Of a stretch of 64,000 nucleotides of DNA, positions 1 through 64,000 are shown piece after piece. The DNA is taken from positions 2,810,797 to 2,874,796 of the forward strand of contig OZ251535.1 of NCBI GenBank assembly GCA_965243165.1, read 5' to 3'. The translations under genes were made by a program, and so were the position numbers. This DNA is from Candidatus Spongiisociaceae bacterium. Its GTDB lineage: Bacteria > Actinomycetota > Acidimicrobiia > Spongiisociales > Spongiisociaceae. Each line of letters begins with the position of its first letter. Within the stretch, counting starts at the first letter, position 1. The notes below the pieces were generated by a model, which was given only the letters and a program-made list of their open reading frames with translations, did not search any database and was not told the DNA's origin.

Positions 1-114
1 CCCGGCCCGCGCAGGCCAAGCCGCCCAGTTTGTCACCCTCGTCCTCAGCGAGATGAGCATGTCGAACAATGCAAACCATCATCAACCGAGGTTCTTGTCA
101 GGGTAACCTTGGAG

Positions 115-912
115 CTACCCATCTCGGTCCGCCGGGCCGGGGCGCCGGTCGGGCGGGGCGGGGGGCACGGCGGCGTTCACCCCGCTCAAGCCCCCGTCGA
201 AGGCCAGCACCGCCCCGGTCATGAACCCGGCCTCCTCCGAGCACAGATAGCTGACCAACCGCGCCGCTTCGTCCGGCTGCGCCATGCGGCCGGCCGGCAC
301 CAGATCGAAGTACTCGGGCGGGGGCGGGTCGATCATGGGGGTGTCGACGGCGCCGGGGGCGAGGGCGTTGACCGTTATCCCGTAGCGGCCCAGCTCGGCG
401 GCCAGCGCCCTGGTCAGCCCCTCTACCCCGGCCTTGGAGGCGCAGTAGGCGGCGTGCCCGTCGATAGCCAGCCGCGCCCCGATCGACGACCACAGGACGA
501 TCCGCCCGCCCCGCCCCGCCGCCTCCATCTGGCGGGCCGCCTCGTCGGCGCAGTGGAGCGCCCCCAGCAGGTTGACCTCGAGGACGCGGGCGGTTTCCTC
601 CAAGGGGCGCAGGAACGAATAGCAGGCGGCGGGGTAGACGGCGGCGGCGGCCGCCAGGATATAAGCGGGCCCCAGCCGGGAGGCCGATTCGGCGAAGGCG
701 GCGGTTACCGCGGCCGGGTCGGACACGTCCGCCGCCAGCGCCAACGCCCGCCCCCCTGCCTCTTCTATTTCCCCCGCCGCCGCCGCCGCCCCGGCCCCGT
801 CGATGTCCAAGACCGCCACCAGCGCCCCCTCCGAAGCCAACCGGAGGGCGGCGGCGCGGCCCTGCCCGGAGGCGGCGCCGGTCACCACCGCCGTCCTGCC
901 TGCAATGCTCAT
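115..912 (-). CDS. SDR family NAD(P)-dependent oxidoreductase
   Basis: TGAASGQG Rossmann motif, YCASK catalytic motif, VNALAPG; RBS GAGGGAAG before ATG at 912. Confidence 0.9.
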   Translation of the reverse strand: MSIAGRTAVVTGAASGQGRAAALRLASEGALVAVLDIDGAGAAAAAGEIEEAGGRALALAADVSDPAAVTAAFAESASRLGPAYILAAAAAVYPAACYSFLRPLEETARVLEVNLLGALHCADEAARQMEAAGRGGRIVLWSSIGARLAIDGHAAYCASKAGVEGLTRALAAELGRYGITVNALAPGAVDTPMIDPPPPEYFDLVPAGRMAQPDEAARLVSYLCSEEAGFMTGAVLAFDGGLSGVNAAVPPAPPDRRPGPADRDG

Positions 913-1100
913 CTTCCCTCCCTGTCCGGCGCCGCTTCAGCTCGGCGGCGGCCAAACCCCCGGCGCCGGCGGTGAAGCTCGGCGGGCGGGGCGGCCCGGC
1001 TCCAGGCTACCCGCCCGGTGATGGGCGGGGCGGGCCCGCCCGCTTTGGTACTCTGGCCCCGTTCAGCTCAGAGATCCCTTCACCAGAAAGGCCCCTCCCG

Positions 1101-1922
1101 GTGACAACCGCCGACCTTCCCTGCCCTCCGCTCACCGAAACCGCCCTCAGCCTCGGCTTCTCGGAGTTCCACCGGCTGATGAGCGACAAGCTCGACGACC
1201 TCTGGAACGCCGAATACCGGCGCCGTTTCCCCAAGTGCGAGGAGATGGGGCCGTACTCGCCCATGATCGAAGAGGAGGAAGGCGGCTTGGCGGCGGTGCC
1301 GTCCGCCTCGCCGCTCACCAACGTCCGCCGCTGGTTCCTGAGCCGGGGGGGCAACCGGCTGGTGCAGGTGCAGCGCAACTGGTTCGCCTACAACTGGCGG
1401 ATCGCCGGACACGGGGTAACCAACGCCGACCCTCCCCCCTACCCCGGTTACCGGGCGGTGCGGGACGGGTTCACCGGCCACCTGGAAACTTTCATCCGCT
1501 TTGCGGAGGAGGAGGATCTGGGAGAGTTCCAGCCCATGCAGTGCGAGATCTCCTATGTGAGCCACCTTCCGGCGGGCCGGGCGTGGAAGGGGCCGGGGGA
1601 AGCGGACAAGGCGCTGCGGCTGTTCGCCCCCCTGCCGGCGGCGGCCCGCCTGCCGGAACAGGAAGCCATGCGCCACATCACCCAATTCGTGATCGCCGGG
1701 CCGGACGGGAAGCGGCTGGGCCGGTTGTACGCGCGGGTTGAAACCGCCCTGGCCGGGGAAGCCCAGCTGCTGGTGCTGACCTTGTTCGCCCGCAGCCCGG
1801 CCTTAGAGTCGCTGGAACAGGCGGCCGAGTTCTTCGACCTCGGCCACGAATGGGTAGTGAAGGCCTTCTACGACCTCGTCGCTCCGGAGGCGCTGGCCGA
1901 GTTCGAGGGCGGCGCGGGGTAA
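1101..1922 (+). CDS. TIGR04255-like protein of unknown function
   Basis: Likely GTG start at 1101; PPLTETALSLGF, RWFLS..NRLVQVQRNWFAYNWR, YPGY and FFDLGHEWVVKAF resemble this family. Confidence 0.6.
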   Translation: MTTADLPCPPLTETALSLGFSEFHRLMSDKLDDLWNAEYRRRFPKCEEMGPYSPMIEEEEGGLAAVPSASPLTNVRRWFLSRGGNRLVQVQRNWFAYNWRIAGHGVTNADPPPYPGYRAVRDGFTGHLETFIRFAEEEDLGEFQPMQCEISYVSHLPAGRAWKGPGEADKALRLFAPLPAAARLPEQEAMRHITQFVIAGPDGKRLGRLYARVETALAGEAQLLVLTLFARSPALESLEQAAEFFDLGHEWVVKAFYDLVAPEALAEFEGGAG

Positions 1923-1979
1923 GGACTGCCTGCGGTCGATAGAATGCCGCCCAATGAAGCAAGGGAGGCGGTTCCACCG

Positions 1980-2783
1980 ATGAAAGCCCTCACCCCTGAA
2001 CAGATCGGCGCCTGGGAGCGGGACGGTTTCTTGGTGGTCCCCGGCTTCGTGGACGCCGGGGAGCTGGCCGCCGTCCAATCCATAATCTCCGGGCTGGCCG
2101 AGCAGGATCCCCCCCACCCGCAGGTCCACATCGACGTCGACCCGGCGCTGGCGGGCCGCACCGACCTGGCGGCCTCCCAGACCTTCCGGGCGCTGATCCA
2201 CGCCGCCCACGCCAGCCCGGAGCTGCGCGAGGTGTACACCCTGCGCCCCAAGACCCTGGACGTGGTGGAGGACCTGCTGGGGCCGGACGTGGTGTTCTAC
2301 ACCGACCAGACCTTCCTGAAGCCGCCCGGAGGCAGCCCCGCCCCGCCCCACCAGGACAACGCCTACTGGGAACCCTTCTGGTCGGGAAAGGGCAAGCTGT
2401 CGGTGTGGCTGGCCCTCGACGATTCGACCATCGAGCGGGGATGCACCAACTTCGTTCCGGGCAGCCACCGCTCGGTGCTGGAGCACGAGCGCGACTTCTC
2501 CAAGGACGCCCTGTTCGGAGGGGCGGTGGAGGGCCTGACCCCCGATAAGCTGGACTCCGTGCCGGTGGAGCTGAAGGCGGGCGACGCCTGCATCCACCAC
2601 GGAGAGATCATCCACTTCAGCGGCCCCAACGTATCCGACCAACCCCGGCGCGGCCACGTAGCCGTCTACTTCAGCGCCCGCTGCACCTACACCGACCAAG
2701 TGAGCGAGTTCTTCGCCGACGCCTTCATCCCCGCCCGCGGCTACACCTACCCCGGCTGCGTAGGCGGCGAACGCCTTTTCTAG
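1980..2783 (+). CDS. Phytanoyl-CoA dioxygenase (PhyH) family Fe/2-oxoglutarate oxygenase
   Basis: WERDGFLVVPG, HQD Fe-binding motif, VWLALDD, HFSGPN..PRR. Confidence 0.9.
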   Translation: MKALTPEQIGAWERDGFLVVPGFVDAGELAAVQSIISGLAEQDPPHPQVHIDVDPALAGRTDLAASQTFRALIHAAHASPELREVYTLRPKTLDVVEDLLGPDVVFYTDQTFLKPPGGSPAPPHQDNAYWEPFWSGKGKLSVWLALDDSTIERGCTNFVPGSHRSVLEHERDFSKDALFGGAVEGLTPDKLDSVPVELKAGDACIHHGEIIHFSGPNVSDQPRRGHVAVYFSARCTYTDQVSEFFADAFIPARGYTYPGCVGGERLF

Positions 2784-3082
2784 CTCTCACTATCCGCATT
2801 GTTCACATCAACCTTGGTCCGAATCTCCTTGATGAGATCATCTGACAGCGCCGCATTCTGCTGAATAAACAGTATGGATATATGTCGCTTAGATAAATTT
2901 TGTGTATAACGCATATCATCATCAGCGCTGATCAGCAAATCATAACCTGCCTGCTCGGCTTTATCCAGCAATTCGCCATTGGTCAACCTGCACCAACCTA
3001 AATAGCGGGCAGTGTGTACCGTATGATCTGAAAGATGATGCCGAATGGACTCATTGGCGCATTTATCAAGCAGTATCTTCAT
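2780..3082 (-). CDS. DUF5615/VapC45-like PIN-domain toxin
   Basis: MKILLD..., GW..LTNGELL..AE..GYDLLISAD...YTQNL; low GC; directly downstream of a DUF433 gene. Confidence 0.75.
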   Translation of the reverse strand: MKILLDKCANESIRHHLSDHTVHTARYLGWCRLTNGELLDKAEQAGYDLLISADDDMRYTQNLSKRHISILFIQQNAALSDDLIKEIRTKVDVNNADSES

Positions 3083-3086
3083 TTTC

Positions 3087-3539
3087 TTAAACCGCCACAA
3101 CAAGCTGTCGATCACACTTGAGCACCCTTTTTATTAACTCGTAGTCCAGACCATATTTTGCGGAAAATGCGTGGGGCACAACCCCACCTTTCATATGATT
3201 GAAGAGGATTTCAACCGGAAATTCGGTTCCCTTGAAGACCGGCCTTCCATCCTGGCCAAGTTCAACCGCCGGGCAACCGGTCAAATCAACGATATGAATA
3301 GGAGGGTCATTTTGCAGGTATTCAAGGGCAACCCTTATATTCTCACTGCCTACATGATAACTTATTTCGAAATCCTCTACGCTCTGTCCGTTTTCTGTCC
3401 AGCTGACCAGAATATCCACCGGCATCCTCATACCCAGGAAGGAAGGAGCGCCTGAAACCCTGTCCGGCGTGTACTCGATGACCGGGCAACTCCGCCAATC
3501 GATCATTTCCAGCACCATAGATCCGGATGCGGTCGTCAC
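3087..3539 (-). CDS. Tandem DUF433-domain protein (VapB45-like antitoxin)
   Basis: Two repeats: DWRSCPVIE..PDRVSGAPSFLGMRMPV and DLTGCPAVE..GRPVFKGTEFPV; start uncertain. Confidence 0.8.
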   Translation of the reverse strand: MTTASGSMVLEMIDWRSCPVIEYTPDRVSGAPSFLGMRMPVDILVSWTENGQSVEDFEISYHVGSENIRVALEYLQNDPPIHIVDLTGCPAVELGQDGRPVFKGTEFPVEILFNHMKGGVVPHAFSAKYGLDYELIKRVLKCDRQLVVAV

Positions 3540-3649
3540 TGTTCCTCCTCGGCTCGCCGCCCCAATTATATACGAGTCTAGGCAGAACAGCTCGCCGCCC
3601 CCAGACAGACCCCGCTTCCCCGCGGCTGCGGCAGGCCGGGCGGCGGGGT

Positions 3650-4457
3650 TCAGCCGATGAAATCTGCCAGCAGGTCGAGCTGGCGGCGCACCGACTCGAA
3701 GTTGGCGCCCCCTTTGGAACGGCGGCGGCGGACCGACTCGACCGGATCGGTCAAGGCCAGATCCTCAGACCGGAAACGCGGATCGGCCGCCTCCAGGTCG
3801 GCGGCGGACGCTTCACCCAGGTTCCTGCCCTCGGCGGCCAAGGCCGACAGCAGCCTTCCCACCGCATGGTGGGCCGCCCGGAAGGGAACCCCCCGCTCCA
3901 CCAGAGCTTCGGCCAGATCCAAGGCGGTGACCGACGGGTCGGGCGGCGGCGGGTGGAAGTCGGCCCCTGCGATCAGGGCGGTCATGGCTTCCAACGCCCC
4001 GGCCAAGGCGTCGTCAACGGCGAACACCGCCGCCTTGTCCTCCTGGAAGTCCCGGTTGTAGGTCAGGGGAAGCCCCTTCTGGAGGGCCATCAGCCCCGCA
4101 GGTAGAGGCGCAGACCGAGCGCGGCCTGGTCGTTGCGGGACCGCCCGGTGTGCAGCTTCCCGGCCGCCCCGCCCGCCAGCTCGCCGAGGCGCCTCTCCAC
4201 CGCCGAATGAACGTCCTCGTCCCCTTCGGCGAAACGGAACTCCCCCGCCTCGGCCTCTTCGAGGATCGTCCGCAACCCGCTACGCAGGGTTTCCGCTTCG
4301 CTGCGGTCCAGCAGGCCGGCCTCCGCCAGCATTGCGGCATGGGCAATCGACCCGGTGATGTCCTCGGCCAGCAGCCAGCGGTCACTGCGGTCAACGGTGA
4401 AACGCCAGAGCACCTCGGAAGGGTCCTCCGAGAACCGGCCCCCCACATCTTCGTCAT
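3650..4457 (-). pseudogene. argH: Internally deleted second copy of argininosuccinate lyase
   Basis: 3650-4095 matches the argH 3' part and 4096-4457 matches the 5' part; about 550 bp of the centre is missing and a C-run near 4440 is one base short. Confidence 0.9.
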
Positions 4458-4504
4458 GCCGCCGCCCCCGGCCTCCGGGCCGCACCCAGGGTCATCCATC
4501 CGCC

Positions 4505-4722
4505 TCCGCCGAGGGGTTCGCCCACCCCCGCGGCGTCGACTTCTTCTAATCCGACCAACACCTCGCACATGCGCGTAGGATTACGTTCCACAGGGGTCCT
4601 CCTCACTCGGGGATGAATTTCAAGCGTCCGATTATGGAGGACCCCACCCCCGATCCCGTGGATTCCCACCGTCCGTCAGAGGACCTGCCCGTCCTCTACT
4701 CCCCCCTCATCTCCGAAGAGCC
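4505..4722 (-). mobile_element. Truncated ISL3 (left end plus first transposase codons)
   Basis: Near-identical reverse complement of 21059-~21276, ending in the terminal IR ...CTCCGAAGAGCC at 4722. Confidence 0.9.
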
Positions 4723-4843
4723 GGTTTTCGGCGAGGAGGTCGTTGATGGTTGTGTAGAGTGCGATAGCGAGGGTGTTCAGATCCGGGTTCATTCCAGGCC
4801 TCCAAGGTCAGGGAGCTCAGCCGGGTTTCAGGAAGGAGAGTCT

Positions 4844-5860
4844 ATGAGAGCGTTAACTCGGCCGGCGGCCCGCGTTGTTGCTGTGCTTGTATTCGCGGCT
4901 TGCGGCGGTGGGGATCCTCTTCCTTCTCCGTCTTCGGGAGCGGATGCTACTGGTGCCTCAGCGGCAACACTGGCAGAAACAGAAACAGAAACAGAAGTAG
5001 CAGAAGCCTTGGCAATAGCCCCAGCAGAAGCAACAACAACCCTACCCCCGGCAACAACCGCCCCGGCGTCAACAACAACATCAACCGTGTGGATAGACCA
5101 GGAGGATGTAACAACAGACTCCTCACCTTCCCTAATGGAATTCACCGCCATCACCGCCGGAGACTCGTATTCGTGCGGAATACGCACAGACAACACCACA
5201 ACCTGCTGGGGCTGGAACGAATACGGTCAGGCAGACGCCCCACCCGGGCAATTCACCGCCATCACCGCCGGAGACTCGCATTCGTGCGGGATACGCACAG
5301 ACAACACCACAACCTGCTGGGGCAACAACGACTGGGGGCGGGCAAACGCGCCGACCGGGCAATTCACCGCCGTAACCGCCGGATGGGGGCATTCGTGCGG
5401 GATACGCACAGACAACACCATAACCTGCTGGGGCCGGCCCCACTGGGGTAACGACTGGGGTCAGGCAGACGCGCCAGCCGGGCAATTCACCGCCGTAACC
5501 GTCGGAGACTCGTATTCGTGCGGGATACGCACAGACAACACCACAACCTGCTGGGGCTGGAACGAATACGGTCAGGCAGACGCGCCAGCCGGGCAATTCA
5601 CCGCCGTAACCGCCGGATGGGGGCATTCGTGCGGGATACGCACAGACAACACTATAACCTGCTGGGGCAACAACAGCTGGGGGCGGGCAGACGCGCCAGC
5701 CGGGCAATTCACCGCCGTAACCGCCGGAGGATATCATTCGTGCGGGATGCGCACAGACAACACCACAACCTGCTGGGGCACCAACAGCTGGGGCGGGCAG
5801 ACGCCCCGGGGTTCGCAGGCAGTTCCGAACCCGATGAACAATAAGCAGTCCCGAACCTGA
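4844..5860 (+). CDS. RCC1-repeat lipoprotein
   Basis: RBS GGAAGGAG, lipobox VFAAC, Thr/Ala linker, six ~37-aa repeats FTAxTAGxxxSCGIRTDNTTTCWG; last repeat probably frameshifted near 5790 (true end likely 5844). Confidence 0.85.
   Translation: MRALTRPAARVVAVLVFAACGGGDPLPSPSSGADATGASAATLAETETETEVAEALAIAPAEATTTLPPATTAPASTTTSTVWIDQEDVTTDSSPSLMEFTAITAGDSYSCGIRTDNTTTCWGWNEYGQADAPPGQFTAITAGDSHSCGIRTDNTTTCWGNNDWGRANAPTGQFTAVTAGWGHSCGIRTDNTITCWGRPHWGNDWGQADAPAGQFTAVTVGDSYSCGIRTDNTTTCWGWNEYGQADAPAGQFTAVTAGWGHSCGIRTDNTITCWGNNSWGRADAPAGQFTAVTAGGYHSCGMRTDNTTTCWGTNSWGGQTPRGSQAVPNPMNNKQSRT
5140..5806 (+). repeat. Six near-identical ~111-bp tandem coding repeats
   Basis: Recurrent AATTCACCGCC...TTCGTGCGGGATACGCACAGACAACACC...ACCTGCTGGGGC. 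Confidence 0.95.
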
Positions 5861-5914
5861 TGCACAAATCGAGCTGTTGGGAACCTTTGTTTCGGTGCTG
5901 GTATCAGTGAACAC

Positions 5915-6457
5915 CTAGGCCGTTGCTGAACAGCAACGCAGCACAGAACACCTGCTGGGAACTCGACAGATGAACCGGCGCCCTATGCTACGGACGGCGG
6001 CTCTCCCAAGACCCCGGAGACGTCGAAATCGTCTACCCGCCCAAACCGGGCTGAGCACTCCCTCGGAACAACCCCGACAATACACGAGAACAGAACGGAC
6101 GGATGAGATAAGCACCCGCATCCTTCTGACCTGATGAACCAGCCCGACGGCAGGCATGAACACCGGGATCAACCGGCTCTTCGAGAACGCCGCCGCCTGA
6201 CAAGCTCCCTTGGGCAAGAACGATCCCCGTGCCCCTGCACACCTCCGCAACCCCACACAAGCCCCTCCTCAACACCAGGCAACCCAACCACAAGCCGCTC
6301 CCGGCGGTAACTTCCCAAACCACGGCTCCACCAAAAACACGAGGCAAGCGGAAGCCGATAAAACCACCCACCACTCCTAACGGCCCAACCACCCCCACCC
6401 ATCCCCTCAATCGGCTCTACACACCCCAACCAGTACACCATGAAGAATCGGGGCTAG
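5915..6457. other. A/C-skewed non-coding stretch, possible decayed IS remnant
   Basis: Strong A/C strand skew, no credible ORF, bounded by CTAG at both ends; no terminal IR seen. Confidence 0.3.
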
Positions 6458-6638
6458 GAGGTTTGTTGGAGAACCTTTCGCGGACTCGACGCTTTGATCC
6501 TCCGGCCTCACCCAGAGGGCGCCCCATCGGGGGGGCAGGCTCGGAAGGGGTGTTCATGACAGCCTCCCGCCGCACGCCTCGTCCAACCAGCTCAGCTCGG
6601 TTGAATTGAATCTGCTCAACCAGCAGCAACAAACTGAA

Positions 6639-6700
6639 GATCACACTTGAGCATCCGTTTTATTTGCTCGCAGTCCAGACCGTATTTTTCGGAAAATGCG
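6639..6700 (-). pseudogene. Diverged ~60-bp remnant of the DUF433 gene 3' end
   Basis: GATCACACTTGAGCA...AGTCCAGACC.TATTTT.CGGAAAATGCG aligns with 3110-3171. Confidence 0.75.
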
Positions 6701-6741
6701 CGGGCAGGCGCTTCCCTGCAGCTGCGGCCGGGCGGCGGGGT

Positions 6742-8097
6742 TCAGCCGATGAAATCTGCCAGCAGGTCGAGCTGGCGGCGCACCGAATCGAAGTTGGCGC
6801 CCCCTTTGGAACGGCGGCGGCGGACCGACTCGACCGGATCGGTCAAGGCCAGATCCTCAGGCCGGAAACGCGGATCGGCCGCCTCCAGGTCGGCGGCGGA
6901 CGCTTCACCCAGGTTCCTGCCCTCGGCGGCCAAGGCCGACAGCAGCCTTCCCACCGCATGGTGGGCCGCCCGGAAGGGAACCCCCCGCTCCACCAGAGCT
7001 TCGGCCAGATCCAAGGCGGTGACCGACGGGTCGGGCGGCGGCGGGTGGAAGTCGGCCCCTGCGATCAGGGCGGTCATGGCTTCCAACGCCCCGGCCAAGG
7101 CGTCGTCAACGGCGAACACCGCCGCCTTGTCCTCCTGGAAGTCCCGGTTGTAGGTCAGGGGAAGCCCCTTCTGAAGGGCCATCAACCCGGTCAGACGCCC
7201 GATGGCGGCGGCGGCCCTCCCCCGGGTCAGCTCGGCGATGTCGGGGTTCTTCTTGTGCGGCATGGCCGACGAGCCGGTGGTGAGGGAATCGCTGAACGTC
7301 GCCCAGCCGAACTCGGCGGAAGCCCACAGCACGCATTCCTCGGCCAGCCGCGACAGGTGCACCAGCGCCTGGGTGCAGGCGAAGGCGTACTCGGCCACCT
7401 GATCGCGGGCGGCCACCGCGTCCATCGAGTTGGCGAACCGGCCCTCCGCCCCCAGCAGCTCGGCGGTGAGGTCCGGGTCGATCGGCAGGCTGCTGCCCCC
7501 CAGAGCGCCCGCCCCCAGCGGCGAAACGGCCAGGCGCTCGACCGCCTCTCCGAACCGCTCGGCGTCCCGCACCGCCATGAACGCATAGGCCAGCAGGTGA
7601 TGGGCGAACGGCACCGCCTGGGCCTGCTGCAGGTGGGTGTATCCGGCGGCCACCGTTTCTCCGGCCTGCCTGGCCGCTGATGCCGCCGCCGCCGCGAACT
7701 CCCGCAGCTGACCGATCCGCTCCGCACCCGCCGTCCGCAGGTAGAGGCGCAGACCGAGCGCGGCCTGGTCGTTGCGGGAACGCCCGGTGTGCAGCTTTCC
7801 GGCCGCCCCGCCCGCCAGCTCGCCGAGGCGCCTCTCCACCGCCGAATGGACGTCCTCGTCCCCTTCGGTGAAACGGAACTCCCCCGCCTCGGCCTCTTCA
7901 AGGATCGTCCGCAGCCCTTCCTGCAGGGCCGCGGCTTCGCTGCGGTCCAACAGGCCGGCCTTCCCCAGCATTTCGACATGGGCAAGCGACCCGGTGATGT
8001 CCTCGGCCAGCAGCCGGCGGTCGCTGCGGTCAACGGTGAAACGCCAGAGCACCTCGGAAGGGTCCTCCGAGAACCGGCCCCCCCACATCTTCGTCAT
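6742..8097 (-). CDS. argH: Argininosuccinate lyase
   Basis: MWGGRF start, EDVH, KLHTGRSRNDQ, GYTHLQQAQ, GSSAMPHKKNPD. Confidence 0.97.
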   Translation of the reverse strand: MTKMWGGRFSEDPSEVLWRFTVDRSDRRLLAEDITGSLAHVEMLGKAGLLDRSEAAALQEGLRTILEEAEAGEFRFTEGDEDVHSAVERRLGELAGGAAGKLHTGRSRNDQAALGLRLYLRTAGAERIGQLREFAAAAASAARQAGETVAAGYTHLQQAQAVPFAHHLLAYAFMAVRDAERFGEAVERLAVSPLGAGALGGSSLPIDPDLTAELLGAEGRFANSMDAVAARDQVAEYAFACTQALVHLSRLAEECVLWASAEFGWATFSDSLTTGSSAMPHKKNPDIAELTRGRAAAAIGRLTGLMALQKGLPLTYNRDFQEDKAAVFAVDDALAGALEAMTALIAGADFHPPPPDPSVTALDLAEALVERGVPFRAAHHAVGRLLSALAAEGRNLGEASAADLEAADPRFRPEDLALTDPVESVRRRRSKGGANFDSVRRQLDLLADFIG

Positions 8098-8131
8098 GCC
8101 GCCGCCCCCGGCCTCCGGACCGCACCCAGGG

Positions 8132-9354
<1,223 letters not shown>

Positions 9355-9358
<4 letters not shown>

Positions 9359-9843
9359 CCGCTCTCTCCTGTCTGTCCCGTCTGTATTTCTTGGATCATC
9401 GCAGCCGCCGCCCCGCCGCCCGTATCTTCATCGGCCGCGACCAACAGCGTGTCGTCCCCGGCCACCGTACCCAGCACCCCCGCCAGGCCGGCGCGGTCGA
9501 GGGCGGCCGCCACCACCTGGGCGGCGCCCGGAGGGGTCTTGATCACCACCAGGTTGGCGCTCGACCGGATCGACAGCGCGTAGACGGAGAGCACCGCCGC
9601 CAGGGCCTCCCGGGTGAGAGGCGGCGAGGGCGGCCCCAGCATGTACCGCATCATCCCGTATTCGTCCGGCGCCTTGACGGCCCCCAACGCCCGCAGATCC
9701 CTGGACACCGTGGCCTGGGTAACGGGGTGGCCCCGCTCGACCAGCAACGCGGTCAGGTGCGACTGGCTGGTGATGTCCTTCTCCTCGAGTATCTTCCTCA
9801 GCTCCCTCCGGCGGAAAGCGGTGCTGACCTTGTCCATAGGCAA
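9355..9843 (-). CDS. argR: Arginine repressor
   Basis: [28 protein letters not shown]. Confidence 0.95.
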
Positions 9844-9874
9844 AGATTATGCACTATTTTGCATGAATATGCAA
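9839..9874. promoter_or_regulatory. Two tandem ARG boxes (ArgR operators)
   Basis: TTGCATGAATATGCAA (9859-9874) and GGCAAAGATTATGCAC (9839-9854), 20 bp apart, at the argR start. Confidence 0.8.
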
Positions 9875-9878
9875 AGCG

Positions 9879-11342
9879 TCAGTACTTGTATTCGTCCCGC
9901 TTGTAGGGCCCCTCCACCGGCGCCCCGATGTAGTCGGCCTGCTCCTTGGTGAGCTCGGTGAGCTCCACGCCCAGATGGTCCAGATGCAGCCGGGCCACTT
10001 CCTCGTCCAGGTGCTTGGGGAGGCGCATCACCTCGGCCTCGTAGTCGTTCTCGTGCAGGTCGAGCTGGGCCAGCACCTGATTGGTGAAGGAGGTGGACAT
10101 CACGAAGCTGGGATGGCCGGTGGCGCACCCCAGGTTGAGCAAACGCCCCTCGGCCAGCACCAACACCCCGCGCCCGTCGGGGAACACGTACTCGTGGTAC
10201 TGGGGCTTGATCTCCCGGCGCTCCACCCCCTCGGCCGCCTTGAGCCCGGCGATGTCGATCTCGTGGTCGAAGTGGCCGATGTTGCCCACGATGGCCTTGT
10301 CCTTCATCCTGGCCATGTGGTCGAATGTGATCACGTCGCGGTTGCCGGTGGCGGTGATGAAGATGTCGGCGGTCTCGGCCATGTTGTCGACGGTGTTGAC
10401 CTCGTAGCCGTCCATGGCGGCCTGCAGGGCGCAGATCGGATCCACCTCGGACACGACCACCCGGCACCCCTGGCCGCGCAGCGCCTGGGCGCACCCCTTG
10501 CCCACCTCGCCGTAGCCCGCCACCAGCGCCACCTTGCCGCCCAGCATCACGTCGGTCGCCCGGTTGAGGCCGTCCACCAGGCTGTGGCGGCACCCGTAGA
10601 CGTTGTCGAACTTCGACTTGGTGACCGAGTCGTTGACGTTCATGGCCGGGAACAGCAGTCTGCCCATCTCCTGCATCTCGTACAGGCGGTGGACGCCGGT
10701 GGTGGTCTCCTCGCTCACCCCCCGGATCGACTCCGCCATGCGGATGTAGCGCTTCGGATCGGCGGCCAGCCGGGTGCGCAGCTGCTCGAGGATCACCCCC
10801 CACTCCTCCGGCTCGCGGTCGGGGTCGTAGGAGGGCACACCCCCCGCATGCCCGTACTCGGCGCCCTTGTGCACCAGCAGGGTGGCATCGCCCCCGTCGT
10901 CGACGATCAGGGTGGGGCCGTCGAACCCCTTCCACTCGAGCATCTGGTCGGTGCACCACCAGTACTCCTCCAGGGTCTCGTCCTTCCAGGCGAAGACCGG
11001 AATCCCGAGGGGGTTGTCCGGGGTTCCGCCGGTCTCGGGGCGGCCCACCGCCACCGCCGCCGCCGCGTGGTCCTGGGTGGAGAAGATGTTGCAGGAAGCC
11101 CAGCGCACCTCGGCCCCCAGAGCGGCCAGCGTCTCGATCAACACCGCCGTCTGGACGGTCATGTGCAGCGACCCGGAGATGCGGGCGCCGGCCAGCGGCT
11201 GCGAAGAGGCGTACCGCTCCCGCAGCGCCATGAGGCCCGGCATCTCGTGCTCGGCCAACTCGATCTCCCGGCGGCCCTGCTCCGCCAGCCCCAAGTCCTG
11301 AACGGCGTATTCGACCGCCGCCCCAGGCGCGTTCCGCATCAT
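9879..11342 (-). CDS. ahcY: Adenosylhomocysteinase
   Basis: [57 protein letters not shown]. Confidence 0.98.
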
Positions 11343-11709
11343 CTTCCCAGCGCTCCTTCCAACCGGCGGCGGCTCTCCCCGCCGGTCATCGGGATAGGGT
11401 AACCCCGTCGATCGGTTGCGCACCCCGCCGGCCGACTCTCCCTGACGGGGAACTGGACGGAGAAGCCCCCGAATCGGCGGCCAGGGAAAGATCAGCCCTC
11501 TTCCGAAACCGAGGAAGCCCACCGTCCCGGCCCAGGACAAACGGGCAACCTGCGTCCCCCGAGCCAAAGCCGCCGCCCCCCGCTCCCGCTGGAAACGCGG
11601 GCACCGTCTGCGGCGGCCTGGAGTGGGCAGAAGCAGGTAGATGCAGTTGCATATCTCAAGTTGTTCAGAAGATCAAGGCAACCCTGTCTGAAAGTGTTAT
11701 ATTCTGCTC

Positions 11710-12954
11710 ATGGATCCTGTCACCAATCCCTACAACGCTGGAGCGGGGGAACCGCCGCCCGCCTTGGTGGGAAGAGACCAGGAGCTGTCCGCATTCGACA
11801 TAGCCGTCAGGCGTCTGACGATCGGGCGATCTGCCAACAGCCAGTTGCTGTACGGATTGCGGGGAGTCGGCAAGACGGTCTTGTTGAAAGAGTTCACCAA
11901 GACCGCCGAGGATAACGGCTGGATATCCTCGTATGTCGAAATCTCCGCAAAAGCCTCCTCGAGCGTCTTTGCGGAGGTCATATACACCTCGATCCGTAAA
12001 TCGTTGGAGAGCCTGAGCGCCAAGCATGCTATCAGAAATCGGATCAAGAGAGCGGCGAAAGCGTTAAGGACGTTCAGCATCCGATATGGAGTTTCTCCCG
12101 CCGGGGACCAACAGATATCTTTGGAAATGGACCCCGCGCTTGGGCTGTCAGAGGGCATCGGAATCCTGGAAGTAGACCTGTCGGATCTGTTCATCGAAGT
12201 GGGCGAAGCCGCTCGCGAGGCCGGCGCAGGCGTGCTGCTCGCCATCGACGAGATGCACAACCTCCCCAGCGAAGACCTTACCGCTTTGATCATGGCCCTG
12301 CACCGTGTATGCCAGGAGCAGCTGCCTTTGATGGCGGCGGGGGCCGGGTTGCCTTCCCTGCCTGGCCTCGCCGGCGATGCCGTATCCTACGCCGAACGCC
12401 TATTCAAATATACACCTATCAATTCACTGCAGAAGGAGGACGCCCGGTTGGCGCTGACCCGCCCGGCGGATGAGCAGAACATCGCTTGGGAACCCGATGC
12501 CCTGGACGAGGTATTCCGTCTTACCAAGGGATACCCCTATTTTCTGCAGATGTTCGGCAAGCACGCCTGGAACATTTCCAACGGACCCGACCGGATCGGT
12601 CTAACCGACGTCGAGCAGGCCGCTCCAGAGGCTTTGGCGGAGCTCGACAACGGCTTCTTCAAAGCCCGGCTGGACCGCGTCAACGACAGCGGACGAGAAT
12701 TTCTCCGGGCCATGTCCAGTCTGGGGCCGGGGCCGGAATACAAATCGGGAGAAGTAACAGACCGGCTGGGCAAGACCCCCCAGGCTGCAGGGGCGACCCG
12801 CAAAGAGCTCATCGATCGGGGCCTCATCTACGACCCTCGGTGGGGGGTCTTGGCATTCACCGTTCCTATGCTCCACGAATACATTCAGCGGACGCTCGGC
12901 GCACCTGAAGGCCCTCCGAGCACCGCCCCGCCGACCTCGATGCTGATAGAGTAG
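11710..12954 (+). CDS. AAA+ ATP-binding protein with C-terminal winged helix
   Basis: NPYNAGAG.PPPALVGRD, Walker A GLRGVGKT, Walker B LLAIDEMH, GYPYFLQ; lower GC than flanks. Confidence 0.85.
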   Translation: MDPVTNPYNAGAGEPPPALVGRDQELSAFDIAVRRLTIGRSANSQLLYGLRGVGKTVLLKEFTKTAEDNGWISSYVEISAKASSSVFAEVIYTSIRKSLESLSAKHAIRNRIKRAAKALRTFSIRYGVSPAGDQQISLEMDPALGLSEGIGILEVDLSDLFIEVGEAAREAGAGVLLAIDEMHNLPSEDLTALIMALHRVCQEQLPLMAAGAGLPSLPGLAGDAVSYAERLFKYTPINSLQKEDARLALTRPADEQNIAWEPDALDEVFRLTKGYPYFLQMFGKHAWNISNGPDRIGLTDVEQAAPEALAELDNGFFKARLDRVNDSGREFLRAMSSLGPGPEYKSGEVTDRLGKTPQAAGATRKELIDRGLIYDPRWGVLAFTVPMLHEYIQRTLGAPEGPPSTAPPTSMLIE

Positions 12955-12958
12955 CCCC

Positions 12959-13513
12959 ATGAGCGAGTTCAAACAGGACCATTATTACGAAGAGGGGTCG
13001 GACGCCGGGGGCATACCCCCGGCCCAGGTAGAGGAGTTCCTGGCCGGCCCGGACAGCGCCTGGCTGCTGAAGCTGGCCTTCGTCAAGGCAGACGGATGGC
13101 CGATGGTGGTGCCGCTGTGGTATCAGTGGAACGGAAAGGCCTTCTACGTGGTGGGCCGCAAGCGCTCCGAGTGGGTGCATGACCTGGCGGCCAACCCGCA
13201 GTGCGCCGTCTGCATCGAAGAAACGGCCCATCCCCGCATCCGCAAGGTGCTGGCGCAATGCACCGCCGAGATCGTGGAAGGCCCGGCCAAGGGCGAAGGC
13301 TCGCAGTGGGTTCCCGTCGCCGAGGAGATGGCCGTCCGCTACACGGGCCCCGCCGGCCCCGAGCAGCTGAAAGCCTCCTGGGACTGGGACCGCTACCTGG
13401 TGAAGCTCACCCCCCGCGGCAAGCTGATCACCTGGCAGGGCGCCGACTGGGCGCTGCGTTATTTCGACCCCGGGCAGCGGCCCGACCTGGAGGCCAAGGC
13501 CGGCAGCCGGTGA
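12959..13513 (+). CDS. Pyridoxamine 5'-phosphate oxidase-like (split-barrel flavin/F420-binding) protein
   Basis: LAFVKADGWPMVVPLWY, DLAANPQCAVCI. Confidence 0.75.
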   Translation: MSEFKQDHYYEEGSDAGGIPPAQVEEFLAGPDSAWLLKLAFVKADGWPMVVPLWYQWNGKAFYVVGRKRSEWVHDLAANPQCAVCIEETAHPRIRKVLAQCTAEIVEGPAKGEGSQWVPVAEEMAVRYTGPAGPEQLKASWDWDRYLVKLTPRGKLITWQGADWALRYFDPGQRPDLEAKAGSR

Positions 13514-14679
13514 GGAACCCCGCCGCCCGGGCCGCGGGCCGACGCCGTTCTGAGATCCGGGTGCTGTTCGACGCGGCCGCCGCCGATCCGCAGGCCGTAC
13601 GGCTGGAAGTGGGCGAACCCAGCTTCAAAACCCCCGCTCACATCGTCGAGGCCGCGGCGGCCGCCGCCCGGGACGGATGGACCGGCTACGGCCCCAACGG
13701 CGGTCTGGCCGGGCTGAGGGAACTGCTGTCCGAGAAGATCCAACGGGTGGACGGCTTTTCCGCCCCGCCCGACCAGATCGTGGTGACCCCGGGCGGCATG
13801 AACGCCCTGTTCTCCACCTTCCTGGCGCTTATCGAACCGGGCAACGAGGTGCTGATCCCCACCCCCGGCTTCCCCAACATGGACGAGATGGTGCGCCTCC
13901 TGGGCGGGGTGCCGGTCTTCTATCCGCTGCAGGCGGAGGACGGATTCCTGCCCGACCCCGAACGCCTCGATTCCCTGGTTACCCCCCGCACCGCCCTGCT
14001 GTTCATCAACACCCCCTCCAACCCCGCCGGGGCGGTCTTCCCGGCCCGGCTGATGGAAGACCTGGTGGACCTATGCAATCGGCGCGATCTGTGGCTGTTG
14101 TCCGACGAGGTGTACGACCAGCTGCTGCTGGCGCCCGAGGCGGAGCACACCGCCGCCGCCCGCTTCGACGCCGACGGGCGGGTGATCACCGTCTACAGCT
14201 TCTCGAAGGTGTACGCCATGACCGGCTGGCGGGTGGGCTATGCGGCCGCCCCGCCCCCCGTGGCCGGCCTGCTGGCAAAACTGCAGGAGCCGATGGTGTC
14301 CTGCCCTTCCACCATCTCCCAGAAGGCGGCCGAGGCGGCGCTCACCGGTCCGCAGGAACCGATAGAAGCGATGGCGGAGGCCTACCGCCGCCGCCGGGCG
14401 CTGGCCTTGGAGTCCTGCAGGCGGGCCGGCCTGCGGGCGGTGGATCCGGCCGGCGCCATGTACATGCTGGTGGAGGCGGACCCCGGCGGGCGGACCATGC
14501 TGGACTTCTGCCTGGACCTGTTGGAAACCCGCCGCACCAGCGTTGCCCCGGGCTCGGTGTTCGGGCCGGGCGGGGAGGGGTACGTGAGGATATCCTTGGC
14601 CGCCGAAGAACTAGACTTGACCGAAGGCTTGGCCCGCCTGGGGGAGGCGGTCCGCTCCCCCGCCGTGGTTCAGGCCTGA
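13510..14679 (+). CDS. PLP-dependent class I/II aminotransferase
   Basis: GTGA overlap with upstream gene; GEPSF.TP, NTPSNPAG, SDEVY, SFSKVYAMTGWRVG. Confidence 0.92.
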   Translation: MRNPAARAAGRRRSEIRVLFDAAAADPQAVRLEVGEPSFKTPAHIVEAAAAAARDGWTGYGPNGGLAGLRELLSEKIQRVDGFSAPPDQIVVTPGGMNALFSTFLALIEPGNEVLIPTPGFPNMDEMVRLLGGVPVFYPLQAEDGFLPDPERLDSLVTPRTALLFINTPSNPAGAVFPARLMEDLVDLCNRRDLWLLSDEVYDQLLLAPEAEHTAAARFDADGRVITVYSFSKVYAMTGWRVGYAAAPPPVAGLLAKLQEPMVSCPSTISQKAAEAALTGPQEPIEAMAEAYRRRRALALESCRRAGLRAVDPAGAMYMLVEADPGGRTMLDFCLDLLETRRTSVAPGSVFGPGGEGYVRISLAAEELDLTEGLARLGEAVRSPAVVQA

Positions 14680-14694
14680 GCGGAGTTTGAAACG

Positions 14695-15372
14695 ATGACC
14701 GACGCAATCCCCCCCGCCGAGCTGGCCGCCCGTTGCCGGCGCATCTCCGTGTCGGTGATGTGCGACGCCTTGTACTCCATGGGCCTGCCCGAGCAGGTGC
14801 TCCCCTCCTGCCTGCGCCCCCTGTTCCCCGAACAGCGGATGGCGGGGCTTGCCTTCACCCTGAGGGGCGAACCCATCGATCCGCCCATCCCCTGGGAGCC
14901 GGGCATCGAGCGCATCGCCTCCTACCTGGAGATGTTCGAGCAGATCCACCCCCACAGCATCTTGGTGTCGGTCAACCCCAACAGCCATGTCGGCCATTTC
15001 GGAGAGCTGACCGGCAACTCCGCTCAGCACCGGGGGTGCGCCGGGGTGGTGCTGGACGGCAACCTGCGGGACACCGAAGGGCTGCGCGACATCGGCCTGC
15101 AGGTGTTCTACCGCGATCTGTCGCCCCTCAACGCCATCGGCCGTTGGGAGATGACCGCCCTGCAGGTTCCGGTGACCGTCGGCGGGGTCGTCATCCACCC
15201 GGGCGATCTGATCGTCGGCGACTTCGACGGGGTGTTGGCGGTGCCGGCCGCCTCGGCCGAGCAGGCGCTGATCCGGGCCGAGGAGATCACCGAGGCGGAG
15301 GGCCGGGTGCGCGTGGATATGCGGGCCGGGCTGACCCCGATGGACGGCCTGGCCAAACACGGACACATCTGA
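14695..15372 (+). CDS. RraA-like / HMG aldolase family protein
   Basis: CDAL, FGELTG, GVVLDGNLRD, IHPGDLIVGDFDGV. Confidence 0.85.
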   Translation: MTDAIPPAELAARCRRISVSVMCDALYSMGLPEQVLPSCLRPLFPEQRMAGLAFTLRGEPIDPPIPWEPGIERIASYLEMFEQIHPHSILVSVNPNSHVGHFGELTGNSAQHRGCAGVVLDGNLRDTEGLRDIGLQVFYRDLSPLNAIGRWEMTALQVPVTVGGVVIHPGDLIVGDFDGVLAVPAASAEQALIRAEEITEAEGRVRVDMRAGLTPMDGLAKHGHI

Positions 15373-15379
15373 GGCGGCC

Positions 15380-15619
15380 GTGAGCAGCGCAGCGACCCTG
15401 GCGGTGCCCCACATGGGGGTGGTGGAAGAGGTGGTGGTGCTCGAGTGGCTGGCGGCGGACGGCGAGGCGGTAACCGCCGGGCAGGAAGTAGTGGTCGTGG
15501 AAACCGAAAAAGCAGAGGTGACGCTGGAGGCCCCCGCTTCGGGGGCGCTGCGGATAAAGGCGCCCGCCTCGGACTTGGAGATACCGGTGGGCGCCGTCTT
15601 GGCTGTGATCGAGGGATGA
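15380..15619 (+). CDS. Stand-alone lipoyl carrier domain
   Basis: EWLAADGEAV..GQ.VVVVETEKAEVTLEAPASG lipoyl-lysine motif. Confidence 0.88.
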   Translation: MSSAATLAVPHMGVVEEVVVLEWLAADGEAVTAGQEVVVVETEKAEVTLEAPASGALRIKAPASDLEIPVGAVLAVIEG

Positions 15620-16365
15620 CCGGACCCTTCTCGCTGGCCGGACGGACGGCGCTGGTGACCGGAGCGGCCCGCGGGCTGGGCAGGGCGTCCGCCCTCGCCC
15701 TGGCCGAAGCCGGGGCGCAGGTGGCGTGCGCCGACCTCGACGAAGAAGGCTGCCGAGACGCGGCCCGGCTGGCGGGGGGCGCCGCCTTCCCCTTGGACGT
15801 GACCGATTCCAAGCAGGCGGAAGAGACCGCAGACAGGACGGAGGAGCGGTACGGCGGGATCGACATCCTGGTCAACAGCGCCGGGATCGCCGGGCGCGGA
15901 GAGGCCGTCTCCCACGACGAGCAGGCCTTCGACCGGCTGCTGGAGGTGAATCTGAAAGGCACCTTTCTGATGTGCCGGGCGGCGGGGAGGCGGATGGCGG
16001 AGGCCGGGTCCGGTTCCATCGTCAACATCGCCTCCATCGTCGGCCTGGTCGGTTTTCCGGGCAGCGCGGGTTACCAGTCTTCCAAGGGAGGGGTGGTGCA
16101 GCTGACCCGCACCCTGGCGGTGGAATGGGCGCCCTGCGGAGTGCGGGTGAACGCGGTGGCCCCGGGGCAGGTCGGCACCGAGATGGTGCTGAAAATCTGG
16201 GAAACCGAACCTCAGGTGAAGGAACAATTCACTTCCCGCACCCCGATGGGGCGGCTGTGCAGCCCGGACGACATCGCCTGGCCGGTGGTGTTCCTGGCCG
16301 GGGACGGCGCCGCCATGATCACCGGCCAGATCCTGGCGGTGGACGGCGGATACACCGCCCAATGA
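15616..16365 (+). CDS. SDR family oxidoreductase
   Basis: ATGA overlap; TGAARGLG, NSAG, YQSSK. Confidence 0.9.
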   Translation: MTGPFSLAGRTALVTGAARGLGRASALALAEAGAQVACADLDEEGCRDAARLAGGAAFPLDVTDSKQAEETADRTEERYGGIDILVNSAGIAGRGEAVSHDEQAFDRLLEVNLKGTFLMCRAAGRRMAEAGSGSIVNIASIVGLVGFPGSAGYQSSKGGVVQLTRTLAVEWAPCGVRVNAVAPGQVGTEMVLKIWETEPQVKEQFTSRTPMGRLCSPDDIAWPVVFLAGDGAAMITGQILAVDGGYTAQ

Positions 16366-16393
16366 GCAGCCCGGCAGACCGGGAGACCGGCCG

Positions 16394-17362
16394 ATGAACA
16401 TGGACCGCGCCGCCGCCCTCGGCGTCCACCGCACCATGGTGCGCATCCGGGTGTTCGAGAGCCGGGTGGCGGAGCTGTTCGCAGAGGGCAAACTGCCGGG
16501 CTTCGTCCACACCTACATAGGGCAGGAGGCGGTGGCGGCGGGGGTGTGCGCCCGCCTGCGGCCCGACGACTTCATCACCTCCACCCACCGCGGCCACGGG
16601 CACGCCTTGGCCAAGGGGATGGCGATGGACTCCCTGATGGCCGAGCTGTACGGCAAGCTGACCGGCGCCTGCCGGGGGCGGGGAGGCTCCATGCATGTGG
16701 CCGATTTCTCGCTGGGAATGCTGGGGGCGAACGGAATCGTGGGGGGCGGGCTGGGCATTGCAGCCGGGGCGGCGCTGTCGGCCCGCCTGCGCGGCTCCGG
16801 CCAGGCGGCGGCGGCCTTCTTCGGGGACGGCGGCATCAACAAGGGCTCCTTCCATGAGGCGCTCAACTTCGCCGCCGCCCACCGGCTGGGGGTGGTGTAC
16901 GTGTGCGAGAACAACCAGTACGCCCAGTTCACCCACCGCAGCCGCACCACCGCTGTGGACGACCTGTCGGTGCGGGCGGCCGCCTACGGCATCCCCGGGC
17001 AGACGGTGGACGGCAACGACGCAGAGGCGGTGTACGAGGCGGCGGGGGAAGCGGCGGCGCGGGCCCGCGCCGGCGGCGGCCCTTCCCTGCTGTGCATGGA
17101 CACCTACCGCTTCGACGGCCATTACGTGGGCGACGCCGAGCTCTACCGGGCGAAGGAGGAGGTGGAGGAACAGCGCCGCCGCGACCCGATCGAACGCTTC
17201 GAGGGCCGGCTGGCCGAACTCGGCCGGCTGACCGAACAGGAGCGCCGGGGAGTGTGGAAGGCGGCCCGGGAGGAAACGGCGGCGGCCGAGCGCTTCGCCG
17301 AGGACAGCCCATGGCCGGACGGCGCCGACGCCTTGGATGCGGTGTTCACGGAGGAGCGGTAG
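16394..17362 (+). CDS. TPP-dependent dehydrogenase E1 alpha subunit (acetoin/pyruvate DH-like)
   Basis: GFVHTYIGQEA, STHRGHGH, GRGGSMH, FFGDG..ENNQY. Confidence 0.93.
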   Translation: MNMDRAAALGVHRTMVRIRVFESRVAELFAEGKLPGFVHTYIGQEAVAAGVCARLRPDDFITSTHRGHGHALAKGMAMDSLMAELYGKLTGACRGRGGSMHVADFSLGMLGANGIVGGGLGIAAGAALSARLRGSGQAAAAFFGDGGINKGSFHEALNFAAAHRLGVVYVCENNQYAQFTHRSRTTAVDDLSVRAAAYGIPGQTVDGNDAEAVYEAAGEAAARARAGGGPSLLCMDTYRFDGHYVGDAELYRAKEEVEEQRRRDPIERFEGRLAELGRLTEQERRGVWKAAREETAAAERFAEDSPWPDGADALDAVFTEER

Positions 17363-17368
17363 ACGCGG

Positions 17369-18355
17369 ATGGAACAGCAGATGCAGCGGATGAGCTTTGG
17401 ACAGGCCACCGTGGACGCCATGCGCTGGGCCATGCGGGAGGACGAGCGGGTGATCGCGCTGGGCGAGGACATCAGCTGGGGCGGCAACTTCGGGCAGTTC
17501 CGCGGGTTGGTCGAAGAGTTCGGGCCGTCCCGGGTGATCGACATGCCCATCTCGGAGGCGTTGATCATGGCGGCGGCGGTGGGGGCGGCGGTTACGGGGA
17601 TGCGCCCGGTGGCGTCTATGAGCTTCGTGGAGTTCACCCTGGGAGCGATGGACGAGATCGTCAACCAGGCCGCCAAGTTCCGCTACATGTTCGGCGGCCA
17701 GGTGTCCGTTCCGCTGGTGCTCAGAGCCTCCGACGGGGTGCTGCGTTCGTCGGCCGCCCAGCATTCTTCCAGCCTGGAAGGAATGTTCACCCACATGCCG
17801 GGGCTGAAGGTGGCCGCCCCCTCCAACCCGGCCGACGCCAAGGGGCTGCTGCGGGCGGCCATAGCCGACCCTGACCCGGTGGTCTACCTGGAGAACAAGA
17901 AGATAACCGCCCGGCGGGGCCCGGTCCCGGCGGAGGATTACTCGACGCCTCTGGGCGAGGCGGCGGTGCGGCGGGAGGGGTCGGATGCAACCATCGTCTC
18001 CTACTCGGTGATGGCCCTCCACGCCGCCCGCGCCTGCAGCCGGCTGGCGGAGGAGGGCATCGAGGCCGAGCTGATCGACCTGCGCACCCTGGCGCCCCTG
18101 GACATGGAAACGGTGCTGGCCTCGGTCCGCAAGACCCGCCGGGTGGTGATCGCACATGAAGCCTGGAAGTTCGGCGGCTTCGGCGCCGAACTGGCCGCCT
18201 CGATCACCGCCCGGTCCTGGGCCGACCTCGAGGCGCCCCCGGCCCGGGTGGGCGCCGCCTCCGCTCCCATCCCCTTCAGCCCCCCTCTGGAAAAAGCGGT
18301 GGTCCCCGGCCCCGGCCGGATAGCCGCCGCCGTCCGCCGCCTGCTGGCCTGCTGA
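17369..18355 (+). CDS. TPP-dependent dehydrogenase E1 beta subunit
   Basis: GEDI, RVIDMPISE, AAQHS, IDLRTLAPLD. Confidence 0.93.
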   Translation: MEQQMQRMSFGQATVDAMRWAMREDERVIALGEDISWGGNFGQFRGLVEEFGPSRVIDMPISEALIMAAAVGAAVTGMRPVASMSFVEFTLGAMDEIVNQAAKFRYMFGGQVSVPLVLRASDGVLRSSAAQHSSSLEGMFTHMPGLKVAAPSNPADAKGLLRAAIADPDPVVYLENKKITARRGPVPAEDYSTPLGEAAVRREGSDATIVSYSVMALHAARACSRLAEEGIEAELIDLRTLAPLDMETVLASVRKTRRVVIAHEAWKFGGFGAELAASITARSWADLEAPPARVGAASAPIPFSPPLEKAVVPGPGRIAAAVRRLLAC

Positions 18356-18380
18356 CCGCCCCGCCGACGCGGCCAGACGG

Positions 18381-19736
18381 CTATCCGGCGGGGATTCCTC
18401 CGACGGGTTCGTGGCGGCATCCTCGGGAAATGGGGCGGGCCGGTTCGGGAAGCTCCACGTCGATGAGGGAAACTTCGTTCTCTCGGATCTGGACTAAATG
18501 GCGGCCGTCGCCCACCGGGCTCACTGCAACCAGGTCGTCGGCTTCCCCGATGTCCATCGGGCGGAGGGGGGAGTGCTCACCGGTTTCGAGATCCCAGAGG
18601 ACGGTCTGAGCGGGGTTGCGGTCGGCCAGATAGAGGACCGATTGGTCGTCGTACCATCCGGTCACAACGAAGTTGCGGTAGAAGTCCCTGATGCCGGGCG
18701 GCCCCACCACTCCTTCGCCCTGCTCGTCTATCAGGTAGTAGCTCCACACGCCCGACTGGGAGTTGCCGGGGCCGCGCTCTACCAGGGTTATCAAAGCTCG
18801 ATCACCGGAGGGGCTGCGGTATCCCTGCACCGCCGCCAAGGGGGCGTCGGTGTCCGACAACCCCAAGAGCCTGACCCAAGCCACCGACCGCTCCGCCGTA
18901 TCCACTGCTATCAGAGCGGTCACGCCGCCGCCGGTTCCGGTCGACACCTCGCCGCCCGCCACCACCAAATCCCCCACCGAGGTGAGGGCGGCCTCGAAAC
19001 TGGACACCAGCACCTCGATCCGGCCGGCCGGCAGGTCGAGCGTCACCGGCCCCGGATCGATGGAGACGGCGCCGCCGCCCCCCACTTTCACCAACGACAG
19101 CGGATCGGCCGCCGCCGCGGCGTAGAGATCAGAACCGAGGGCGGCCATCTGGTCGGCCGGAACCCCTGGATACGGAGACCAGGAAGCGGCCAGGGGTCCG
19201 TGCAGGTAGATCCGCCCGTCGAGGATCACCGGCCGGCTGAAGGGGTCGGCGCCGCCCAGTTCCGCCGGAAGTCCGGACGGGGGCTCCGCCGCCAGCTTGG
19301 TCTCGGGGATGACGCCGAGCACCGCCCGGTCAGGCTCACCGGACACCGGGGTGAGCACCAAGTCTACGGAGAACGGCTCCCCCAACCGGTCGCCGCCGAT
19401 GGTGATCCCGCCCCCCGCCGGACGGTCGGCCAGCTCGCGCAGCAGCATCTCCCTGGAGCTGACCGCCGCCCCGTCGACCGAAGTGATGACGTCGCCCGCC
19501 CGGAGCTCCCCGTAGGCGGCTGTTCCTTCCAACACCTGCAGCACCCTCACTCCGCCCCCCACCGCCAGCAGGCAGCCGCTCTGGGCGGAGAATATCGAGT
19601 CGGGGTCGACCGTGTTGACCCAGTCGGGGACGATCTCGTCGGGGATCTCGAAAGCGGGCGGCTCGGGAGGCGGCTGCGAACAGGCCGCCGCCGCAGACAG
19701 GAGGACCGAGCAGACCAGGCTCGCACTGCGTTTCAT
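18381..19736 (-). CDS. PDZ-domain lipoprotein
   Basis: Lipobox SAAAAC; VLQVLEGTAAYGELRAGDVITSVDG PDZ signature. Confidence 0.7.
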   Translation of the reverse strand: MKRSASLVCSVLLSAAAACSQPPPEPPAFEIPDEIVPDWVNTVDPDSIFSAQSGCLLAVGGGVRVLQVLEGTAAYGELRAGDVITSVDGAAVSSREMLLRELADRPAGGGITIGGDRLGEPFSVDLVLTPVSGEPDRAVLGVIPETKLAAEPPSGLPAELGGADPFSRPVILDGRIYLHGPLAASWSPYPGVPADQMAALGSDLYAAAAADPLSLVKVGGGGAVSIDPGPVTLDLPAGRIEVLVSSFEAALTSVGDLVVAGGEVSTGTGGGVTALIAVDTAERSVAWVRLLGLSDTDAPLAAVQGYRSPSGDRALITLVERGPGNSQSGVWSYYLIDEQGEGVVGPPGIRDFYRNFVVTGWYDDQSVLYLADRNPAQTVLWDLETGEHSPLRPMDIGEADDLVAVSPVGDGRHLVQIRENEVSLIDVELPEPARPISRGCRHEPVGGIPAG

Positions 19737-19869
19737 CAGGCCCCTGATGCTACCGCCCGCCGCTCCCTACCGGCCCCGCCCTCAGCCCCGAACCGGCGCC
19801 TCCCGCCTCTGACCAGACGGCTGCTCCGCCGGGCCGCCCGCCCGCCCGCCTTTGCGAACGATCAGGGTT

Positions 19870-20763
19870 ATGCTCATAGGCGTGTTGGCGGTCATCTCCT
19901 ACCCTCCGATCCCGATCTTCGAAATCGGCCCCCTGCGCCTGTCCCTTCACGGAGTCTTCGCAGGAGTGGGGTTCTTGGTCGGCGCCTACTACGGGACCCG
20001 CAAGTACGCCGCCCGGGGATTCGACGGGGCCAAGTACCAGTCCGTCCTGACCTGGGCCTTGATCGGGGCGTTGCTGGGCGCCCGCTGGCTGACCCTCCCC
20101 GCCTACTGGGTAGAGAACGGATTCGACATCAGGGAGATGATCAACCTCGGCGGCAACTGGTCGATCCTGGGCGGGTTCGCCGGAGGAATCGGGGCGGGGG
20201 TATGGCAGGTGCGGCGGCTGGGCCTCAGGGTGTGGCCCGCTCTCGACGCGGCGGCCTTCGGGCTGGCGCTGGGGACGGTGGTGGGGAGGATCGGCGACCT
20301 GGCCATCGTCGAGCACCTCGGCGGCCCGACCCGCTTCTTCCTCGGCTACGGACTCCGCCCCGGATACGACGCAGCACCCCAGCACGACCGCCTGGAATGC
20401 GTTGTGCCGGAGGTCGGCGAGTACTGCGGCGTCTACCACCACGCCGCCCTCTACGACATGCTGGGGGCGGCCGTGTTGCTCGGTTTCCTCTACTGGATCT
20501 ACCAACGCTCCCGGCTGTCGCTCCGCTACGGGCAGCTCTTCACGGTGTGGATGGCTTGGTACGGGTTCCAGCGCTTTTTCATCGACTTCACCCGGCTGGC
20601 CCTGCCGGTCAACCCCGACAGCACCCTCGGCCCCCTCACCTGGAGCCAATGGAGCGGTCTGGCGGCGGGCCTGGCCGGCGCCGCGGCCTTCCTGTATCTG
20701 GGCAAACGCAACCCGGTGATAACCCCCGAAAACGACCAGCTCCACGGAGCGTCGATCCTATAA
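19870..20763 (+). CDS. lgt: Prolipoprotein diacylglyceryl transferase
   Basis: IGPLRLSLHG, GALLGAR, GRIGD, ALYD, RFFIDFTR; multiple TM segments. Confidence 0.88.
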   Translation: MLIGVLAVISYPPIPIFEIGPLRLSLHGVFAGVGFLVGAYYGTRKYAARGFDGAKYQSVLTWALIGALLGARWLTLPAYWVENGFDIREMINLGGNWSILGGFAGGIGAGVWQVRRLGLRVWPALDAAAFGLALGTVVGRIGDLAIVEHLGGPTRFFLGYGLRPGYDAAPQHDRLECVVPEVGEYCGVYHHAALYDMLGAAVLLGFLYWIYQRSRLSLRYGQLFTVWMAWYGFQRFFIDFTRLALPVNPDSTLGPLTWSQWSGLAAGLAGAAAFLYLGKRNPVITPENDQLHGASIL

Positions 20764-21058
20764 GAGCCACAAATCAAAGTAAGGCGCTGGCCCCGGAACG
20801 ATCCCAGTCAACCGTTGGTAGGTCTGGATCGCCTGCCGTTCTGTCATCCCTGCCAATAGGTCCGCCGCCAGCCGCGGATACCCGTCACCGCTTTCGAGTC
20901 GATCCTGTGTCGCCTGCGGCAGCAGAGCCCGGTTGCGCTTCCCCTCTAGGGCTTCCATAAAAATGCAGAATAGCTTTCGCAGCAGCTCCCGTTGGCCTTC
21001 TCGAACGCTTACAATCCTAGGATTATCAATCACATAATATTTAGTGGCAGCCTTTAAC

Positions 21059-22498
21059 GGCTCTTCGGAAATGAGGGGGGAGTAGAGGACGGGCAGGTCC
21101 TCTGACGGACGGTGGGAATCCACGGGATCGGGGGTGGGGTCCTCCATAATCGGACGCTTGAAAGGCATCCCCGAGTGAGGAGGACCCCTGTGGAACGCAA
21201 TCCTACGCGCATGTGCGAGGTGTTGGTCGGATTAGAAGAAGTCGACGTCGCGGGGGTGGGTGAACCCCTCGGCGGGGGCGTCGAGGTCGAGGTCCGCTGC
21301 CGGGCGCCCCGCCCGCGGTGCCCCGGCTGCGGAGGCCCTCTGTGGTCGAAAGGCACCCGAGTGGTGGAGCTGGTTGATCTTCCCTCGTTCGGGCGGCCCG
21401 CCCGTCTGAGCTGGCGGAAACACCGCTGGGAGTGCCCCAACCCGGAGTGCGGGGTGGGGTCGTTCACTGAACAGAACCCCGAGATCGCCCCTGAGCGGGC
21501 GTTGCTGACCACCCGGGCGGCTCGGTGGGCGACCAAGCAAGTCGGCCAGGCCGGCCGCGCTGTTGAGGAAGTGGCCAGAGAGTTGGGTTGTGACTGGCAT
21601 ACCGTCAACAAGGAGGTAACCCGTTGGGGCGCTGCTTTGTTGGAAGCCGACCATGATCGGGTAGGCCGGGTGGAGGCTCTGGGCCTGGACGAGACCCTGT
21701 TCCTGCGGCGGGGCCGCCGTCTGGGAAGGGTCTGGGCGACTTCGGTGGTAGACGTCGGAGGAGGGCAGCTGCTAGACGTTGTCCCAGGCAGAGACGCCCG
21801 TTCAGCCGCGGGGTGGCTGCAGGAACAACCAAAAGAATGGTTGGAACAGATCCGCTGGGCGGTGTTGGACCTCTCCAGCCCGTATCGGGCGGCCTACAAC
21901 CAAGTGCTGCCCCACGCCCGCCAAATCGCCGATCCGTTCCATGTGGTGCGGTTGGCCAACGACCGCCTCGACCAGGTGCGCCGCCGCACCCAACAGGAAA
22001 CCCTCGGACACCGGGGACGGAGAGGAGATCCCTTGTATCAGATCCGGCGGCTGCTCACCCTTGCTTCGGAACGGCTCGACACCAGCGGCGAAGCCCGCCT
22101 GCGGGGCCTCCTCGACGCCGGAGACCCCCACGGCGAAGTCCGGACGGCCTGGCACGCCAAGGAAACAGTCCGCAGTGTCTACGACATCGACGAACCCGAC
22201 GTTGCCGACCGGTACTGCCGGCAGCTCGCTTCCGACCTTCAGCACGAGTCCTGCCCGCCGGAGGTCAACCAGCTCGGCCGGACCCTCGCCCGCTGGCATA
22301 CCCAGATCACCAACTGGCATCACGCCCGTTACACCAACGCAGCCACCGAAGCCGTCAACAATCTCATCAAACGAATCAAACGCGTCGGGTTCGGGTTCCG
22401 GAACTTCGCCAACTACCGGATCCGGGCTCTGCTCTACGCCGGGAAGCCCAACTGGAAGCTGCTCCCCACCCTCACTCCCCCCTGAAATCCGAAGAGCC
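21059..22498 (+). mobile_element. Complete ISL3-family insertion sequence
   Basis: Terminal IRs GGCTCTTCGGA...AGGGGGGAGT; 8-bp target duplication CCTTTAAC at 21051-21058 and 22499-22506. Confidence 0.97.
21190..22485 (+). CDS. ISL3 family transposase
   Basis: CPGCG/CPNPEC zinc finger, LGLDET, DPFHVV, TNAATEAVNNLIKRIKRVGFGFRNF.NYR. Confidence 0.95.
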   Translation: MERNPTRMCEVLVGLEEVDVAGVGEPLGGGVEVEVRCRAPRPRCPGCGGPLWSKGTRVVELVDLPSFGRPARLSWRKHRWECPNPECGVGSFTEQNPEIAPERALLTTRAARWATKQVGQAGRAVEEVARELGCDWHTVNKEVTRWGAALLEADHDRVGRVEALGLDETLFLRRGRRLGRVWATSVVDVGGGQLLDVVPGRDARSAAGWLQEQPKEWLEQIRWAVLDLSSPYRAAYNQVLPHARQIADPFHVVRLANDRLDQVRRRTQQETLGHRGRRGDPLYQIRRLLTLASERLDTSGEARLRGLLDAGDPHGEVRTAWHAKETVRSVYDIDEPDVADRYCRQLASDLQHESCPPEVNQLGRTLARWHTQITNWHHARYTNAATEAVNNLIKRIKRVGFGFRNFANYRIRALLYAGKPNWKLLPTLTPP

Positions 22499-23496
22499 CC
22501 TTTAACAGCTCAACCTGCAGGCGAATTTCCCGATCTATATCTAAGCATTTTTCTGCCGGAAGCTCGTTGACCCTGATCGCCCTGCCTGTGATAAACTGGG
22601 TTATCAGCGCGGAAGTGGCTTCATTGATGATAGTACGTTGTCATCGGCTTCCGTCGTAAGGACCATCAAGAAGAGCCAACGGTCCTAGGACAGATTGCAA
22701 CATCCCGCTTATCTCTTCCCTCCCTAGAAATTGGAACTGTTCTTTCTGCACCACTATTTCGATAAATCTCTCATGCTCAGCCCCGCTCATCAAAAGATGA
22801 ATCGGAACCAAACCAACGCGGTAGAAATCTTCCAAGTCATGCACTGCGTATGTGACATCGTCAGCCCAATCCATCAGCTCTGCTTCCAAAGTGAGTTTGT
22901 CTTCTGTGCTGCCCCGCCTTACCCATTCAAACCGATCTTCATCAACACCATAGACACCCCATTTGTCATTTTTGTATCAGATTTGGATCGTGTCCACGGG
23001 TATTTGAGGATGGCGTTAAGAGTTGCCCTGGTCAAATTCAGACCAGCATCATCGCCGCTGGCAGGATCATTGTCCGTGTGAGACGCCAGTCGGGTAATGA
23101 TCCGGAAAGACTGGGCATTGCCTTCGAAGCCCTCCCCTTGTTGTTCGTCAACAGCTTGGCATATCACTTTCTCTCCGTCGTGTCCGAACGGAGGATGCCC
23201 TAGATCGTGGGCAAGGCCCGCCGTCTCTACGACATCAGGATCAAGACCATCCTGGATATCAACCCGTTCAGGAGATTCCTCCAGCAGACGCTCGGCGAGG
23301 CGGCGGCCCACCTGCGCGACCTTCAGAGAGTGGGTCAGCCGATTGTGGAAGTAGTCTCCCTCGCTGGCCGATGCCACCTGAGTAACCCCGCTGAGACGCC
23401 GGAACTCCGGAGCGTAGAGAACCCTGTCTCTGTCGCGTTGAAACGGGTGGCGAAGATCTTCATTGACCTGATCTCGGAATCGCTCTGCCCTGCCGT

Positions 23497-23724
23497 TCAC
23501 TGAGCAACGAGGCGGATGCCGTCGAGGGCGTACCGCAATTTGCCTGCCCGAACCAGACGAGAGACAGCCATGCCGATGTCCAGGTCCGTGAGACCAGACC
23601 CGCTCATGTGGTCGACCACCTCCAGCACATGAACGAACGGCCGATTTCCAGCATCGCTGCGCTTCTCGATGACCTCCAGCACCTTCTTCATCCGCACACG
23701 GCTGGGCGTCTGCGTGTCCACCAT
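23497..23724 (-). CDS. Small 75-aa protein, possible winged-helix, translationally coupled to dgt
   Basis: Strong RBS AAAGGAGG; stop overlaps the dgt GTG (GTGA); AVSRLVRAGKL resembles a wHTH. Confidence 0.6.
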   Translation of the reverse strand: MVDTQTPSRVRMKKVLEVIEKRSDAGNRPFVHVLEVVDHMSGSGLTDLDIGMAVSRLVRAGKLRYALDGIRLVAQ

Positions 23725-23816
23725 CGTGCACCTCCTTTCAATGCACCAACCATATCAAGGAAGTACGACACGCCGAGGCAATCCTGGCAGTTCGCGCGCC
23801 GATGGGGCGAGGCAGG

Positions 23817-25079
23817 TCAGGACTGCCAGAGGGCCTCGATGGGGCGGACGCTGATCCGGTCCCCGGCGGGCAGGGCGCGGGATCCCGTGTAGAGGACGAT
23901 TCCCTGGGCGAACCGGTTCCCCAGCAGATCGCGCAGCTTGGCCAGGTTCGACCAATCCCTGGGATGCACGGCGCCGGCCGCCTTTACTTCGACCGCTACT
24001 GCCCGGCCGTCCGGCAGCTCGATGATCAGATCGACCTCCAAGCCGTTGCGGTCGCGGTAGTGGAACAGACCGACCGACCCCAGGGACGGGTCCAGCCAGT
24101 CCGCCTGCTTCATGATCTCGTTGACCGCGAACGTCTCCATCAACGGACCCCGCCCGGGGTGGCCGGGCCGGGAGAGAGCGTCCGGCGGCGCTTTCATCAG
24201 AGCGGCGGCCAAGCCGGTGTCGGTCACGTATATCTTCGGACGCCGCTTGGCGCGGGAGGTGAGGTTGCGCGACCAGGGCTGCAGCTCGTGCACCAGATGA
24301 ACCATCTGCAGATGCGCCAGATAATCCGCAGTGGTCAGGACGCTGCCCAACCCGACATCGCCGTGAACGTTGGAAACCACCAGCTCGCCGGCGGTGCGGG
24401 CCGCCAAGGCCTGAAGCAGCCGGGGCAGCTGATCGGCGCGGCGCGCCCCGGTCAGGGCAACGACATCCCGCAGTGTCACCGTATTCACATAAGAACCGAA
24501 CCACGCGTTGCGGGCGCCCGGCGGGAGGCCCTGCACCTCTGGGAAACCGCCCGCGCAGATCCGATGCAGGCAACTGCCGAGGGACAGATCGGAATCCCGC
24601 CCCGGCGGCGGAGAATCTGCATCCCGCGCCAGGCCCTCCAGAAAAGCTTCGCGGCGGCCCTCTATCTCGCCCTGCGAAAAAGGGAGCAGCCGGAAGAGCA
24701 CCGCCCGGCCGGCCAGTGATTCGCTGATCGTGGGAACGGTCAGAAAGTCCGCGGAGCCGATGAGGAGAAACTGCCCGGGCGTCCGGCTGCGGTCGACCGC
24801 CTGCTTGACCGCCCGCACCAGAGGCTCCCCCGCCCGCTGGACTTCATCGATGACCGCAGGCGCCGAAAGGCTCTGCAGCAGGCCCATCGGGTCCTCGACC
24901 GCAGCCGAGCGCAACTGATGGTCGTCCAGCGAAACATACGACCCTGCACCCGCTGCCTGGATAGCGGCGGTGGTTTTGCCCGCCTGCCTGGGCCCATGCA
25001 GGATCACCACCCGGAAAGACCGCAGCGCCTCCCGCAGCACCGGGACGATACGGCGTTCTACCAGGGGCTTTTCTCCCAA
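23817..25079 (-). CDS. AAA ATPase with DUF4143 domain
   Basis: GPRQAGKTT, IDEVQR, ESLAGR, PKIYVTDTGL, HYRDRNGLEVDLI...AVEVK. Confidence 0.9.
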   Translation of the reverse strand: MGEKPLVERRIVPVLREALRSFRVVILHGPRQAGKTTAAIQAAGAGSYVSLDDHQLRSAAVEDPMGLLQSLSAPAVIDEVQRAGEPLVRAVKQAVDRSRTPGQFLLIGSADFLTVPTISESLAGRAVLFRLLPFSQGEIEGRREAFLEGLARDADSPPPGRDSDLSLGSCLHRICAGGFPEVQGLPPGARNAWFGSYVNTVTLRDVVALTGARRADQLPRLLQALAARTAGELVVSNVHGDVGLGSVLTTADYLAHLQMVHLVHELQPWSRNLTSRAKRRPKIYVTDTGLAAALMKAPPDALSRPGHPGRGPLMETFAVNEIMKQADWLDPSLGSVGLFHYRDRNGLEVDLIIELPDGRAVAVEVKAAGAVHPRDWSNLAKLRDLLGNRFAQGIVLYTGSRALPAGDRISVRPIEALWQS

Positions 25080-25247
25080 TGGCGCCTCCTCCTTCTACGC
25101 TTGAATCCAAGCTGCTGACATTTTCACCGTAAGTCTACTATATTTTTCGCTTAGACTCTAATGATGGTTTCGCTGCTCAACATTGGACTGCCCCCGCCTG
25201 CCCCGTCAGAATTGCGGCCCCGGCGCGGCGGCGGTTACAATGGCGGT

Positions 25248-25319
25248 ATGACACGTCCAGCGTTGTTCGCCTATTACGTCTTTACCGGGCCCGATGCCCG
25301 GGCCGGGCGCGGCGTGTAA
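25248..25319 (+). CDS. Phe/Tyr-rich leader peptide MTRPALFAYYVFTGPDARAGRGV
   Basis: ATG just downstream of -10 box TACAAT (25236-25241); F-A-Y-Y-V-F cluster; precedes a terminator and an aromatic-pathway gene. Confidence 0.8.
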   Translation: MTRPALFAYYVFTGPDARAGRGV

Positions 25320-25344
25320 CGGACTCTCGTCGAAAAAACCCAGG

Positions 25345-25374
25345 CCCGGAGCGCCCGCTCCGGGTTTTTCTTTT
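25345..25374 (+). terminator. Attenuator terminator hairpin
   Basis: CCCGGAGC-GCCC-GCTCCGGG followed by TTTTTCTTTT; CCGGGCC in the leader can pair with GGCCCGG as antiterminator. Confidence 0.85.
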
Positions 25375-25406
25375 ACCGGAGGGGCGGGGCCGCCAGGACA
25401 AGGAGC

Positions 25407-26483
25407 ATGGAGATGGAACGAAAAGCGGTGCGCAACGGCTCGGAGGCAAACACCCTGGTGGAGGTGGGCGCCGCCCGGTTCGGACGCGACCCCTTCCCGG
25501 CCATCGCCGGACCCAGGGCGGTCGAGTCGGAAGAGCAGATCATGGAGGTGGCGGAGGCGGTGGCCGAGGCGGGCGCCGCCATGCTGCGGGGCGGGGTGTT
25601 CGAGTCGAGCAGCTCCCCTTACGCCTTCTCCGGCCTGGGAGAACCGGGCCTGGAACTCCTGCAGCAGGCCGGGCGGGAGGTCGGCCTGCCTACCCTGACC
25701 AAGGCGCTCGAACCCAAAGACGTGGACATGGTGGCCGGCCGCGTCGACATGATCCATGTGGACCCGGGTTCGATGCAGAACTTCGAGCTGCTGCGGGTGA
25801 TAGGGAGCACCGGCAAACCGGTGCTGCTGGAGCGGGGGGGGTCGGCCACCATCGACGAATGGCTGTGGGCCGCCGAGTACATCTTCGCCGAGGGCAACGA
25901 CCAGATCGTCCTGTGCGAGGGCGGCATCCGCACCTTCGCCGCTCCGGCCGCCCTCGACCTCGGCGCCATCCCGGTCCTCAAGGAGAAGAGCCACCTCCCG
26001 GTGATCGCGGCCCCTTCGGGGGCGGCCGGCTCCGCCGCCCGTATCCAGCCGCTGGCGCTGGCCGCCCAAGGGGTCGGCGCCGACGGCATCATGATCGAGG
26101 TGCACCCCGACCCCGGAACGGCCCGCACCAGCGTGTCGCATCAGCTCACCATCCCCGATTTCGCCCGGTTGATGGATGCGCTCGGAGTCAACCGAATCCG
26201 CATGAAGATCGACCTCGTCAACCGCGACCTGGTGCGCCTGCTGGCCAACCGCCGCCGGATGGTCATGGAGGTGGGCCGGATCAAGGCGGAACGGGGGATA
26301 CCGATCCACGTTCCCGAAAGGGAGGAGGAGCTGCTGGCCGTGGTGCGGGAAGAGGCGGCCCTGGCCGGCCTGGACCCCGAACAGGTGGAAAGGGTGTTCG
26401 TACTGATCCTCGAGCATTCCCGTGAAGCCCAACGCCGCAGCATCCAGGCAGGCGTCTGGACCAAGGATCACAACCAGCCCTGA
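25407..26483 (+). CDS. DAHP-synthase-like (type I-beta, degenerate active site) domain fused to C-terminal AroQ chorismate mutase
   Basis: Scaffold motifs IAGP, RGG, MQNFELL, EWLWAAEY, EVHPDP; CM domain RMKID...LLANR...VGRIK...ERE...SREAQ. Confidence 0.85.
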   Translation: MEMERKAVRNGSEANTLVEVGAARFGRDPFPAIAGPRAVESEEQIMEVAEAVAEAGAAMLRGGVFESSSSPYAFSGLGEPGLELLQQAGREVGLPTLTKALEPKDVDMVAGRVDMIHVDPGSMQNFELLRVIGSTGKPVLLERGGSATIDEWLWAAEYIFAEGNDQIVLCEGGIRTFAAPAALDLGAIPVLKEKSHLPVIAAPSGAAGSAARIQPLALAAQGVGADGIMIEVHPDPGTARTSVSHQLTIPDFARLMDALGVNRIRMKIDLVNRDLVRLLANRRRMVMEVGRIKAERGIPIHVPEREEELLAVVREEAALAGLDPEQVERVFVLILEHSREAQRRSIQAGVWTKDHNQP

Positions 26484-26538
26484 TCCTTCATGTCCACGCG
26501 GGAGGGCCGCCGCCGCCCCGCCGGTTCATCGACCTGTT

Positions 26539-27516
26539 TCAGACGGTGGCTTGCCGGGAGACCACGAGGATGAACATCACGAAGGAGGCCAGGAGGACCA
26601 GGCCTTGGATCCGGCCGAGGCGGGGGCGGGCAACGGCGAGCACCCCCACCAGGAGGCCTATCACCATCATCATCACGTGTTCCCAAATCCGGCGCTCGCC
26701 TATCGCCCCGGCCCCCAGCACCCCGGCCGCCCCCACCACCAAGAAGGAGTTGAACATGTTGGAGCCCAACAGGTTGCCGATCACGAGCTCGTTGTTCTTG
26801 CGGCGGGCGGCCGCTCCGGCCGTTGCCAGCTCCGGCAGGCTGGTGCCCAAGGCGAAGATGGTGGCGCCCACGAACCCGCCGGCCAGGCCGTAGACCTCGG
26901 CGACCCGGCCTCCGCCGTCCACCATCAACCAGGCGCCGAACACGATGCCCACCAGCGACATGGCCACCCTGAGCATCTCCCGGCCCGCCCGGTGGTCCGC
27001 CTCGCCGGGGCCGTCCTCCAAGTCGGCGCCGGACGCCCCCGCCCCGGCCAGTCCGGCGGCCATGTCCCGCCGGGACCACACCATCAGCAGCACCGCCGCC
27101 GCCGCCATCCCCCCCACCAGCGCCAGCCCTTCCACCCGGGTGAGTGCGTCGTCCCAGGCCGCCGCGAACACCGCCGCCATGGCGGTGAGGGTGAGCAGCC
27201 CCTCCCGGCGGAGGATGCGCATCTGGCCGACCACCGGGGAGATCACCGCGCTCACCCCCAGCACCAGCGACAGGTTGGCGGCGTTGGACCCCACCACGTT
27301 CCCGATCGACGAGGCCAGCTCCCCCCGGGCGGCGGCCAAGGCGCTGACCACCAGCTCAGGGGCGGAGGTGCCGAAACCGATCACCAGCGCCCCCACCAGC
27401 ACCGGCGACACCCCCCAGATGCGGGCCAGCCGGGCGGCCGCCAAGACGAACGGATCGGCCGCAATCCACAGCAGGGCGATCCCCGCCGCGATCAGGACGA
27501 TCCCCAACCAGAGCAT
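26539..27516 (-). CDS. Calcium/sodium antiporter (CaCA, YrbG-like)
   Basis: GTSAPE..GNVVGSN and GTSLPE..GNLLGSN alpha repeats. Confidence 0.92.
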   Translation of the reverse strand: MLWLGIVLIAAGIALLWIAADPFVLAAARLARIWGVSPVLVGALVIGFGTSAPELVVSALAAARGELASSIGNVVGSNAANLSLVLGVSAVISPVVGQMRILRREGLLTLTAMAAVFAAAWDDALTRVEGLALVGGMAAAAVLLMVWSRRDMAAGLAGAGASGADLEDGPGEADHRAGREMLRVAMSLVGIVFGAWLMVDGGGRVAEVYGLAGGFVGATIFALGTSLPELATAGAAARRKNNELVIGNLLGSNMFNSFLVVGAAGVLGAGAIGERRIWEHVMMMVIGLLVGVLAVARPRLGRIQGLVLLASFVMFILVVSRQATV

Positions 27517-27566
27517 CGAATCAGGTTACCCCCGGCGCTCCGAACAAACTCACGCCGGGGGTGCGT

Positions 27567-28343
27567 TCAGGCGTTCTTCTCGTCCCGCCAGGCGATCCAG
27601 TCCTCGAGTCCGGGCATGCCGAAGTCGGGGCCCTCCACCCCCGACAACGTGATCTGGGCGGCGCCGTCCCTGAGCAGCCGGTCGGCCTTGTCCAAGTCGC
27701 CCAGACCGACGCCGACCGCCCGCTCGATCTCCGACGGATCCCGCCCGGCCGCCCGGCACCAATCGTCCAGAATGCGGTTCTTGCGCACCAGGGCGTCGAC
27801 GCTGAAGCTGTGCCAGATGTCGGCGTAACGGCCGGCGATCCGCATGGTGTGCTTCTCGCCCTGCCCTCCGATGAGGACGGGTATGCGGCGCACGGGGGGC
27901 GGGTTGAGCCGCTTCAGCCGCCGCTCGATCTTGTAGAGGCCGGTGTCGAGATCCCGCAGGCGCCCCCCGAAAGTCCCGAACGGGTATTCGTACTCGGAGT
28001 AGTCCTTCTCGGCCCATCCACCCCCCAACCCCAGGATCAGGCGCCCCTCGCTGATGTGGTCCACGGTCCGCGCCATGTCGGCCAGGAGATGCGGATTGCG
28101 GTAGGAGCAACAGGTAACCAGCGCCCCGATCTCCACCCGCTCGGTCACCTCCGCCCACGAGGCCAGCATCGTCCAGCATTCGAAGTGTTTCCCGTCCGAA
28201 TCGCCCCACAGCGGATAGAAGTGGTCCCAGTTGTAGATGATGTCCACCCCTTTTTCTTCAGCGCGGACAGCGGCGGCGCGTATGCCCCTGTAATCGCCGT
28301 GTTGGGGGGCGATCTGGACGGCGATTCGGACCGGGCGGTTCAT
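27567..28343 (-). CDS. LLM-class F420-dependent oxidoreductase
   Basis: VQIAPQH, NWDHFYPL, YRNPHLLADMARTVDHIS.GRLILGLG.GW. Confidence 0.9.
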   Translation of the reverse strand: MNRPVRIAVQIAPQHGDYRGIRAAAVRAEEKGVDIIYNWDHFYPLWGDSDGKHFECWTMLASWAEVTERVEIGALVTCCSYRNPHLLADMARTVDHISEGRLILGLGGGWAEKDYSEYEYPFGTFGGRLRDLDTGLYKIERRLKRLNPPPVRRIPVLIGGQGEKHTMRIAGRYADIWHSFSVDALVRKNRILDDWCRAAGRDPSEIERAVGVGLGDLDKADRLLRDGAAQITLSGVEGPDFGMPGLEDWIAWRDEKNA

Positions 28344-28410
28344 TGCATCTCCTCTCGAGCTTCGGTTTCTCTCGGCGGTTTCAAGATACCCCAAAGAGCC
28401 GCCCGCGGGT

Positions 28411-29052
28411 TCAGCCGGGCAGAGGGGGAACTCCGTCCGGACGTTCGCCGAACTGGGGGGATTCGGTGCGGGTCCGCTTCAGCTCCCAGAAACCGGGCGT
28501 CTGGGTTGCGTCCACCACCATGTCCCAGAGCCGGAGAGACATCCCGCCGGTCGGGACCCGGGTGATCACCGGCCCGAAGATGCCCGCCCGCCCGCCGCGC
28601 CCGTCCGGCATGGCGATGATCGGCGTCCCCACGTTCTCCCCCACCAGCTCCAGCCCGGCGTCCATCCGCCTGCGGATCTCCCCGTCCCAGGAGTCGTCGC
28701 CGAACGCCCGGGCATGGGCGGGGTCGATCCCGGCGGCGGACAGGGCCTCCCCGACGTCGAAGCCGTGCAGGCGCTCATCGTGGTGGATCAGAGAGCCGAA
28801 CCCCCAGTAGGCGCGGAAGACGCCTTCGTTGCCCGCCTCGGTCCGAACCGACTCCATCACCCGCAGGAGGCCGTGGGTGCGGACGGAGTTCTCGTACCGG
28901 CCTCCGCCCGGTTGAGGCTGGTTCTTGAACAGGAGGCTGATCGGCTCCCACTCGATCTGCAGGCCCTTCACCGGCGCTACTTCGTCGACGACCCACCGGG
29001 CCGTCACCCAGCACCACGGTCAGACGGGGTCGACCCAGAAAGAAATCTCCAT
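28411..29052 (-). CDS. Rv2466c/DsbA-like thioredoxin-fold selenoprotein (UPWC motif)
   Basis: RBS GGAGGAAGGAG, MEISFWVDPV-TGA-PWCWVTARW in frame with ORF 28411..29007; VGTPII, FGPVI, PGFWELKRTR; adjacent to pepN. Confidence 0.85.
28987..29005 (-). promoter_or_regulatory. Putative bacterial SECIS hairpin
   Basis: mRNA GACGGCCC-GGU-GGGUCGUC begins 14 nt after the UGA; G-led apical loop about 22 nt from the UGA. Confidence 0.65.
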
Positions 29053-29073
29053 AGACGCTCCTTCCTCCACCCC

Positions 29074-31635
29074 CTACGCTAGCCGGGCGGCGAGGGCGGC
29101 CGCCGCCCCTTCGGCCTCCCGCTCCCGCATCATCACCATCGCCCGCAGCCGCTCCAGCTTCTGCGTCAGGGCCTTGGCGGCGTGGGGCATGGGGTGCTCG
29201 GCGAAGTAGGCCTGCACTTCGGCCGCCAACCCCGGTTCGGACAGCGCCGGAAGCCCCTCCACGATCCTCGAGTGGGTCATCGGAGGAATCGAGGACGAAA
29301 GGCGGGGCCATTCTTCGGCAAACCGCGCCCAGGCGTGCGGCCCTGAAACCCGGTTGGCCAACATCCTGGCGATCACCCAGGCAGTGTCCTGGTTGCGGAT
29401 GGTTCCGTCCTCGATCAGGCCGAATGTGCGCTCCACCGCCTCCGGGTCGTCGACGGAGGCCAGCGCCCGCAGGTACTTCATGGCTTCCTGGGGGTTGGAG
29501 GCGCCTTTGCGGCGGGCCAGGAAATCCTCATAGACGCCGGGGCCGCCGCGGGATGCGCACACGAACAGGGCCGCAGTCCCCACCTCCGGATCCACGGCGG
29601 CCGGATCGGCGGCCATCTGATCGAAAACGCGGCGCGCCTGCTCGACGGCTTCCGCCTGGTTGGCCAGGCCGCCCAGAGCCCCGATCAACCGGCCCCGCAG
29701 GCGGCGCACCAGGTCGGATTCGCCCTCCTTCGGAACCCAGCCGAGGCGGTCGGCCGCCGGGGAGGCCAGAGCGGCCGCCCACTCCTCGAAGCGGGGGCGG
29801 ACTTCGTCCGGCGTCAGATGATGCCCGACGGCGCCCGCCCCGTTCAGGACCGCCCCCCACACCGCCTGCTCCGCCTCGCCGCGGAAAGCCTCGGCCAGAC
29901 GGATGAAGGAAGCCGCCCCGGCCTGGCCCGACTCCACGAAGGCCCAGGCGTCGTCCACCAGGGTGAACCTCTCCAAGGGGTCGAGCTCGTCCAGCCGCTC
30001 CACCAGCGCCGAGAGGAGCTGCCCCTCGTACCGGCACCGGTAGAAACCATGGCCGCCGGCGTTGGCCGTCACCCAATCGACCGGGCCGGGCGCCGGGACC
30101 TCCACCCGCCGGCCGTCCAGCAGCACTTCGGCCTCCCAGGGCCGCCCGCCCGCCGACCCCCGCAGCCGGACCGGAACCGACCAGACGGTGCGGTCCGCAG
30201 GATCGGGGATGATCATGAAGCGCCGCTGTTCCAGAGAGACGCCGCTCTCTCCTGCCCGCACCGCCACCTGCGGGAAGCCGCCTTGGAGTATCCAGGTGTC
30301 CATGATCTCCCCCACCGGGCGCCCGGACGCCTCGTCGAGGCTCCGCCACAGGTCGCGGGCCTCGGTGTTGGCGTAGGCGTGGGCGCGCAGGTAGGAACCC
30401 ACCCCCCGGCGGAACGGCTCCTCTCCTATGTACTGCTCGATCATGCGCAGCACCGCCGACCCCTTTCCGTAGGTGAGGGCGTCGAACATCCCCTCGGCCT
30501 CCTCCGGCGACCGCACCTCGTACTCCACCGGGCGGGTGCCGGCCAGCTCGTCCACCTTCAAGGCCCAGGGGCGCTCCACGGCGGCGAATTCCAGCCAGCG
30601 CTTCCATTCGGGCCGGCGGGCGTCGGTGGCCTTCATCTCCATGAAGGTGGCGAAGGCCTCGTTGAGCCAGATGCCGTTCCACCATTTCATCGTCACCAGA
30701 TCCCCGAACCACATGTGGGCCAGCTCGTGGCCGATCACGTCCAGCACCCGCATCTTCTCAGCCGAGGCGGCGGTGGCTTCGTCGACCAGCAGCAGAGACT
30801 CGCGGTAGGTGATGCAGCCCAGGTTCTCCATGGCGCCGAAGGCGAAGTCGGGGACCGCCACCATGTCCACTTTGTCACCGGGGTACGGGATGCCGTAGTA
30901 GGAAGCCAGGTATTCGAGGCAGAAGCGGCTTGCCTCCAAGGCGTAACCCGTCAAATGCGCCTTCCCCTTGGGGGCCGCGATGCGGAGCGGAACCCCGCCG
31001 GCGTCCACCGGTTCGCCAGCCTCGAAGGGGCCCACCACGAAGGCCACCAGGTAGGTGGACATGACCATGGTGTCGGCAAAGGTTACGGCGGTCTTGCCCC
31101 CGCCGGCGGGCGTCCGCGCCGCCTCGGCGCCGTTCGACAGAGCCGCCAAGCCGTCGGGCACCACCAAGGTGACACCGAAGCCGGCCTTGAAGTCGGGTTC
31201 GTCCCAGCAGGGGAAGGCGCGGCGGGCGTCGGTGGCTTCGAACTGGGTGGTGGCGATGACCTGCTCCCGCCCTTCCACATCGGTGAAGGTGGAGCGGTAG
31301 AAACCCCGCAGCTGGTCGTTGAGCACCCCTCGGTAACGGCAGTGCAGCTCCCATTCGCCCTCCGCCAGCGGCTCGGCCGAGGTGAAGACGGCGCGCTGCT
31401 CCTCCTCGCGGTGCTCCACCTCGGCGTCTATCCGCTTGCCGCCGGGGCGGGTGAACCAGGCCTCGTGGATCTCCAGCTCGGCGGCGTTCAACACCACCCG
31501 GCCGACGGGTTCCGACGCTTCCAGGGTCACCGCCGCCTCCCCGGTGAAGGAGGCCTCCTCCAGATCCGGCTCGAGGCGGAGCCGGTAATGGCGGGGGGTC
31601 GGATTGCGGGGCAGGCGGTAGGGGTCGTCGGTCAT
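29074..31635 (-). CDS. pepN: M1 family aminopeptidase N
   Basis: TQFEATDARRAFPCWDEP, GAMEN, HELAH..WLNEAFA zinc motif. Confidence 0.95.
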   Translation of the reverse strand: MTDDPYRLPRNPTPRHYRLRLEPDLEEASFTGEAAVTLEASEPVGRVVLNAAELEIHEAWFTRPGGKRIDAEVEHREEEQRAVFTSAEPLAEGEWELHCRYRGVLNDQLRGFYRSTFTDVEGREQVIATTQFEATDARRAFPCWDEPDFKAGFGVTLVVPDGLAALSNGAEAARTPAGGGKTAVTFADTMVMSTYLVAFVVGPFEAGEPVDAGGVPLRIAAPKGKAHLTGYALEASRFCLEYLASYYGIPYPGDKVDMVAVPDFAFGAMENLGCITYRESLLLVDEATAASAEKMRVLDVIGHELAHMWFGDLVTMKWWNGIWLNEAFATFMEMKATDARRPEWKRWLEFAAVERPWALKVDELAGTRPVEYEVRSPEEAEGMFDALTYGKGSAVLRMIEQYIGEEPFRRGVGSYLRAHAYANTEARDLWRSLDEASGRPVGEIMDTWILQGGFPQVAVRAGESGVSLEQRRFMIIPDPADRTVWSVPVRLRGSAGGRPWEAEVLLDGRRVEVPAPGPVDWVTANAGGHGFYRCRYEGQLLSALVERLDELDPLERFTLVDDAWAFVESGQAGAASFIRLAEAFRGEAEQAVWGAVLNGAGAVGHHLTPDEVRPRFEEWAAALASPAADRLGWVPKEGESDLVRRLRGRLIGALGGLANQAEAVEQARRVFDQMAADPAAVDPEVGTAALFVCASRGGPGVYEDFLARRKGASNPQEAMKYLRALASVDDPEAVERTFGLIEDGTIRNQDTAWVIARMLANRVSGPHAWARFAEEWPRLSSSIPPMTHSRIVEGLPALSEPGLAAEVQAYFAEHPMPHAAKALTQKLERLRAMVMMREREAEGAAAALAARLA

Positions 31636-31775
31636 GTCGGCTCCATCACTCCATCTTTCGGGAACAGTTCATGGCGGCGCCGTAGAATACGATCCACCCG
31701 TATGAGACGCGCAGGCGCCGCCGCCATGTTATGCCCGACCCGCCGGGGCCGACGGAGCGAAGCAGGGGGGCGCCG

Positions 31776-32822
31776 ATGAGAGGGCGGAGCAGTCTGGGTC
31801 CGCTGATGCTCGAACCCATCCTGGTGGCCAAGCCGTGGGGGGGCCGCAGGCTGGCGGCGCTGGGGAAGCGGGCCCCGCCGGGAGGGGCGGCCGAAACCCT
31901 CTACGGCGAGTCCTGGGAGGTGGCCGACCTGGGCGCCCGGGCGCTGGCCGGATCGGAGGAACGCCGCACGCATGCGGCCGCCGGCCCCCATCGGGGCAAG
32001 ACCCTGCGCCGCCTGATCGCCGAGCTGGGTCCGGCCCTGTTGGGCTCGGCCTCCCCCACCCCCGAGGGCGACTTCCCGCTGCTCGTCAAGGTGCTCGACA
32101 CCGCCGAACACCTCTCCATCCAGGTCCACCCCGACGAGGACCGCGCCGCCGCCCGTCCGGGTTGGGCGGCCAAGACCGAATCGTGGTACGTGCTCGAAGC
32201 CGATCCGGGGGCGGTCATCTTCAAGGGGTTCCGTCCGGGCGTGGAAATGGGCGACACGGCGGAGGCGGCGGGCACCCCCGCCCTGGCCGGCCTGATGGAG
32301 CAGACGCCGGTGCGGCGGGGCGACTTCCACCACCTTCCGGCGGGAACGATTCATGCGCTCGGCGCAGGCGTGACCGTGTCCGAGGTGCAGACCCCCTCCG
32401 ACACCACCTTCCGCCTCTACGACTGGACCGAAGAGTACGAACGCCCCCGCCGCCCCCTGCATATCGCCGACGCCCTGGAAGGGCTGTCCCTCGACCCGCC
32501 CGGGGCGCGCTCCCTGCCGGCCATGGAAGGAGAAGGCGCCCGGTTGCTGATCGAAACCCCCCACTACCGAATATGGGAACACCGAACCGGCAAACCCGGA
32601 GGGAAACCCGCAATCGGCGGAGAACCCGAGTTGCGCATCCTGGCGGCGGCAGAAGGCCGCTTCACCGTGGAATCGGAGCAAGCCCCGCCGCTGGATCTCC
32701 CCCGGGGCGCAACCGCGCTCATCCCCGCGGCCGCCGCCCCCGCGACCTCGATAACAGCCTCGGTCCCCTCAGCCCTGCTCGAAATCAGGCTGGGTTCAGC
32801 CCGGCCCGTCCGCTCCGATTGA
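31776..32822 (+). CDS. manA: Class I mannose-6-phosphate isomerase
   Basis: KPWGGRRL, GESWE, FPLLVKVLD..LSIQVHP, KTESWY, GTIHA, EVQ..SDTTFRLYD. Confidence 0.9.
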   Translation: MRGRSSLGPLMLEPILVAKPWGGRRLAALGKRAPPGGAAETLYGESWEVADLGARALAGSEERRTHAAAGPHRGKTLRRLIAELGPALLGSASPTPEGDFPLLVKVLDTAEHLSIQVHPDEDRAAARPGWAAKTESWYVLEADPGAVIFKGFRPGVEMGDTAEAAGTPALAGLMEQTPVRRGDFHHLPAGTIHALGAGVTVSEVQTPSDTTFRLYDWTEEYERPRRPLHIADALEGLSLDPPGARSLPAMEGEGARLLIETPHYRIWEHRTGKPGGKPAIGGEPELRILAAAEGRFTVESEQAPPLDLPRGATALIPAAAAPATSITASVPSALLEIRLGSARPVRSD

Positions 32823-32874
32823 TCCCCGAAGGGAGGGCGGCCTCCTCCTGATCGGACCGCCCCGCGGGGGACAC

Positions 32875-34323
32875 TCAGGCCCGGGGCCTGCCTGGAACGG
32901 TTGATCCGGCGGCGGTCCAGTCGGTGTGGTGGAACTCTCCGCGGGGGCGGTCTACCCGTTCGTAGGTGTGGGCGCCGAAGTAGTCCCGCTGGGCGGAGAC
33001 CAGATTGGTGGGGAGCCGCTCGGAGCGGTAGGCGTCGTAGAAGGCCAGGGCCGAGGAGTAGGCCGGCACGGGAATGCCGATCCCGACCGCGGCGGCCACC
33101 ACCCGGCGCCAGCCCGCCTCCGCCCGGCCCAGGGCTTCGACGAAGAACTCGTCCAGCAGCAGGCTGGGCAGGTCGGCCCGGCGGTCGAAGGCGGCGGCGA
33201 TGTCGTCGAGGAATCCGGCCCTGATGATGCAGCCCTCCCTCCACAGCCGGGCGATCGCCCCGTAGTCCAGCCCCCACCCGTATTCGGCCGCCGCCCCCTT
33301 GAACAGCATGAACCCCTGCGCATATGACACGATCTTCGACGCATACAGGGCGTCGCGGACGGCGTCGACGAAATCCTCCCCGGCGCCGTTGAGCCGCCCG
33401 GCCCTCTCGCCGAGCACTTCGGCCGCCTCGAGGCGGTGATGGAGCATCCCCGAAATCACCCTGGAATGGACCGCCTCGGCCACCAGCGTCATCGGACGGC
33501 CCAGGTCGAGGGAGGAGAGCACCGTCCACTTGCCGGTGCCTTTCTGCCCCGCCACGTCGAGGATCTTCTCCAGGGTCGGCCCCCCCGCCTCGTCGGTGTG
33601 GGCCAAGATGTCGGCGGTTATCTCGATGAGGTAGGAGTCGAGCACCCCCTCGTTCCAGCGGCGGAAAACCTCGGCCATCTCGGGGTAGGTCATGCCCATC
33701 CCCGCCCGCATGAGGTGGTAGGCCTCCGCGATCACCTGCATGTCGCCGTACTCGATGCCGTTGTGGACCATCTTGGTGTAGTGGCCGGCGCCGTCCGGCC
33801 CCACCCATTCGCAGCAGGGCGTTCCGTCCTTGGCCTTGGCGGCGACGGCCTGCAGGATGCCCTTCACCTGGGGCCAGGCGGCCTCGTCGCCGCCGGGCAT
33901 GATGGAGGGTCCGCGCCGGGCGCCTTCCTCCCCCCCCGATATCCCGACGCCCACGAACAGCAACCCGCGCTCCCGAAGCTCGCCGGCGCGGCGGGCGGTG
34001 TCCTCGAAGTGGGAATTGCCCCCGTCGATGATGATGTCACCCTCGGCCAGCAGGGGGGTCAGCCGCCGGATGACGCCGTCCACCGCCTCTCCGGCCTTGA
34101 CCATGATCATGATGCGCCGGGGCGGCTTCAGCGACGCCGCCAGTTCCTCGAGGCTGGATGTTCCTATCACCTCGGCGCCCCGCGCCCGGCAGGCCAGGAA
34201 CTCGGTGGTGCGGGCGGTGGTGCGGTTGTAGACGGCCACCGTGAACCCCCGGTCGGCCATGTTGAGCACCAGGTTCTGGCCCATCACCGCCAGACCGATC
34301 AAACCGATGTCCGCCCCGGCCAC
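32875..34323 (-). CDS. gndA: NADP-dependent 6-phosphogluconate dehydrogenase
   Basis: GLAVMGQNL, SGGEEGA, KMVHNGIEYGDMQ, QRDYFGAHTY. Confidence 0.98.
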   Translation of the reverse strand: MAGADIGLIGLAVMGQNLVLNMADRGFTVAVYNRTTARTTEFLACRARGAEVIGTSSLEELAASLKPPRRIMIMVKAGEAVDGVIRRLTPLLAEGDIIIDGGNSHFEDTARRAGELRERGLLFVGVGISGGEEGARRGPSIMPGGDEAAWPQVKGILQAVAAKAKDGTPCCEWVGPDGAGHYTKMVHNGIEYGDMQVIAEAYHLMRAGMGMTYPEMAEVFRRWNEGVLDSYLIEITADILAHTDEAGGPTLEKILDVAGQKGTGKWTVLSSLDLGRPMTLVAEAVHSRVISGMLHHRLEAAEVLGERAGRLNGAGEDFVDAVRDALYASKIVSYAQGFMLFKGAAAEYGWGLDYGAIARLWREGCIIRAGFLDDIAAAFDRRADLPSLLLDEFFVEALGRAEAGWRRVVAAAVGIGIPVPAYSSALAFYDAYRSERLPTNLVSAQRDYFGAHTYERVDRPRGEFHHTDWTAAGSTVPGRPRA

Positions 34324-34356
34324 TAGATCCGCCGTCCCGGTATGCGGAGGCCGCCT

Positions 34357-35052
34357 CTAATGGGCAGCCTCCCCGCCGCCCGGCGCCAGCACCCAACGCA
34401 GCAGGAGGAACGCCAACCCCGTCCCGACGATCTGCCCGGCCAGGAACACCGGAACCGAGGCGGGGGCGATCCCGTTGTAGGAATCCGAGAACATGCGGGC
34501 GATGGTCACCGCCGGGTTGGCGAAAGCGCCCGAAGAGGCGAAGAAGTGGCCGGCACCGATGAACAACCCCACCGCCGGCGCGGTGTAGGCCAGCCCGAAG
34601 CCGCCTCGGCGGACGGTGAGGAATATCACCGTCATCAACCCCAGCGCCGCGACCGCCTCGCCGACGAACGGCCCGCCGCCGCCCCGGGAGGTCTCCGAGA
34701 TGGAAACGGCGTCGAGGCCGAACATGACGTTGGCCAGCACCGCCCCCAAGAACCCGCCCGCGATCTGCACCGATGCATAGGCAACCCCCTCTCCGGCGGG
34801 CTTCCCGCCCAGCAGTACGTCCATCAGGGTCACGAAGGGGTTCACATGACCGCCGGAGACGGGGCCGAGCGACCAGATCAGCACCATCAGAACGAAGGCG
34901 GTGATCAGCGCGGCGGTGAGCAGCCGCACCCCTGGGTCCTCGCTGAGCCGCTCGGCGGAGATCCCGCCCCCCACGATGGCTGTAAGCAGGAAGGCGGTGC
35001 CGATGAATTCGGAGACCAAGCGCTGTCCGAGTGAATAGGCGGGGGCGTTCAT
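34357..35052 (-). CDS. MIP/aquaporin family channel (AqpS-like, likely arsenite)
   Basis: SEFIGT, SGGHVNPF, FANPAVTIAR; divergent from arsC. Confidence 0.85.
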   Translation of the reverse strand: MNAPAYSLGQRLVSEFIGTAFLLTAIVGGGISAERLSEDPGVRLLTAALITAFVLMVLIWSLGPVSGGHVNPFVTLMDVLLGGKPAGEGVAYASVQIAGGFLGAVLANVMFGLDAVSISETSRGGGGPFVGEAVAALGLMTVIFLTVRRGGFGLAYTAPAVGLFIGAGHFFASSGAFANPAVTIARMFSDSYNGIAPASVPVFLAGQIVGTGLAFLLLRWVLAPGGGEAAH

Positions 35053-35166
35053 CAGCCGCGCAGTATAGGCGCCGGAAAGAGAATCCTACGGCGCCCGAAG
35101 CCCCCTCCCCAAAGCTTTCACCGCCGGTTTACCCCCCGTTTCCCTCCGCCTCTCTACCATGCCCCC

Positions 35167-35613
35167 ATGATCGGCGCCGGCATCGGACAGCCGCCTCCCG
35201 AAGTGTTGTTCGTGTGCGTCCACAACGCGGGGCGGTCCCAGATGGCGGCCGGGTTCCTGCGGCAGTTGGCCGGAGAACGAGTGAGGGTCCGCAGCGCCGG
35301 GTCCATGCCCGCCGACCGGATCGACCCGGCGGTCGTCGAGGTCATGGCGGAGCGGGGCGTGAATCTGGCCGGCGCCGCCCCCGCCGCGCTCTCCGCCGAC
35401 CGGGTTTCGGCCGCCGACGTGGTGGTGACCATGGGTTGCGGCGACGCCTGTCCCGTCTTTCCCGGCCAGCGCCGCCTGGACTGGGAGCTGGACGACCCGG
35501 CGGGCAAGCGCGCCGCCGAGGTGCGTCCGGTGCGCGACGAGATCGAGAAGCGGGTGAGGGGGCTGCTCGCCGACCTGGGCGTCGAAGTCCGGCCCGGAGC
35601 GGAGAGGCGGTAA
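35167..35613 (+). CDS. arsC: Arsenate reductase, LMW-PTP type
   Basis: VLFVCVHNAGRSQMA, TMGCGDACP, DWELDDP. Confidence 0.9.
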   Translation: MIGAGIGQPPPEVLFVCVHNAGRSQMAAGFLRQLAGERVRVRSAGSMPADRIDPAVVEVMAERGVNLAGAAPAALSADRVSAADVVVTMGCGDACPVFPGQRRLDWELDDPAGKRAAEVRPVRDEIEKRVRGLLADLGVEVRPGAERR

Positions 35614-35618
35614 CACGG

Positions 35619-36353
35619 ATGGCTGTCCGGCTCGGCATCGATGTGGGCGGAAGCGGCGTCAAGGGCGCTCCGGTGGACCTGGACGCGGGAACCCTGGTCA
35701 GGAACCGCCTCCGCCTCCAGACGCAGCCTTCACATCCCGAGGCCCTGGCCGCCAAGATAACCAGGCTGGTCGACGAGTTCCCGGAGGCCAAGGGGCCGGT
35801 CGGGTGCGCCCTCCCCGGAGTGGTGGTCTCCGGGCAGGTCCGCTTCGCCCCCCACCTCGACCCCTCCTGGATAGGCCTCGACGCCCCCGCTCTGCTGTCC
35901 GAAAGATGCGGGCGGCCGGTCCGGGTCGTCAACGACGCCGATGCGGCCGGCCTGGCCGAAGCCCGATGGGGCGCGGCGGCGGGCAGGAAGGGGGTGGTCG
36001 TCCTCTTGACCCTTGGAACCGGAATCGGCTCCGCCGTACTGCACAACGGCGAGCTCATCCCCAACACCGAGCTGGGCCACCTGCAAATCGACGGGCGGGA
36101 ACCGGACGACTTCGCGTCCAACCGGGCGAGGAAGAAAGAAGGCCTCTCCTTCGAGGAATGGGCCGGCCGGCTCAACCGCTGCCTGGCCCATCTGGAAGGG
36201 TTGTTCTCGCCGTCCTTGTTCGTGATCGGGGGCGGGATCTCCAAGAAGTTCGGGGAGTTCGGCCCGTATCTACGCGCCCGGGCCGAGATAGCCCCCGCCG
36301 CCCTCCGCAACGACGCCGGCGTCGCGGGCGCCGCCCTGCAGGCCTACCCCTGA
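35619..36353 (+). CDS. ppgK: Polyphosphate glucokinase (ROK family)
   Basis: GIDVGGSGVKGAPVD, NDADAAGLAE, LGTGIGS, PNTELGH. Confidence 0.9.
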   Translation: MAVRLGIDVGGSGVKGAPVDLDAGTLVRNRLRLQTQPSHPEALAAKITRLVDEFPEAKGPVGCALPGVVVSGQVRFAPHLDPSWIGLDAPALLSERCGRPVRVVNDADAAGLAEARWGAAAGRKGVVVLLTLGTGIGSAVLHNGELIPNTELGHLQIDGREPDDFASNRARKKEGLSFEEWAGRLNRCLAHLEGLFSPSLFVIGGGISKKFGEFGPYLRARAEIAPAALRNDAGVAGAALQAYP

Positions 36354-36448
36354 AAGCCCGTCCCCGTTCCGCCGGGCGCCCCCGGCCGGGCAGTCACTGC
36401 ACGATCTGTAAGCGAACCGGCGCGGGCGGAGGGTCGAAGAGGCCGGGG

Positions 36449-37246
36449 TCAGGCCCCGCCGGGGGTGGCCGAGGCGTTCTTGGCGTCCCGCCAAGCGATC
36501 CACTCGTCGAGTCCGGCCATGTCGAAGGCGGGGCCGGTCACTTCCAGGGTGAAATGGGCGGCGCCGGCTTCGAGCCAGTCTTCGGCCTGATCGATGTCGC
36601 CGAGCTGGACGCCGGTAGAACGCTCAACGGCTGAGGGGTCGCGTCCGGCGGCGCGGCACCACTCGTCCAGAATGCGGTTCTTGCGGCGCACGACGGCGGG
36701 GCCGCCGAACCAGTGCCAGATGTCGGCGAAGCGGCCCGCTATGCGCAGCGTGTGCTTCTCGCCTCCGCCCCCGATGAGGATCGGGATGTCCCGCACGGGC
36801 GGCGGGTTGAGCAGGGACAGCCGGCGTTTGATCCGGTAGAGGCCGGAATCCAGGTCGCGCAGGCGGCCGCCGAAGGCGCCGAAGGGGTACTCGTACTCCT
36901 TGTAGTCGCGTTCGGCCCAGCCCGCCCCCAGCCCGAGGATCAGGCGGCCGCCGCTGATGTGGTCCACGGTGCGGGCCATATCGGCCAGCAGGTGGGGGTT
37001 GCGGTAGGAATAACAGCCGACCAGCGGGCCGATCTCCACCCGCTCGGTCGCCTCCGCCCAAGAAGCCAGCATCGTCCAGCACTCGAAGTGCTTGCCGTCC
37101 GCATCTCCTCTCAGCGGGAAGAAGTGGTCCCAGTTGTACACGGCGTCCACCCCCATCTCCTCGGCGCGCACCGCGGCGGCGCGTATGTCCGCATAGCCGC
37201 CGTGCTGGGGCTGGATCTGGACGCCGATTCGGATCGGGCGCGTCAA
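36449..37246 (-). CDS. LLM-class F420-dependent oxidoreductase (paralog of 27567..28343)
   Basis: Same motifs as the paralog; strong RBS AAAGGAGGTG before TTG. Confidence 0.9.
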   Translation of the reverse strand: MTRPIRIGVQIQPQHGGYADIRAAAVRAEEMGVDAVYNWDHFFPLRGDADGKHFECWTMLASWAEATERVEIGPLVGCYSYRNPHLLADMARTVDHISGGRLILGLGAGWAERDYKEYEYPFGAFGGRLRDLDSGLYRIKRRLSLLNPPPVRDIPILIGGGGEKHTLRIAGRFADIWHWFGGPAVVRRKNRILDEWCRAAGRDPSAVERSTGVQLGDIDQAEDWLEAGAAHFTLEVTGPAFDMAGLDEWIAWRDAKNASATPGGA

Positions 37247-37360
37247 ATCTCACCTCCTTTGGATAGTCCGCCGAGTCGAGCGCATCCAAGTTACCGGAAA
37301 GCGAAGCGCGTCGGCCGGGCGGCGGGGAAACGGACCCGGCGGGCAAGAAGGACGGCCCGC

Positions 37361-38750
<1,390 letters not shown>

Positions 38751-38770
<20 letters not shown>

Positions 38771-39056
38771 CGGCGGGCGGCTCGTCCTGCTCCTCGGCGA
38801 TGATCTGCGACTCTCGGACGGCCACCGCCACCCGGCCGTTCTCCGGCCACAGGAACCGCCAGGCTCCGGTGGGAACCGCCCAGAACCGCCGCCCGGTGTC
38901 GATGTCCCGCAGCGACAGGGCGTCGCTGGTGGACTCGGTGCCCGCCGGCACCAGCAAACCCGACCGCGTGGCCGACTCCTCCAAGAGGTGACCCACCCGC
39001 CACCCCGGCAGGATCCGATACCCGTTGGGACTTCGATGTTCGTTCTTGGCAGCCAT
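38751..39056 (-). CDS. Small hypothetical protein, weakly GroES-like
   Basis: TRSGLLVPA and VRESQIIA resemble GroES motifs; overlaps the hflX start. Confidence 0.45.
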
Positions 39057-39141
39057 TCCTTGCCCTGCACCCGCCGGGTCCAGGGTAGCCGCTCGGCGGC
39101 CCTCCCCATCCACCCGCCGGCATATATGTATCCTGCGGGGC

Positions 39142-39236
39142 GGAGGCGAACGAGCGCCTGGTGGGCTCCCTGGTCTTCAAAACCAGTGGGGGTGCGAAAG
39201 TGCCCCGGCGGGTTCGATTCCCGTCCGCCTCCGCCA
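39142..39236 (+). tRNA. selC: tRNA-Sec (anticodon TCA)
   Basis: GGAGGCG...CGCCTCC-G-CCA acceptor, CTGGT-CTTCAAA-ACCAG anticodon arm, long variable arm, GGTTCGATTCC T arm. Confidence 0.95.
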
Positions 39237-39308
39237 AGCCTCCAGCTGTACGTACATCTGGGCGCGCAAGGCCCCGGCTGTCCGCCCGGCCCCGCTACCG
39301 TGGGGGAT

Positions 39309-39719
39309 ATGAGCGACGGACACCGCGGCAGTCCGCTTGATTTGGCGGTGGTCGGCTTGGTCGACGCCCCGCAGAGATGCAGCCTGGAGCAGCTGCGCGG
39401 TTGGGGCGGAGGCCCGAGCGGCGCCTCGGGCGAAACGGTGATCCCCCTGCGGGCGGTGGTCGAACAGACCGGGCTGTCCGCCGCCGCCGACCATGTGAGC
39501 GCGGTGAGCGCGGACGGTTCCTACACCGCTTCCATCCCGCTCTCCGAAGCGCTGGCCAAAGGGGAGATCCGCGTGGGCGGCCCCTCCGAGGGCGGTCCGC
39601 CTATCCGGCTGGAGGTCCCCGGCGGCCTCACCAAGTGCTGGAACGTCAAAGGGCTCGGCCTGCTCCGAGTAACAGAAGGGCCGGAACCGGACAGCCTTCC
39701 CGACGTACTGACCCACTAG
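39309..39719 (+). CDS. Small molybdopterin-oxidoreductase-like (sulfite oxidase fold) protein
   Basis: LAVVGLVDAP, SADGSYTASIPL, GGPPIRLEVPG..CWNVKGL. Confidence 0.55.
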   Translation: MSDGHRGSPLDLAVVGLVDAPQRCSLEQLRGWGGGPSGASGETVIPLRAVVEQTGLSAAADHVSAVSADGSYTASIPLSEALAKGEIRVGGPSEGGPPIRLEVPGGLTKCWNVKGLGLLRVTEGPEPDSLPDVLTH

Positions 39720-39930
39720 CCCTGATTGTTCACGAGAGTGGGGGCGGACAGATAAAATAAGCGCCCGCATCCCTTTGACCTGGGGTGATAACAGTGAGAC
39801 AACTGTCTGATCAGAAAAGTGTGGTTCATCCAATGGGTAAACGCCGCCGGTTCGAGGTTTGGGATGCCCAATCTGGATGAACCGGCGCGGGCGGCGGCCC
39901 GCCCCGCGCGGACATGAACAATCAGAGCTG

Positions 39931-40542
39931 ATGGCCGAAGACGGAGGTGCGGCCTTCGCCCGCCTCTTCTCGCAGCGGCGGGAAGATCTCGGCTTGTCGG
40001 TGGTGGACATCGCCGTGCAGACCGGCCGGCCCATCGAGGTGGTGGTGGGCTGGGAGCAGGGCTTGTCGGCGCCCGGCGCCGAAGACCTCCCGCAGGTGGC
40101 CCAAGCCCTCAAGCTCCCGATTCCCCTGCTCGAGGAGGCCTCGAGGCGGGCGGCCGAGCACCGGCCGCCTCCGGACGAACCGCCGCCGGGGGCGGAGGAC
40201 ACCGGCGCCCCAGAAGTTTCCTTCGAGGAGGCGCCCGCCGCCCTGCCGGACGACAGCTCCGCAGATGTCTTCGCGCCCGACGGCCGGCCCAGCATCTCCT
40301 CCTATCTGGACAGCATCCGCACCCGGGTGCGCGAGGCGGCGGCCCGCAGACGGCGCCGCACTCAGGCGCCGGCCGCCCAACCTTCCTATCTGGAGGACCG
40401 AGACGAGTTGGTTACCTACCGCCTGCGGATGGTGCTGACGGCGGCCGGGGTTGCCGTCCTGGCCCTGGTGCTCCGTTGGTCGCTGGGCGGCCTCGGCTCG
40501 GCTGTCACCGACCTCTGGGAGGCCCTGACCGCCGCCCTGTAA
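39931..40542 (+). CDS. XRE-family HTH protein with C-terminal membrane anchor
   Basis: RREDLGLSVVDIA..VVGWEQG..P; hydrophobic C-terminal helix. Confidence 0.7.
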   Translation: MAEDGGAAFARLFSQRREDLGLSVVDIAVQTGRPIEVVVGWEQGLSAPGAEDLPQVAQALKLPIPLLEEASRRAAEHRPPPDEPPPGAEDTGAPEVSFEEAPAALPDDSSADVFAPDGRPSISSYLDSIRTRVREAAARRRRRTQAPAAQPSYLEDRDELVTYRLRMVLTAAGVAVLALVLRWSLGGLGSAVTDLWEALTAAL

Positions 40543-40630
40543 CCCGCCCTCCCGCCCGGCCCGCAGCCCCAGAAATCCCCGGCCCCGCGCAATGGTTGCC
40601 GGGGCGGCCGGACTTCGGCTAACATCTCCT

Positions 40631-40916
40631 GTACCAGAGAAAGGAGGTGATCCGACTTGTTAGACAGTTCTTGTAGGACCCTGGAGGTGGCCGGGCGCTA
40701 AGCGGCCGCTGGCTGCTTTCCGGGGAAGGCCCCTATCGGCCCCCCGGACAGGTGGCGACTCCAACTCGGACCACCCGATCTCCCTGTCCGCATGTTGGTC
40801 CTCATGCGGCGCCGGCGAAGAGGGCAGACAGCCCCCGGCGAAGTACAGGCCTGATCGAACGATCTCTGAAAGTCGACTCGAGTCCGGGGCTCCCAACGGG
40901 GCCCCGGATTCTTTTT
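40631..40916 (+). ncRNA. Putative structured small RNA with 14-codon ORF
   Basis: TTGCCG-N18-TAACAT promoter, several stems, terminator with U-run; family not recognised. Confidence 0.6.
40883..40916 (+). terminator. Rho-independent terminator
   Basis: TCCGGGGCTCCC-AAC-GGGGCCCCGGA then TTCTTTTT. Confidence 0.8.
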
Positions 40917-40945
40917 CGGCGCGGCGGGCCCGCCCCCGCTCTCCG

Positions 40946-41899
40946 TTACGGCCCGCCCAAGCCGTGGCGGGCCAGGTATTCGTCGTTCCAGATCTTCGAC
41001 AGGTATCCCCGCCCCGAATCGGGCAGCAGCACCACCACCAGTTTGGATTCGTCCTCGGCGGCCGCTTCGAGGGCGGCGTGGAGGGCCATCCCGGCGGACC
41101 CTCCGGCGAGGATGCCCTCGGTGCGGGCCAGCCGCCGGGCCATGGCGAAGGACTGCCGGTCGTTCACCATCACATAACGGTCCACCACCCCCGGATCGAA
41201 GGTCTCAGGCCAGAAGTCCTCCCCCACCCCCTCCACCTTGTATTGGTGGACCTCGTCCTCGGAGGGGGCGGTGAAGATGGATCCTTCGGGGTCGGCGCCC
41301 ACCACCTCCACCCCCGGTTTGCGTTCCTTCAGATAACGGCCCGCCCCGCTGATGGTGCCGCCCGTCCCCACCCCGGCCGCGAAGACGTCCAACTCCCCTC
41401 CGGTCTGCTCCCAGATCTCCGGGCCGGTGGTCAGGTAGTGGGCTTCGGGGTTGGCCGGATTGGAATACTGGTCGGGGAGGTAGGCCCCTTCGATCTCGGC
41501 GGCCAGGCGGCGCGCCGCCCCGTAGTAGGAATCCTCGTCCTCGGGCAGCAGGTCGGTGGGGGTAACGATCACCTCCGCCCCGTAGGCCTCCAAGAGGGCG
41601 ATCTTCTCGGTAGAAACCTTGTCGGGAACGGTGCATATCACCCGGTAACCCCGCACCGCCCCCGCCATTGCCAGACCGGCCCCGGTGTTGCCGGAGGTGG
41701 GCTCGACGATCGTACCGCCCTCCCGCAGCAGGCCCATCCGCTCAGCCCGGTCGATCATGGCAACTCCGATCCGGTCCTTGACCGACCCGGCCGGATTCAG
41801 AAAGTCGAGTTTGGCGGCCAGGTTGCCCGCCGGATGGAGCCGCCCCAACCTGACGACCGGCGTCCCCCCGACTGCCGCCGTTGCGCTTTCATAGATCAT
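40946..41899 (-). CDS. Cystathionine beta-synthase / cysteine synthase family PLP enzyme
   Basis: NPAGSVKDRIG, EPTSGNTG, GVGTGGT, VEGVGEDF, PDSGRGYLSK. Confidence 0.92.
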   Translation of the reverse strand: MIYESATAAVGGTPVVRLGRLHPAGNLAAKLDFLNPAGSVKDRIGVAMIDRAERMGLLREGGTIVEPTSGNTGAGLAMAGAVRGYRVICTVPDKVSTEKIALLEAYGAEVIVTPTDLLPEDEDSYYGAARRLAAEIEGAYLPDQYSNPANPEAHYLTTGPEIWEQTGGELDVFAAGVGTGGTISGAGRYLKERKPGVEVVGADPEGSIFTAPSEDEVHQYKVEGVGEDFWPETFDPGVVDRYVMVNDRQSFAMARRLARTEGILAGGSAGMALHAALEAAAEDESKLVVVLLPDSGRGYLSKIWNDEYLARHGLGGP

Positions 41900-41927
41900 G
41901 GGCACACAGGGTAGACGGCCGGGGAGC

Positions 41928-43952
41928 TCACAGTTGGGAGACCATGGCCTGATAGTCGTCGACCGGGCGGAGGCACACCCCCCGCTCGCAGACATAGGCC
42001 TTGGTCTCGTCGGGATGGAAACGTCCGGCCAGCAGGGGGACCGCTTCGGCGGCGGCGGGGCCGGCGGCGGCGGCCACTATCACGTTGGGCCGGTACTCCC
42101 CCGCCAGACGGGAAGCCCAGTCGAGGGCGTCCGGGCCGGTGATCGCCGCCTCCTTGTAACCCGCTCCGGCGGCGGCCAGCACCGCCAGCAGATGGCCGAC
42201 CGCGCCGGGAGCGGCTTCTATCAGGCGGGCGGCCGCCTTGACGATCTGCTCATAGCGGTCGTAGTAGGAGAAGTCGCCGGTCAGATGGGCGGCCAGCACG
42301 AAGCACTCGGCGGCCAGCGACGCCCCCGAGGCGCTGGGGTTGTCCTGCTGATCGGGCGGTCGCACCACCAACTCGGAGACGTCGGCGGCGCTGGCGAACA
42401 CCACCCCCTGAGGCCCGCCGAAATGGGGTTCCAGCAGGTCGACGAGGCCGAGCGCCGCCTCGAACCATTCCGTTTCTCCGGTGGCCTGGTACAGCTCGAG
42501 CAGACCCAAGGCGTAGGAAGCGTGGTCGTCCAAAAACCCAACCACCGGGGACAGGCCGTTGCTCCAGGTACGCGCCAACCGCCCGTCGGGGCGGCGCATC
42601 TCGCCCAGCACGAACCGGGCGTTGGCGCGGGCCGCCTCCAGATAGCGCCCCTCTCCCAATGCCGCGCCGGCCGCGGCCAGGGCCCGCACCGCCAAGCCGT
42701 TCCAGGCCGTGACTATCTTGTGGTCCAAGCCCGGCCGGATCCTCTCCGCCCGGCGCTCCAGCAACCGGGCCGCGGCCCGCCCGACGGCGGCTGATGCTTC
42801 CTCGTCCGACATGCCGAACCGCTCCGCGACCAGATCCATCGGCAGGGCGGCCGATAGAACGTTGGCCCCCTCGAAGTTGCCGCCCGGAGTAACCCCGAAG
42901 TAGGCGGCCGCCGCCGGCCCGTCTTCCGGGCCCGCCGCCTCATGGAACTCCTCGTGGGTAAAAACGTAGAACTTGCCTTCCTCGCCTTCGGAGTCGGCGT
43001 CCTCGGCCGCGTAGAAACCCCCGCCGGGGTGGGCGAGGTCGCGCAGTATGTATTCGAGGGCCTCCACCGCCGCCCGGCGGTAGAGCGGATCGCCGGCCGC
43101 CTGCCAGGCCCGCAGGTAGAGCCGGGCCAGGTCGGCGTTGTCGTAGAGCATCTTCTCGAAATGGGGCACCAGCCAGATCCGGTCCACTGCGTAGCGGGCG
43201 AAACCGCCGCCCAAGTGGTCGCGAATTCCCCCCCTGGCCATGCGGGTGAGGGTGTTGGCCGTCATGGCGGCGGCGTCGGGCGCCCAAGGCAGGCCGGCGA
43301 TCCGGGTCAGAAACTCCAGAACCGGCGCCTGCGGGAACTTGGGCGCACCGCCGAACCCGCCGTGCTCTCGGTCGAACCGGCGGACGAGGGCGCGGTAGGC
43401 CTGCTCGACCCGCCTTTGGCCGGGCGCCTCCTCGGCGGGGGGCAGAACCGCCCCGATAACCCTGGTCAACTGGGCCGCTTGGCCGAGCACGTCCTCCCGC
43501 CTGTTCTCCCAGGCGTGGTGGATGGCCTCCAAGACCCGCCGGAAACCGGGCATCCCGCCGCGCTCCGCCTTCGGGAAATAGGCGCCGGCGAAGAACGGCT
43601 CGCCCGCCGGGGTGAGGAACACGGTCATCGGCCAACCGCCCCGCCCGCTCATGGCGTTGACCGCATCCATGTATATGGAATCGACGTCGGGGCGCTCCTC
43701 CCGGTCGACCTTCACCGACACGAAGCGCCGGTTGAGGAACCGGGCGGTCTCCTCGTCCTCGAAGGACTCCTTTTCCATCACATGGCACCAGTGGCAGGTG
43801 GAGTATCCCACCGAGAGCATGATCGGGCGGTCGGTGCGCCTCGCCTCGGCGAACGCCTCCTCCCCCCAGGGATACCAGTCCACGGGGTTGCCCCGATGCT
43901 GGATCAGGTAGGGAGAGAGGCCCCGAAGGCCGAGGTCCCTCAACAAAGGCAT
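41928..43952 (-). CDS. YyaL/SSP411-like thioredoxin-domain protein
   Basis: [39 protein letters not shown]. Confidence 0.92.
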
Positions 43953-44350
43953 AGCTGTGCGGAAAACAGGCGGATGGAAGGCTCCCGGGATCGACCGCGG
44001 GAATGCTACCCGCCCCCTCACCGTGCGAATACGGACGAGGGAAGCCGGCGGGCCGCAGAAATATCGGGAATAAACCCCGCCATGCAAACGTTTCCAGTTG
44101 ATGTACGGCCTCGACGCGGCAACGGTTCGGATGACGTATCATTGCCCGGCGGCGTCCGCTTCCGCCCCGCTTTCGCCGGCGGGAGGGTACGCTGTGCCGA
44201 TCAGAGCGGCAGGGCAGCCGGGCGCAACTGCGCGCCTTTGCCCCGCGGGAGAGCCCGGCGTTCTGATGAGAGGGAGACCGTGAGGTGAGCCGCCCTACGG
44301 CGGCCGCAGCCCGAAGAGGCATACTTGGTCGAGATGATGGAGGGACTCGC

Positions 44351-45364
44351 ATGGTGGTGGCCAACCGGACGATACGCAGGAAGCCCGCAGCGCCCGCCGA
44401 CGCCCGCGCCAAACGCGAGCGGGATCGCAACCGCAGCAAACTGACCGACGAACGGGGCCGGCTGACCACCGACCTGGTAAGCCAGTACCTGGCTGCAATC
44501 GGTGAATACGACCTGCTCAACGCCGAGCAGGAAGTAGAGCTGGCCCAGAGGATCGAGGCCGGGCACGAAGCCGCCGAACGCCTCGAACAGGAAGACTTCA
44601 AGAACATCAAGGAGCGCATCTCCCTGGAGAGGAAGCGCAACCGGGGGCGGGAGGCCAAGGACACCTTCCTGACCGCCAACCTGCGCCTCGTGGTCTCCAA
44701 CGCCCGCCGCTACGCCAACACTTCCGGCATCGATTTCCTCGACCTGATCCAGGAAGGCAACCTGGGCCTGATCCGGGCGGTGGAGAAGTTCGACTGGCGC
44801 AAGGGCTTCAAGTTCTCCACCTACGCCACCTGGTGGATCCGCCAGGCCATCACCCGCGCCATCGCCGACAAGTCCCGCACGGTGCGCATCCCGGTGCACC
44901 TCCACGACACCCTGGCGGCGGTGAGAGCCGCCCAGGCCAGCCTGAAGGCCGACAACGGCAAGGACCCCAAGCCGGCGGAGATCGCCGAGGAAGCGGGCGT
45001 AACCCTCGACAAGGTGGAGCTGGCGCTGAGCGTCTCCGACACGGCGTCTCTCGAGAGGCCGGTCGGGGAGGACGGAGCCCAGCTCGGTGATTTCATCGAG
45101 GACAAAGACGCCGCCGATCCGGTGCGCTGCACCGAGGACAGCGACGTCGCCGATTCCCTGTACCGGTCGATCAAGCGCCTCCCCGTCCGCGAGGGGACCA
45201 TCCTGGAGATGCGTTACGGGTTCGCCGACGGCATCCCCCGCACCCTCGAGGAGATCGGGGAACATTTCCAACTGACCCGCGAGCGCATCCGCCAGCTCGA
45301 GAAGCTGGCCCTGTGCCGGCTGCGGCACCCCTCCTTCGGCATCCGGGAACAAGAACTCATCTGA
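44351..45364 (+). CDS. Sigma-70 family RNA polymerase sigma factor (RpoD/SigB-like, no region 1.1)
   Basis: [49 protein letters not shown]. Confidence 0.95.
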
Positions 45365-45440
45365 TCCGCCCCCGTTCAGGCCCCGGCGCATCCGCCAGGC
45401 AACCGGATCGCGTTGCAGCGATGTCAGAGAGGGAGATGCG

Positions 45441-45673
45441 GTGATCGTCGACGTTTACGAGGCAAAGACCAACTTCTCGAAACTCTTGGACCGGGTGGTC
45501 GACGGGGAGGAAATCGTGATCGGGCGGGCGGGCAAGCCGCTGGCCCGCCTGGTTCCCTTTCGACCCAAGAGGGAGCCCCGTATACCAGGTGAGCTCGCGG
45601 GGCGGATCCACATGGAGGAAGACTTCACGCCGCACCTGACTGGTTGCTCGATGCTTTCGAGGGCAACGGGTGA
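45441..45673 (+). pseudogene. Phd/YefM antitoxin, frameshifted near 45627
   Basis: VYEAKTNFSKLLDRV..GEEIVIGRAGKPLARLVP; adding one base restores EDFDAAPDWLLDAFEGNG*. Confidence 0.75.
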
Positions 45674-45711
45674 AACTGCTGCTCGACACCAAAGAACTCA
45701 TGATGCCCTGA
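45670..45711 (+). pseudogene. VapC toxin N-terminal remnant (MKLLLDT)
   Basis: GTG overlaps the antitoxin stop; reading frame stops after 13 codons. Confidence 0.7.
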
Positions 45712-45715
45712 GGCG

Positions 45716-47131
45716 TCACCCGCCTTCGTACACCTCTCCTTGGGGGAAGAAGGCGCCCCAGACGAACCAGAACTCGTTGCGGTGGACGGCCAGCTGCAGG
45801 CGGGTTCCGGCCAGGGGGCCGCTCACGGCCTCGCCCAGAAGCGTCCACGTCGAAGAGGTTTCCGCGTCCCGAAACACCTCGCCTTCTTTGGTGAAGGTGA
45901 GCTCTCGGCCGTCCGCGGTGCGGAGGTAGGCCACCCCGGTTCCGATCGGCCGCCCTTCGCTCACCGCCCGGGTGTCGAGGGCGTCGGCCGTGTCACCGCC
46001 CCAGAAGACGGCGACGGGTACGCCGCCCACCGCGTCGTTGACCGCCCCGGCCTCCGAAATTACCGGGAAGGGGTAGGCGGCGGCCTCCCCGCCCTCGGTC
46101 ACCCCCACCACCCTCTCCAGGGCCGGATAGCGGGGGTCTATCTCACCGGTGTAGAAGCCGTAGGGAACGGAGCGGGTCGAGTAGCCCACATAGGGGTTGG
46201 AGTCGTGGGGCGAGGGAAACTCCCCGCCCCCGGTCAGCACCGGCCCTTCGGGGTAGGAGGCGGCGAACTCCCCGAAGGAGACGATGGCGGTGGGCACCGG
46301 GGTGAGCACCTCTCCGGCGGCGGCCCCGACCACGGCCTCGCCTGTCACCTGCTGCCACAAGGAGACGGTCCCGTCGTCCCACATCACCAGATCCGAGTTG
46401 CGGAGCAGGCCGGAGACGCCGAAGCGGAGGGTCTGCCCCCCGACCCGCCGGTCGAAGGTCAGGGCGGTGTTGCACAGCGGGCAGTAGGTAACCGCCACCG
46501 GCACATCCCCTATCCGGTCGTTGACTATCTCATGGCGGTGGAGGATGCCCAGCGGGTAGAAACGGGCCTCCCCTCCCAGCACGGCCAGAACGCCCGGCGA
46601 CCGGTCCTCCATCCATTCGGAAGCCGCCGAAGCGGGCTGGAACACCGGATCGTCGATGGGCGGGATGCCGTCCCGCGGATCCACGATCTGCAAGCCCAGC
46701 AGGAGCTCCCCCAGGTCGATGGTGCGGCGGCTCCAGTCGGTAGGCCACGGCTCGGTGGCCTGGCGCACCAGAGGGTCCATCCCTTCTTTGGGGTCGGACG
46801 CAGGAGCGGCGGCCGAAGTATCCGGCGTTTCCTCCCCGGCGGACGGCGCCGGAGGTTCCGCTTCCGAGGCGGCTGCCCCGCCGCCGGACTCCGCCTCTGC
46901 CGGAGAAGAAGAAGCCGAAGAAGACACCGCAGACGAGGAGGCCTGGGCAACTGAGGACGCAACCGTTTCGGAATCCGCCTCCGTCGGTCTGCTGTCCGCA
47001 GCAGGGGCGGACGAAGACGGCAAAGCAGAGGTGGGGTCGGCTGGCCGGGTGTCAGAACCGCCGCAGGCCGCGGCCGACACCGCCAACGCAGCCAGCACCG
47101 CACGCGCGCGGAACCAAACCAGGCGGGTCAT
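45716..47131 (-). CDS. DUF3179-domain lipoprotein
   Basis: Lipobox SAAAC, RDGIPPIDDP, HEIVND, TYCPLC, FGVSGLLRNSDLVMWD. Confidence 0.88.
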   Translation of the reverse strand: MTRLVWFRARAVLAALAVSAAACGGSDTRPADPTSALPSSSAPAADSRPTEADSETVASSVAQASSSAVSSSASSSPAEAESGGGAAASEAEPPAPSAGEETPDTSAAAPASDPKEGMDPLVRQATEPWPTDWSRRTIDLGELLLGLQIVDPRDGIPPIDDPVFQPASAASEWMEDRSPGVLAVLGGEARFYPLGILHRHEIVNDRIGDVPVAVTYCPLCNTALTFDRRVGGQTLRFGVSGLLRNSDLVMWDDGTVSLWQQVTGEAVVGAAAGEVLTPVPTAIVSFGEFAASYPEGPVLTGGGEFPSPHDSNPYVGYSTRSVPYGFYTGEIDPRYPALERVVGVTEGGEAAAYPFPVISEAGAVNDAVGGVPVAVFWGGDTADALDTRAVSEGRPIGTGVAYLRTADGRELTFTKEGEVFRDAETSSTWTLLGEAVSGPLAGTRLQLAVHRNEFWFVWGAFFPQGEVYEGG

Positions 47132-47445
47132 GCGTGAAACCGTCTGCTTACACACCCGTAAAGCACCGACCCTCCTCGATTGCCGGGGCGGAGGAACCCT
47201 TACCCGGCCCGGGGCGGGCGGTGCGTCCTCCGGCTGGGTGAAGGGTAGTCACGGGCGGCGGTTGCGAACCGTCAGAAGACGGCGCCGAAGCGCCCGAGCG
47301 CCCGCCGGCGGGGTTGTTTCTTACGCCGGTCGGGGAGCAACCGCGGAAGACGGCACTGCAACGCCGGGCCCCGGCTCCTGCAGCGGGCGAGCTCGAGGAC
47401 GCCATCGACGCCGCCCGGAAAAGCAGCGGAACTGGGGTTCGGCCG

Positions 47446-48384
47446 TCAGGGGGCGGCCAGGTAGTTGGAAGCGGCCAGCTCGCCTTCGTCGAAGTCGAAG
47501 ACCCAGGTGGAGCCTTTTTCCAGGCGAAGGTCGGCCGAGCCGCCCAGCAGCGCCCGCAGGGCGGCGGTTACGTTCGGGCGGTGGGAACAGAGCAGCCTCA
47601 CCCCGCCGGGCCGCTCCGCCAACAGGGCCTCGACCTGCTCCGGCCCCGCCTCCTCCCACAGTTCCTCCCTGATCTCAGGGGTGAGGCGGCGGGCTTCGGC
47701 CAGCGGGGCGGCGGTCTGGCGGCAGCGGGCGGCGCGGCTGGTGAGGATGGCGTCGATCGGGAACCCTTCGAGCCGGCCGACGATCGCCTCCGCCTGCCGC
47801 CGCCCCCGCTCGGAAAGAGGCCGGAGCGAGTCGTCGCCCCCCCATTCGGACCGCGACCCGGCTTTGGCGTGGCGGGTCAGCAGGAGGCGGTCGGCGGGGC
47901 TGGTCCATCCGTTCCGCATACCGGCCACCAGCTCCTGCTCGGTCTCATAGGTCAGGTGCTCGGCCAAGCCCCCCTCGGGCTCCCACCGGACGCCGTCCAC
48001 TTCGCCGCAGGCGGCTTCGGCGAAGGCGGCGCCTTCGGCCCTCATCGCCCAGTAGTGCACCTCCTTGCGGCGGATCTCCCCGTTGGGGTAGCCGTTCTTG
48101 GCCTCCCCCTCCACCCGCCGGTATTTTCCCCCGTTCTTGGGCTTGCCGTTCCGCTTGTAGTAGGTGATGTTCCCCAGGTACCGGCCGATCACCGGGCGGA
48201 CCCCCGTCTCCTCGACGACCTCCCGCCGGGCGCACTCGACCAAGCTCTCGCCGGCGTCGAGCTTCCCCTTGGGAAAGGTCCAATCCCGGTAGGCGGGGCG
48301 GTGCACGAGAAGCACTTCGATCCCCTGCTTGCCGGTTCTCCACACCACCCCGCCGGCGGCTTGTTCTACACGGAGACCGGTCAT
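47446..48384 (-). CDS. NUDIX hydrolase plus histidine-phosphatase domain (MutT1-like)
   Basis: HRPAYRDWTFPKGK..REVVEETG Nudix box; RHAKAG phosphatase motif. Confidence 0.88.
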   Translation of the reverse strand: MTGLRVEQAAGGVVWRTGKQGIEVLLVHRPAYRDWTFPKGKLDAGESLVECARREVVEETGVRPVIGRYLGNITYYKRNGKPKNGGKYRRVEGEAKNGYPNGEIRRKEVHYWAMRAEGAAFAEAACGEVDGVRWEPEGGLAEHLTYETEQELVAGMRNGWTSPADRLLLTRHAKAGSRSEWGGDDSLRPLSERGRRQAEAIVGRLEGFPIDAILTSRAARCRQTAAPLAEARRLTPEIREELWEEAGPEQVEALLAERPGGVRLLCSHRPNVTAALRALLGGSADLRLEKGSTWVFDFDEGELAASNYLAAP

Positions 48385-48493
48385 GGACGCGTCGAGGACG
48401 TGCGGTCGGTCATCAGAATGCGGTCCATGATAGAGCGCGGCGGCGGATATCCCCGCCTTCAGGAAACACCGGGCGGGGCTCGGAAGGCGGGGC

Positions 48494-49048
48494 TCAGAGC
48501 ACCCCGGCGTTCTTCAGCCGAGCCAGCTCCTCGACCGCCTCGGATGGGGTGTCCACCAGGGAGACCAGGCCCGGTTCGGCCCCCAGATCGCCCGTGAGCC
48601 GTACCACCAGCTCCTCCCACCGGCCCCGGAAGGCGATCACCGGGCGGGGAGGAGCGCCGCGCCGGGCGGCGAGCACCGCATCGTTCCAGACCACGGCCAG
48701 TTCGGTGAAGGTGCCGATGGTCCCCGCCCACACGACCGCCGCGCACGACATCTCCCACATGACGTGGATCCGCTCGGTGAGGCTTCCGGCGGCGATCTCC
48801 TCGGTCAGGAACCGGTTGCCCCCCGCTCTCACGGGGAAGAGAGAGGGAGCGGTCACCCCCACCGCCCGGCCGCCCGCCCCCGCCGCCCCGGCCGACACGG
48901 CTTCCATCAACCCGGCGTAGCCGCCGTTGACGACCCCGAACCCGGCCTCGGCCAGCAGGCGCCCCAGCTCCACCCCCTGCTCGTAGAGGCCGTCTCCGGG
49001 GACGGCCCTCGAAGAACCGAATACGGCCGCGAACCTGTCCTGTTCCAT
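48494..49048 (-). CDS. LOG family nucleotide-binding protein
   Basis: VFGSS, NGGYAGLMEAVS.GA, GTIGTFTEL. Confidence 0.85.
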   Translation of the reverse strand: MEQDRFAAVFGSSRAVPGDGLYEQGVELGRLLAEAGFGVVNGGYAGLMEAVSAGAAGAGGRAVGVTAPSLFPVRAGGNRFLTEEIAAGSLTERIHVMWEMSCAAVVWAGTIGTFTELAVVWNDAVLAARRGAPPRPVIAFRGRWEELVVRLTGDLGAEPGLVSLVDTPSEAVEELARLKNAGVL

Positions 49049-49079
49049 CGGAACCGGAGGCTACACGCCCGGCCCGGCG

Positions 49080-51152
49080 TCAGGCCAGGGTCTCCCTCAC
49101 CGCCGACATGACCCGCTCCGGGGTGATGACGGCGTGATGCTCCACCCCGAACTGCGGCCAGGGGGCGTCGAAGCCGGCCACCCTGACGACGGGGGCCTCC
49201 AAGGCGTAGAGGGCTTCCTCGGCCACAGTCGCCGCCACTTCGGCGGCCATCCCGGCGGTGCGGGGCGGTTCCTGCACCAGCACCAGCCGACCCGTCCTGT
49301 TCACCGACTCGATCACCGCTTCCCGGTCCCAGGGCTTCAGGGTGCGCAGGTCGATCACCTCGCAGTCCACCCCCTCGGCGGCCAGGCCGTCCGCCGCCGC
49401 CAACGCCGTCCGCACCATCCCCCCGTAGGTGACCACCGTTGCGTCCCGCCCCCTCCGGCGGAAACGCGCCCGGCCGATCGGCAGGGTGTAGTAGTCGGCG
49501 GGGACGTCCTCCCGCCCCGCCCGGTACAGGACCTTCGGCTCGAGGAAAAGCACCGGATCGGGGCTCTCCACCGCCGCGGCCAGCAGCCCCTTGGCGTCGG
49601 TCGGGGTGGAAGGGATCACCACCGTCAGGCCGGGGGTGTGGACGAAGTAGGCCTCCGGGCTGTCGCCGTGGAACTCGTGGGGGGCGATGCCGCCGCCGTT
49701 CGGCCAGCGCACCACCAGCGGCAGGGTGACGTTGCTGCGGGTGCGGAACCGGAACCTCGCCATGTGGCTCACGATCTGGTCGAAAGCGGGGTAGACGAAG
49801 CCGTCGAACTGGATCTCGGCCACCGGCTTCGCCCCCCCGACCGCCAGCCCCACCGCCGTTCCGGCGATGCCGGTCTCGCACAAGGGGGTGTCGATGACCC
49901 GCTCGGCGCCGAACTTCTCCAGCAGGCCTTCGGTGATGCGGAACACCCCGCCGGTCATCCCCACGTCCTCGCCCAGCACCACCGCCTCCGGGTGACGATC
50001 CATCACCTCGAACAGGGCGGCGTTGATCGCCTCGGCCATGGTCCAATTCCGGACGGGGCCGTCCGGCAGGCGGTCGCGTCCGATCTCCCACAGCTCATCC
50101 GCCTCCACCGTCGAGGGCCGGGCGCCCTCCCGCCGCAGCGCCGTCCGGTACTGGCCGGCCAAGTCCTTGGGAATCCGCTCGTAGACGTGGCGGACGGCCT
50201 CCTCGCGGGGCGGCTCAGGACGGGCTTCTATCTCCGCCAGGGCCTCGCCGAACGCCGCCGACTCCATCTCCACCTGCTCGTCGATGTCGTCCGACCACAG
50301 CCCCCGGCCTTCCAGAAAACGCCTGAACCGCTCGATCGGGTCCTTGGCGCGCCAGGCCTCCACCTCTTCCTCCGTCCGGTAGAGGGTCGGGTCGTCGGCG
50401 GTGGCGTGAGGGCCGTAGCGGTAGGTGACCGCTTCGATCAGGGTGGGGCCGCCTCCGCCGCGCGCCCGCTCCACCGCTTCCCGGGTTGCGGCGTACACCG
50501 CCAGCGCATCCATCCCGTCCACCTGCACACCGGGCATCCCGTAGGCGGCCGCCTTGCCGGCCAGAGAAGCCGCCGCCGTCTGGCGGCCGACCGGCATGGA
50601 GATGGCCCAGCCGTTGTTGGAACACATGAACACGGTGGGGGCCTTCCACACGCCGGCGAAGTTCATGGCCGAGTGGAAGTCGCTCTCGGAGGTGGCGCCG
50701 TCCCCGAAGTAGGCCACGGTGATCAGGTTCCGGCCCGCCAGCCGGGCGGCGTAGGCGTGGCCCACCGCATGGGGGAGCTGGGTGGCGATCGGGATGGTGT
50801 GGATGTTCATCCGGTACCGGTGGACGTCCCAGTCTCGGTTGGGCAGCCCCCGGTAGTAGGAGAGCATCACCGCCGGGGGCATGCCTCGAGCCAGCTGGAC
50901 GGCGTGCTCCCGGTAGCTGGGGTAGATCCAGTCTTCCGGCCCGACCGCGTAGGCGGAGCCGATCTGGGCGGCTTCCTGGCCGGCGCCGGGCGGGAAGGTG
51001 CCGAGGCGGCCCTGCCGCTGCAGGCTCAGGGCGCGGCGGTCGAAACGGCGGCCCAGCGCCATCAGCCGGTACATCTCGATCAGGTCTTTGTCGTCCAGGC
51101 CGTCCGGCACCTCCCCCGCGAGGCGGCCGGCGGCGTCCAGGATCTGCAGCAC
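49080..51152 (-). CDS. Fused E1 alpha-beta 2-oxoacid (pyruvate/branched-chain) dehydrogenase
   Basis: LQRQGRLG, FGDGATSE..NNGWAIS, then GEDVG..GGVFR, IDLRTL in one ORF. Confidence 0.92.
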   Translation of the reverse strand: MLQILDAAGRLAGEVPDGLDDKDLIEMYRLMALGRRFDRRALSLQRQGRLGTFPPGAGQEAAQIGSAYAVGPEDWIYPSYREHAVQLARGMPPAVMLSYYRGLPNRDWDVHRYRMNIHTIPIATQLPHAVGHAYAARLAGRNLITVAYFGDGATSESDFHSAMNFAGVWKAPTVFMCSNNGWAISMPVGRQTAAASLAGKAAAYGMPGVQVDGMDALAVYAATREAVERARGGGGPTLIEAVTYRYGPHATADDPTLYRTEEEVEAWRAKDPIERFRRFLEGRGLWSDDIDEQVEMESAAFGEALAEIEARPEPPREEAVRHVYERIPKDLAGQYRTALRREGARPSTVEADELWEIGRDRLPDGPVRNWTMAEAINAALFEVMDRHPEAVVLGEDVGMTGGVFRITEGLLEKFGAERVIDTPLCETGIAGTAVGLAVGGAKPVAEIQFDGFVYPAFDQIVSHMARFRFRTRSNVTLPLVVRWPNGGGIAPHEFHGDSPEAYFVHTPGLTVVIPSTPTDAKGLLAAAVESPDPVLFLEPKVLYRAGREDVPADYYTLPIGRARFRRRGRDATVVTYGGMVRTALAAADGLAAEGVDCEVIDLRTLKPWDREAVIESVNRTGRLVLVQEPPRTAGMAAEVAATVAEEALYALEAPVVRVAGFDAPWPQFGVEHHAVITPERVMSAVRETLA

Positions 51153-51280
51153 TTGAGGTTTCCTTCCTCGCCCTCTTCAATATCGTCAGAACGGCCGAGA
51201 GCAACAAGCCCCGGCTCGACAACCAGAGATACTACCACCTCCCCGGCAGGCGTAAGCCGAACAAACTATATCCATGATGC

Positions 51281-52423
51281 CTACCTAACCTCAATATTAT
51301 TCTCGGCGGCTATCATTAGATCCTTCTCTTTATATTCTACAGGCCGTAAGACACCATGTCGGCCTGATAGCCGAAAAAGAATCCCTTCAGTCTGTTCGTT
51401 TTCTGTTACCGCTTGTGCAAACCCCTTAATACAGTCATAACTATGTGTAGTTGCTATGATCTGCACATTGTTATGATATGCAGTTTTTAATACCATACTC
51501 CAAAAATCGCGCTGTATAGAATGATGGATACCGTTTTCTATCTCGTCGATGAGCAGAAATCCATCTGAACTGTTGGCTAGGGACAATGCAATACCAAACA
51601 GGCGCAAAGCTCCATCACCTAAGCTCTTAAGAGGGACCCGTGAATTAGGACGACCATTGAGCCGAACAAGAACGCGCGGAGATAACGTGCGGGTAGTCCT
51701 TCTTTCGGGACCTATTCTACCATAAAGTGGGAAACTTACTCTTTCCCCACTTATCATGGTGATGCGATCCACATGTCCCCCTACTATTATGTTAAGTGCT
51801 TTGATGACCTTATCCTCATCATCAAGCAAGGCTACAGCCTCCCACAAGCGATATAACTCCCAGTTGCTCATTAATCCTGGTTCTATTGACTGACATTTTA
51901 TTGGAGAAGGAATAGTCTCTATCTGCCTAGGCCTCCTCCACCTTTCGTATGGAGAAATAGATACATAGTGTTTAGAGTCATTGAGAGATATCTCAATCGC
52001 TTGAATAGACGTTTCATCTATATCAAGCGCGAACTGTCCTTCTATTTCCTCTTCCTCAAAATCAACAGGTTGCATATTTATCTGATCCAATGCTTCTCCT
52101 GATCCTATTGATAATGTCAATTCTTTAGAGAGTGGATTTCTGCCATAGAACAAGGCAGCCCAATCAAGAACGGGGATACCTTCACCGTCCTCGTCACCCA
52201 TGGTGATCTCCTCCTCATGGCACTTCTTCAAAAGCTCCTCCAACTCACGTCGACGCCCGCGAGCCGCGTATACACGTACAGCATCCAGCACAGAAGTTTT
52301 GCCGATGCCGTTTTCCCCTGCTAGGAGGGTAACACGACCCAAGCGGGGGATCGTCAGCTCATCGATTCCCCGGAACCCCTTGATGGTCAGGTCCGGGAGA
52401 AGCAGACCGTTGTCAGTCTCCAT
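51281..52423 (-). CDS. AAA_15/AAA_21 ABC-type ATPase (AbiEii-like)
   Basis: IKGFRGI, GENGIGKT, SLGDG, LLIDEIENGIH, TTHS, ends IEVR; low GC. Confidence 0.88.
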   Translation of the reverse strand: METDNGLLLPDLTIKGFRGIDELTIPRLGRVTLLAGENGIGKTSVLDAVRVYAARGRRRELEELLKKCHEEEITMGDEDGEGIPVLDWAALFYGRNPLSKELTLSIGSGEALDQINMQPVDFEEEEIEGQFALDIDETSIQAIEISLNDSKHYVSISPYERWRRPRQIETIPSPIKCQSIEPGLMSNWELYRLWEAVALLDDEDKVIKALNIIVGGHVDRITMISGERVSFPLYGRIGPERRTTRTLSPRVLVRLNGRPNSRVPLKSLGDGALRLFGIALSLANSSDGFLLIDEIENGIHHSIQRDFWSMVLKTAYHNNVQIIATTHSYDCIKGFAQAVTENEQTEGILFRLSGRHGVLRPVEYKEKDLMIAAENNIEVR

Positions 52424-52614
52424 TATCTTCGCCTCGCTCACACGTCGTCGTTGCAACCCGGCCATCCACCGATCTGGGCAACCATCTCCATCCAATCTTG
52501 GACAGATACATCATACCCCAACTCTAAAGCCGATGCGGGCGCTGTCGGACTCGACCAAGCCCGCGCCTGGGGCGGGAGCGAAACCGGCGGCCGCCCCTCT
52601 GGTAATCTGAGGGG

Positions 52615-53712
52615 GTGCTCCGCATCCGTTCAGACGTCGAACCGCTGAAACCGTACATTCCCGGGCCGGGGGTCGAGGAGGCGGCGATCCTCTACGGCCT
52701 CCAAGAAGCGGTCAAGCTGAGCTCCAACGAGTCGCCCCTGCCTCCGTTCCCCGAGGTGCAGGAGGCCGTGGCCGCCGCCGCCGGCGGCGTCAACCGGTAC
52801 CCCGACCTCAGGTACACGAAACTGACGGAGGCGATGTCGAAGGCGCTGGGCATCCCGGGCGGCTGCTTCTGGTTCGGCGCCGGCAGCTCGGCCCTGCTCA
52901 CCAACACCGCCCTCGCCCTGGGCGGGCCGGGGCGCAGCTTCGTCTACCCGTGGCCGTCCTTCGGGATGTACCGGGTCAACACCGCGCTGGCGGGGGCGGA
53001 ACCCATAGAAGTCCCCCTCGACCGCCGCCAAGCCGTGGATCTCGAGGCGCTGGCCGCCGCCGTCCGCCCCGACACCACCCTGGTCTACCTGTGCAACCCC
53101 AACAACCCCACCGGCGCCTACCGGCGGCAGGCCGACATCCGCGAGTTCGCCGCGCAGGCGCCGGAGGACACCCTGGTGCTGATCGACGAGGCCTACATCG
53201 AATTCGTGGACGAGGAACGCCGCTCGGAAGCCGTCTCTATCGCCCTCGAACAACCCAACGTGGTGGCGGCCCGCACCTTCTCGAAGATATACGGGCTGGC
53301 CGGCCTCCGCATCGGTTACGCGATCGGCCGGCCGGACACCATCATGTCGCTGCGCAAGGCGGAGACCCCGTTCACGGTCAACTCCGCCGCCCAGGCCGCC
53401 GCCCTCGCCGCCCTGAACTTCCCGGAGCGGGTGGCGGAGCGGCGCGCGGCCAACCGGCGGGGCGTCGAACACCTCCAGTCCGCCTTCCGGGAACGGGGCA
53501 TCGAACACGTCCCCACCCAGACCAACTTCATCTGGTTCCGCCTGGGGCCCGAAACCCCCGCCGTCATCCAGGCCCTCCTCGAGCGGGGAACTATCATCCG
53601 GCTGACGCTGGGCGAGTGGACCCGGGTAACGGTGGGCGCCCCCGAAGAGAACGAAAAATTCCTCGCCGACCTCGACCGGGTGCTGGGCGCCCGCCGCCGG
53701 GATTACCCGTAG
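52615..53712 (+). CDS. hisC: Histidinol-phosphate / aromatic aminotransferase
   Basis: KLSSNESP, NRYPD, CNPNNPTG, DEAY, RTFSKIYGLAGLRIG; could be the pat paralog. Confidence 0.8.
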   Translation: MLRIRSDVEPLKPYIPGPGVEEAAILYGLQEAVKLSSNESPLPPFPEVQEAVAAAAGGVNRYPDLRYTKLTEAMSKALGIPGGCFWFGAGSSALLTNTALALGGPGRSFVYPWPSFGMYRVNTALAGAEPIEVPLDRRQAVDLEALAAAVRPDTTLVYLCNPNNPTGAYRRQADIREFAAQAPEDTLVLIDEAYIEFVDEERRSEAVSIALEQPNVVAARTFSKIYGLAGLRIGYAIGRPDTIMSLRKAETPFTVNSAAQAAALAALNFPERVAERRAANRRGVEHLQSAFRERGIEHVPTQTNFIWFRLGPETPAVIQALLERGTIIRLTLGEWTRVTVGAPEENEKFLADLDRVLGARRRDYP

Positions 53713-53806
53713 CGTCCGCATCTTCATATCCTGGATGCCGGCCGCCGGGCGGCCCGCCCGATGCCCTGCCTCAGAATCGATTCCCTGACCGGAAGGAAAC
53801 TTTCAT

Positions 53807-56581
53807 ATGAAATCCTTGGTGAACGGCCTCTCGACCTCCGTAATCAGATGGCCCTGGGCAGTCGTCGCGCTCACCTTGGCCGCCTCGCTCGTGTTCGGTT
53901 GGCTGTCGCAAGGTTTCACCCCGCAGGAAGACAACAACGAGTCCTTCGCTCCGGACGCTCCCGAGCTGGCGGCGGCCGAGCGGATATCCGATCTGTTCGG
54001 CGAGGAGACGTCCACCACCGTCATGCAGGTGATCGTCACCGCCGAGGAAGGCGGGGTCTTCAGCCTCGACGGGCTGGCCGCCGCCGAAGCCGTATCCGAA
54101 GCGATAGAGACGGGCGCCCTGGCCGACCGGCTGGTGCAGCAAGGGCCGAACCCGGTGTTCACCTTCCTGGGGCCGGTGCAGACGGCGGTGAACCAAGGCG
54201 GGCAGCGGCCCGGCTCCGACGAGGAGCTGCGCAGCCTCTTCCTGCAGGAGCTGACGGCCATGCCCCCGGGGCCGGCGGGGTTCGTGGAGGGGGCGCTGCC
54301 CGCCGGCGCCGACCCGTATGCACCTTCGTCCGACAAGGGTCTGGTGATCGCCTTCCTCCGAGCCGCCGATCCGAACAGCGACGAATACAGCCGTTTCGTC
54401 GAGGTCAGCGCCGAGGCGGCCGACCAGATCCGGGCGGCCCCCCTGCCGGCGGGTTTCACCGCCGAGCCTTTCTCCTTCGAGCTGCTCTTCTCGAACAACG
54501 ACGAGTTCCAAAGCGAAATCGGCAGGTTGTTCGGCACGGCCGGGCTGATCATCGCCCTGGTGCTGGCCCTCGTCTTCCTGATCCGCCCCAAGCGGAGAAG
54601 CGGGCGGGCGGTGATGTGGACGGGCATCCTGGCGGCGGCGGCCGCGATCGTCGCGGTGACCCTCCCCACCCTCGCCCTCGTTCTCGACAGCATCTTCCCG
54701 GATGCGTTGAAAGAATGGAACAGCTCCGCCCTCTTCCCTCTGGCCGGGACGGTGCTGCTGGCCTTGTTCCTGGTCTGGACTTTCATCGACCGGGGCCTGC
54801 GGCGCACCACCGCCGACACCGTCCTCACCCTGATCACCATCCTGTTCTCCATCACCTGGATGAACGGGGTCGGCTACCTGCTCTTCGAAGACATGAGCCC
54901 GATGGCCCAGATCCTGCCGATCCTGCTGATCGGGCTCGGAGTGGACTACTCGATCCACGTCACCTCCCGCTACCGGGAGGAGATATCAGGCGGGGCGGGG
55001 GTGGACGACTCGGTGCGGCGGGCGATCCGCACGGTGGGCGTGGCGCTGGTGCTGGCCACGATCACCACCGCGGTCGGGTTCCTCACCAACTTGGCCAACG
55101 ACATCCCGGCCCTGCGCGAGTTCGGGGTGCTGGCCGCGGTCGGCATCGGCGCCTCCTTCCTGCTCATGGTCACCTTCATCCCGGCCATGCGCACCATCCT
55201 CGACCGGGGGGGCGGCGACCTGTTCCTCAAGCTGCCGTATCTGCGGGTCCTACGGGTCATCCCGGCCATGCGCACCATCCTCGACCGGCGGGGGAAGCGG
55301 AGGGGGATGATCGAGCCCGGACGGCTGGGCGCGGGGGACAGCCGGGCCCTCGGCCTGATCATCGGAAAGACCTCGGTCATCGCCAAAAGGGCGGCGGCGG
55401 GCGCAGCCGTCCTTGCGGTCGTCCTGGGCGGATTGGGCGTCTGGGGGTGGTCGCAGCTCGATACCAAGTTCTCCTTCTTGGACTTCATCCCCGTCACCTC
55501 GCCGCTGCGCACCACCTTCGAGGCCCTGATCGACGACTTCGGGGGCGGGTTCGGCGAGAACACCCAGGTGCTGATCGAGGGGGATGTGGCAACCGCCGAG
55601 GCCTGGAACGCCATGGTGTCGTCCAACCGCGAGGCGGCCGACACCCCCGATGTGCTGGCGCCGGGGGGCCAACCGTCCGGAACCTCGCCGGTGTCGGTGA
55701 TCGACGAGCTGGCCGCCCCCGGGGCGCCCGGTTTCTCGCCGGAGGTGCAGCAGGCCCTCCAAGCGGCCGGCGCCGACCCTTCCACCCTCCTCGTTCCCCC
55801 CGGCGCCGACATAGCCCCCCTGTACGACGCGGCCTGGGAAGCAAACCCCGGCCTGACGGGCCAGGTGCTCCACCGGAGCGGCGGAGGCTACGACGCCGCC
55901 CTCTTCGACTACACCACCCAGGCGGGCGAGACGAACGCCGGGCGGCTCCGGCTGGACCTGCTCGACGATTTCGGGCCCGCCGCCGACGCCGGGCTCTCGG
56001 TCACGGCGACCTCGGAGGAGATCATCCAGGACGTGGTGGTCACCACCCTGCGCAACTCGCAGGTCTCCTCGCTTTTCCTGACCCTCGCCGCGGCGCTGGT
56101 GCTGTTGGTGGCGAACTTCTGGTACGAAGCCCGCCGCCCGATGCTGGGGGTGATCACCACCCTCCCGGTGGTGCTGGTCGTCCTGTGGTCGTTCGGGCTG
56201 ATGGCCGCCTTCGGGATCCCCTTCGGCCCGGTGACCGCCACCATCTCGGCCCTGGCGATCGGCATCGGCATCCCGTACATGATCCACATCGCCCACCGGT
56301 TCTTGGAGGACCGGGACCGAAAGCCCGGCCTGGGGGCGGCGATCGAGTCCACCCTGAGCCACACCGGCGGCGCCCTGGCCGGATCGGCCCTGACCACCGT
56401 GGCCGGGTTCGGCGTCTTGACGATCTCGACCACCATCCCCTTCCGCCAGTTCGGATTCGTTACCGCCTACACGATCCTGCTGGCCATGCTCACCGCGGTG
56501 CTGGTGCTCCCCTCGCTGCTGATGCTCTGGGCCAGGTGGCACCGCCGGAGGGAAGCCGGGGCGGCGGGGGCGGCCGGCTGA
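53807..56581 (+). CDS. MMPL/RND family transporter
   Basis: IGLGVDYSIH, ATITTAVGF, two TM bundles with large extracellular loops. Confidence 0.9.
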   Translation: MKSLVNGLSTSVIRWPWAVVALTLAASLVFGWLSQGFTPQEDNNESFAPDAPELAAAERISDLFGEETSTTVMQVIVTAEEGGVFSLDGLAAAEAVSEAIETGALADRLVQQGPNPVFTFLGPVQTAVNQGGQRPGSDEELRSLFLQELTAMPPGPAGFVEGALPAGADPYAPSSDKGLVIAFLRAADPNSDEYSRFVEVSAEAADQIRAAPLPAGFTAEPFSFELLFSNNDEFQSEIGRLFGTAGLIIALVLALVFLIRPKRRSGRAVMWTGILAAAAAIVAVTLPTLALVLDSIFPDALKEWNSSALFPLAGTVLLALFLVWTFIDRGLRRTTADTVLTLITILFSITWMNGVGYLLFEDMSPMAQILPILLIGLGVDYSIHVTSRYREEISGGAGVDDSVRRAIRTVGVALVLATITTAVGFLTNLANDIPALREFGVLAAVGIGASFLLMVTFIPAMRTILDRGGGDLFLKLPYLRVLRVIPAMRTILDRRGKRRGMIEPGRLGAGDSRALGLIIGKTSVIAKRAAAGAAVLAVVLGGLGVWGWSQLDTKFSFLDFIPVTSPLRTTFEALIDDFGGGFGENTQVLIEGDVATAEAWNAMVSSNREAADTPDVLAPGGQPSGTSPVSVIDELAAPGAPGFSPEVQQALQAAGADPSTLLVPPGADIAPLYDAAWEANPGLTGQVLHRSGGGYDAALFDYTTQAGETNAGRLRLDLLDDFGPAADAGLSVTATSEEIIQDVVVTTLRNSQVSSLFLTLAAALVLLVANFWYEARRPMLGVITTLPVVLVVLWSFGLMAAFGIPFGPVTATISALAIGIGIPYMIHIAHRFLEDRDRKPGLGAAIESTLSHTGGALAGSALTTVAGFGVLTISTTIPFRQFGFVTAYTILLAMLTAVLVLPSLLMLWARWHRRREAGAAGAAG
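55176..55288 (+). repeat. 32-bp exact direct repeat, 81 bp apart, inside the MMPL gene
   Basis: TCATCCCGGCCATGCGCACCATCCTCGACCGG at 55176-55207 and 55257-55288. Confidence 0.9.
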
Positions 56582-56653
56582 CGGACGGGCCGGCGGGATT
56601 TCGGTCGGATTCGAGATTTCCTGAGCGGGCGGCGGGCCCGCCGGGAATTGCTG

Positions 56654-57220
56654 TCAGAGCTGTTCTTCCAGCCAGTGCTGGGATTGGTCCAACAGCCACA
56701 TGCTCACGTTGTGGGCGCATTCCAGGACATCGCAGGTGCGCAGCTCCCGCAGGAACATCGACCTCAGCGGCAGATCAAGCCGCCCCACCAGGGAGAGGCT
56801 GCGGGCGGCCGGATCGGTGACCGACATGTAGGTGTCGGTGGCGGAGACCTCGACCGGCAGAACCGTGCCCGAAACTCCCGCCAGCTCGGTGGCCAGGATC
56901 AGCAGGTCGGGCGGGCGGGTGAGGGGCGGCAGGGCCCACTTGAAGAACAAGGGCAGCTGGAGCTGGATTTCCTGCTCCTCTTCGAAGTCCATGTGCTCCA
57001 TCACCAGATCTTCGAAGGACAGGATCACCCGGGGATCGACCTCCAACACCATCAGCATCTCCAGCGGACCCTCGCAAGCCTCTTCGGGGTGGAGGTCCAC
57101 CTCCCAGGCCTGGCCCAGGGAGTAGGACTCGATGAAATGGCGCTCGGCGTGGACGTGGAAACCGTGCTCCACGGCGTGGGCCTTCATGTCGGTGATGAAC
57201 CCGGCCAGATCTACTGACAT
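56654..57220 (-). CDS. Hypothetical protein
   Basis: 188-aa ORF with normal globular, acidic composition and GC-rich third positions. Confidence 0.7.
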   Translation of the reverse strand: MSVDLAGFITDMKAHAVEHGFHVHAERHFIESYSLGQAWEVDLHPEEACEGPLEMLMVLEVDPRVILSFEDLVMEHMDFEEEQEIQLQLPLFFKWALPPLTRPPDLLILATELAGVSGTVLPVEVSATDTYMSVTDPAARSLSLVGRLDLPLRSMFLRELRTCDVLECAHNVSMWLLDQSQHWLEEQL

Positions 57221-57301
57221 ATCCGCCTCAGGCTAACCGGAGGACGGCGGCTTTCAGGCCCCGCCTCCTGCGCTGCGGCCCGGCGCCGGAAAGGCCGGTT
57301 T

Positions 57302-58375
57302 TCACGGGCGCACTTCGTAGTAGAGGTGAACGGGATCGTCCTCCATCTCCATCTTGCGCAGGCAAGTGAACCCGGCCTCCCTGACCAGGCGCTCGGCCGC
57401 GGCGGGGGTGAAGCCCAGCGAGCCGAGGCCCGCTCCGCCCTCCTCGGACAGGCTCGACGAGAGGCAGGCCGCCAGGCTGAAGCCGTACTGCATGGCCAGC
57501 ACCGGGTTCTTGCGGTTCTCCTCGTAGGCCTCCGAGCACTTCAGGTCTTTGATGAGCCAGACGCCGTCCGGCTTCACCGCCCGCCGGATGGCCGCCGCCG
57601 TCCGGTCGGGGAAAGGCATGTCGTGCATGCAGTCCATGGTGAGGATCAGATCGAAGCAGGCCTCGTCCGGCAGCTCCTCCCCGAACGCCTGCACCACCGA
57701 AGCGTTGGGCAGCCCTTCCAGGCGGCGGCGGGCGCGCGCCAACGCCGGAGACGACGGCTCGTACCCGACCACGGTGCTGGCGGGAAACCGCCGGGCCAGG
57801 GTCTCCACCGCGATGGCGCCCCCGCAGCCCACATCCGCGACCGCCGCGCCCTCCGCCAACCGTTCCACCACCCCGTCGAGGCAGGCCAGGACCGTATCCA
57901 CCAGATAGGCGCCCAGCGAGGCCAGATGCATCCGATCGATCTCCCGGGCCACCCGGTCTCCCATCTCGTCATAGGTGATTCCGAGGCCGGTGCGGAAGGA
58001 TTCGGCGATGCCGTCCAGCCGGTCCGGAGGGAAGCCGCCGCTGAACACCCCCGCCGCGAAGGTCAAGGAAGAGGTATCGACCAGCACCTGCTCCCCCTCC
58101 GGTTCCAGGGAGTAGACCCCTTCGGGGGTGCGGGTCACCAGCCCGGCGGCCGCCTGGCACAGCAACCATTCCCGCAGCCACCTGGCGTCCAGCCCGGTGC
58201 GTTCGGCCAAAGCCTCGGGGGTGAACTGCTCCCCTCCGGCCATCGCCTGGTAGAGGCCGAGGCGGTCGCCCAGATGGACCGCCAGGCTCACCACCTCGCC
58301 TTCCTTGTATTTCCATACCTTGAAGGCGTATTCCTTGACGAGATCGGGGTCGGCGGGCCGCACAGGGGATACCAT
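57302..58375 (-). CDS. Class I SAM-dependent methyltransferase with N-terminal wHTH (Rv2258c-like)
   Basis: LGDRLGLY, RWLREWL, VADVGCGG, DCMHDM. Confidence 0.9.
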   Translation of the reverse strand: MVSPVRPADPDLVKEYAFKVWKYKEGEVVSLAVHLGDRLGLYQAMAGGEQFTPEALAERTGLDARWLREWLLCQAAAGLVTRTPEGVYSLEPEGEQVLVDTSSLTFAAGVFSGGFPPDRLDGIAESFRTGLGITYDEMGDRVAREIDRMHLASLGAYLVDTVLACLDGVVERLAEGAAVADVGCGGAIAVETLARRFPASTVVGYEPSSPALARARRRLEGLPNASVVQAFGEELPDEACFDLILTMDCMHDMPFPDRTAAAIRRAVKPDGVWLIKDLKCSEAYEENRKNPVLAMQYGFSLAACLSSSLSEEGGAGLGSLGFTPAAAERLVREAGFTCLRKMEMEDDPVHLYYEVRP

Positions 58376-58576
58376 AGGAGAAGACCGCCGTCTTTGCCAT
58401 GCAGGAGCGCCAGACCGCCCTGAGGAAGGCCGATGCCGATGGGGAAGGGGCCCAGTCTCTCAACCGGAGGGGCGGCGGCGGTTCGACCGGGAACGAGAGC
58501 GGCGGCGGAGCGGGCGGGGCGCCGCGGACAGTTCGGCCCCCGCCCGCCGGAACCTGTGCGGATCCGGCCGCCTGCT

Positions 58577-60424
58577 CTACCGGCTGTAGCCCGACCCCCC
58601 CGAGGGATCGTCCGGCAGCCGCGCCGTCAAGTGGTCCAGCACCAAGGAGAAGTCCTGGTAGGAAGCCAAACCGCCCAGCTGCCCCCCCAGCGGGCGCAGC
58701 CATTCGGTCAACACCCTCAGCTCGCTTCCCACGCGCCCGTCGTCGGCGTAGACGTAGGGCAGGCTGCTGTAACGGTCGGAAGCCAAGGCGACCACCGCCC
58801 CGAACTGCAGCAGCGGGTCCGCTTCGTACATCTCCGCATCCGGGCTCGACACCAGATCGGCGGCCTGCTGGTTGCCCCGGCCGCCCATCGGGGTCACCCA
58901 CCTCAGGGCCACATCGCCCAGCCGGACGGGGCCGGACGGCCGCCGCCGGGCCTCATCCGCCAGCTGCAGCTCGTAGAAGACGGTGGTGGCCGCGCCCATC
59001 GGTATCTCGGCGAACTCCCTGCGGTCCTGCACGAAGGACTCGTCGGAAGTGATCCGGTTCTCGTAGCCGATCATCCGCCAAGACGCCACCACCCGGTCGT
59101 CCCAGGTCACCTGCGCCCTGGTCTGGTCGGCGAAGGGAACCGACAGGGCCAGCCAGCTGCTGCGGCTGAAGGTGGCCCGGGCCGACTCCACATCGTTCAG
59201 GTAGCGGTACCAACCGTTGCCGTACTGGGCGAGCTGCTCGAGCAGCACGTCGTTGTAGTTGCTGATCCCCACCCCGATCGTGATCAGGCGCAGCGGGTTG
59301 CGGTCGTCCGGGTCATAGGCCGTTTCCAGGATGGCGAACGGGTCGGTGGCGTCCACGTTGGCCACCCCGTCGGACATCAGGATGACGTAGTTGTGGGCGT
59401 CGGGCCATTCGCGCCGGGCCCGGTCGGCCAGACTCACCCCCAGATTCAGGCCGGCCTGCACGTTGGTGTTTCCGTGCGGCGCCAACCGGCTGATCGACCA
59501 CACCGCATCGCTGTCGTCGGGATGGCGGTGCTCCACCGTGTATTGGTCTATGACATCGGTGGTGAAGTGGACCACGGCGATGCGGTCCTGGGGGCGGAGG
59601 CTGCGCCTGACCGCCTCGGCGGCCGCCCTGGCGATGTCCACCCGGTTGCCTTCGGCCATGGAACCGGAGGCGTCGAGCACGAGGGTGACGTTGAGCGGGC
59701 GGTTGTCCACCAGCTCCGGCGCCTGGAATCCGATGCGGGCCAGATGCTTCTCGTCATCCAGCGGATGCCTGACCAGGGCCGTGGAGACGGCGAAGGAGTC
59801 GGCGCGGGCCGGATAGTCGTAGCCGTAGTCGAAGGCGTTGATCCATTCCTCGGCCCGCACCGAGTCCGGGTCCACCTCGTAGCCGTAATTGGCCCAGTTG
59901 AGAGCCAGCTGGAACGAGGTGCGGTCGGTGTCGAGGCTGAAGGTCGAAACGTTGTCGGTTGCGGTCGGCACGAACCTCGACTGCACATAGTCTTGGAAGG
60001 TCGTGGCCGACGGAGGCGGAGGCGGCGCCGGGGCCGGGGCCGCGCCGGCGCCCCCAAAGCCCTCTTCGGCTGCGGCCATCGCCGAAGCCTCGATCTCCAT
60101 CTCCATCGCCTCCGACGCATACGCAGCCTCAGCCGCCTCGGCCCTTGCCGCATCCGATGGAGCGTATCGGGTCGTGGTCGGGGCGTAGTAGGTCGTGGTC
60201 AGTGGGTAGGTTGCCGCGACGTAGGTCGTCGTCTGGGTGGTCAACGCCGGGGCCGCCGCCGTCGGCGGGGCATAGTCCGCCGTCGAGGTGATCGTCGGCT
60301 GGCTCTCCTGCCCGGTGCAGGCGGCGGCGAACACCAGCAGCAGGCCCGAGGCGGCCAGGCCGAGGGTCCGCTTCCCCCGCCGGCCCGCTCCGGGCAGGGT
60401 TTGGTTCGATCTCTTCAGATACAT
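58577..60424 (-). CDS. VWA-domain lipoprotein (YfbK-like)
   Basis: Lipobox FAAAC, STFSLDTDRTS, VRAEEWINAF, MIDAS DASGSM, SDGVANV, RMIGYENR. Confidence 0.88.
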   Translation of the reverse strand: MYLKRSNQTLPGAGRRGKRTLGLAASGLLLVFAAACTGQESQPTITSTADYAPPTAAAPALTTQTTTYVAATYPLTTTYYAPTTTRYAPSDAARAEAAEAAYASEAMEMEIEASAMAAAEEGFGGAGAAPAPAPPPPPSATTFQDYVQSRFVPTATDNVSTFSLDTDRTSFQLALNWANYGYEVDPDSVRAEEWINAFDYGYDYPARADSFAVSTALVRHPLDDEKHLARIGFQAPELVDNRPLNVTLVLDASGSMAEGNRVDIARAAAEAVRRSLRPQDRIAVVHFTTDVIDQYTVEHRHPDDSDAVWSISRLAPHGNTNVQAGLNLGVSLADRARREWPDAHNYVILMSDGVANVDATDPFAILETAYDPDDRNPLRLITIGVGISNYNDVLLEQLAQYGNGWYRYLNDVESARATFSRSSWLALSVPFADQTRAQVTWDDRVVASWRMIGYENRITSDESFVQDRREFAEIPMGAATTVFYELQLADEARRRPSGPVRLGDVALRWVTPMGGRGNQQAADLVSSPDAEMYEADPLLQFGAVVALASDRYSSLPYVYADDGRVGSELRVLTEWLRPLGGQLGGLASYQDFSLVLDHLTARLPDDPSGGSGYSR

Positions 60425-60509
60425 CTGCTCCTCCTTCCTGGGGTGCGCACCGCAGAACACGCTTGCCGGCTTCGCGGCGGGCGGCCTCGGCGGGCTGCTC
60501 ATACCCCTG

Positions 60510-60538
60510 TAGACGCTCGGAGAGGCCGAACAGGTTCC
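60510..60538 (-). promoter_or_regulatory. Putative ECF sigma promoter
   Basis: GGAACC-N17-CGTCTA on the minus strand upstream of the VWA gene. Confidence 0.5.
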
Positions 60539-60649
60539 CGAGTTGCGCAAGAGGCATCCGGCAGCGGACGCGCAGCGGGGGCGGCGGAGGGGCGGTTCCT
60601 TGCCCTGCCGCCGATCAGCGCCCCGGGCAGGCGGGCAGCGGAGGGCCGG

Positions 60650-61210
60650 TCAATTCAGCCGTGGGTCGAGCGGATAGGTGGCGAACCAGGAATAGCGCCC
60701 GCCTGCCCGCGCGAGCACCTCCTCCCAAAGCCTTTCCGGGCGGGGGGTGAACACGTCCTCGGTTCGGGCGTCCACCACGAACCAACCGAAGGCGGATCCC
60801 ATCTCCGACTCGAGCTGCCCCGGCCCCCATCCGCTGTACCCGGCGAAGACCCGCGCCTCGATCCCCGCCTCGGGGCCGGGCTCGTGTTCCAGGTCCACGG
60901 CCTGCACGCCCAGCACCTCCGGCCAGCCCTGCAGCGGCACCGCGCCGCCCCCCCTGGCCAGGCCGATTCCCCCGCCGTCCCCCACCGGGCCGCCCACGAA
61001 CACCACCCTGGGATTGGCCGCCGCCGACCACCACCCCGGCATGAGATCCAACAGATCCGCCTCGGTAGGCCGGTTGAGCACCAACCCCACCGCCCCCTCC
61101 GGCGTGTGATCCATCATCAGCACCACCGTCCGAGAGAAGTTCGGATCGGCCATCCCCGGCATCGCCACCAGCAGCCTCCCCGCCAGCGACCGAAACCCCT
61201 CCCCGCTCAC
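60650..61210 (-). CDS. YqgE/AlgH family protein
   Basis: GRLLVA..DPNFSRTVVL..H..EGAVGLVLNRP, GGPV, GYSGWGPGQL; start uncertain (61210 or 61267). Confidence 0.92.
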   Translation of the reverse strand: MSGEGFRSLAGRLLVAMPGMADPNFSRTVVLMMDHTPEGAVGLVLNRPTEADLLDLMPGWWSAAANPRVVFVGGPVGDGGGIGLARGGGAVPLQGWPEVLGVQAVDLEHEPGPEAGIEARVFAGYSGWGPGQLESEMGSAFGWFVVDARTEDVFTPRPERLWEEVLARAGGRYSWFATYPLDPRLN

Positions 61211-61444
61211 AGGCCGCCCCTCAGCAGGCCTCGCCGCGCCGCTCGACGCCCCGCCCGAACTTTCCATGGCCCCATCTTGCCACATCCCGCCTCCTCCCTC
61301 CCCCGGCCGACCTCCCGCCGCCCCGGACTTCGAGCTTTCAAGAAAATCCTCGAAGAAAATTGCCGAAAGCGCCAAAATTGTCACACCCCCCTCCATAATG
61401 GATAGAAGATGGTGCATGAATCCACGCTCAGGGAGGAGAAGAAC

Positions 61445-62698
61445 ATGCCAAACCTCACGTTCGACAAGCTACGGGCCTCGACAGCCGGGGAGGCGGTGGC
61501 CCTGCGGATGAGACAAACGCTCAGCCCTGCGGGAGGGCCGGGGGACAAGGTGTTCCCCCCCACTTACTTGTTGGGAGACAGATCCGTATATGCAACGGAG
61601 GAGCGCCAGCTCGGCGACCGGGTCTCGGAGACGGTGGTTCTCTTGGACTCGGTTGCCTCGCAGGCCAACCGCGCCGAGCTGGCCCTGTTGGAAGGCTGGG
61701 AACGAGGTGAGCTCAGATTCCCGGTGCCCTTGGTCGATTTCACAAACGAAGAGGTGGACGACGAGGTGGCGGACATCGGCAAGCTGACCGTCCTCGAGGC
61801 GCCCCACCGGCTGGCCGACGCCATCTTCCGAGACAGCCTGCTCGACGGCACCCTCTTCCGGCTGTCTGATATGGGGAGGGCCATCACCGACGCCCAGCCC
61901 CGCAATGCCACCGCCCTCTTCCGCAACTCCCCCACCGGCCTATTATTCGGGATGTGGGACTCCACCGGTCCCAAGGGGGGTCTCGGCTCTAAGTTCCAGC
62001 GCGCCTACGTCAGCGAAATCATCGGCCTAGACGCCAAGATCGGAAAGAAGGTGAGCAGCCGGCTCGACCCTCTCCAGACCGCGAAGCTCGCGACCGGAGA
62101 TAAGGTTTTCAACCACCAGGACCCCGACCAAGTGTGGACATGCGACGAAGACGAAGCCGAACAAGACAAGAAGGGCAAACCCGTTCTGGCATCCCGCGGC
62201 GCGGCTACCGGAGAGGCAGGACAGCCAGCGAAGATCAACCACGGCAACGTTGCCCCCTCTATCGACACCGACACTGGCGGGGTGACCATCTCCCAAGCCG
62301 TCCAGACCACCGTGATCTCGTTGGCGGCGTTGCGCCGCCTGCGGTTCCCCGGCCACAGCCGTGAAGCCGAGACCGCAGCCCGCACCGCGGTGGCGGCGCT
62401 CGGCGTCGCAGCGGTCGCCTACCAACACGAGATGGACTACGACCTCCGCTCCCGCTGCCTTCTCCTCCCCGATCACCCGCCGCGCCTCGAGTTGCTGGGG
62501 CGGAACGGCTCACCTGCCGAAACAGTCGACATCGCCCGGTCTGCCGCCGCCGACCTGCTGGATCAGGCCGCAACCCTTGCGGAAGAGTTGGGAATAGGGT
62601 GGGAGACGAAGGAGATAGGCCTGATCCCCGCTCCTAAGTTGGTCGAGCTGATAAAGCGCAGCCGCATGGTATCCGCCGCCATGCAGCCAACGGGATAA
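61445..62698 (+). CDS. csb1: Type I-G (I-U) CRISPR RAMP Csb1/Cas7
   Basis: KVFPPTY, LDSVASQANRAE, APHRLADA, LLFGMWDS, INHGNVAP, LRSRCLL. Confidence 0.92.
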   Translation: MPNLTFDKLRASTAGEAVALRMRQTLSPAGGPGDKVFPPTYLLGDRSVYATEERQLGDRVSETVVLLDSVASQANRAELALLEGWERGELRFPVPLVDFTNEEVDDEVADIGKLTVLEAPHRLADAIFRDSLLDGTLFRLSDMGRAITDAQPRNATALFRNSPTGLLFGMWDSTGPKGGLGSKFQRAYVSEIIGLDAKIGKKVSSRLDPLQTAKLATGDKVFNHQDPDQVWTCDEDEAEQDKKGKPVLASRGAATGEAGQPAKINHGNVAPSIDTDTGGVTISQAVQTTVISLAALRRLRFPGHSREAETAARTAVAALGVAAVAYQHEMDYDLRSRCLLLPDHPPRLELLGRNGSPAETVDIARSAAADLLDQAATLAEELGIGWETKEIGLIPAPKLVELIKRSRMVSAAMQPTG

Positions 62699-62700
62699 CC

Positions 62701-64000
62701 ATGTTCGCTATCGAGGTGAATTTCCTCACCGGCCGGTTCACGGCCGCGGCCCATCACGACCGCGCACAGCCCGAGTGGCCTCCCCACCCGGCGCGCCTGT
62801 TCTCGGCTTTGGTGGCTGTCTGGGCCGATGTCCACCCGAACGACCCCGACGATCCGCTCGACCAAGCGGAAAAACAAGCGATCGAGTGGCTGGAATCCCA
62901 GCCGTCCCCTTCCATCTGCGCATCAGACTCTTCCCCCCGCCGGGCCGTGAAGCACTTCGTCCCGGTGAACGACGCACGGGTCCCCAAGGGTGATCCGCAA
63001 CGGAATGCCGCGGTCGACATAATGCCGCCGGGATGGGTCACCGCCCCTGGCCAGGTGAGAACCGGCCAGGCGCGGATATTCCCGTCGGTTACCCCCGACG
63101 AGCCGAGGGTCACCTACCTGTGGGAAACCAGCCCCGCCGACGGCGTCGCCCGAACCATCGACGGCTTGTGCACCCGGCTCACCAGGCTGGGTCATTCCTC
63201 TTCCCTGGTTTCCTGCCGGGTGGTCCAGGACTTTCCGGCGGCCAACCACATACCCGGCGACGGCGGCGAAGTCATGCGGTCGGTCAGGTCCGGTCAGCTC
63301 AAGGCCCTGGAGCGGGAGTACGCCAAACACGGGGGCAGCAAGCCGCGCACCTTGCCGTTCACGCCCGTGCGTTACCGGAGAGCCGAACCCGCCTCCGACG
63401 AGGCGGCGGCCCTCGATCCCGCCACCGCCGGCGAGTGGCTGGTGTTCGTCTTCCTGCCCGGCTCACGCGCCTTCCCCTCCACCAGAGCAGTAGACATAGC
63501 AACAGCCCTGAGAGGCGCGCTGCTGCATCACGCCGCCGATCCGGTCCCAGAGGGTCTGTCGGGGCACCGGCGGGAAGGCCGGCCGTCGACCATCCCCCAC
63601 GCAGCCTTTCTTCCGCTGCCCTGGGTGCAGCACGAGCAGGCCGACGGGCGGCTGATGGGCGCCGCCGTCAACATGCCCGACGGCCTCGACGCCGAATCTC
63701 GGCGGGCGCTGCTCCGGGCGGTCGGACGCTGGGAAGCCGGAGCGGGGCAGGACCCGCTCGTCCTCACGCTCGGGCGAAGGGGCCGCCTGAAGATGGAGCG
63801 CATCACCGGGCCGAGCCCTCTGGTCACCCTGAGGCCGGGCCTCTGGCGCCGCAGCTCGCACCGATGGGCGTCGGCCCTCCCCATCGCGCTGCCCGCCCAC
63901 CCCGGCCCTCTCGGCAAAGGAACCCCCGCCGCCCGGGCGAAGGCGTGGGCCAAAGCCGAACAGGCGGTGGCCGCTTCCTGCCGCCACGTCGGACTGCCGG
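62701..64000 (+). CDS. csb2: Type I-G (I-U) CRISPR protein Csb2 (Cas5/Cas6 fusion), truncated by window end
   Basis: MFAIEVNFLTGRF, EWPPHPARLFSALVA, FVPVND, RLGHSSS, PHAAFLPLP. Confidence 0.9.
   Translation, partial: MFAIEVNFLTGRFTAAAHHDRAQPEWPPHPARLFSALVAVWADVHPNDPDDPLDQAEKQAIEWLESQPSPSICASDSSPRRAVKHFVPVNDARVPKGDPQRNAAVDIMPPGWVTAPGQVRTGQARIFPSVTPDEPRVTYLWETSPADGVARTIDGLCTRLTRLGHSSSLVSCRVVQDFPAANHIPGDGGEVMRSVRSGQLKALEREYAKHGGSKPRTLPFTPVRYRRAEPASDEAAALDPATAGEWLVFVFLPGSRAFPSTRAVDIATALRGALLHHAADPVPEGLSGHRREGRPSTIPHAAFLPLPWVQHEQADGRLMGAAVNMPDGLDAESRRALLRAVGRWEAGAGQDPLVLTLGRRGRLKMERITGPSPLVTLRPGLWRRSSHRWASALPIALPAHPGPLGKGTPAARAKAWAKAEQAVAASCRHVGLP

Follow-up and report, generated by a model that had tools for sequence, protein, structure and literature searches.

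The gene at 25407..26483 on the forward strand of the window (the whole 64,000-nucleotide stretch of DNA that was analysed) is an intact ORF for a 358 aa protein, P0001, in which a catalytically degenerate DAHP-synthase barrel is fused to a chorismate mutase (CM) domain whose catalytic residues are intact. We favor, with a probability of about 0.65, the reading that the protein is a monofunctional CM which retains its dead barrel as a structural or kinetic module. Tentatively, the barrel might instead be a repurposed regulatory pseudoenzyme, that is, a mimic of a CM-activating state, a metabolite sensor or a dock, and not a passive scaffold. A role as scaffold or allosteric module for the CM is suggested by selection on the barrel, by the conserved junction between the domains, by the rarity of stand-alone derivatives and by published work on intact homologues.

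Domain organization of the fusion

The protein displays a type I-beta DAHP-synthase-like TIM barrel at residues 26–254 (25482..26168, forward strand), recognized as DAHP_synth_1 (PF00793; E 3.3e-48, 164.4 bits with a cut-off of 25.5), and an AroQ chorismate mutase domain at residues 264–342 (26196..26432, forward strand), recognized as CM_2 (PF01817; E 7.3e-19, 68.2 bits with a cut-off of 27). The barrel matches the DAHP synthase 1vs1 at E 5e-70 in phmmer. The AlphaFold2 (AF2) model of the whole protein has a mean pLDDT of 86.3, with most barrel blocks at 90–98; in Foldseek the barrel superimposes on 1vs1 and 1zco with a target-normalized TM of 0.91 and an rmsd of 2.3–2.6 Å. Both by sequence and by fold the barrel is thus a member of the type I-beta DAHP-synthase family, and in the model its fold is retained despite the catalytic losses described below. 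A Shine-Dalgarno-like AAGGAG, read from the sequence, lies at 25400..25405 (forward strand), one base 5' of the ATG. A 421 aa antisense ORF at 25206..26471 on the reverse strand was rejected as a high-GC shadow, homology support being on the side of the forward-strand gene.

The barrel has lost its canonical active-site residues

The preliminary description had claimed that the type I-beta catalytic motifs are replaced one by one. Residue-by-residue HMMER alignment of the barrel to the solved DAHP synthases 1vs1, 4grs, 1zco and 5j6f bears this out at every motif listed, and the loss of catalytic residues relative to characterized I-beta enzymes is confirmed: GPC becomes GPR (Arg37), FKPRTS becomes FESSSS (Glu66, Ser67–70), QIGARN becomes HVDPGS (His117 to Ser122), LKRG becomes LERG (Glu142), CERG becomes CEGG (Gly172), DPSH becomes APSG (Ala202, Gly205) and the late Ser-Asp becomes Thr241-Ser242. 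Glu231 of the EVH motif is retained, as are His233 and Arg143. The metal of DAHP synthases is bound by Cys, His, Glu and Asp, roles established in the P. furiosus and T. maritima structures. We take the P. furiosus ligands Cys31, His201, Glu227 and Asp238 to be the equivalents of Arg37, Gly205, Glu231 and Ser242 in the alignment, with which the 1zco numbering agrees; three of the four ligands are lost and the Glu alone is left. The basic positions that bind PEP (KPRT Lys, IGARN Arg, LKRG Lys and CERG Arg), conserved at 100% in 120 active-type barrels, hold Glu66, Gly121, Glu142 and Gly172, and the erythrose-4-phosphate-binding Pro-Arg-Thr of the KPRT loop is replaced by Ser67, Ser68 and Ser69. 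Besides, the beta6-alpha6 loop is shortened by a two-residue deletion in the clade of the query. In the Porphyromonas model this same loop is part of the interface.

We scored active sites by the number of canonical residues at 17 near-invariant positions. The fusion barrel is canonical at two of them only (Arg143 and Glu231), the other 15 being replaced, while of the 98 barrels in the database that have no CM domain, 96 retain at least 14 and 57 retain all 17. The degeneracy of the fusion barrel is far beyond chance, and DAHP-synthase activity has presumably been lost with these residues. The alternative of a barrel with remaining enzymatic function, be it as a DAHP synthase working with unconventional residues or as the bearer of a new activity, appears highly improbable to us. 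Glu231, His233 and Arg143 are kept, the new His/Tyr117, Asp119, Glu66 and Glu142 line the old pocket and the barrel is under strong purifying selection, all of which a live enzyme would explain; but three of the four metal ligands, the scored basic PEP contacts and the erythrose-4-phosphate contacts are replaced as described, and several old pocket positions vary freely among close relatives, unlike a catalytic site. The protein also scores 294.9 bits, above the cut-off of 279, against NF009239, the NCBIfam equivalog for the bifunctional enzyme (and 266.3 bits against TIGR01361, slightly below its cut-off of 267.75), but this match reflects overall similarity only. Since the barrel center is degenerate, the fusion should not be filed as bifunctional even though it stands above the NCBIfam cut-off. 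A residual PEP-utilizing enzyme of the KDO8P synthase or NeuB-like kind was considered and rejected: the PEP contacts among the 17 scored positions (KPRT Lys, IGARN Arg, CERG Arg) are all gone, and the retained Arg143 is not a scored PEP contact. In the literature searched we found no description of a pseudo-DAHP synthase.

The degenerate barrel derives from intact fusions by graded steps

The Acidimicrobiia fusions are monophyletic (153 tips, support 0.997), and the degenerate ones form a clade of 149 tips (support 0.924), or of 148 tips (0.958) once L032 is set apart. L031, L033 and P0123, which are basal and intact with 16 of 17 canonical positions, are placed outside the degenerate clade. 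Along the tree the scores of the query lineage fall from 5 to 4–5 and then to 2–3 of 17, and living fusions provide graded intermediates at 16, 12, 10 to 6, 5 and 2–3. The most degenerate lineage, which is that of the query, is sponge-symbiont-associated. Among the sequencing runs matched to the sequence there were no RNA runs, and the matching DNA runs include sponge metagenome labels. The tree shows that the fusion descends from intact proteins made of a barrel and a C-terminal CM, and pseudo-DAHP-synthase-CM fusions appear to be the usual form of CM across much of the class Acidimicrobiia. One intact fusion, P0134, is 366 aa long. Dead DAHP-synthase barrels have also arisen independently in CM-prephenate dehydratase-barrel fusions.

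This descent from intact fusions of the same order leads us to regard the protein as a decayed bifunctional enzyme and not as an "inverted" version of the Bacillus design, which is how its architecture had been presented in the preliminary description; otherwise the interpretation given there is supported, its three computational checks having all come out in its favor. In Bacillus-type AroA it is the barrel that acts as the enzyme, the CM domain serving mainly as a prephenate sensor. The AroA proteins of Bacillus, Geobacillus and Listeria (5j6f, 3nvt, 3tfc) are built from the same two domain families, and the barrels align at E 2e-68 and 3.5e-67, but their CM is N-terminal while here it is C-terminal, and the present fusion has a dead barrel and the sole CM found in the genome.

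The closer comparator is the type with a C-terminal CM represented by PgiDAH7PS-CM of Porphyromonas gingivalis and PniDAH7PS of Prevotella nigrescens, in which, as here, an unadorned type I-beta barrel is followed by an AroQ CM in one chain. The lengths are similar (358 aa here, 366 aa there), and basal members of the query's own clade, with 16 of 17 positions kept, show the same domain order. The fusion departs from this type in that not both of its catalytic centers are competent: with 15 of 17 barrel positions replaced, only the CM half is predicted to work. It also differs in its host, an Acidimicrobiia lineage, and in its junction, which is modeled as a near-continuous helix where the Porphyromonas enzyme is described with an 11-residue flexible linker (PMC12202928).

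The barrel is under purifying selection

We calculated dN/dS (NG86) over the 114 of 210 pairs, drawn from 21 related genomes, in which dS was below 1.5 in all three partitions. The values, which are approximate since dS lies near 1, are 0.141 for the pseudo-barrel, 0.208 for the CM domain and 0.079 for the barrel of the canonical DAHP synthase that these genomes encode; in the more distant degenerate clade they are 0.26 for the barrel and 0.35 for the CM (317 of 741 pairs). Thus the dead barrel is under purifying selection and is not decaying, and the idea that orthologues share the loss while being selected has held up.

These data bear directly on the possibility that the barrel is a relic drifting neutrally toward deletion, with the CM alone being of importance. 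The tree shows a progressive loss of catalytic residues, and CM-only shortened copies occur in two genomes (G018 and G020), as such a relic would predict. Against this, the barrel has a lower dN/dS than even the CM domain, the dead clade shows at least 95% conservation in 53% of barrel columns, all 30 of 30 fusion orthologues are free of frameshifts and stops, and the degenerate state is kept at 55 of 55 species-level Acidimicrobiia loci. The shortened CM copies, for their part, co-exist with a full-length gene, and one of them is without two of the CM catalytic residues. Conservation and dN/dS contradict a pseudogene or neutral relic, to which we give next to no credence.

Variation within the former pocket is uneven. 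Across the dead clade, variation is higher at the 17 positions of the former active site than in the remaining barrel (mean entropy 0.83 versus 0.58), which fits a role of the barrel as scaffold. Concomitantly, 63 distinct sequences of the dead clade show no or almost no variation at Arg37, Lys99, Asp119, Pro120 and Ala202; a scaffold does not explain the invariant Arg37, Lys99, Asp119 and Pro120, which might just as well be the sign of a new ligand site. A ligand-sensing allosteric barrel, whose remodeled pocket would bind for instance Phe, Tyr, prephenate or chorismate and so tune the CM, would account for these five residues, and a communication path has been reported in the family, occupancy of the barrel active site activating the CM in PniDAH7PS (PMC8408635). 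We nevertheless hold it to be rather unlikely, as the remaining former pocket positions (Ser69, His117, Gly172, Ser242) drift, with top-residue frequencies of 0.29–0.59, and the former KPRT loop (61–80) is the least confident region of the model and the sole low-confidence part of the barrel, with pLDDT below 50 at 68–70. As a form of the regulatory pseudoenzyme, the repurposed barrel could sense a pathway metabolite in this manner, or its pocket, plugged by the invariant Arg37, Lys99 and Asp119, could imitate the substrate-bound, CM-activating state of intact fusions.

The chorismate mutase domain is intact and probably joined almost rigidly to the barrel

The AroQ residues that had been described as kept (R, R, K, RE, S and Q) are all present: Arg265, Arg282, Lys293, Arg305, Glu306 and Gln342 are invariant among 45 diverse fusion proteins, and Ser338 is at least 90% conserved. 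We take them to be the equivalents of Arg11', Arg28, Lys39, Arg51, Glu52, Ser84 and Gln88 of the E. coli CM. By residue spacing, the Asp48-equivalent position is Val302, a position that is not universally conserved in the AroQ family. The AF2 model contains the three helices of an AroQ fold (261–296, 303–319 and 324–347), and the CM domain is predicted to be active.

At the junction, Leu255, Leu259, Gly260 and Arg265 are invariant and Met256 and Arg263 at least 90% conserved (45 sequences), and in the AF2 model the last barrel helix (249–258) leads almost straight into the first CM helix (261–296). Stand-alone relatives of this CM domain (53–172 aa) are rare: two were found in a database of 5.8 billion proteins, versus 3434 near-full-length matches. 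The CM-side contacts of the Porphyromonas model, Glu269, Glu270, Glu287 and Arg291, map to Leu259, Gly260, Arg277 and Asn281 when the mapping is anchored on the catalytic Arg and a gap-free helix is assumed. These contacts are not conserved in the fusion, and the published Porphyromonas interface is therefore not simply transferable.

A separate canonical DAHP synthase is encoded in the genome

The source genome (3.19 Mb, 94.3% complete by marker genes) contains two PF00793 matches, the fusion and a separate 343 aa DAHP_snth_FXD/DAHP_synth_1 protein, so that another DAHP synthase, whose presence had been suggested as a check, is indeed found. This enzyme, whose regulatory domain is ferredoxin-like, has canonical residues at 14 of 17 positions: Lys-Pro-Arg-Thr is kept and three of four metal ligands are unchanged, the fourth changing from Glu to Asp, while the other two changed positions are Gln to Arg and Ala to Thr. 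Its gene adjoins a prephenate dehydrogenase gene. Prephenate dehydratase and chorismate synthase are both present in the genome. The fusion itself gives the single CM_2 match, and there are no matches to CM_1 or, for type II DAHP synthase, to PF01474; at 94.3% completeness, "only CM" and "no type II enzyme" mean "not found".

Among same-family genomes, 21 of 24 carry the fusion, and it is the sole CM_2 match in each of them except G018 and G020, which hold the shortened copies. Two other genomes of the family (G004 and G011) have an unrelated stand-alone CM and no fusion, which means that the fusion arrangement is not obligatory for the lineage. These two CMs were rejected as barrel-deletion derivatives, being 35–40% identical to the CM of the fusion and having no leader.

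The presence of the paralogue raises the possibility that the barrel is a docking subunit, which co-assembles with the ferredoxin-like-domain DAHP synthase. In that case the barrel could tie the CM to the genuine enzyme and couple control at the pathway's entry and branch points, in the manner of the M. tuberculosis CM-DAHP synthase complex or of trypanosomatid "prozymes". The two barrels are paralogous (49% identity) and co-occur in all 21 fusion-bearing genomes of the family; type I-beta barrels are reported to oligomerize via their active-site loops (PMC12202928), and the M. tuberculosis CM to require DAHP synthase for high activity (PMC7762937). However, the residues of the Porphyromonas barrel-barrel interface (Pro-Arg-Thr of KPRT, Arg of IGARN) are those replaced here, and about 0.9 Mb lies between the two genes. 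A complex prediction with the canonical DAHP synthase and pseudo-barrel residues 1–260 gave no support, scoring 0.08 with the mark at 0.32, a result that counts neither for nor against docking. We consider such docking quite unlikely. The M. tuberculosis complex resembles the fusion in that the CM relies for its performance on being associated with a DAHP-synthase barrel (PMC7762937), but it is non-covalent and involves an active type II synthase, while here the link is covalent and the type I-beta barrel inactive judging by its residues.

The gene is preceded by a predicted Phe/Tyr leader-peptide attenuator

Upstream of the fusion gene, on the same strand, a promoter-like site (–35 CTGACA, 18-nt spacer, –10 TATATT) lies at 25115..25144, with 10 of 12 consensus matches; the consensus scan found this one site versus 0.2 expected in shuffles. 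It is followed by a leader-peptide ORF of 23 codons plus TAA (25248..25319, forward strand) that carries Phe-Ala-Tyr-Tyr-Val-Phe at codons 7–12 (25266–25283). A CCGGG/CCCGG repeat segment at 25284..25309 (forward strand), near-invariant in a 23-sequence leader alignment, can form pairs internally or with the terminator's 5' arm and is a candidate antiterminator; in the minimum free energy (MFE) fold the competing pairing joins about 25296–25309 with about 25338–25352. The terminator scan identified an intrinsic-terminator-like hairpin at 25342..25377 (forward strand), with 11 pairs, a 4-nt loop and then a T-run. Its stem, CCCGGAGC...GCTCCGGG, is invariant in the leader alignment and occurs once in the 3.19-Mb genome. 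The leader thus combines a regulatory-codon ORF, a terminator and a competing antiterminator pairing.

The leader peptide and terminator of the Phe/Tyr attenuator mentioned in the preliminary description are real and conserved. Short ORFs with at least three Phe or Tyr in seven residues precede 78 of 85 orthologous loci, versus a mean of 2.8 in shuffled upstream regions and 1 on the reverse strand; in the best leaders Phe is counted 203 times, Tyr 139 times and Trp 21 times. At 20 of 30 orthologous loci there is a hairpin of –12 kcal/mol or lower together with TTTT. The single-sequence fold of the leader has a z-score of –0.94, so that its energy alone is not significant, little covariation is seen since the stems are invariant, and an E-value scan of 24900–25600 gave no Rfam match. 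The predicted attenuator fits an enzyme committed to the Phe/Tyr branch. It shares with attenuators of the pheL-pheA type the short regulatory-codon ORF, the alternative hairpins, the terminator with its T-run and the location 5' of a CM-bearing gene, and differs from them in that Phe and Tyr codons are mixed and the host belongs to an actinobacterial class. The available text of a 2005 survey reports no conserved RNA elements 5' of Phe or Tyr genes in Actinobacteria (PMC1262725); relative to that text, a Phe/Tyr leader-peptide attenuator would be added to the phylum.

A model for the origin of the fusion

Our preferred reading, that of a CM with a barrel kept as a structural or kinetic module, can be laid out as follows. 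The starting point would be a bifunctional fusion in which the CM stood C-terminal to the DAHP synthase, and the separate DAHP synthase regulated by its ferredoxin-like domain may have made catalysis by the fused barrel redundant. The latter would then have lost its erythrose-4-phosphate and PEP contacts first, and subsequently three of its four metal ligands. Selection would have held the fold, likely because the near-rigidly joined CM needs the barrel for folding, dimer geometry or substrate affinity, while the new residues Arg37, Lys99, Asp119, Pro120 and Ala202 probably plug or brace the old pocket. Expression of the CM would be set by the Phe/Tyr-codon leader-peptide attenuator.

The dependence of the CM on the barrel is proposed by analogy with measurements on the intact Porphyromonas homologue. 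In PgiDAH7PS-CM, removal of the barrel is reported to raise the Km of the CM for chorismate from 19 to 207 μM (PMC12202928), and in PniDAH7PS the CM is described as allosterically activated by the barrel (PMC8408635); a CM that depends on its barrel is thus a feature of the characterized enzymes. Selection that maintains a dead homologue next to an active function has also been described for pseudoenzyme partners such as the trypanosomatid "prozymes", but here the dead domain would support a different, fused enzyme and not its own active paralogue. In the literature searched we found no DAHP-synthase example of such partners.

Significance of the fusion

Judged on its residues, the fusion illustrates how nature can convert an enzyme domain into a module without catalysis. 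DAHP synthase-CM fusions serve as a model for fusion-born allostery and mutual dependence, and the present family amounts to a natural experiment in which one fusion partner died and the covalent link was kept over long evolutionary time. The C-terminal-CM fusion, termed specific to periodontal pathogens in the available text of a 2025 paper (PMC12202928), is widespread in Acidimicrobiia and thus extends beyond the oral Bacteroidota of that work. As they stand above the NF009239 cut-off, these fusions would receive the name bifunctional DAHP synthase/CM, as one database entry already has; such naming makes DAHP synthase seem to be present in more copies than it is when the metabolism of Acidimicrobiia, sponge symbionts included, is reconstructed. 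Finally, the graded series from intact to dead barrels lets one ask whether a fused enzyme becomes "addicted" to the fold of its partner.

Gene structure and state of the two active sites

The fusion gene (25407–26483, forward strand) is, as the preliminary description had claimed, an intact open reading frame. It encodes 358 residues, and a Shine-Dalgarno-like AAGGAG read from the sequence ends one base before its ATG. Pfam places a DAHP_synth_1 barrel at residues 26–254 (E 3.3e-48), followed at residues 264–342 by CM_2, a chorismate mutase (CM) domain of type II (E 7.3e-19). The gene is monocistronic, with neighbours divergent from or convergent with it, and the three neighbours, an AAA_14/DUF4143 ATPase (23817–25079), a Na/Ca-exchanger-family membrane protein (26539–27516) and a luciferase-like oxidoreductase (27567–28394), all on the reverse strand, have no relation to aromatic metabolism. 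The long antisense open reading frame at 25206–26471 most likely only shadows the fusion gene, as happens in high-GC DNA. The G+C content of the window is about 69%; stretches at 2001–6000, 22001–24000 and 50001–54000 are lower (0.59–0.64, against the usual 0.69–0.71) and may be acquired or non-coding regions.

HMMER alignments of the protein to the solved I-beta enzymes 1vs1, 4grs, 1zco and 5j6f (E 5e-70 to 2e-68) bore out each of the motif losses previously described: GPC to GPR (Arg37), FKPRTS to FESSSS (Glu66, Ser67–70), QIGARN to HVDPGS (His117 to Ser122), LKRG to LERG (Glu142), CERG to CEGG (Gly172), DPSH to APSG (Ala202, Gly205) and the late Ser-Asp to Thr-Ser (Thr241, Ser242), while Glu231 of the EVH motif is retained. 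Residues Arg37, Gly205, Glu231 and Ser242 align with 1zco chain positions 31, 201, 227 and 238, which in the Pyrococcus furiosus enzyme are taken to be the four metal ligands. Seventeen active-site positions were defined and scored across all gathered sequences. The query keeps the canonical residue at 2 of them (Arg143 and Glu231); by comparison, 57 of the 98 database barrels that lack a CM domain keep all 17, 26 keep 16, 10 keep 15, three keep 14 and two keep five or fewer. On computational grounds, the barrel is almost certainly not a DAHP synthase. Residual or new catalysis is unlikely, as the contacts to metal and PEP have been lost and drift is seen at several positions of the pocket. 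The CM residues said to be kept are indeed kept: when 45 diverse fusion proteins are aligned, Arg265, Arg282, Lys293, Arg305, Glu306 and Gln342 show no variation and conservation at Ser338 is at least 90%. These residues match the active-site list of the E. coli CM.

The fusion supplies the only chorismate mutase found

The genome, a single 3.19-Mb contig 94.3% complete by marker genes, has two PF00793 matches, the fusion gene and a 343-aa protein, so that another DAHP synthase is present. This paralogue combines a ferredoxin-like DAHP-synthase regulatory domain with a barrel canonical at 14/17 positions; the three changes are Gln to Arg, Ala to Thr and, conservatively, metal Glu to Asp. Its gene is immediately followed by one for an ACT-domain prephenate dehydrogenase, which it overlaps head to tail (G000:C1:1928402–1932118), and the two genes look like one operon. 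No type II DAHP synthase, AroH-type CM or second AroQ CM was found in this 94.3% complete genome. Since prephenate dehydratase, prephenate dehydrogenase and chorismate synthase are present, the Phe/Tyr branch needs a CM, and the fusion gene carries the only one found; the fusion protein is very probably the CM of the organism.

Of 41 genomes, comprising that of the window and 40 relatives (the unpublished G028 included), 35 have a match to the fusion protein. Within the family the fusion occurs in 21 of 24 genomes, always together with the canonical paralogue, for which the barrel may alternatively be a docking subunit. The CM of the fusion is the sole CM_2 match in every fusion-bearing genome except G018 and G020, both of one genus, in which an extra shortened copy (last barrel helix plus CM domain, 62–67% identical to the query CM) stands beside the full-length gene. 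The G018 copy lies at about 2299–2652 of locus L056; the G020 copy, at about 1861–2247 of L057 on the reverse strand, has an open frame and lacks equivalents of Arg283 and Ser338. Two genomes of the family, G004 (locus L054) and G011 (L055), have no fusion and carry an unrelated stand-alone AroQ CM, 35–40% identical and without a Phe/Tyr leader.

A Phe/Tyr leader precedes degenerate and intact fusions

Upstream of the fusion gene, on the same strand, we found a promoter-like site (25115–25144), a 23-codon leader open reading frame (25248–25319) whose codons 7–12 read Phe-Ala-Tyr-Tyr-Val-Phe, a conserved CCGGG/CCCGG repeat block, and a terminator hairpin with a T-run (25342–25377). The whole set (25115–25405) is conserved across the order before the fusion gene and unique in the window's genome. 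A Phe/Tyr-rich leader was present at 78 of 85 orthologous loci (up to 16 of the 85 may duplicate the same genomes), compared with a mean of 2.8 for shuffled upstream regions and one on the reverse strand. The terminator stem is invariant in 23 aligned leaders and occurs once in the window's genome, and a strong hairpin followed by TTTT was present at 20/30 loci. Rfam gave no match for the leader region, and its single-sequence fold energy is unremarkable. The Phe/Tyr attenuator previously proposed is upheld, and its predicted layout agrees with attenuation of the classical kind, governed by charged Phe/Tyr tRNA, sensible for a branch-point CM. A 2005 survey reports no conserved RNA elements before Phe or Tyr genes in Actinobacteria (PMC1262725). 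Intact fusions likewise carry the leader; the attenuator is older than the barrel decay and is alone no proof of a dead barrel.

The dead barrel keeps its fold under selection

An AlphaFold2 model built on a 45-fusion alignment has a mean pLDDT of 86.3, with barrel blocks mostly at 90–98 and only the former KPRT loop (residues 61–80) weak, and Foldseek matched it to DAHP synthases with a target-normalised TM of 0.91 and an rmsd of 2.3–2.6 Å. Fusion orthologues extracted from 30 related genomes are open in all 30. The canonical paralogue was sampled from the window's own genome and 20 relatives in its family, and pairwise NG86 dN/dS was calculated for those pairs whose dS stayed under 1.5 in all partitions (114 of 210). 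Median values, approximate because dS is near 1, were 0.141 for the pseudo-barrel, 0.208 for the CM domain and 0.079 for the genuine DAHP-synthase barrel; the dead barrel is thus more constrained than the CM and about half as constrained as a working DAHP synthase. More distant degenerate relatives gave 0.26 for the barrel and 0.35 for the CM (317/741 pairs). The expectation that orthologues share the loss under purifying selection therefore holds.

At the 17 former active-site positions, mean entropy among 63 distinct dead-clade sequences is 0.83, against 0.58 in the rest of the barrel; in 120 active-type barrels the values are 0.10 and 1.61. Constraint has thus shifted from the pocket to the whole fold, as a scaffold predicts. 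Neutral decay of the barrel is contradicted both by this conservation outside the old active site and by a dN/dS below that of the CM. New residues are invariant or nearly so at five positions in the 63 sequences (Arg37, Lys99, Asp119, Pro120 and Ala202). We infer that the new charges there brace or plug the emptied pocket; given the same invariant residues, the pocket may instead, though less probably, sense a ligand.

Coupling of the barrel to the chorismate mutase

Across the 45 fusions the junction does not vary at Leu255, Leu259, Gly260 and Arg265 and varies little at Met256 and Arg263, and in the AlphaFold2 model the last barrel helix (249–258) continues almost straight as CM helix 1 (261–296). 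Stand-alone descendants of the query CM are very rare: a word-based search of a 5.8-billion-protein database, which can miss distant forms, returned two proteins of 53–172 aa against 3434 near-full-length matches. Precedent comes from two papers. Splitting the domains of the Porphyromonas enzyme raised the CM Km for chorismate from 19 to 207 µM with kcat unchanged, reduced DAHP-synthase efficiency and left the isolated barrel monomeric; in its AlphaFold3 model the barrel-barrel interface includes the KPRT loop and the Arg of IGARN, and the barrel-CM interface includes helix alpha6 and the beta6-alpha6 loop (PMC12202928). The CM of the Prevotella enzyme is allosterically activated by DAHP-synthase substrates (PMC8408635). 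Dependence of the CM on the barrel is thus a reasonable cause of barrel retention. However, by positional mapping the query does not conserve the residues that make the contacts on the CM side in the Porphyromonas model, and HMMER alignments show a two-residue deletion in the beta6-alpha6 loop of the query clade, so that the interface must differ in detail.

We favour the reading, with a probability of roughly 0.55–0.65, that the barrel has been retained chiefly because it supports the CM structurally or kinetically. Within the limits of computation, the observation in the preliminary description is confirmed, and its interpretation of the barrel as a scaffold or allosteric module is supported by selection, the fixed junction and the Porphyromonas and Prevotella precedent.

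Origin and distribution of the degenerate fusions

Each of the 120 best database matches (56–99% identity) is a barrel-CM fusion. The canonical KPRT and IGARN motifs never occur together in them, and 46 of the 120 have the same Cys to Arg change as the query. A maximum-likelihood tree of 314 barrels groups the fusions in a single clade (153 tips, support 0.997). Two loci (L031, L033) and protein P0123 keep 16/17 positions and fall outside the degenerate clade, although their grouping is poorly supported (0.448), as is the placement of locus L030 (12/17; 0.436). The degenerate clade below L030 has 149 tips (support 0.924), or 148 at 0.958 without locus L032 (5/17), and its large subclades keep 6–10/17. 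Along the query lineage, protein P0047 (5/17) still has the metal His, a group of 13 tips (4–5/17) still has the KPRT Lys, and the final 55 tips keep 2–3/17. The tree shows at least four separate losses of the metal Cys (to Thr, Ala, Ser or Arg). Genomes with intact fusions hold other DAHP synthases as well. In the simplest history, the bifunctional fusion would have become redundant for DAHP synthesis, substrate contacts would have been lost first and the metal site later, differently in different lineages, with the query lineage having gone furthest.

A scan of species-representative genomes gave 55 loci titled Acidimicrobiia, Actinomycetota or bacteria, all 55 with a degenerate barrel (2–10/17) and CM; the 16 closest (68–90% identity, 2–3/17) include Candidatus Spongiisociaceae and Ca. 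Spongiisocius records. The fusion stretch is also present in DNA runs labelled sponge metagenome. A fusion in the Asgard archaeon Promethearchaeum syntrophicum MK-D1 (L114; 37% identity to the query) is intact at 17/17, which makes the C-terminal-CM architecture much wider than oral Bacteroidota. CM-prephenate dehydratase-(ACT)-DAHP-synthase-barrel proteins also exist, one (P0127) with an intact barrel; five representatives (P0149, P0151, P0157, P0182 and P0223; 667–688 aa) have degenerate barrels (6–10/17), which suggests independent origins of dead DAHP-synthase barrels in CM-bearing fusions of other kinds. P0179 (305 aa) is a barrel-only protein at 4/17.

The top NCBIfam models for the query are I-beta DAHP synthases, and it scores 294.9 bits against the 'bifunctional DAHP synthase/chorismate mutase' equivalog NF009239 (cut-off 279), so that automatic annotation would label it bifunctional; one database source already calls P0082, a degenerate relative, 'bifunctional'. 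Passing this cut-off with a dead barrel is a systematic annotation error for the clade. No paper on a catalytically dead DAHP-synthase domain was found in the literature searched. The abstract of a 2025 Porphyromonas paper describes the barrel-CM fusion as specific to periodontal pathogens (PMC12202928); the architecture is widespread in Acidimicrobiia and mostly degenerate there. Neither the fold nor the fusion nor the idea of a pseudoenzyme is new; what does not seem to have been described before is a CM that retains a dead DAHP-synthase barrel, together with living intermediates in series.

Follow-up and report, generated by a model that had tools for sequence, protein, structure and literature searches.

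A very probable selenocysteine-containing Rv2466c-like reductase, shortened in public annotation, in a sponge-symbiont-type acidimicrobial genome

Described relatives and the present locus

In Rv2466c of Mycobacterium tuberculosis, a reductase also referred to as mycoredoxin-2, Cys19 is described as the initial nucleophile and Cys22 as the residue that forms an intramolecular disulfide with it (PMC11841060), and the enzyme is described as being regenerated by mycothiol and an NADPH-dependent reductase (PMC11841060; PMC6178380). Selenocysteine (Sec)-containing proteins of DsbA type have been reported separately. The Sargasso Sea study of 2005 gave nine 'DsbA-like' UxxC selenoproteins and assigned them to COG2761 (PMC1088965), and Table 1 of the Global Ocean Sampling (GOS) selenoproteome (Zhang & Gladyshev 2008) has an entry for a UxxC family named 'DsbA 2', with counts of 18 for Sec sequences and 235 for Cys homologues (PMC2398784). 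The family that we discuss here is already catalogued as a selenoprotein under that second name, which the 2008 text describes merely as a weak match to pfam01323 in a study that predates the characterisation of Rv2466c (PMC2398784). The sections of a 2026 review that treat these proteins place DsbA-like forms 1 and 2 under PF01323 and mention neither PF22234 nor mycothiol (PMC13188914).

We present evidence that the product of a gene of a Candidatus Spongiisociaceae bacterium is very probably a cytoplasmic thiol/selenol reductase with a DsbA fold, belonging to the Rv2466c (mycoredoxin-2) family, in which Sec, specified by a recoded UGA codon, stands in for the first Cys of CPWC. The gene lies in a window of 64,000 nucleotides, which is the whole stretch of DNA that was analysed, together with the following features.

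28411..29052, minus strand: predicted selenoprotein gene of 213 codons and a TGA stop; the product is an Rv2466c-like (PF22234) reductase of DsbA fold whose active site reads U-P-W-C
29058..29068, minus strand: ribosome-binding site GGAGGAAGGAG, read from the sequence, 5 nt 5' of ATG 29052-29050
29020..29022, minus strand: in-frame TGA, codon 11, read as selenocysteine and aligned to the nucleophilic first Cys of CPWC
29005..29007, minus strand: GTG, a false start chosen by gene callers; 198-aa product that starts MTARWVV and lacks the active site
28987..29005, minus strand: SECIS-like hairpin (5' arm 29005-28998, loop GGU 28997-28995, 3' arm 28994-28987)
29074..31635, minus strand: aminopeptidase N gene (pepN; M1 family), a conserved neighbour directly upstream on the same strand, across a 21-nt gap
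27567..28346, minus strand: luciferase-like (PF00296) oxidoreductase gene, a conserved neighbour directly downstream on the same strand
39144..39232, plus strand: tRNA-Sec, anticodon TCA (ARAGORN; Rfam RF01852, 77.5 bits)

Read from ATG 29052-29050, which is placed 21 nt past the TAG stop of the upstream gene, the gene begins MEISFWVDPV-U-PWCWVTARWVV and ends at a TGA stop (28413-28411, minus strand). An earlier sequence-only reading of this DNA had placed a ribosome-binding site and ATG at 29052 and a TGA at codon 11 in DPV-U-PWCW, and both are there, with GGAGGAAGGAG at 29068-29058 and the TGA at 29022-29020. Orthologues start with ATG or GTG at a codon position equal to that of ATG 29052. 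The sole ORF that a table-11 listing gives here is 28411..29007, of 198 aa and with a GTG start.

When the 213-residue read-through was used for protein searches, with C standing for U, it matched PF22234 (Rv2466c-like) over profile positions 1-180 of 180 (E 3.2e-35; 122.3 bits, above the gathering score of 27), and the match to PF01323 (DSBA) was weak (32.7 bits against a cut-off of 25.6). No NCBIfam model reached its cut-off for the protein, which gave a sub-threshold thioredoxin match only. Among solved structures the protein is matched best by Rv2466c of M. tuberculosis and the orthologue from M. leprae (4zil, 4nxi, 5xur and 4wkw; E 4e-36 to 3e-31), and since residue 4 is the first aligned position the alignment extends across the TGA, which falls opposite the first Cys of CPWC. 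The 4zil chain reads FWFDPLCPWCW in the alignment, in agreement with the DPLCPWCW that the sequence-only reading had given for the mycobacterial protein. An AlphaFold2 model based on an alignment of 40 sequences (mean pLDDT 94.3, pTM 0.90) has a strand at residues 2-7 and a helix at 12-29, so that residue 11 sits just before the helix. A Foldseek search of the PDB places only Rv2466c and its M. leprae counterpart in ranks 1-10 (E about 1e-15, TM 0.75-0.80), and FrnE and classical DsbA chains rank lower (E 1e-4 or weaker). The model thus predicts a DsbA-type fold nearest that of Rv2466c, with the residue at the CPWC position at the start of helix 1.

The in-frame TGA, its hairpin and the selenocysteine machinery

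A six-frame search found homologues in 33 of 61 related genomes, and within the same family in 27 of the 28 others, and returned 30 loci; four further matches without a locus were fetched separately. The codon aligned to the TGA is again TGA in 27 of the 30 loci and TGC or TGT in three, and more distant homologues carry Cys, which is the alternation at codon 11 that had been proposed as a check. In the G053 and G033 homologues the active site has Cys, and the apparent 'TGA' is the codon that ends the gene; G028 contains a further copy whose active-site codon is TGA; and the G052 homologue has no internal stop, with no active site found by a motif search. Among 80 loci from a genome collection, scanned with a bias toward Cys forms because one search pattern encoded Cys, 12 have TGA (all identical to loci already counted), 67 have Cys and one lacks the motif. 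The pattern D-P-x-TGA-P-W-C was found in 25 of 401 genomes sampled across the class and the reversed control pattern in none; 22 of the 25 hits are true family members and three are chance hits. Given the same TGA in 27 of 30 loci, and 25 of 401 genomes against none for the reversed control, the pattern is more than chance. Nineteen of the 25 hits are orthologue-type, with 50-100% identity and the same hairpin with a GGU or GUU loop.

A bare stop codon in a reading frame might be taken for a sequencing or assembly error or for the mark of a pseudogene. Nothing beyond the mere presence of the stop codon favours such a reading, and we regard it as next to inconceivable, since the TGA recurs in all 27 distinct Sec-form coding sequences, which come from different species-level genomes, and the remaining frame is intact and under purifying selection. 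The TGA is also found in contigs of other studies: contigs from two other sponge-metagenome studies cover the gene at 90-99% likeness, and among the differing letters listed for them, a list that leaves out nine less-supported differences, none falls between 28968 and 29069. A wholesale change of the genetic code is excluded because TGA serves as a stop elsewhere in the organism and at the end of this same gene. The in-frame UGA aligns to Cys of homologues and has coding conservation on both sides.

The TGA might instead be a true stop, in which case the product would be the 198-aa protein that starts at GTG 29007 and the ten codons upstream would be a leader or non-coding. Gene callers predict precisely that product in dozens of relatives, and the in-frame GTG that it needs is present. 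We nevertheless find this highly improbable: the 198-aa product would lose the CxxC active site entirely, along with strand 1 of the fold, the Shine-Dalgarno sequence precedes ATG 29052 and not the GTG, the Cys-form relatives are full length, and the first ten codons are conserved as protein, their amino acids kept and synonymous variation present across the 27 distinct Sec-form coding sequences. Among the best 120 public protein clusters, the DPxCPWC site is absent from 49; of these, 41 begin M-T-A-R-W, seven begin further downstream and one is a full-length CPYC variant. Forty-eight of the best 120 are thus shortened predictions without the active site, as had been anticipated for standard gene callers, and the source of one shortened cluster labels it 'disulfide bond formation protein DsbA'. 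The description of this selenoprotein as 'hidden' is apt for its annotation and not for the literature, in which the family had been printed as 'DsbA 2' (PMC2398784).

Reading the codon as Sec calls attention to the RNA that follows it. The hairpin GACGGCCC-GGU-GGGUCGUC has eight base pairs and a G-led loop and begins 14 nt past the UGA. Bacterial SECIS elements are stem-loops that lie shortly 3' of the UGA and have a G in the apical loop. The sequence-only reading had described such an 8-bp hairpin just 3' of the TGA; it is present at 29005-28987 and is kept in close orthologues, with a loop that reads GGU here and GUU in other families. At gathering thresholds Rfam found no SECIS family in the window, tRNA-Sec being the sole match. 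The 8-bp stem is present in both the MFE and the centroid fold of a 66-nt stretch, and with a z-score of just -1.88 against shuffles for this stretch, folding by itself is weak evidence. Synonymous codon diversity is 0.11 in codons 16-23, which hold the hairpin, compared with 0.53 in codons 1-10 and 0.40 in codons 25-213, and when 8-codon windows are slid along the gene, the lowest two of 105 are those beginning at codons 15 and 16, on the hairpin. The hairpin overlaps the conserved codons for VTARWVVD, so that part of the constraint is at the protein level; in Cys forms with VTARW retained, codon choice in this region is nonetheless varied.

At seven of the eight stem positions standard pairing is kept by 26-27 of 27 sequences, and the only variation there is three changes from G-C to G-U and one mismatch; the pair that closes the loop is C-G in 20 of 27 and A·G in seven. 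Two-sided compensatory changes occur at none of the stem pairs in these 27 Sec-form sequences, and support for the hairpin therefore comes from conservation and one-sided compatible changes and not from covariation. Over nucleotides 12-41 past the codon, the mean local MFE is -13.3 kcal/mol for 24 distinct Sec forms and -6.6 kcal/mol for 71 distinct Cys forms, only four of the 71 being as stable as the weakest Sec form. The stem with its G-led loop, 14 nt past the UGA and within the window of lowest synonymous diversity, is thus SECIS-like.

The genome encodes the machinery that such a codon would require, as the sequence-only reading had asked to see confirmed: selA (417 bits), selB (273 + 34 bits in one frame) and selD (382 bits) all score above their curated cut-offs, and tRNA-Sec is also present. 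Of the 27 genomes with the Sec form, 26 have selA, as do 58 of 61 relatives, a tally that includes the unpublished genomes G032 and G043, neither of which bears on any conclusion here. SelD itself has an in-frame TGA at GGG-U-ASK; in its gene, which lies outside the window (G000:C1:2025935-2026861, minus strand), the TGA stands at GGG-U-ASKLG and is followed by a hairpin, and SelD is for these reasons a selenoprotein in this genome too. The tRNA-Sec had been reported from the same window and is indeed at 39144-39232 on the plus strand, next to an hflX-type GTPase gene (37361-39109, minus strand). We considered a functional linkage between tRNA-Sec and the selenoprotein gene and reject it, because tRNA-Sec lies beside hflX, 10 kb off and not in an operon with the gene. 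Their co-occurrence in one window is incidental; selA and selB are about 1.8 Mb from tRNA-Sec on the chromosome.

The gene at 29052..28411 is almost certainly a real, conserved selenoprotein gene that has been shortened in public annotation. The core of the sequence-only reading, a Sec-containing Rv2466c-like redoxin, holds, with the hairpin present and the TGA kept in 27 of 30 loci, and the observations that it had named as fatal were not made: selA, selB and selD are present, contigs of other studies carry the TGA, and TGA and hairpin alike persist in close orthologues.

Gene neighbourhood, recycling chemistry and Sec/Cys history

The gene has pepN upstream and the luciferase-like gene downstream in all 12 Sec loci that have flanks, and in the present genome a Na/Ca exchanger gene follows the luciferase-like gene. 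From the conserved order and the short gaps, the selenoprotein gene probably shares a transcript with pepN and the luciferase-like gene. Loci of Mycobacterium, Rhodococcus, Blastococcus and Canibacter have a pepN-like gene upstream on the opposite strand, and the stated adjacency of Rv2466c and pepN is borne out by the Mycobacterium and Rhodococcus loci, in which a pepN-like gene stands beside the homologue. Elsewhere in the window are a second luciferase-like oxidoreductase gene (36449-37246, minus strand) and a gene for a 719-aa protein with DUF255 and thioredoxin domains (41928-44087, minus strand).

The Sec of this protein occupies the position of Cys19 in Rv2466c. By the standard bacterial mechanism, SelB carrying Sec-tRNA(Sec) would bind the hairpin 14 nt downstream and deliver Sec at UGA codon 11. 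If the chemistry follows that of Rv2466c, the selenolate at the N-terminus of helix 1 would attack a disulfide, a mixed disulfide or an electrophilic substrate, Cys14 would resolve the adduct to give a selenenylsulfide, and a cellular reductant would then re-reduce the protein. We suggest that this reductant is probably not mycothiol and is more likely to be a thioredoxin system or another low-molecular-weight thiol.

Recycling by mycothiol with mycothione reductase, as for M. tuberculosis Rv2466c, is the expectation that the family assignment brings with it, since the Pfam family is named for a mycothiol-dependent enzyme, and the sequence-only reading had called the protein possibly mycothiol-dependent. 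The genome has an MshD-like gene just above cut-off (170.1 against 163.1 bits) and MshA-like (406 against 462.5) and MshB-like (207 against 224) genes just below theirs. MshC, mycothione reductase and mycoredoxin-1 are all below their cut-offs in this genome, and the suggestion finds no support. There is one CysS-type gene only, which scores 449 bits as CysS against a cut-off of 340 and reaches 284 of the 485 bits required for MshC, and because this single gene scores as CysS no MshC paralogue was found in the one-contig genome. The best matches to mycothione reductase and to mycoredoxin-1 reach 197 of 636 bits and 27.5 of 89.5 bits, respectively. A single CysS-like gene is likewise found in 16 of 18 other genomes of the family, and MshC is above cut-off in none of 31 genomes of the lineage, a set that includes the unpublished G032, the only genome among them with two strong CysS-like genes. 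We therefore consider recycling of this selenoprotein by mycothiol to be improbable. The MshA-like, MshB-like and MshD-like genes (G000:C1:3020833-3022029, 2693959-2694726 and 1796108-1796950, respectively, all outside the window) may belong to a partial or altered mycothiol-type pathway, and since such genes exist a related thiol is possible.

It is conceivable, though we hold it doubtful, that in a lineage without MshC, mycothione reductase and mycoredoxin-1 an Rv2466c-type reductase has come to use Sec and another electron donor, within a conserved unit of pepN, reductase and luciferase-like genes that perhaps renders electrophilic or nitro compounds harmless in the sponge host. Were this so, the protein would be a natural Sec variant of an enzyme by which antitubercular prodrugs are activated, and would be recycled by a different chemistry.

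The closest records to the gene are from metagenome-assembled genomes of uncultured Acidimicrobiia and 'Candidatus Spongiisociaceae', and several of the runs that cover it are sponge metagenomes. Three of the 25 pattern hits belong to a distant branch, at 31-34% identity and still matching PF22234. Sec forms of this branch (L122:462-1118 (+), L127:1474-2112 (+), L134:1474-2136 (+) and L136:892-1575 (-)) have TGA at the active site in the motif DP[VL]-U-PWC[YWF] and a different downstream hairpin, and G028 carries both a distant-branch Sec protein and an orthologue of the present gene. A quick maximum-likelihood tree (LG+G4, SH-aLRT support only, midpoint root) was made from 113 distinct proteins, 42 with Sec and 71 with Cys, that remained of 135 rows after duplicates and fragments shorter than 170 residues had been dropped. 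This tree needs at least five changes between Sec and Cys, and two Cys groups are nested in its main Sec-rich clade of 45 rows, the midpoint root leaving the direction of change unspecified. The Cys forms in the sponge family might reflect loss of Sec decoding; we reject this because the Cys-bearing genomes G005, G010 and G011 keep selA. In genus g4 (loci L034 and L037, from G005 and G010), which keeps selA, the site reads TGC or TGT and the downstream residues differ, reading VTHRWVA.

Comparison with known systems

Our searches of the literature found no work joining 'Rv2466c' with 'selenocysteine', and none on a selenoprotein together with sponge and Acidimicrobiia or on 'Spongiisocius'. 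With Rv2466c/mycoredoxin-2 (4NXI, 4ZIL and 5XUR; PF22234) the present protein shares its Pfam family, its fold, the active-site context FW.DP.[C/U]PWCW and an adjacent pepN. The two differ in that identity is 34-35%, Sec replaces Cys19, pepN lies upstream on the same strand here and is divergent in mycobacteria, and the mycothiol recycling partners of Rv2466c were not found in this genome.

The selenoproteins named DsbA-like, DsbA 1 or DsbA-like form 1 are thioredoxin-fold proteins of DsbA type with UxxC (U-P-W-C) near the N-terminus, as here (PMC1088965; PMC13188914). The COG2761 (FrnE type) branch differs, its printed sequences reading D[YF][ILV]UPWC[YFW]...G[IV][TN]GVP (PMC1088965; PMC2398784), and the FrnE chains 5cnw and 5xwh match our model at E 5e-5 to 3e-4 and TM about 0.5, compared with 1e-15 and 0.8 for Rv2466c. 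By the structure search and the printed motifs, the protein does not belong to the FrnE/COG2761-type 'DsbA-like form 1'.

It does belong to 'DsbA 2', so far as text search and reading of the printed material can tell. The '#DsbA 2' sequences in supplement file 3 of the GOS study include the strings ...FWVDPIUPWCWVTARWVV...GTPIIAF...FGPVITRV...FWELKRTR..., which by that same reading and text search are those of this protein along with the UxxC, and the text of the file contains 'TARWV' 18 times and 'ELKRTR' eight times (PMC2398784). The printed members come from ocean reads (PMC2398784) and the present one from a sponge-symbiont-type genome of Acidimicrobiia. What we add goes slightly beyond the literature searched: that 'DsbA 2' is the Rv2466c/mycoredoxin-2 family characterised later, that its Sec-bearing lineage seems to be without the canonical mycothiol recycling partners, that the family has a second, distant Sec-bearing branch, and that Cys forms, in genomes with selA retained, nest inside the Sec clade. 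None of these additions is surprising to a selenoprotein specialist. The practical value of the comparison is in annotation, since a family printed in 2008 is still represented among the best 120 public clusters by 48 that are without its active site.

What the first reader, a model, noticed from the sequence alone, without database searches (positions are those of the whole stretch)
40596..40916. Stand-alone structured RNA with 16-nt perfect complement to the 16S 3' end and a 14-aa ORF
Seen: a promoter (TTGCCG-N18-TAACAT), then AGAAAGGAGGTGATCC (40638-40653), TTG ORF MLDSSCRTLEVAGR* (40657-40701) containing a second GGAGGTGG, at least four stems (CCGGGG/CCCCGG, CGGACAGG/CCTGTCCG, CCGCATG/CATGCGG, CGCCGG/CCGGCG) and a terminator. 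No downstream gene lies on this strand. Knowledge: actinobacterial 16S ends GGATCACCTCCTTTCT, and normal SD pairing is much shorter. Inference: an unannotated ~285-nt RNA that may trap 30S subunits, be stabilised by a bound ribosome, or encode a micropeptide.
Basis: partly seen in the sequence, partly recalled or inferred. Interest (0 to 1): 0.75.

Follow-up and report, generated by a model that had tools for sequence, protein, structure and literature searches.

The report
Ribosome-docking small RNA, known family
This is a real, self-contained small RNA gene whose 5' end pairs with the whole free tail of the ribosome's 16S RNA and carries a tiny translated reading frame, but it is a divergent copy of an already catalogued, functionally uncharacterised actinobacterial RNA (Ms_IGR-5).

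Summary
In detail: at 40638-40653 a 16-nt perfect complement of this genome's own 16S 3' end, a TTG-started 14-codon ORF (40657-40701), hairpins and an intrinsic terminator form a ~284-nt stand-alone unit. It is not a new family. It is the genome's single, sub-threshold hit (20.3 bits, cut-off 45) to Rfam RF02471 Ms_IGR-5. A model built only from its own order finds accepted members in Mycobacterium, Rhodococcus and Streptomyces. In 133 distinct relatives the extended SD, an in-frame start, the open frame and a stop at a fixed place are all kept. The conserved codons are RNA-structural: they pair with the 5' end, a downstream CCACC anti-SD mimic and a GUCC hairpin loop, each with covariation. 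Published M. abscessus data show ribosome footprints 53-fold over RNA level. Best reading: a ribosome-docking RNA whose mini-ORF translation unzips a pseudoknotted fold; its output is unknown. This scan met the same family before on other DNA. New member of a known kind.

The parts
40596..40625 (+). Putative promoter: TTGCCG (-35-like), 18-nt spacer, TAACAT (-10)
   Evidence: Read. It scores 8 of 12 against the consensus, so one search did not list it. A TAnnnT element is kept at the same distance before the conserved 5' end in the 30 relatives.
40633..40916 (+). Whole RNA (about 284 nt). The 5' end is inferred at A40633 (possible range 40631-40633); the 3' end follows the terminator T-run.
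   Evidence: Conservation starts sharply at ACCAGAG. The RF02471 model aligns from 40633. +1 is A in 74 of 76 aligned members. A mapped TSS in M. abscessus lies 2 nt before the model start, and the TSS is +1A in M. smegmatis. The transcript ends were not measured in this organism.
40638..40653 (+). Extended Shine-Dalgarno: a 16-nt perfect complement of the 16S 3' tail
   Evidence: In 119 of 133 distinct relatives all 16 positions can pair with that tail (Watson-Crick or G-U). 10-11 of the 16 positions were fixed by the search pattern; the free 5' positions vary only as R-G-R-R.
40654..40674 (+). A/U-rich unpaired landing pad holding the TTG start and the first, non-conserved codons
   Evidence: 8 of 21 bases are G or C (read), against 66% for the genome. 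The sequence varies between relatives, but the frame is kept.
40657..40701 (+). Mini-ORF of 14 codons, TTG start, TAA stop (M/LLDSSCRTLEVAGR)
   Evidence: An in-frame start, an open frame and a stop 15 nt after GAG are kept in 118 of 120 pattern loci and, by inspection of the alignment, in the 30 relatives. Stops between SD and GAG by frame: 4, 117 and 86.
40634..40637 (+). P1 5' strand (CCAG), pairs with CTGG at 40681-40684
   Evidence: Helix 1: 96.9% of cells paired, and 3 of 4 pairs show compensatory changes across 76 members.
40675..40680 (+). Pseudoknot 5' strand AGGACC (codons 7-8), pairs with the P6 loop GGTCCT at 40797-40802
   Evidence: GGAC and the loop GUCC are near-invariant. The flanking positions covary: 65 of 97 and 46 of 97 paired, against shuffle means of 43.5 and 27.0, with 0 of 5000 shuffles reaching either value. 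The next positions outward are not enriched.
40681..40684 (+). P1 3' strand (CTGG, inside the ORF)
   Evidence: helix 1.
40686..40695 (+). P4/5 5' strand GGTGGCCGGG (the second SD-like motif, codons E-V-A-G), pairs with 40765-40775
   Evidence: helices 4 and 5: 98.4% and 95.3% of cells paired. All 5 pairs of helix 5 show compensatory changes.
40701..40718 (+). P2 hairpin, starting at the last base of the stop codon
   Evidence: helices 6 and 7 (compensatory changes in 7 of 7 pairs).
40720..40747 (+). P3 hairpin (CCGGGG...CCCCGG), variable between lineages
   Evidence: Each relative has a hairpin of different sequence and length here.
40751..40775 (+). Conserved block GGTGGCGACTCCAACTCGGACCACC. 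Its 3' part (40765-40775) is the anti-SD-like strand of P4/5.
   Evidence: Invariant or nearly so in the 30 relatives. Other classes carry an equivalent block ending in YCACC. In this order it can also pair with the 5' SD.
40783..40787 (+). P5 5' strand CCTGT, pairs with ACAGG at 40845-40849
   Evidence: compensatory changes in 5 of 5 pairs.
40788..40809 (+). P6 hairpin CCGCATG / CATGCGG with the conserved loop TTGGTCCT
   Evidence: helix 9 (7 of 7 pairs compensatory). The loop GUCC is kept across the phylum.
40810..40840 (+). P7 hairpin (CGCCGG...CCGGCG), variable between lineages
40845..40849 (+). P5 3' strand ACAGG
40880..40916 (+). Intrinsic terminator (14-pair stem, 4-nt loop, T5)
   Evidence: Relatives have a GC-rich hairpin, mostly followed by a T-run, at the same place.

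Best explanation
Window 40633-40916 (+) encodes the single copy, in this genome, of the actinobacterial small RNA family Ms_IGR-5 (Rfam RF02471). It is a divergent form that Rfam's model scores below threshold. Shown here: the RNA presents, in an A/U-rich open loop near its 5' end, a Shine-Dalgarno element that can pair with the entire single-stranded 16S tail, followed by a start codon. The rest of the 12-14-codon frame is the hub of the fold. Its codons pair with the RNA's own 5' end (P1), with the loop of a downstream hairpin (a GGAC:GUCC pseudoknot) and with a downstream CCACC anti-SD mimic (P4/5). The stop codon sits at a fixed place, where a terminating ribosome would have the second SD-like motif at initiation-like spacing from its P site. 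Inferred: a 30S/70S docks very stably on the open loop without unfolding anything. Elongation through the mini-ORF must then unzip the pseudoknot, P1 and P4/5. Ribosome loading and passage therefore toggle the RNA between a closed and an open conformation and protect its 5' end. The peptide is a by-product. The downstream output is unknown and is the weakest step; it could be in-trans pairing by the released CCACC/GCGA-type block or GUCC loop, control of the RNA's own lifetime, or a factor that recognises the loaded complex. In this order the released CCACC block can also mask the 5' SD, which would limit loading to one ribosome at a time; this is a lineage-specific inference.
For: Identity. 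The locus is the best and only RF02471 candidate in the genome (20.3 bits, full model 1-184; the next hit scores 12 bits). It is single copy with my model R1 (189 bits; next 14 bits). R1 was built from 30 sequences of this order only. It hits 97 of 100 pattern-selected loci at E<=0.01, full length. These include loci that RF02471 scores at 175.8 (Mycobacterium), 150 (Rhodococcus), 98.5 (Micromonospora) and 85.2 bits (Streptomyces), and an Acidimicrobiales locus that passes the cut-off at 48.8.

Conservation. 40 of 41 relatives have a match, and 65 of 151 genomes sampled across the phylum do.

Translation. In 133 distinct 5' regions the start codons are TTG 61, ATG 45, GTG 17, CTG 9 and ATC 1, placed 5-11 nt after the SD core. 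All three stop codons are used. Stops between SD and GAG number 4, 117 and 86 in frames 0, 1 and 2, and the four frame-0 stops all lie before the ATG. The stop lies exactly 15 nt after GAG in 118 of 120 loci.

Ribosome load. M. abscessus Ms_IGR-5 has RNA-seq RPKM 70.3 and Ribo-seq RPKM 3736.6. In the same table SRP RNA has 1794/490 and 6C RNA has 10836/865 (supplement of PMC4974804). The main text reports footprints in M. smegmatis too.

Fold. 93.6% of cells are paired, against 32-41% with slid partners, and 0 of 500 shuffles reach this. The pseudoknot flanks covary. P5 and P6 are supported.

Independent transcript. It is annotated as an sRNA transcription unit in S. avermitilis and validated by RNA-seq in S. 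lividans. In M. smegmatis it is +1A and NAD-capped. Neighbouring genes differ between lineages.
Against: No expression data exist for this organism, because no RNA run was listed. The Rfam score is below the gathering cut-off. Most phylum-wide loci were chosen with a pattern that already fixed the SD core, GGAC and GAGGTGG, so the conservation of those letters and part of R1's scores are circular. Only the 30 BLAST-derived relatives are free of this. Related sequences are not independent, so the shuffle counts overstate significance. I verified the 16S tail only for this genome. Nothing tested here shows that translation changes the fold in vivo, or what the RNA regulates. The alternative pairing of SD with the CCACC block has no covariation support, is weak outside this class, and rests on predicted energies. 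Ribosome footprints could in part reflect 30S/70S held by the long SD without elongation.
Confidence: 0.55

Rival explanations
1. STAB-SD-type stabiliser on an ordinary base-pairing sRNA. The long SD and mini-ORF serve only to keep a ribosome on the 5' end, shielding the RNA from 5'-dependent decay. The regulatory activity lies entirely in the 3' domain and does not depend on translation-driven refolding.
For: The SD starts 6 nt from the inferred 5' end. Ribosome occupancy per RNA is very high in M. abscessus. There is a conserved hairpin loop (GUCC) and a conserved unpaired block. From my own knowledge, 5'-proximal SD-like stabilisers are known in Bacillus.
Against: A pure stabiliser needs neither a start codon, nor a kept frame, nor a stop at a fixed distance, yet all three are conserved. 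The candidate 'seed' elements (GUCC loop, CCACC block) are paired with the ORF itself. This ties them to translation.
Confidence: 0.2
2. Ribosome or 30S sponge. The RNA titrates small subunits, or masks their anti-SD tails, to tune global SD-led translation, in the way 6S or Ms1 RNA titrate RNA polymerase.
For: It is complementary to the entire free 16S tail and is the longest such site in the genome. The family is widespread and single copy. The footprint-to-RNA ratio is extreme.
Against: The RNA level in exponential M. abscessus is modest: RPKM 70 against 10836 for 6C and 31841 for RNase P RNA. That is far too low to titrate ribosomes, although other growth states were not examined. The kept frame and stop imply that ribosomes pass through and leave.
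Confidence: 0.12
3. Micropeptide gene. The product that matters is the 12-14-residue peptide with the conserved ..[R/W/G]-T-x-E-V-[A/V]-x-x end.
For: The reading frame, start and stop are conserved. The C-terminal residues are conserved. Ribosome footprints have been reported.
Against: Each conserved codon coincides with a base-paired RNA element. Where the RNA partner changes, the amino acid changes with it: the residue between T and E follows P1, and the residues after V follow P4/5. The R/W/G position keeps the letters GG, not the residue. The N-terminal half is not conserved.
Confidence: 0.08
4. Cis-acting element of a neighbouring gene: a 3' UTR of the upstream 227-codon ORF, or a shared terminator region with the convergent PALP gene.
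For: It lies 90 nt after the upstream ORF's stop and about 30 nt from the end of the convergent gene. A PALP gene is also a neighbour in 2 other Acidimicrobiia loci.
Against: Neighbours differ between classes. A -10 element is conserved and sequence conservation starts sharply at +1. TSSs have been mapped in two mycobacteria. It has its own terminator.
Confidence: 0.03

Closest known systems
Rfam RF02471, Ms_IGR-5 (Actinobacteria sRNA; M. smegmatis IGR-5 = ncMSMEG15794c, M. abscessus ncMab10731)
   Same: Both are stand-alone RNAs of about 165-285 nt that start with A. They share a 5' extended SD, a 12-14-codon ORF containing GGAC and GAGGUGG, a stop at the same distance, a YCACC strand pairing with the ORF, a hairpin with a GUCC loop, and a terminator.
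   Different: It scores only 20.3 bits against a cut-off of 45. In this order the RNA begins ACCAGAG rather than ACACG, the ORF has 14 codons rather than mostly 12, the CCACC block reads CGACTCCAACTCGGACCACC, and there are extra hairpins (P3, P5, P7). In this genome the SD has A where most members have G, which makes the 16S match perfect. The family's function is unknown; it was called 'validated but yet uncharacterized' in bioRxiv 10.1101/2021.12.14.472595 (passages seen).
STAB-SD 5' stabilisers of Bacillus mRNAs (recalled from my own knowledge; not looked up here)
   Same: Both have an SD-like element near the 5' end with unusually long 16S complementarity, thought to hold a small subunit and protect the RNA.
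   Different: As I recall them, STAB-SD elements lack a usable start codon and sit upstream of a long mRNA. Here a start, a frame and a stop are conserved and there is no downstream gene.
Dual-function sRNAs and leader-peptide attenuators (for example rnTrpL in Sinorhizobium, PMC6614838; search listing and abstract only)
   Same: In both, a short translated ORF is embedded in a structured small RNA, and translation can change the RNA's pairing.
   Different: There is no controlled downstream gene and no amino-acid-sensing codon run. The ORF's conserved codons are structural, and the SD is far longer than usual.
tmRNA, 6S RNA, Ms1, RNase P RNA
   Same: All are abundant or housekeeping structured RNAs that engage the translation or transcription machinery. 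tmRNA also carries a short ORF between pseudoknots.
   Different: There is no match to any of them at E<=10 in 40400-41100. ARAGORN finds no tmRNA or tRNA-like gene there.

Membership tests
Rfam RF02471 Ms_IGR-5 | Score at or above Rfam's gathering cut-off (45 bits). This is the operational criterion for automatic annotation. | tested here: not met
   20.3 bits, E 0.02. This is a limit of a model built from Actinomycetes sequences. It means that automated annotation will miss this locus. I treat it as operational rather than as a biological defining feature.
Rfam RF02471 Ms_IGR-5 | Unique, full-length, co-linear match to the model | tested here: met
   Model positions 1-184 align to 40633-40832. 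It is the best hit in the 3.19-Mb genome, and the next hit scores 12.2 bits.
Rfam RF02471 Ms_IGR-5 | Reciprocal homology through intermediates | tested here: met
   Model R1, built from this order only, hits loci that RF02471 scores at 48.8-175.8 bits (L047, L078, L068, L038, L043, L035, L037) at E 1e-5 to 4e-15, full length. Caveat: those loci were picked with a pattern that shares 21 fixed bases with the model.
Rfam RF02471 Ms_IGR-5 | Shared architecture: 5' SD, mini-ORF, ORF:YCACC helix, hairpin with GUCC loop | tested here: met
   The same helices covary across 76 members from several classes.
Rfam RF02471 Ms_IGR-5 | Expressed as an independent small transcript | not testable with these tools
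   No RNA run is listed for this stretch. Expression has been shown for relatives in S. lividans, S. avermitilis, M. abscessus and M. smegmatis.
STAB-SD type 5' stabiliser | SD-like element not followed by a functional start codon or ORF | tested here: not met
   A start codon lies 5-11 nt after the SD core, and a kept frame follows, in 133 of 133 distinct relatives.
tmRNA / tRNA-like | tRNA-like domain and tag ORF recognised by ARAGORN or Rfam | tested here: not met
   The only tRNA found is tRNA-Sec at 39144-39232.
6S RNA / Ms1 | Match to the Rfam models | tested here: not met
   No match at E<=10 in 40400-41100 and none at gathering score in the window.

The most novel reading that the evidence does not exclude
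Ms_IGR-5-type RNAs are a dedicated ribosome-binding regulatory RNA of Actinomycetota. They capture a small subunit by pairing with the complete free 16S tail and use passage through the mini-ORF as a timer or release step. An internal anti-SD mimic then resets the RNA. This would act as a housekeeping monitor of ribosome availability or of 16S 3'-end integrity, for example one that sets the balance between SD-led and leaderless translation. On this reading, the Acidimicrobiia form found here, with its perfect 16-nt match and an SD-masking alternative helix, would be the clearest natural example.
Probability: 0.15. Interest if true: 0.8.

Novelty: new member of a known kind. Interest (0 to 1): 0.4.

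Why it matters
The locus shows that a catalogued but uncharacterised actinobacterial sRNA extends, below Rfam's threshold, into Acidimicrobiia and related deep classes, so standard annotation misses it there. The comparison also sharpens what any functional study must explain. Selection maintains pairing to the whole 16S tail, a translatable frame with an often weak start codon, and a stop at a fixed distance from a second SD-like motif. The frame itself is the hub of a pseudoknotted fold. This turns 'an sRNA of unknown function' into a set of specific, cheap experiments in non-pathogenic model actinobacteria. If the ribosome-gated switch is real, it would be an unusual way for a cell to read out its own translation machinery.

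Tried and rejected
- Rfam at gathering score found nothing in the region.
- Expression in this organism: no RNA holder was listed for the stretch. I did not use read laying, because the four holders are kept as contigs, which cannot show transcripts.
- Conserved gene neighbourhood: rejected phylum-wide after a Pfam scan of 58 flanking ORFs from the window and 14 loci. Only a class-level PALP/COX15 neighbourhood appeared.
- Literature on function:
  - Searches for 'Ms_IGR-5', 'RF02471', 'IGR-5', 'ncMSMEG15794' and 'ncMab10731' found only annotation-level mentions. So did term combinations on anti-Shine-Dalgarno, sRNA, mycobacteria and sORF.
  - Guessed M. tuberculosis sRNA names gave 0 papers.
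  - The original description (Li et al., RNA 2013) is not held. I saw it only as a reference-list entry.
  - The supplements of PMC5521070 contain no entry for the family. The supplement text held for PMC10454040 (98 characters) contains nothing, so expression changes under cold stress could not be seen.
- Rfam's own consensus pairing of the SD with the ORF 3' end (alignment) was not adopted, because covariation favours ORF:YCACC.
- A tRNA T-arm-like reading of the GGTGG...CCACC block was considered and dropped, since it has a 15-nt loop and no ARAGORN or Rfam support.
- Paralogues in this genome: none.

Full report
**1. The observation**

The sequence is as described. AGAAAGGAGGTGATCC lies at 40638-40653. 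It is the exact reverse complement of the last 16 bases of this genome's single 16S gene. The 16-mer occurs nowhere else in the 3.19-Mb genome. Shuffles of the window give 0.05 matches even when 2 mismatches are allowed.

A TTG-started ORF at 40657-40701 translates to LLDSSCRTLEVAGR*. An intrinsic terminator with a 14-pair stem and T5 lies at 40880-40916. The next gene is a convergent PLP-dependent enzyme. The proposed promoter letters are present but match only 8 of 12 consensus positions, so the scan did not list them.

**2. It is conserved and sharply bounded**

A BLAST of 40596-40916 against 41 genomes of the same order found a match in 40. This covers 31 of 31 high-quality genomes and 22 of 22 genera. 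The one miss is a genome only 72% complete. Two of the 41 genomes (G028, G039) are unpublished.

Conservation begins abruptly at ACCAGAG, 7 nt after a kept TAnnnT element. It runs for about 180-220 nt and is followed in each genome by a GC-rich hairpin, mostly with a T-run.

**3. What family it is**

- Rfam's curated thresholds give nothing here.
- With relaxed thresholds the region aligns end to end (model 1-184) with RF02471 Ms_IGR-5 at 20.3 bits, against a cut-off of 45.
- This is the best hit in the whole genome. The next scores 12 bits.
They come from Mycobacterium, Rhodococcus, Streptomyces, Micromonospora, Nocardioides, Amycolatopsis, Acidimicrobiia, Solirubrobacteraceae and others.
- Two of the 120 are chance matches (L054, L134).
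- I scanned 17 of these loci with Rfam. Eleven matched RF02471 at E<=0.01, ten of them above the cut-off: 175.8 bits (Mycobacterium), 150, 98.5, 85.2, 85, 83.5, 61.6, 48.8 (an Acidimicrobiales MAG), 48.6 and 47.7. One scored 41.9. Six did not match: L036, L054, L057, L077, L082 and L084, five of them Acidimicrobiia or Solirubrobacteraceae.
- A covariance model R1, built only from 30 sequences of this order, hit 97 of the 100 pattern loci that I gave it (of the 120 in hand), all full length. The high-scoring Rfam members were among them.

I conclude that the locus is a divergent homologue of Ms_IGR-5. The caveat is that the pattern fixes 21 bases that the model also contains, so part of those scores is built in.

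R1 finds one copy in this genome. It finds a match in 65 of 151 genomes drawn evenly from the phylum, under stricter filters that lose weak hits (six of those genomes are unpublished). Several whole families had no hit. I cannot tell absence from divergence there.

**4. What is published**

- Ms_IGR-5 was annotated and validated by RNA-seq in S. lividans (PMC8079986, passages).
- It is one of two Rfam-matched sRNA transcription units in S. avermitilis (PMC8780764, passage).
- It carries 'significant ribosomal reads' in M. abscessus and M. smegmatis (PMC4974804, passage).
- In that paper's supplementary ncRNA table, ncMab10731 (164 nt) has a TSS 2 nt before the Rfam start, RNA-seq RPKM 70.3 and Ribo-seq RPKM 3736.6. 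In the same table SRP RNA has 1794 and 490, 6C has 10836 and 865, and RNase P RNA has 31841 and 73.
- In M. smegmatis it corresponds to ncMSMEG15794c (PMC10454040, passage).
- It is among the NAD-capped +1A transcripts and is called 'validated but yet uncharacterized' (bioRxiv 10.1101/2021.12.14.472595, passages).
- The original description (Li et al. 2013) is not held. I saw only its reference entry.
- My searches found no functional study.

**5. The mini-ORF is kept as a reading frame**

I examined 148 loci (30 relatives plus 118 pattern loci), which give 133 distinct 5' regions.

- Every one has an in-frame start 5-11 nt after the SD core: TTG 61, ATG 45, GTG 17, CTG 9, ATC 1.
- Peptide lengths are 12 (79), 13 (8), 14 (43), 15 (1) and 19 (2) codons.
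- Stop codons are TAG 96, TAA 21 and TGA 16.
- Between the SD and the GAG codon there are 4 stops in the ORF frame, against 117 and 86 in the other two frames. The 4 all lie upstream of the ATG.
- The stop is exactly 15 nt after GAG in 118 of 120 pattern loci and, by inspection, in all 30 relatives.

Length differences therefore come in whole codons, and the identity of the stop varies while its place does not. This is hard to explain without translation.

**6. The conserved codons are RNA structure**

On 76 members aligned to R1, 93.6% of cells pair, against 32-41% when partners are slid by 1-3 columns. No shuffle out of 500 reaches the observed values. That alignment is fitted to the model, and relatives are not independent.

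- P1. Bases 2-5 of the RNA pair with the codon(s) just before GAGGUGG. Three of 4 pairs show compensatory changes. The 'variable' residue between T and E simply follows the RNA's 5' end.
- P4/5. GGUGG plus the next five bases of the ORF pair with a downstream strand ending YCACC. All five outer pairs change compensatorily. The residues after E-V follow that strand.
- Pseudoknot. The near-invariant GGAC in the ORF is complementary to the near-invariant GUCC in the loop of hairpin P6.
  - In 97 distinct combinations, the base after GGAC pairs with the base before GUCC in 65 (shuffle mean 43.5).
  - The base before GGAC pairs with the base after GUCC in 46 (shuffle mean 27.0).
  - Zero of 5000 shuffles reach either value.
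  - One position further out there is no enrichment.
- In this order, P5 (40783-87 with 40845-49) and P6 are also supported.

The N-terminal 4-6 codons are unconserved and A/U-rich. In the window this stretch is 38% G+C, in a genome of 66%.

**7. The SD**

All 16 positions can pair with the tail GGAUCACCUCCUUUCU in 119 of 133 distinct sequences. Fifteen can pair in 13 more.

Ten or eleven of these positions were fixed by my pattern. The informative part is the four 5' positions, which vary only as R-G-R-R. This preserves A-U or G-U pairs with the last four bases of the rRNA.

I verified the rRNA tail only for this genome. Nine of the 133 have the perfect Watson-Crick 16-mer, this one included.

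**8. How it most likely works**

Shown:
- An exposed SD, start codon and A/U-rich pad.
- An ORF whose remaining codons are locked in three helices.
- A fixed stop that places the second SD-like motif 5 nt before the P-site codon of a terminating ribosome (counted).
- Very high footprint density in a relative.

Inferred:
- A subunit docks stably without unfolding the RNA.
- Elongation must open the pseudoknot, P1 and P4/5.
- At the stop the ribosome can re-pair with the internal SD.
- The freed CCACC strand is then available to other partners.

In this order the freed strand can also pair with the 5' SD. For 9 relatives, the structure with SD:CCACC is the predicted optimum in 6. It lies between 9.7 kcal/mol below and 4.4 kcal/mol above the covariation-supported one. 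That alternative has no covariation support and is weak in other classes.

I therefore read the RNA as a ribosome-gated conformational switch whose output is still unknown. My confidence is about 0.9 for identity, about 0.45 for this mechanism, and 0.55 overall. The rivals are listed separately: a pure 5' stabiliser, a sponge, a micropeptide and a cis element.

**9. Context and earlier notes**

Neighbouring genes differ between classes, which argues for a self-contained gene.

This scan met the family before on other DNA. Notes e1-5202622 and e1-755541 reached the same family and a similar reading. Note e1-3113094 describes multicopy look-alikes in other Acidimicrobiia. These are unchecked AI notes, and I re-derived everything used here. 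In this genome the RNA is single copy.

**10. Verdict**

The feature is real and strongly selected, and its anatomy is striking. Claims that include unpublished genomes are the tallies and everything built on A1, R1 and A3, which contain L028 from G028.

Noticed in passing
window 39142-39232 (+); L036 1123-1214 (-): A tRNA-Sec gene lies 1.4 kb upstream of the RNA. Another Acidimicrobiia locus also has a tRNA-Sec about 0.8 kb from its copy, on the other strand.
   Followed up: partly
window 37361-39109 (-): This ORF has the HflX-type GTPase domains GTP-bdg_N, GTP-bdg_M and MMR_HSR1. That makes it a ribosome-associated GTPase gene 1.5 kb from the ribosome-docking RNA. The pairing is not seen in other lineages and is probably coincidence.
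   Followed up: partly
window 40946-41995 (-); L036 2266-3492; L072 671-1633: A PALP (PLP-dependent, cysteine-synthase-like) gene neighbours the RNA in this genome and in 2 other Acidimicrobiia loci. COX15/CtaA is also nearby in those two. This is class-level synteny only.
   Followed up: partly
window 39859-40542 (+): A 227-codon ORF ends 90 nt before the RNA. It has no Pfam match at E<=1e-5.
   Followed up: no
L058, L117: Two loci from MAGs labelled Acidobacteria and Terriglobales carry the same unit with a longer, 19-codon ORF. L058 passes the RF02471 cut-off at 47.7 bits. Either the family exists outside Actinomycetota or the contigs were mis-binned.
   Followed up: partly
L047, L052, L055, L069, L082, L104, L115, L116, L148 (CTG); L140 (ATC): In ten mostly Acidimicrobiia loci, the only in-frame codon at the start position is CTG or ATC. 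Family-wide, TTG is the commonest start, at 61 of 133. This is an unusual bias towards weak start codons behind a maximal SD.
   Followed up: partly
G000 genome, one further site on the minus strand: Apart from the RNA and the 16S gene, one more site in the genome carries a 13-nt complement of the 16S tail (counts). I did not locate it.
   Followed up: no
A2 column 1; M. smegmatis IGR-5: The first base of the RNA is A in 74 of 76 aligned members. The M. smegmatis member is reported to be NAD-capped at a +1A. A 5' NAD cap might therefore be a family trait.
   Followed up: no
It shares 17 of 62 short words with this RNA and may be an expansion of the same family. This genome has one copy.
   Followed up: partly
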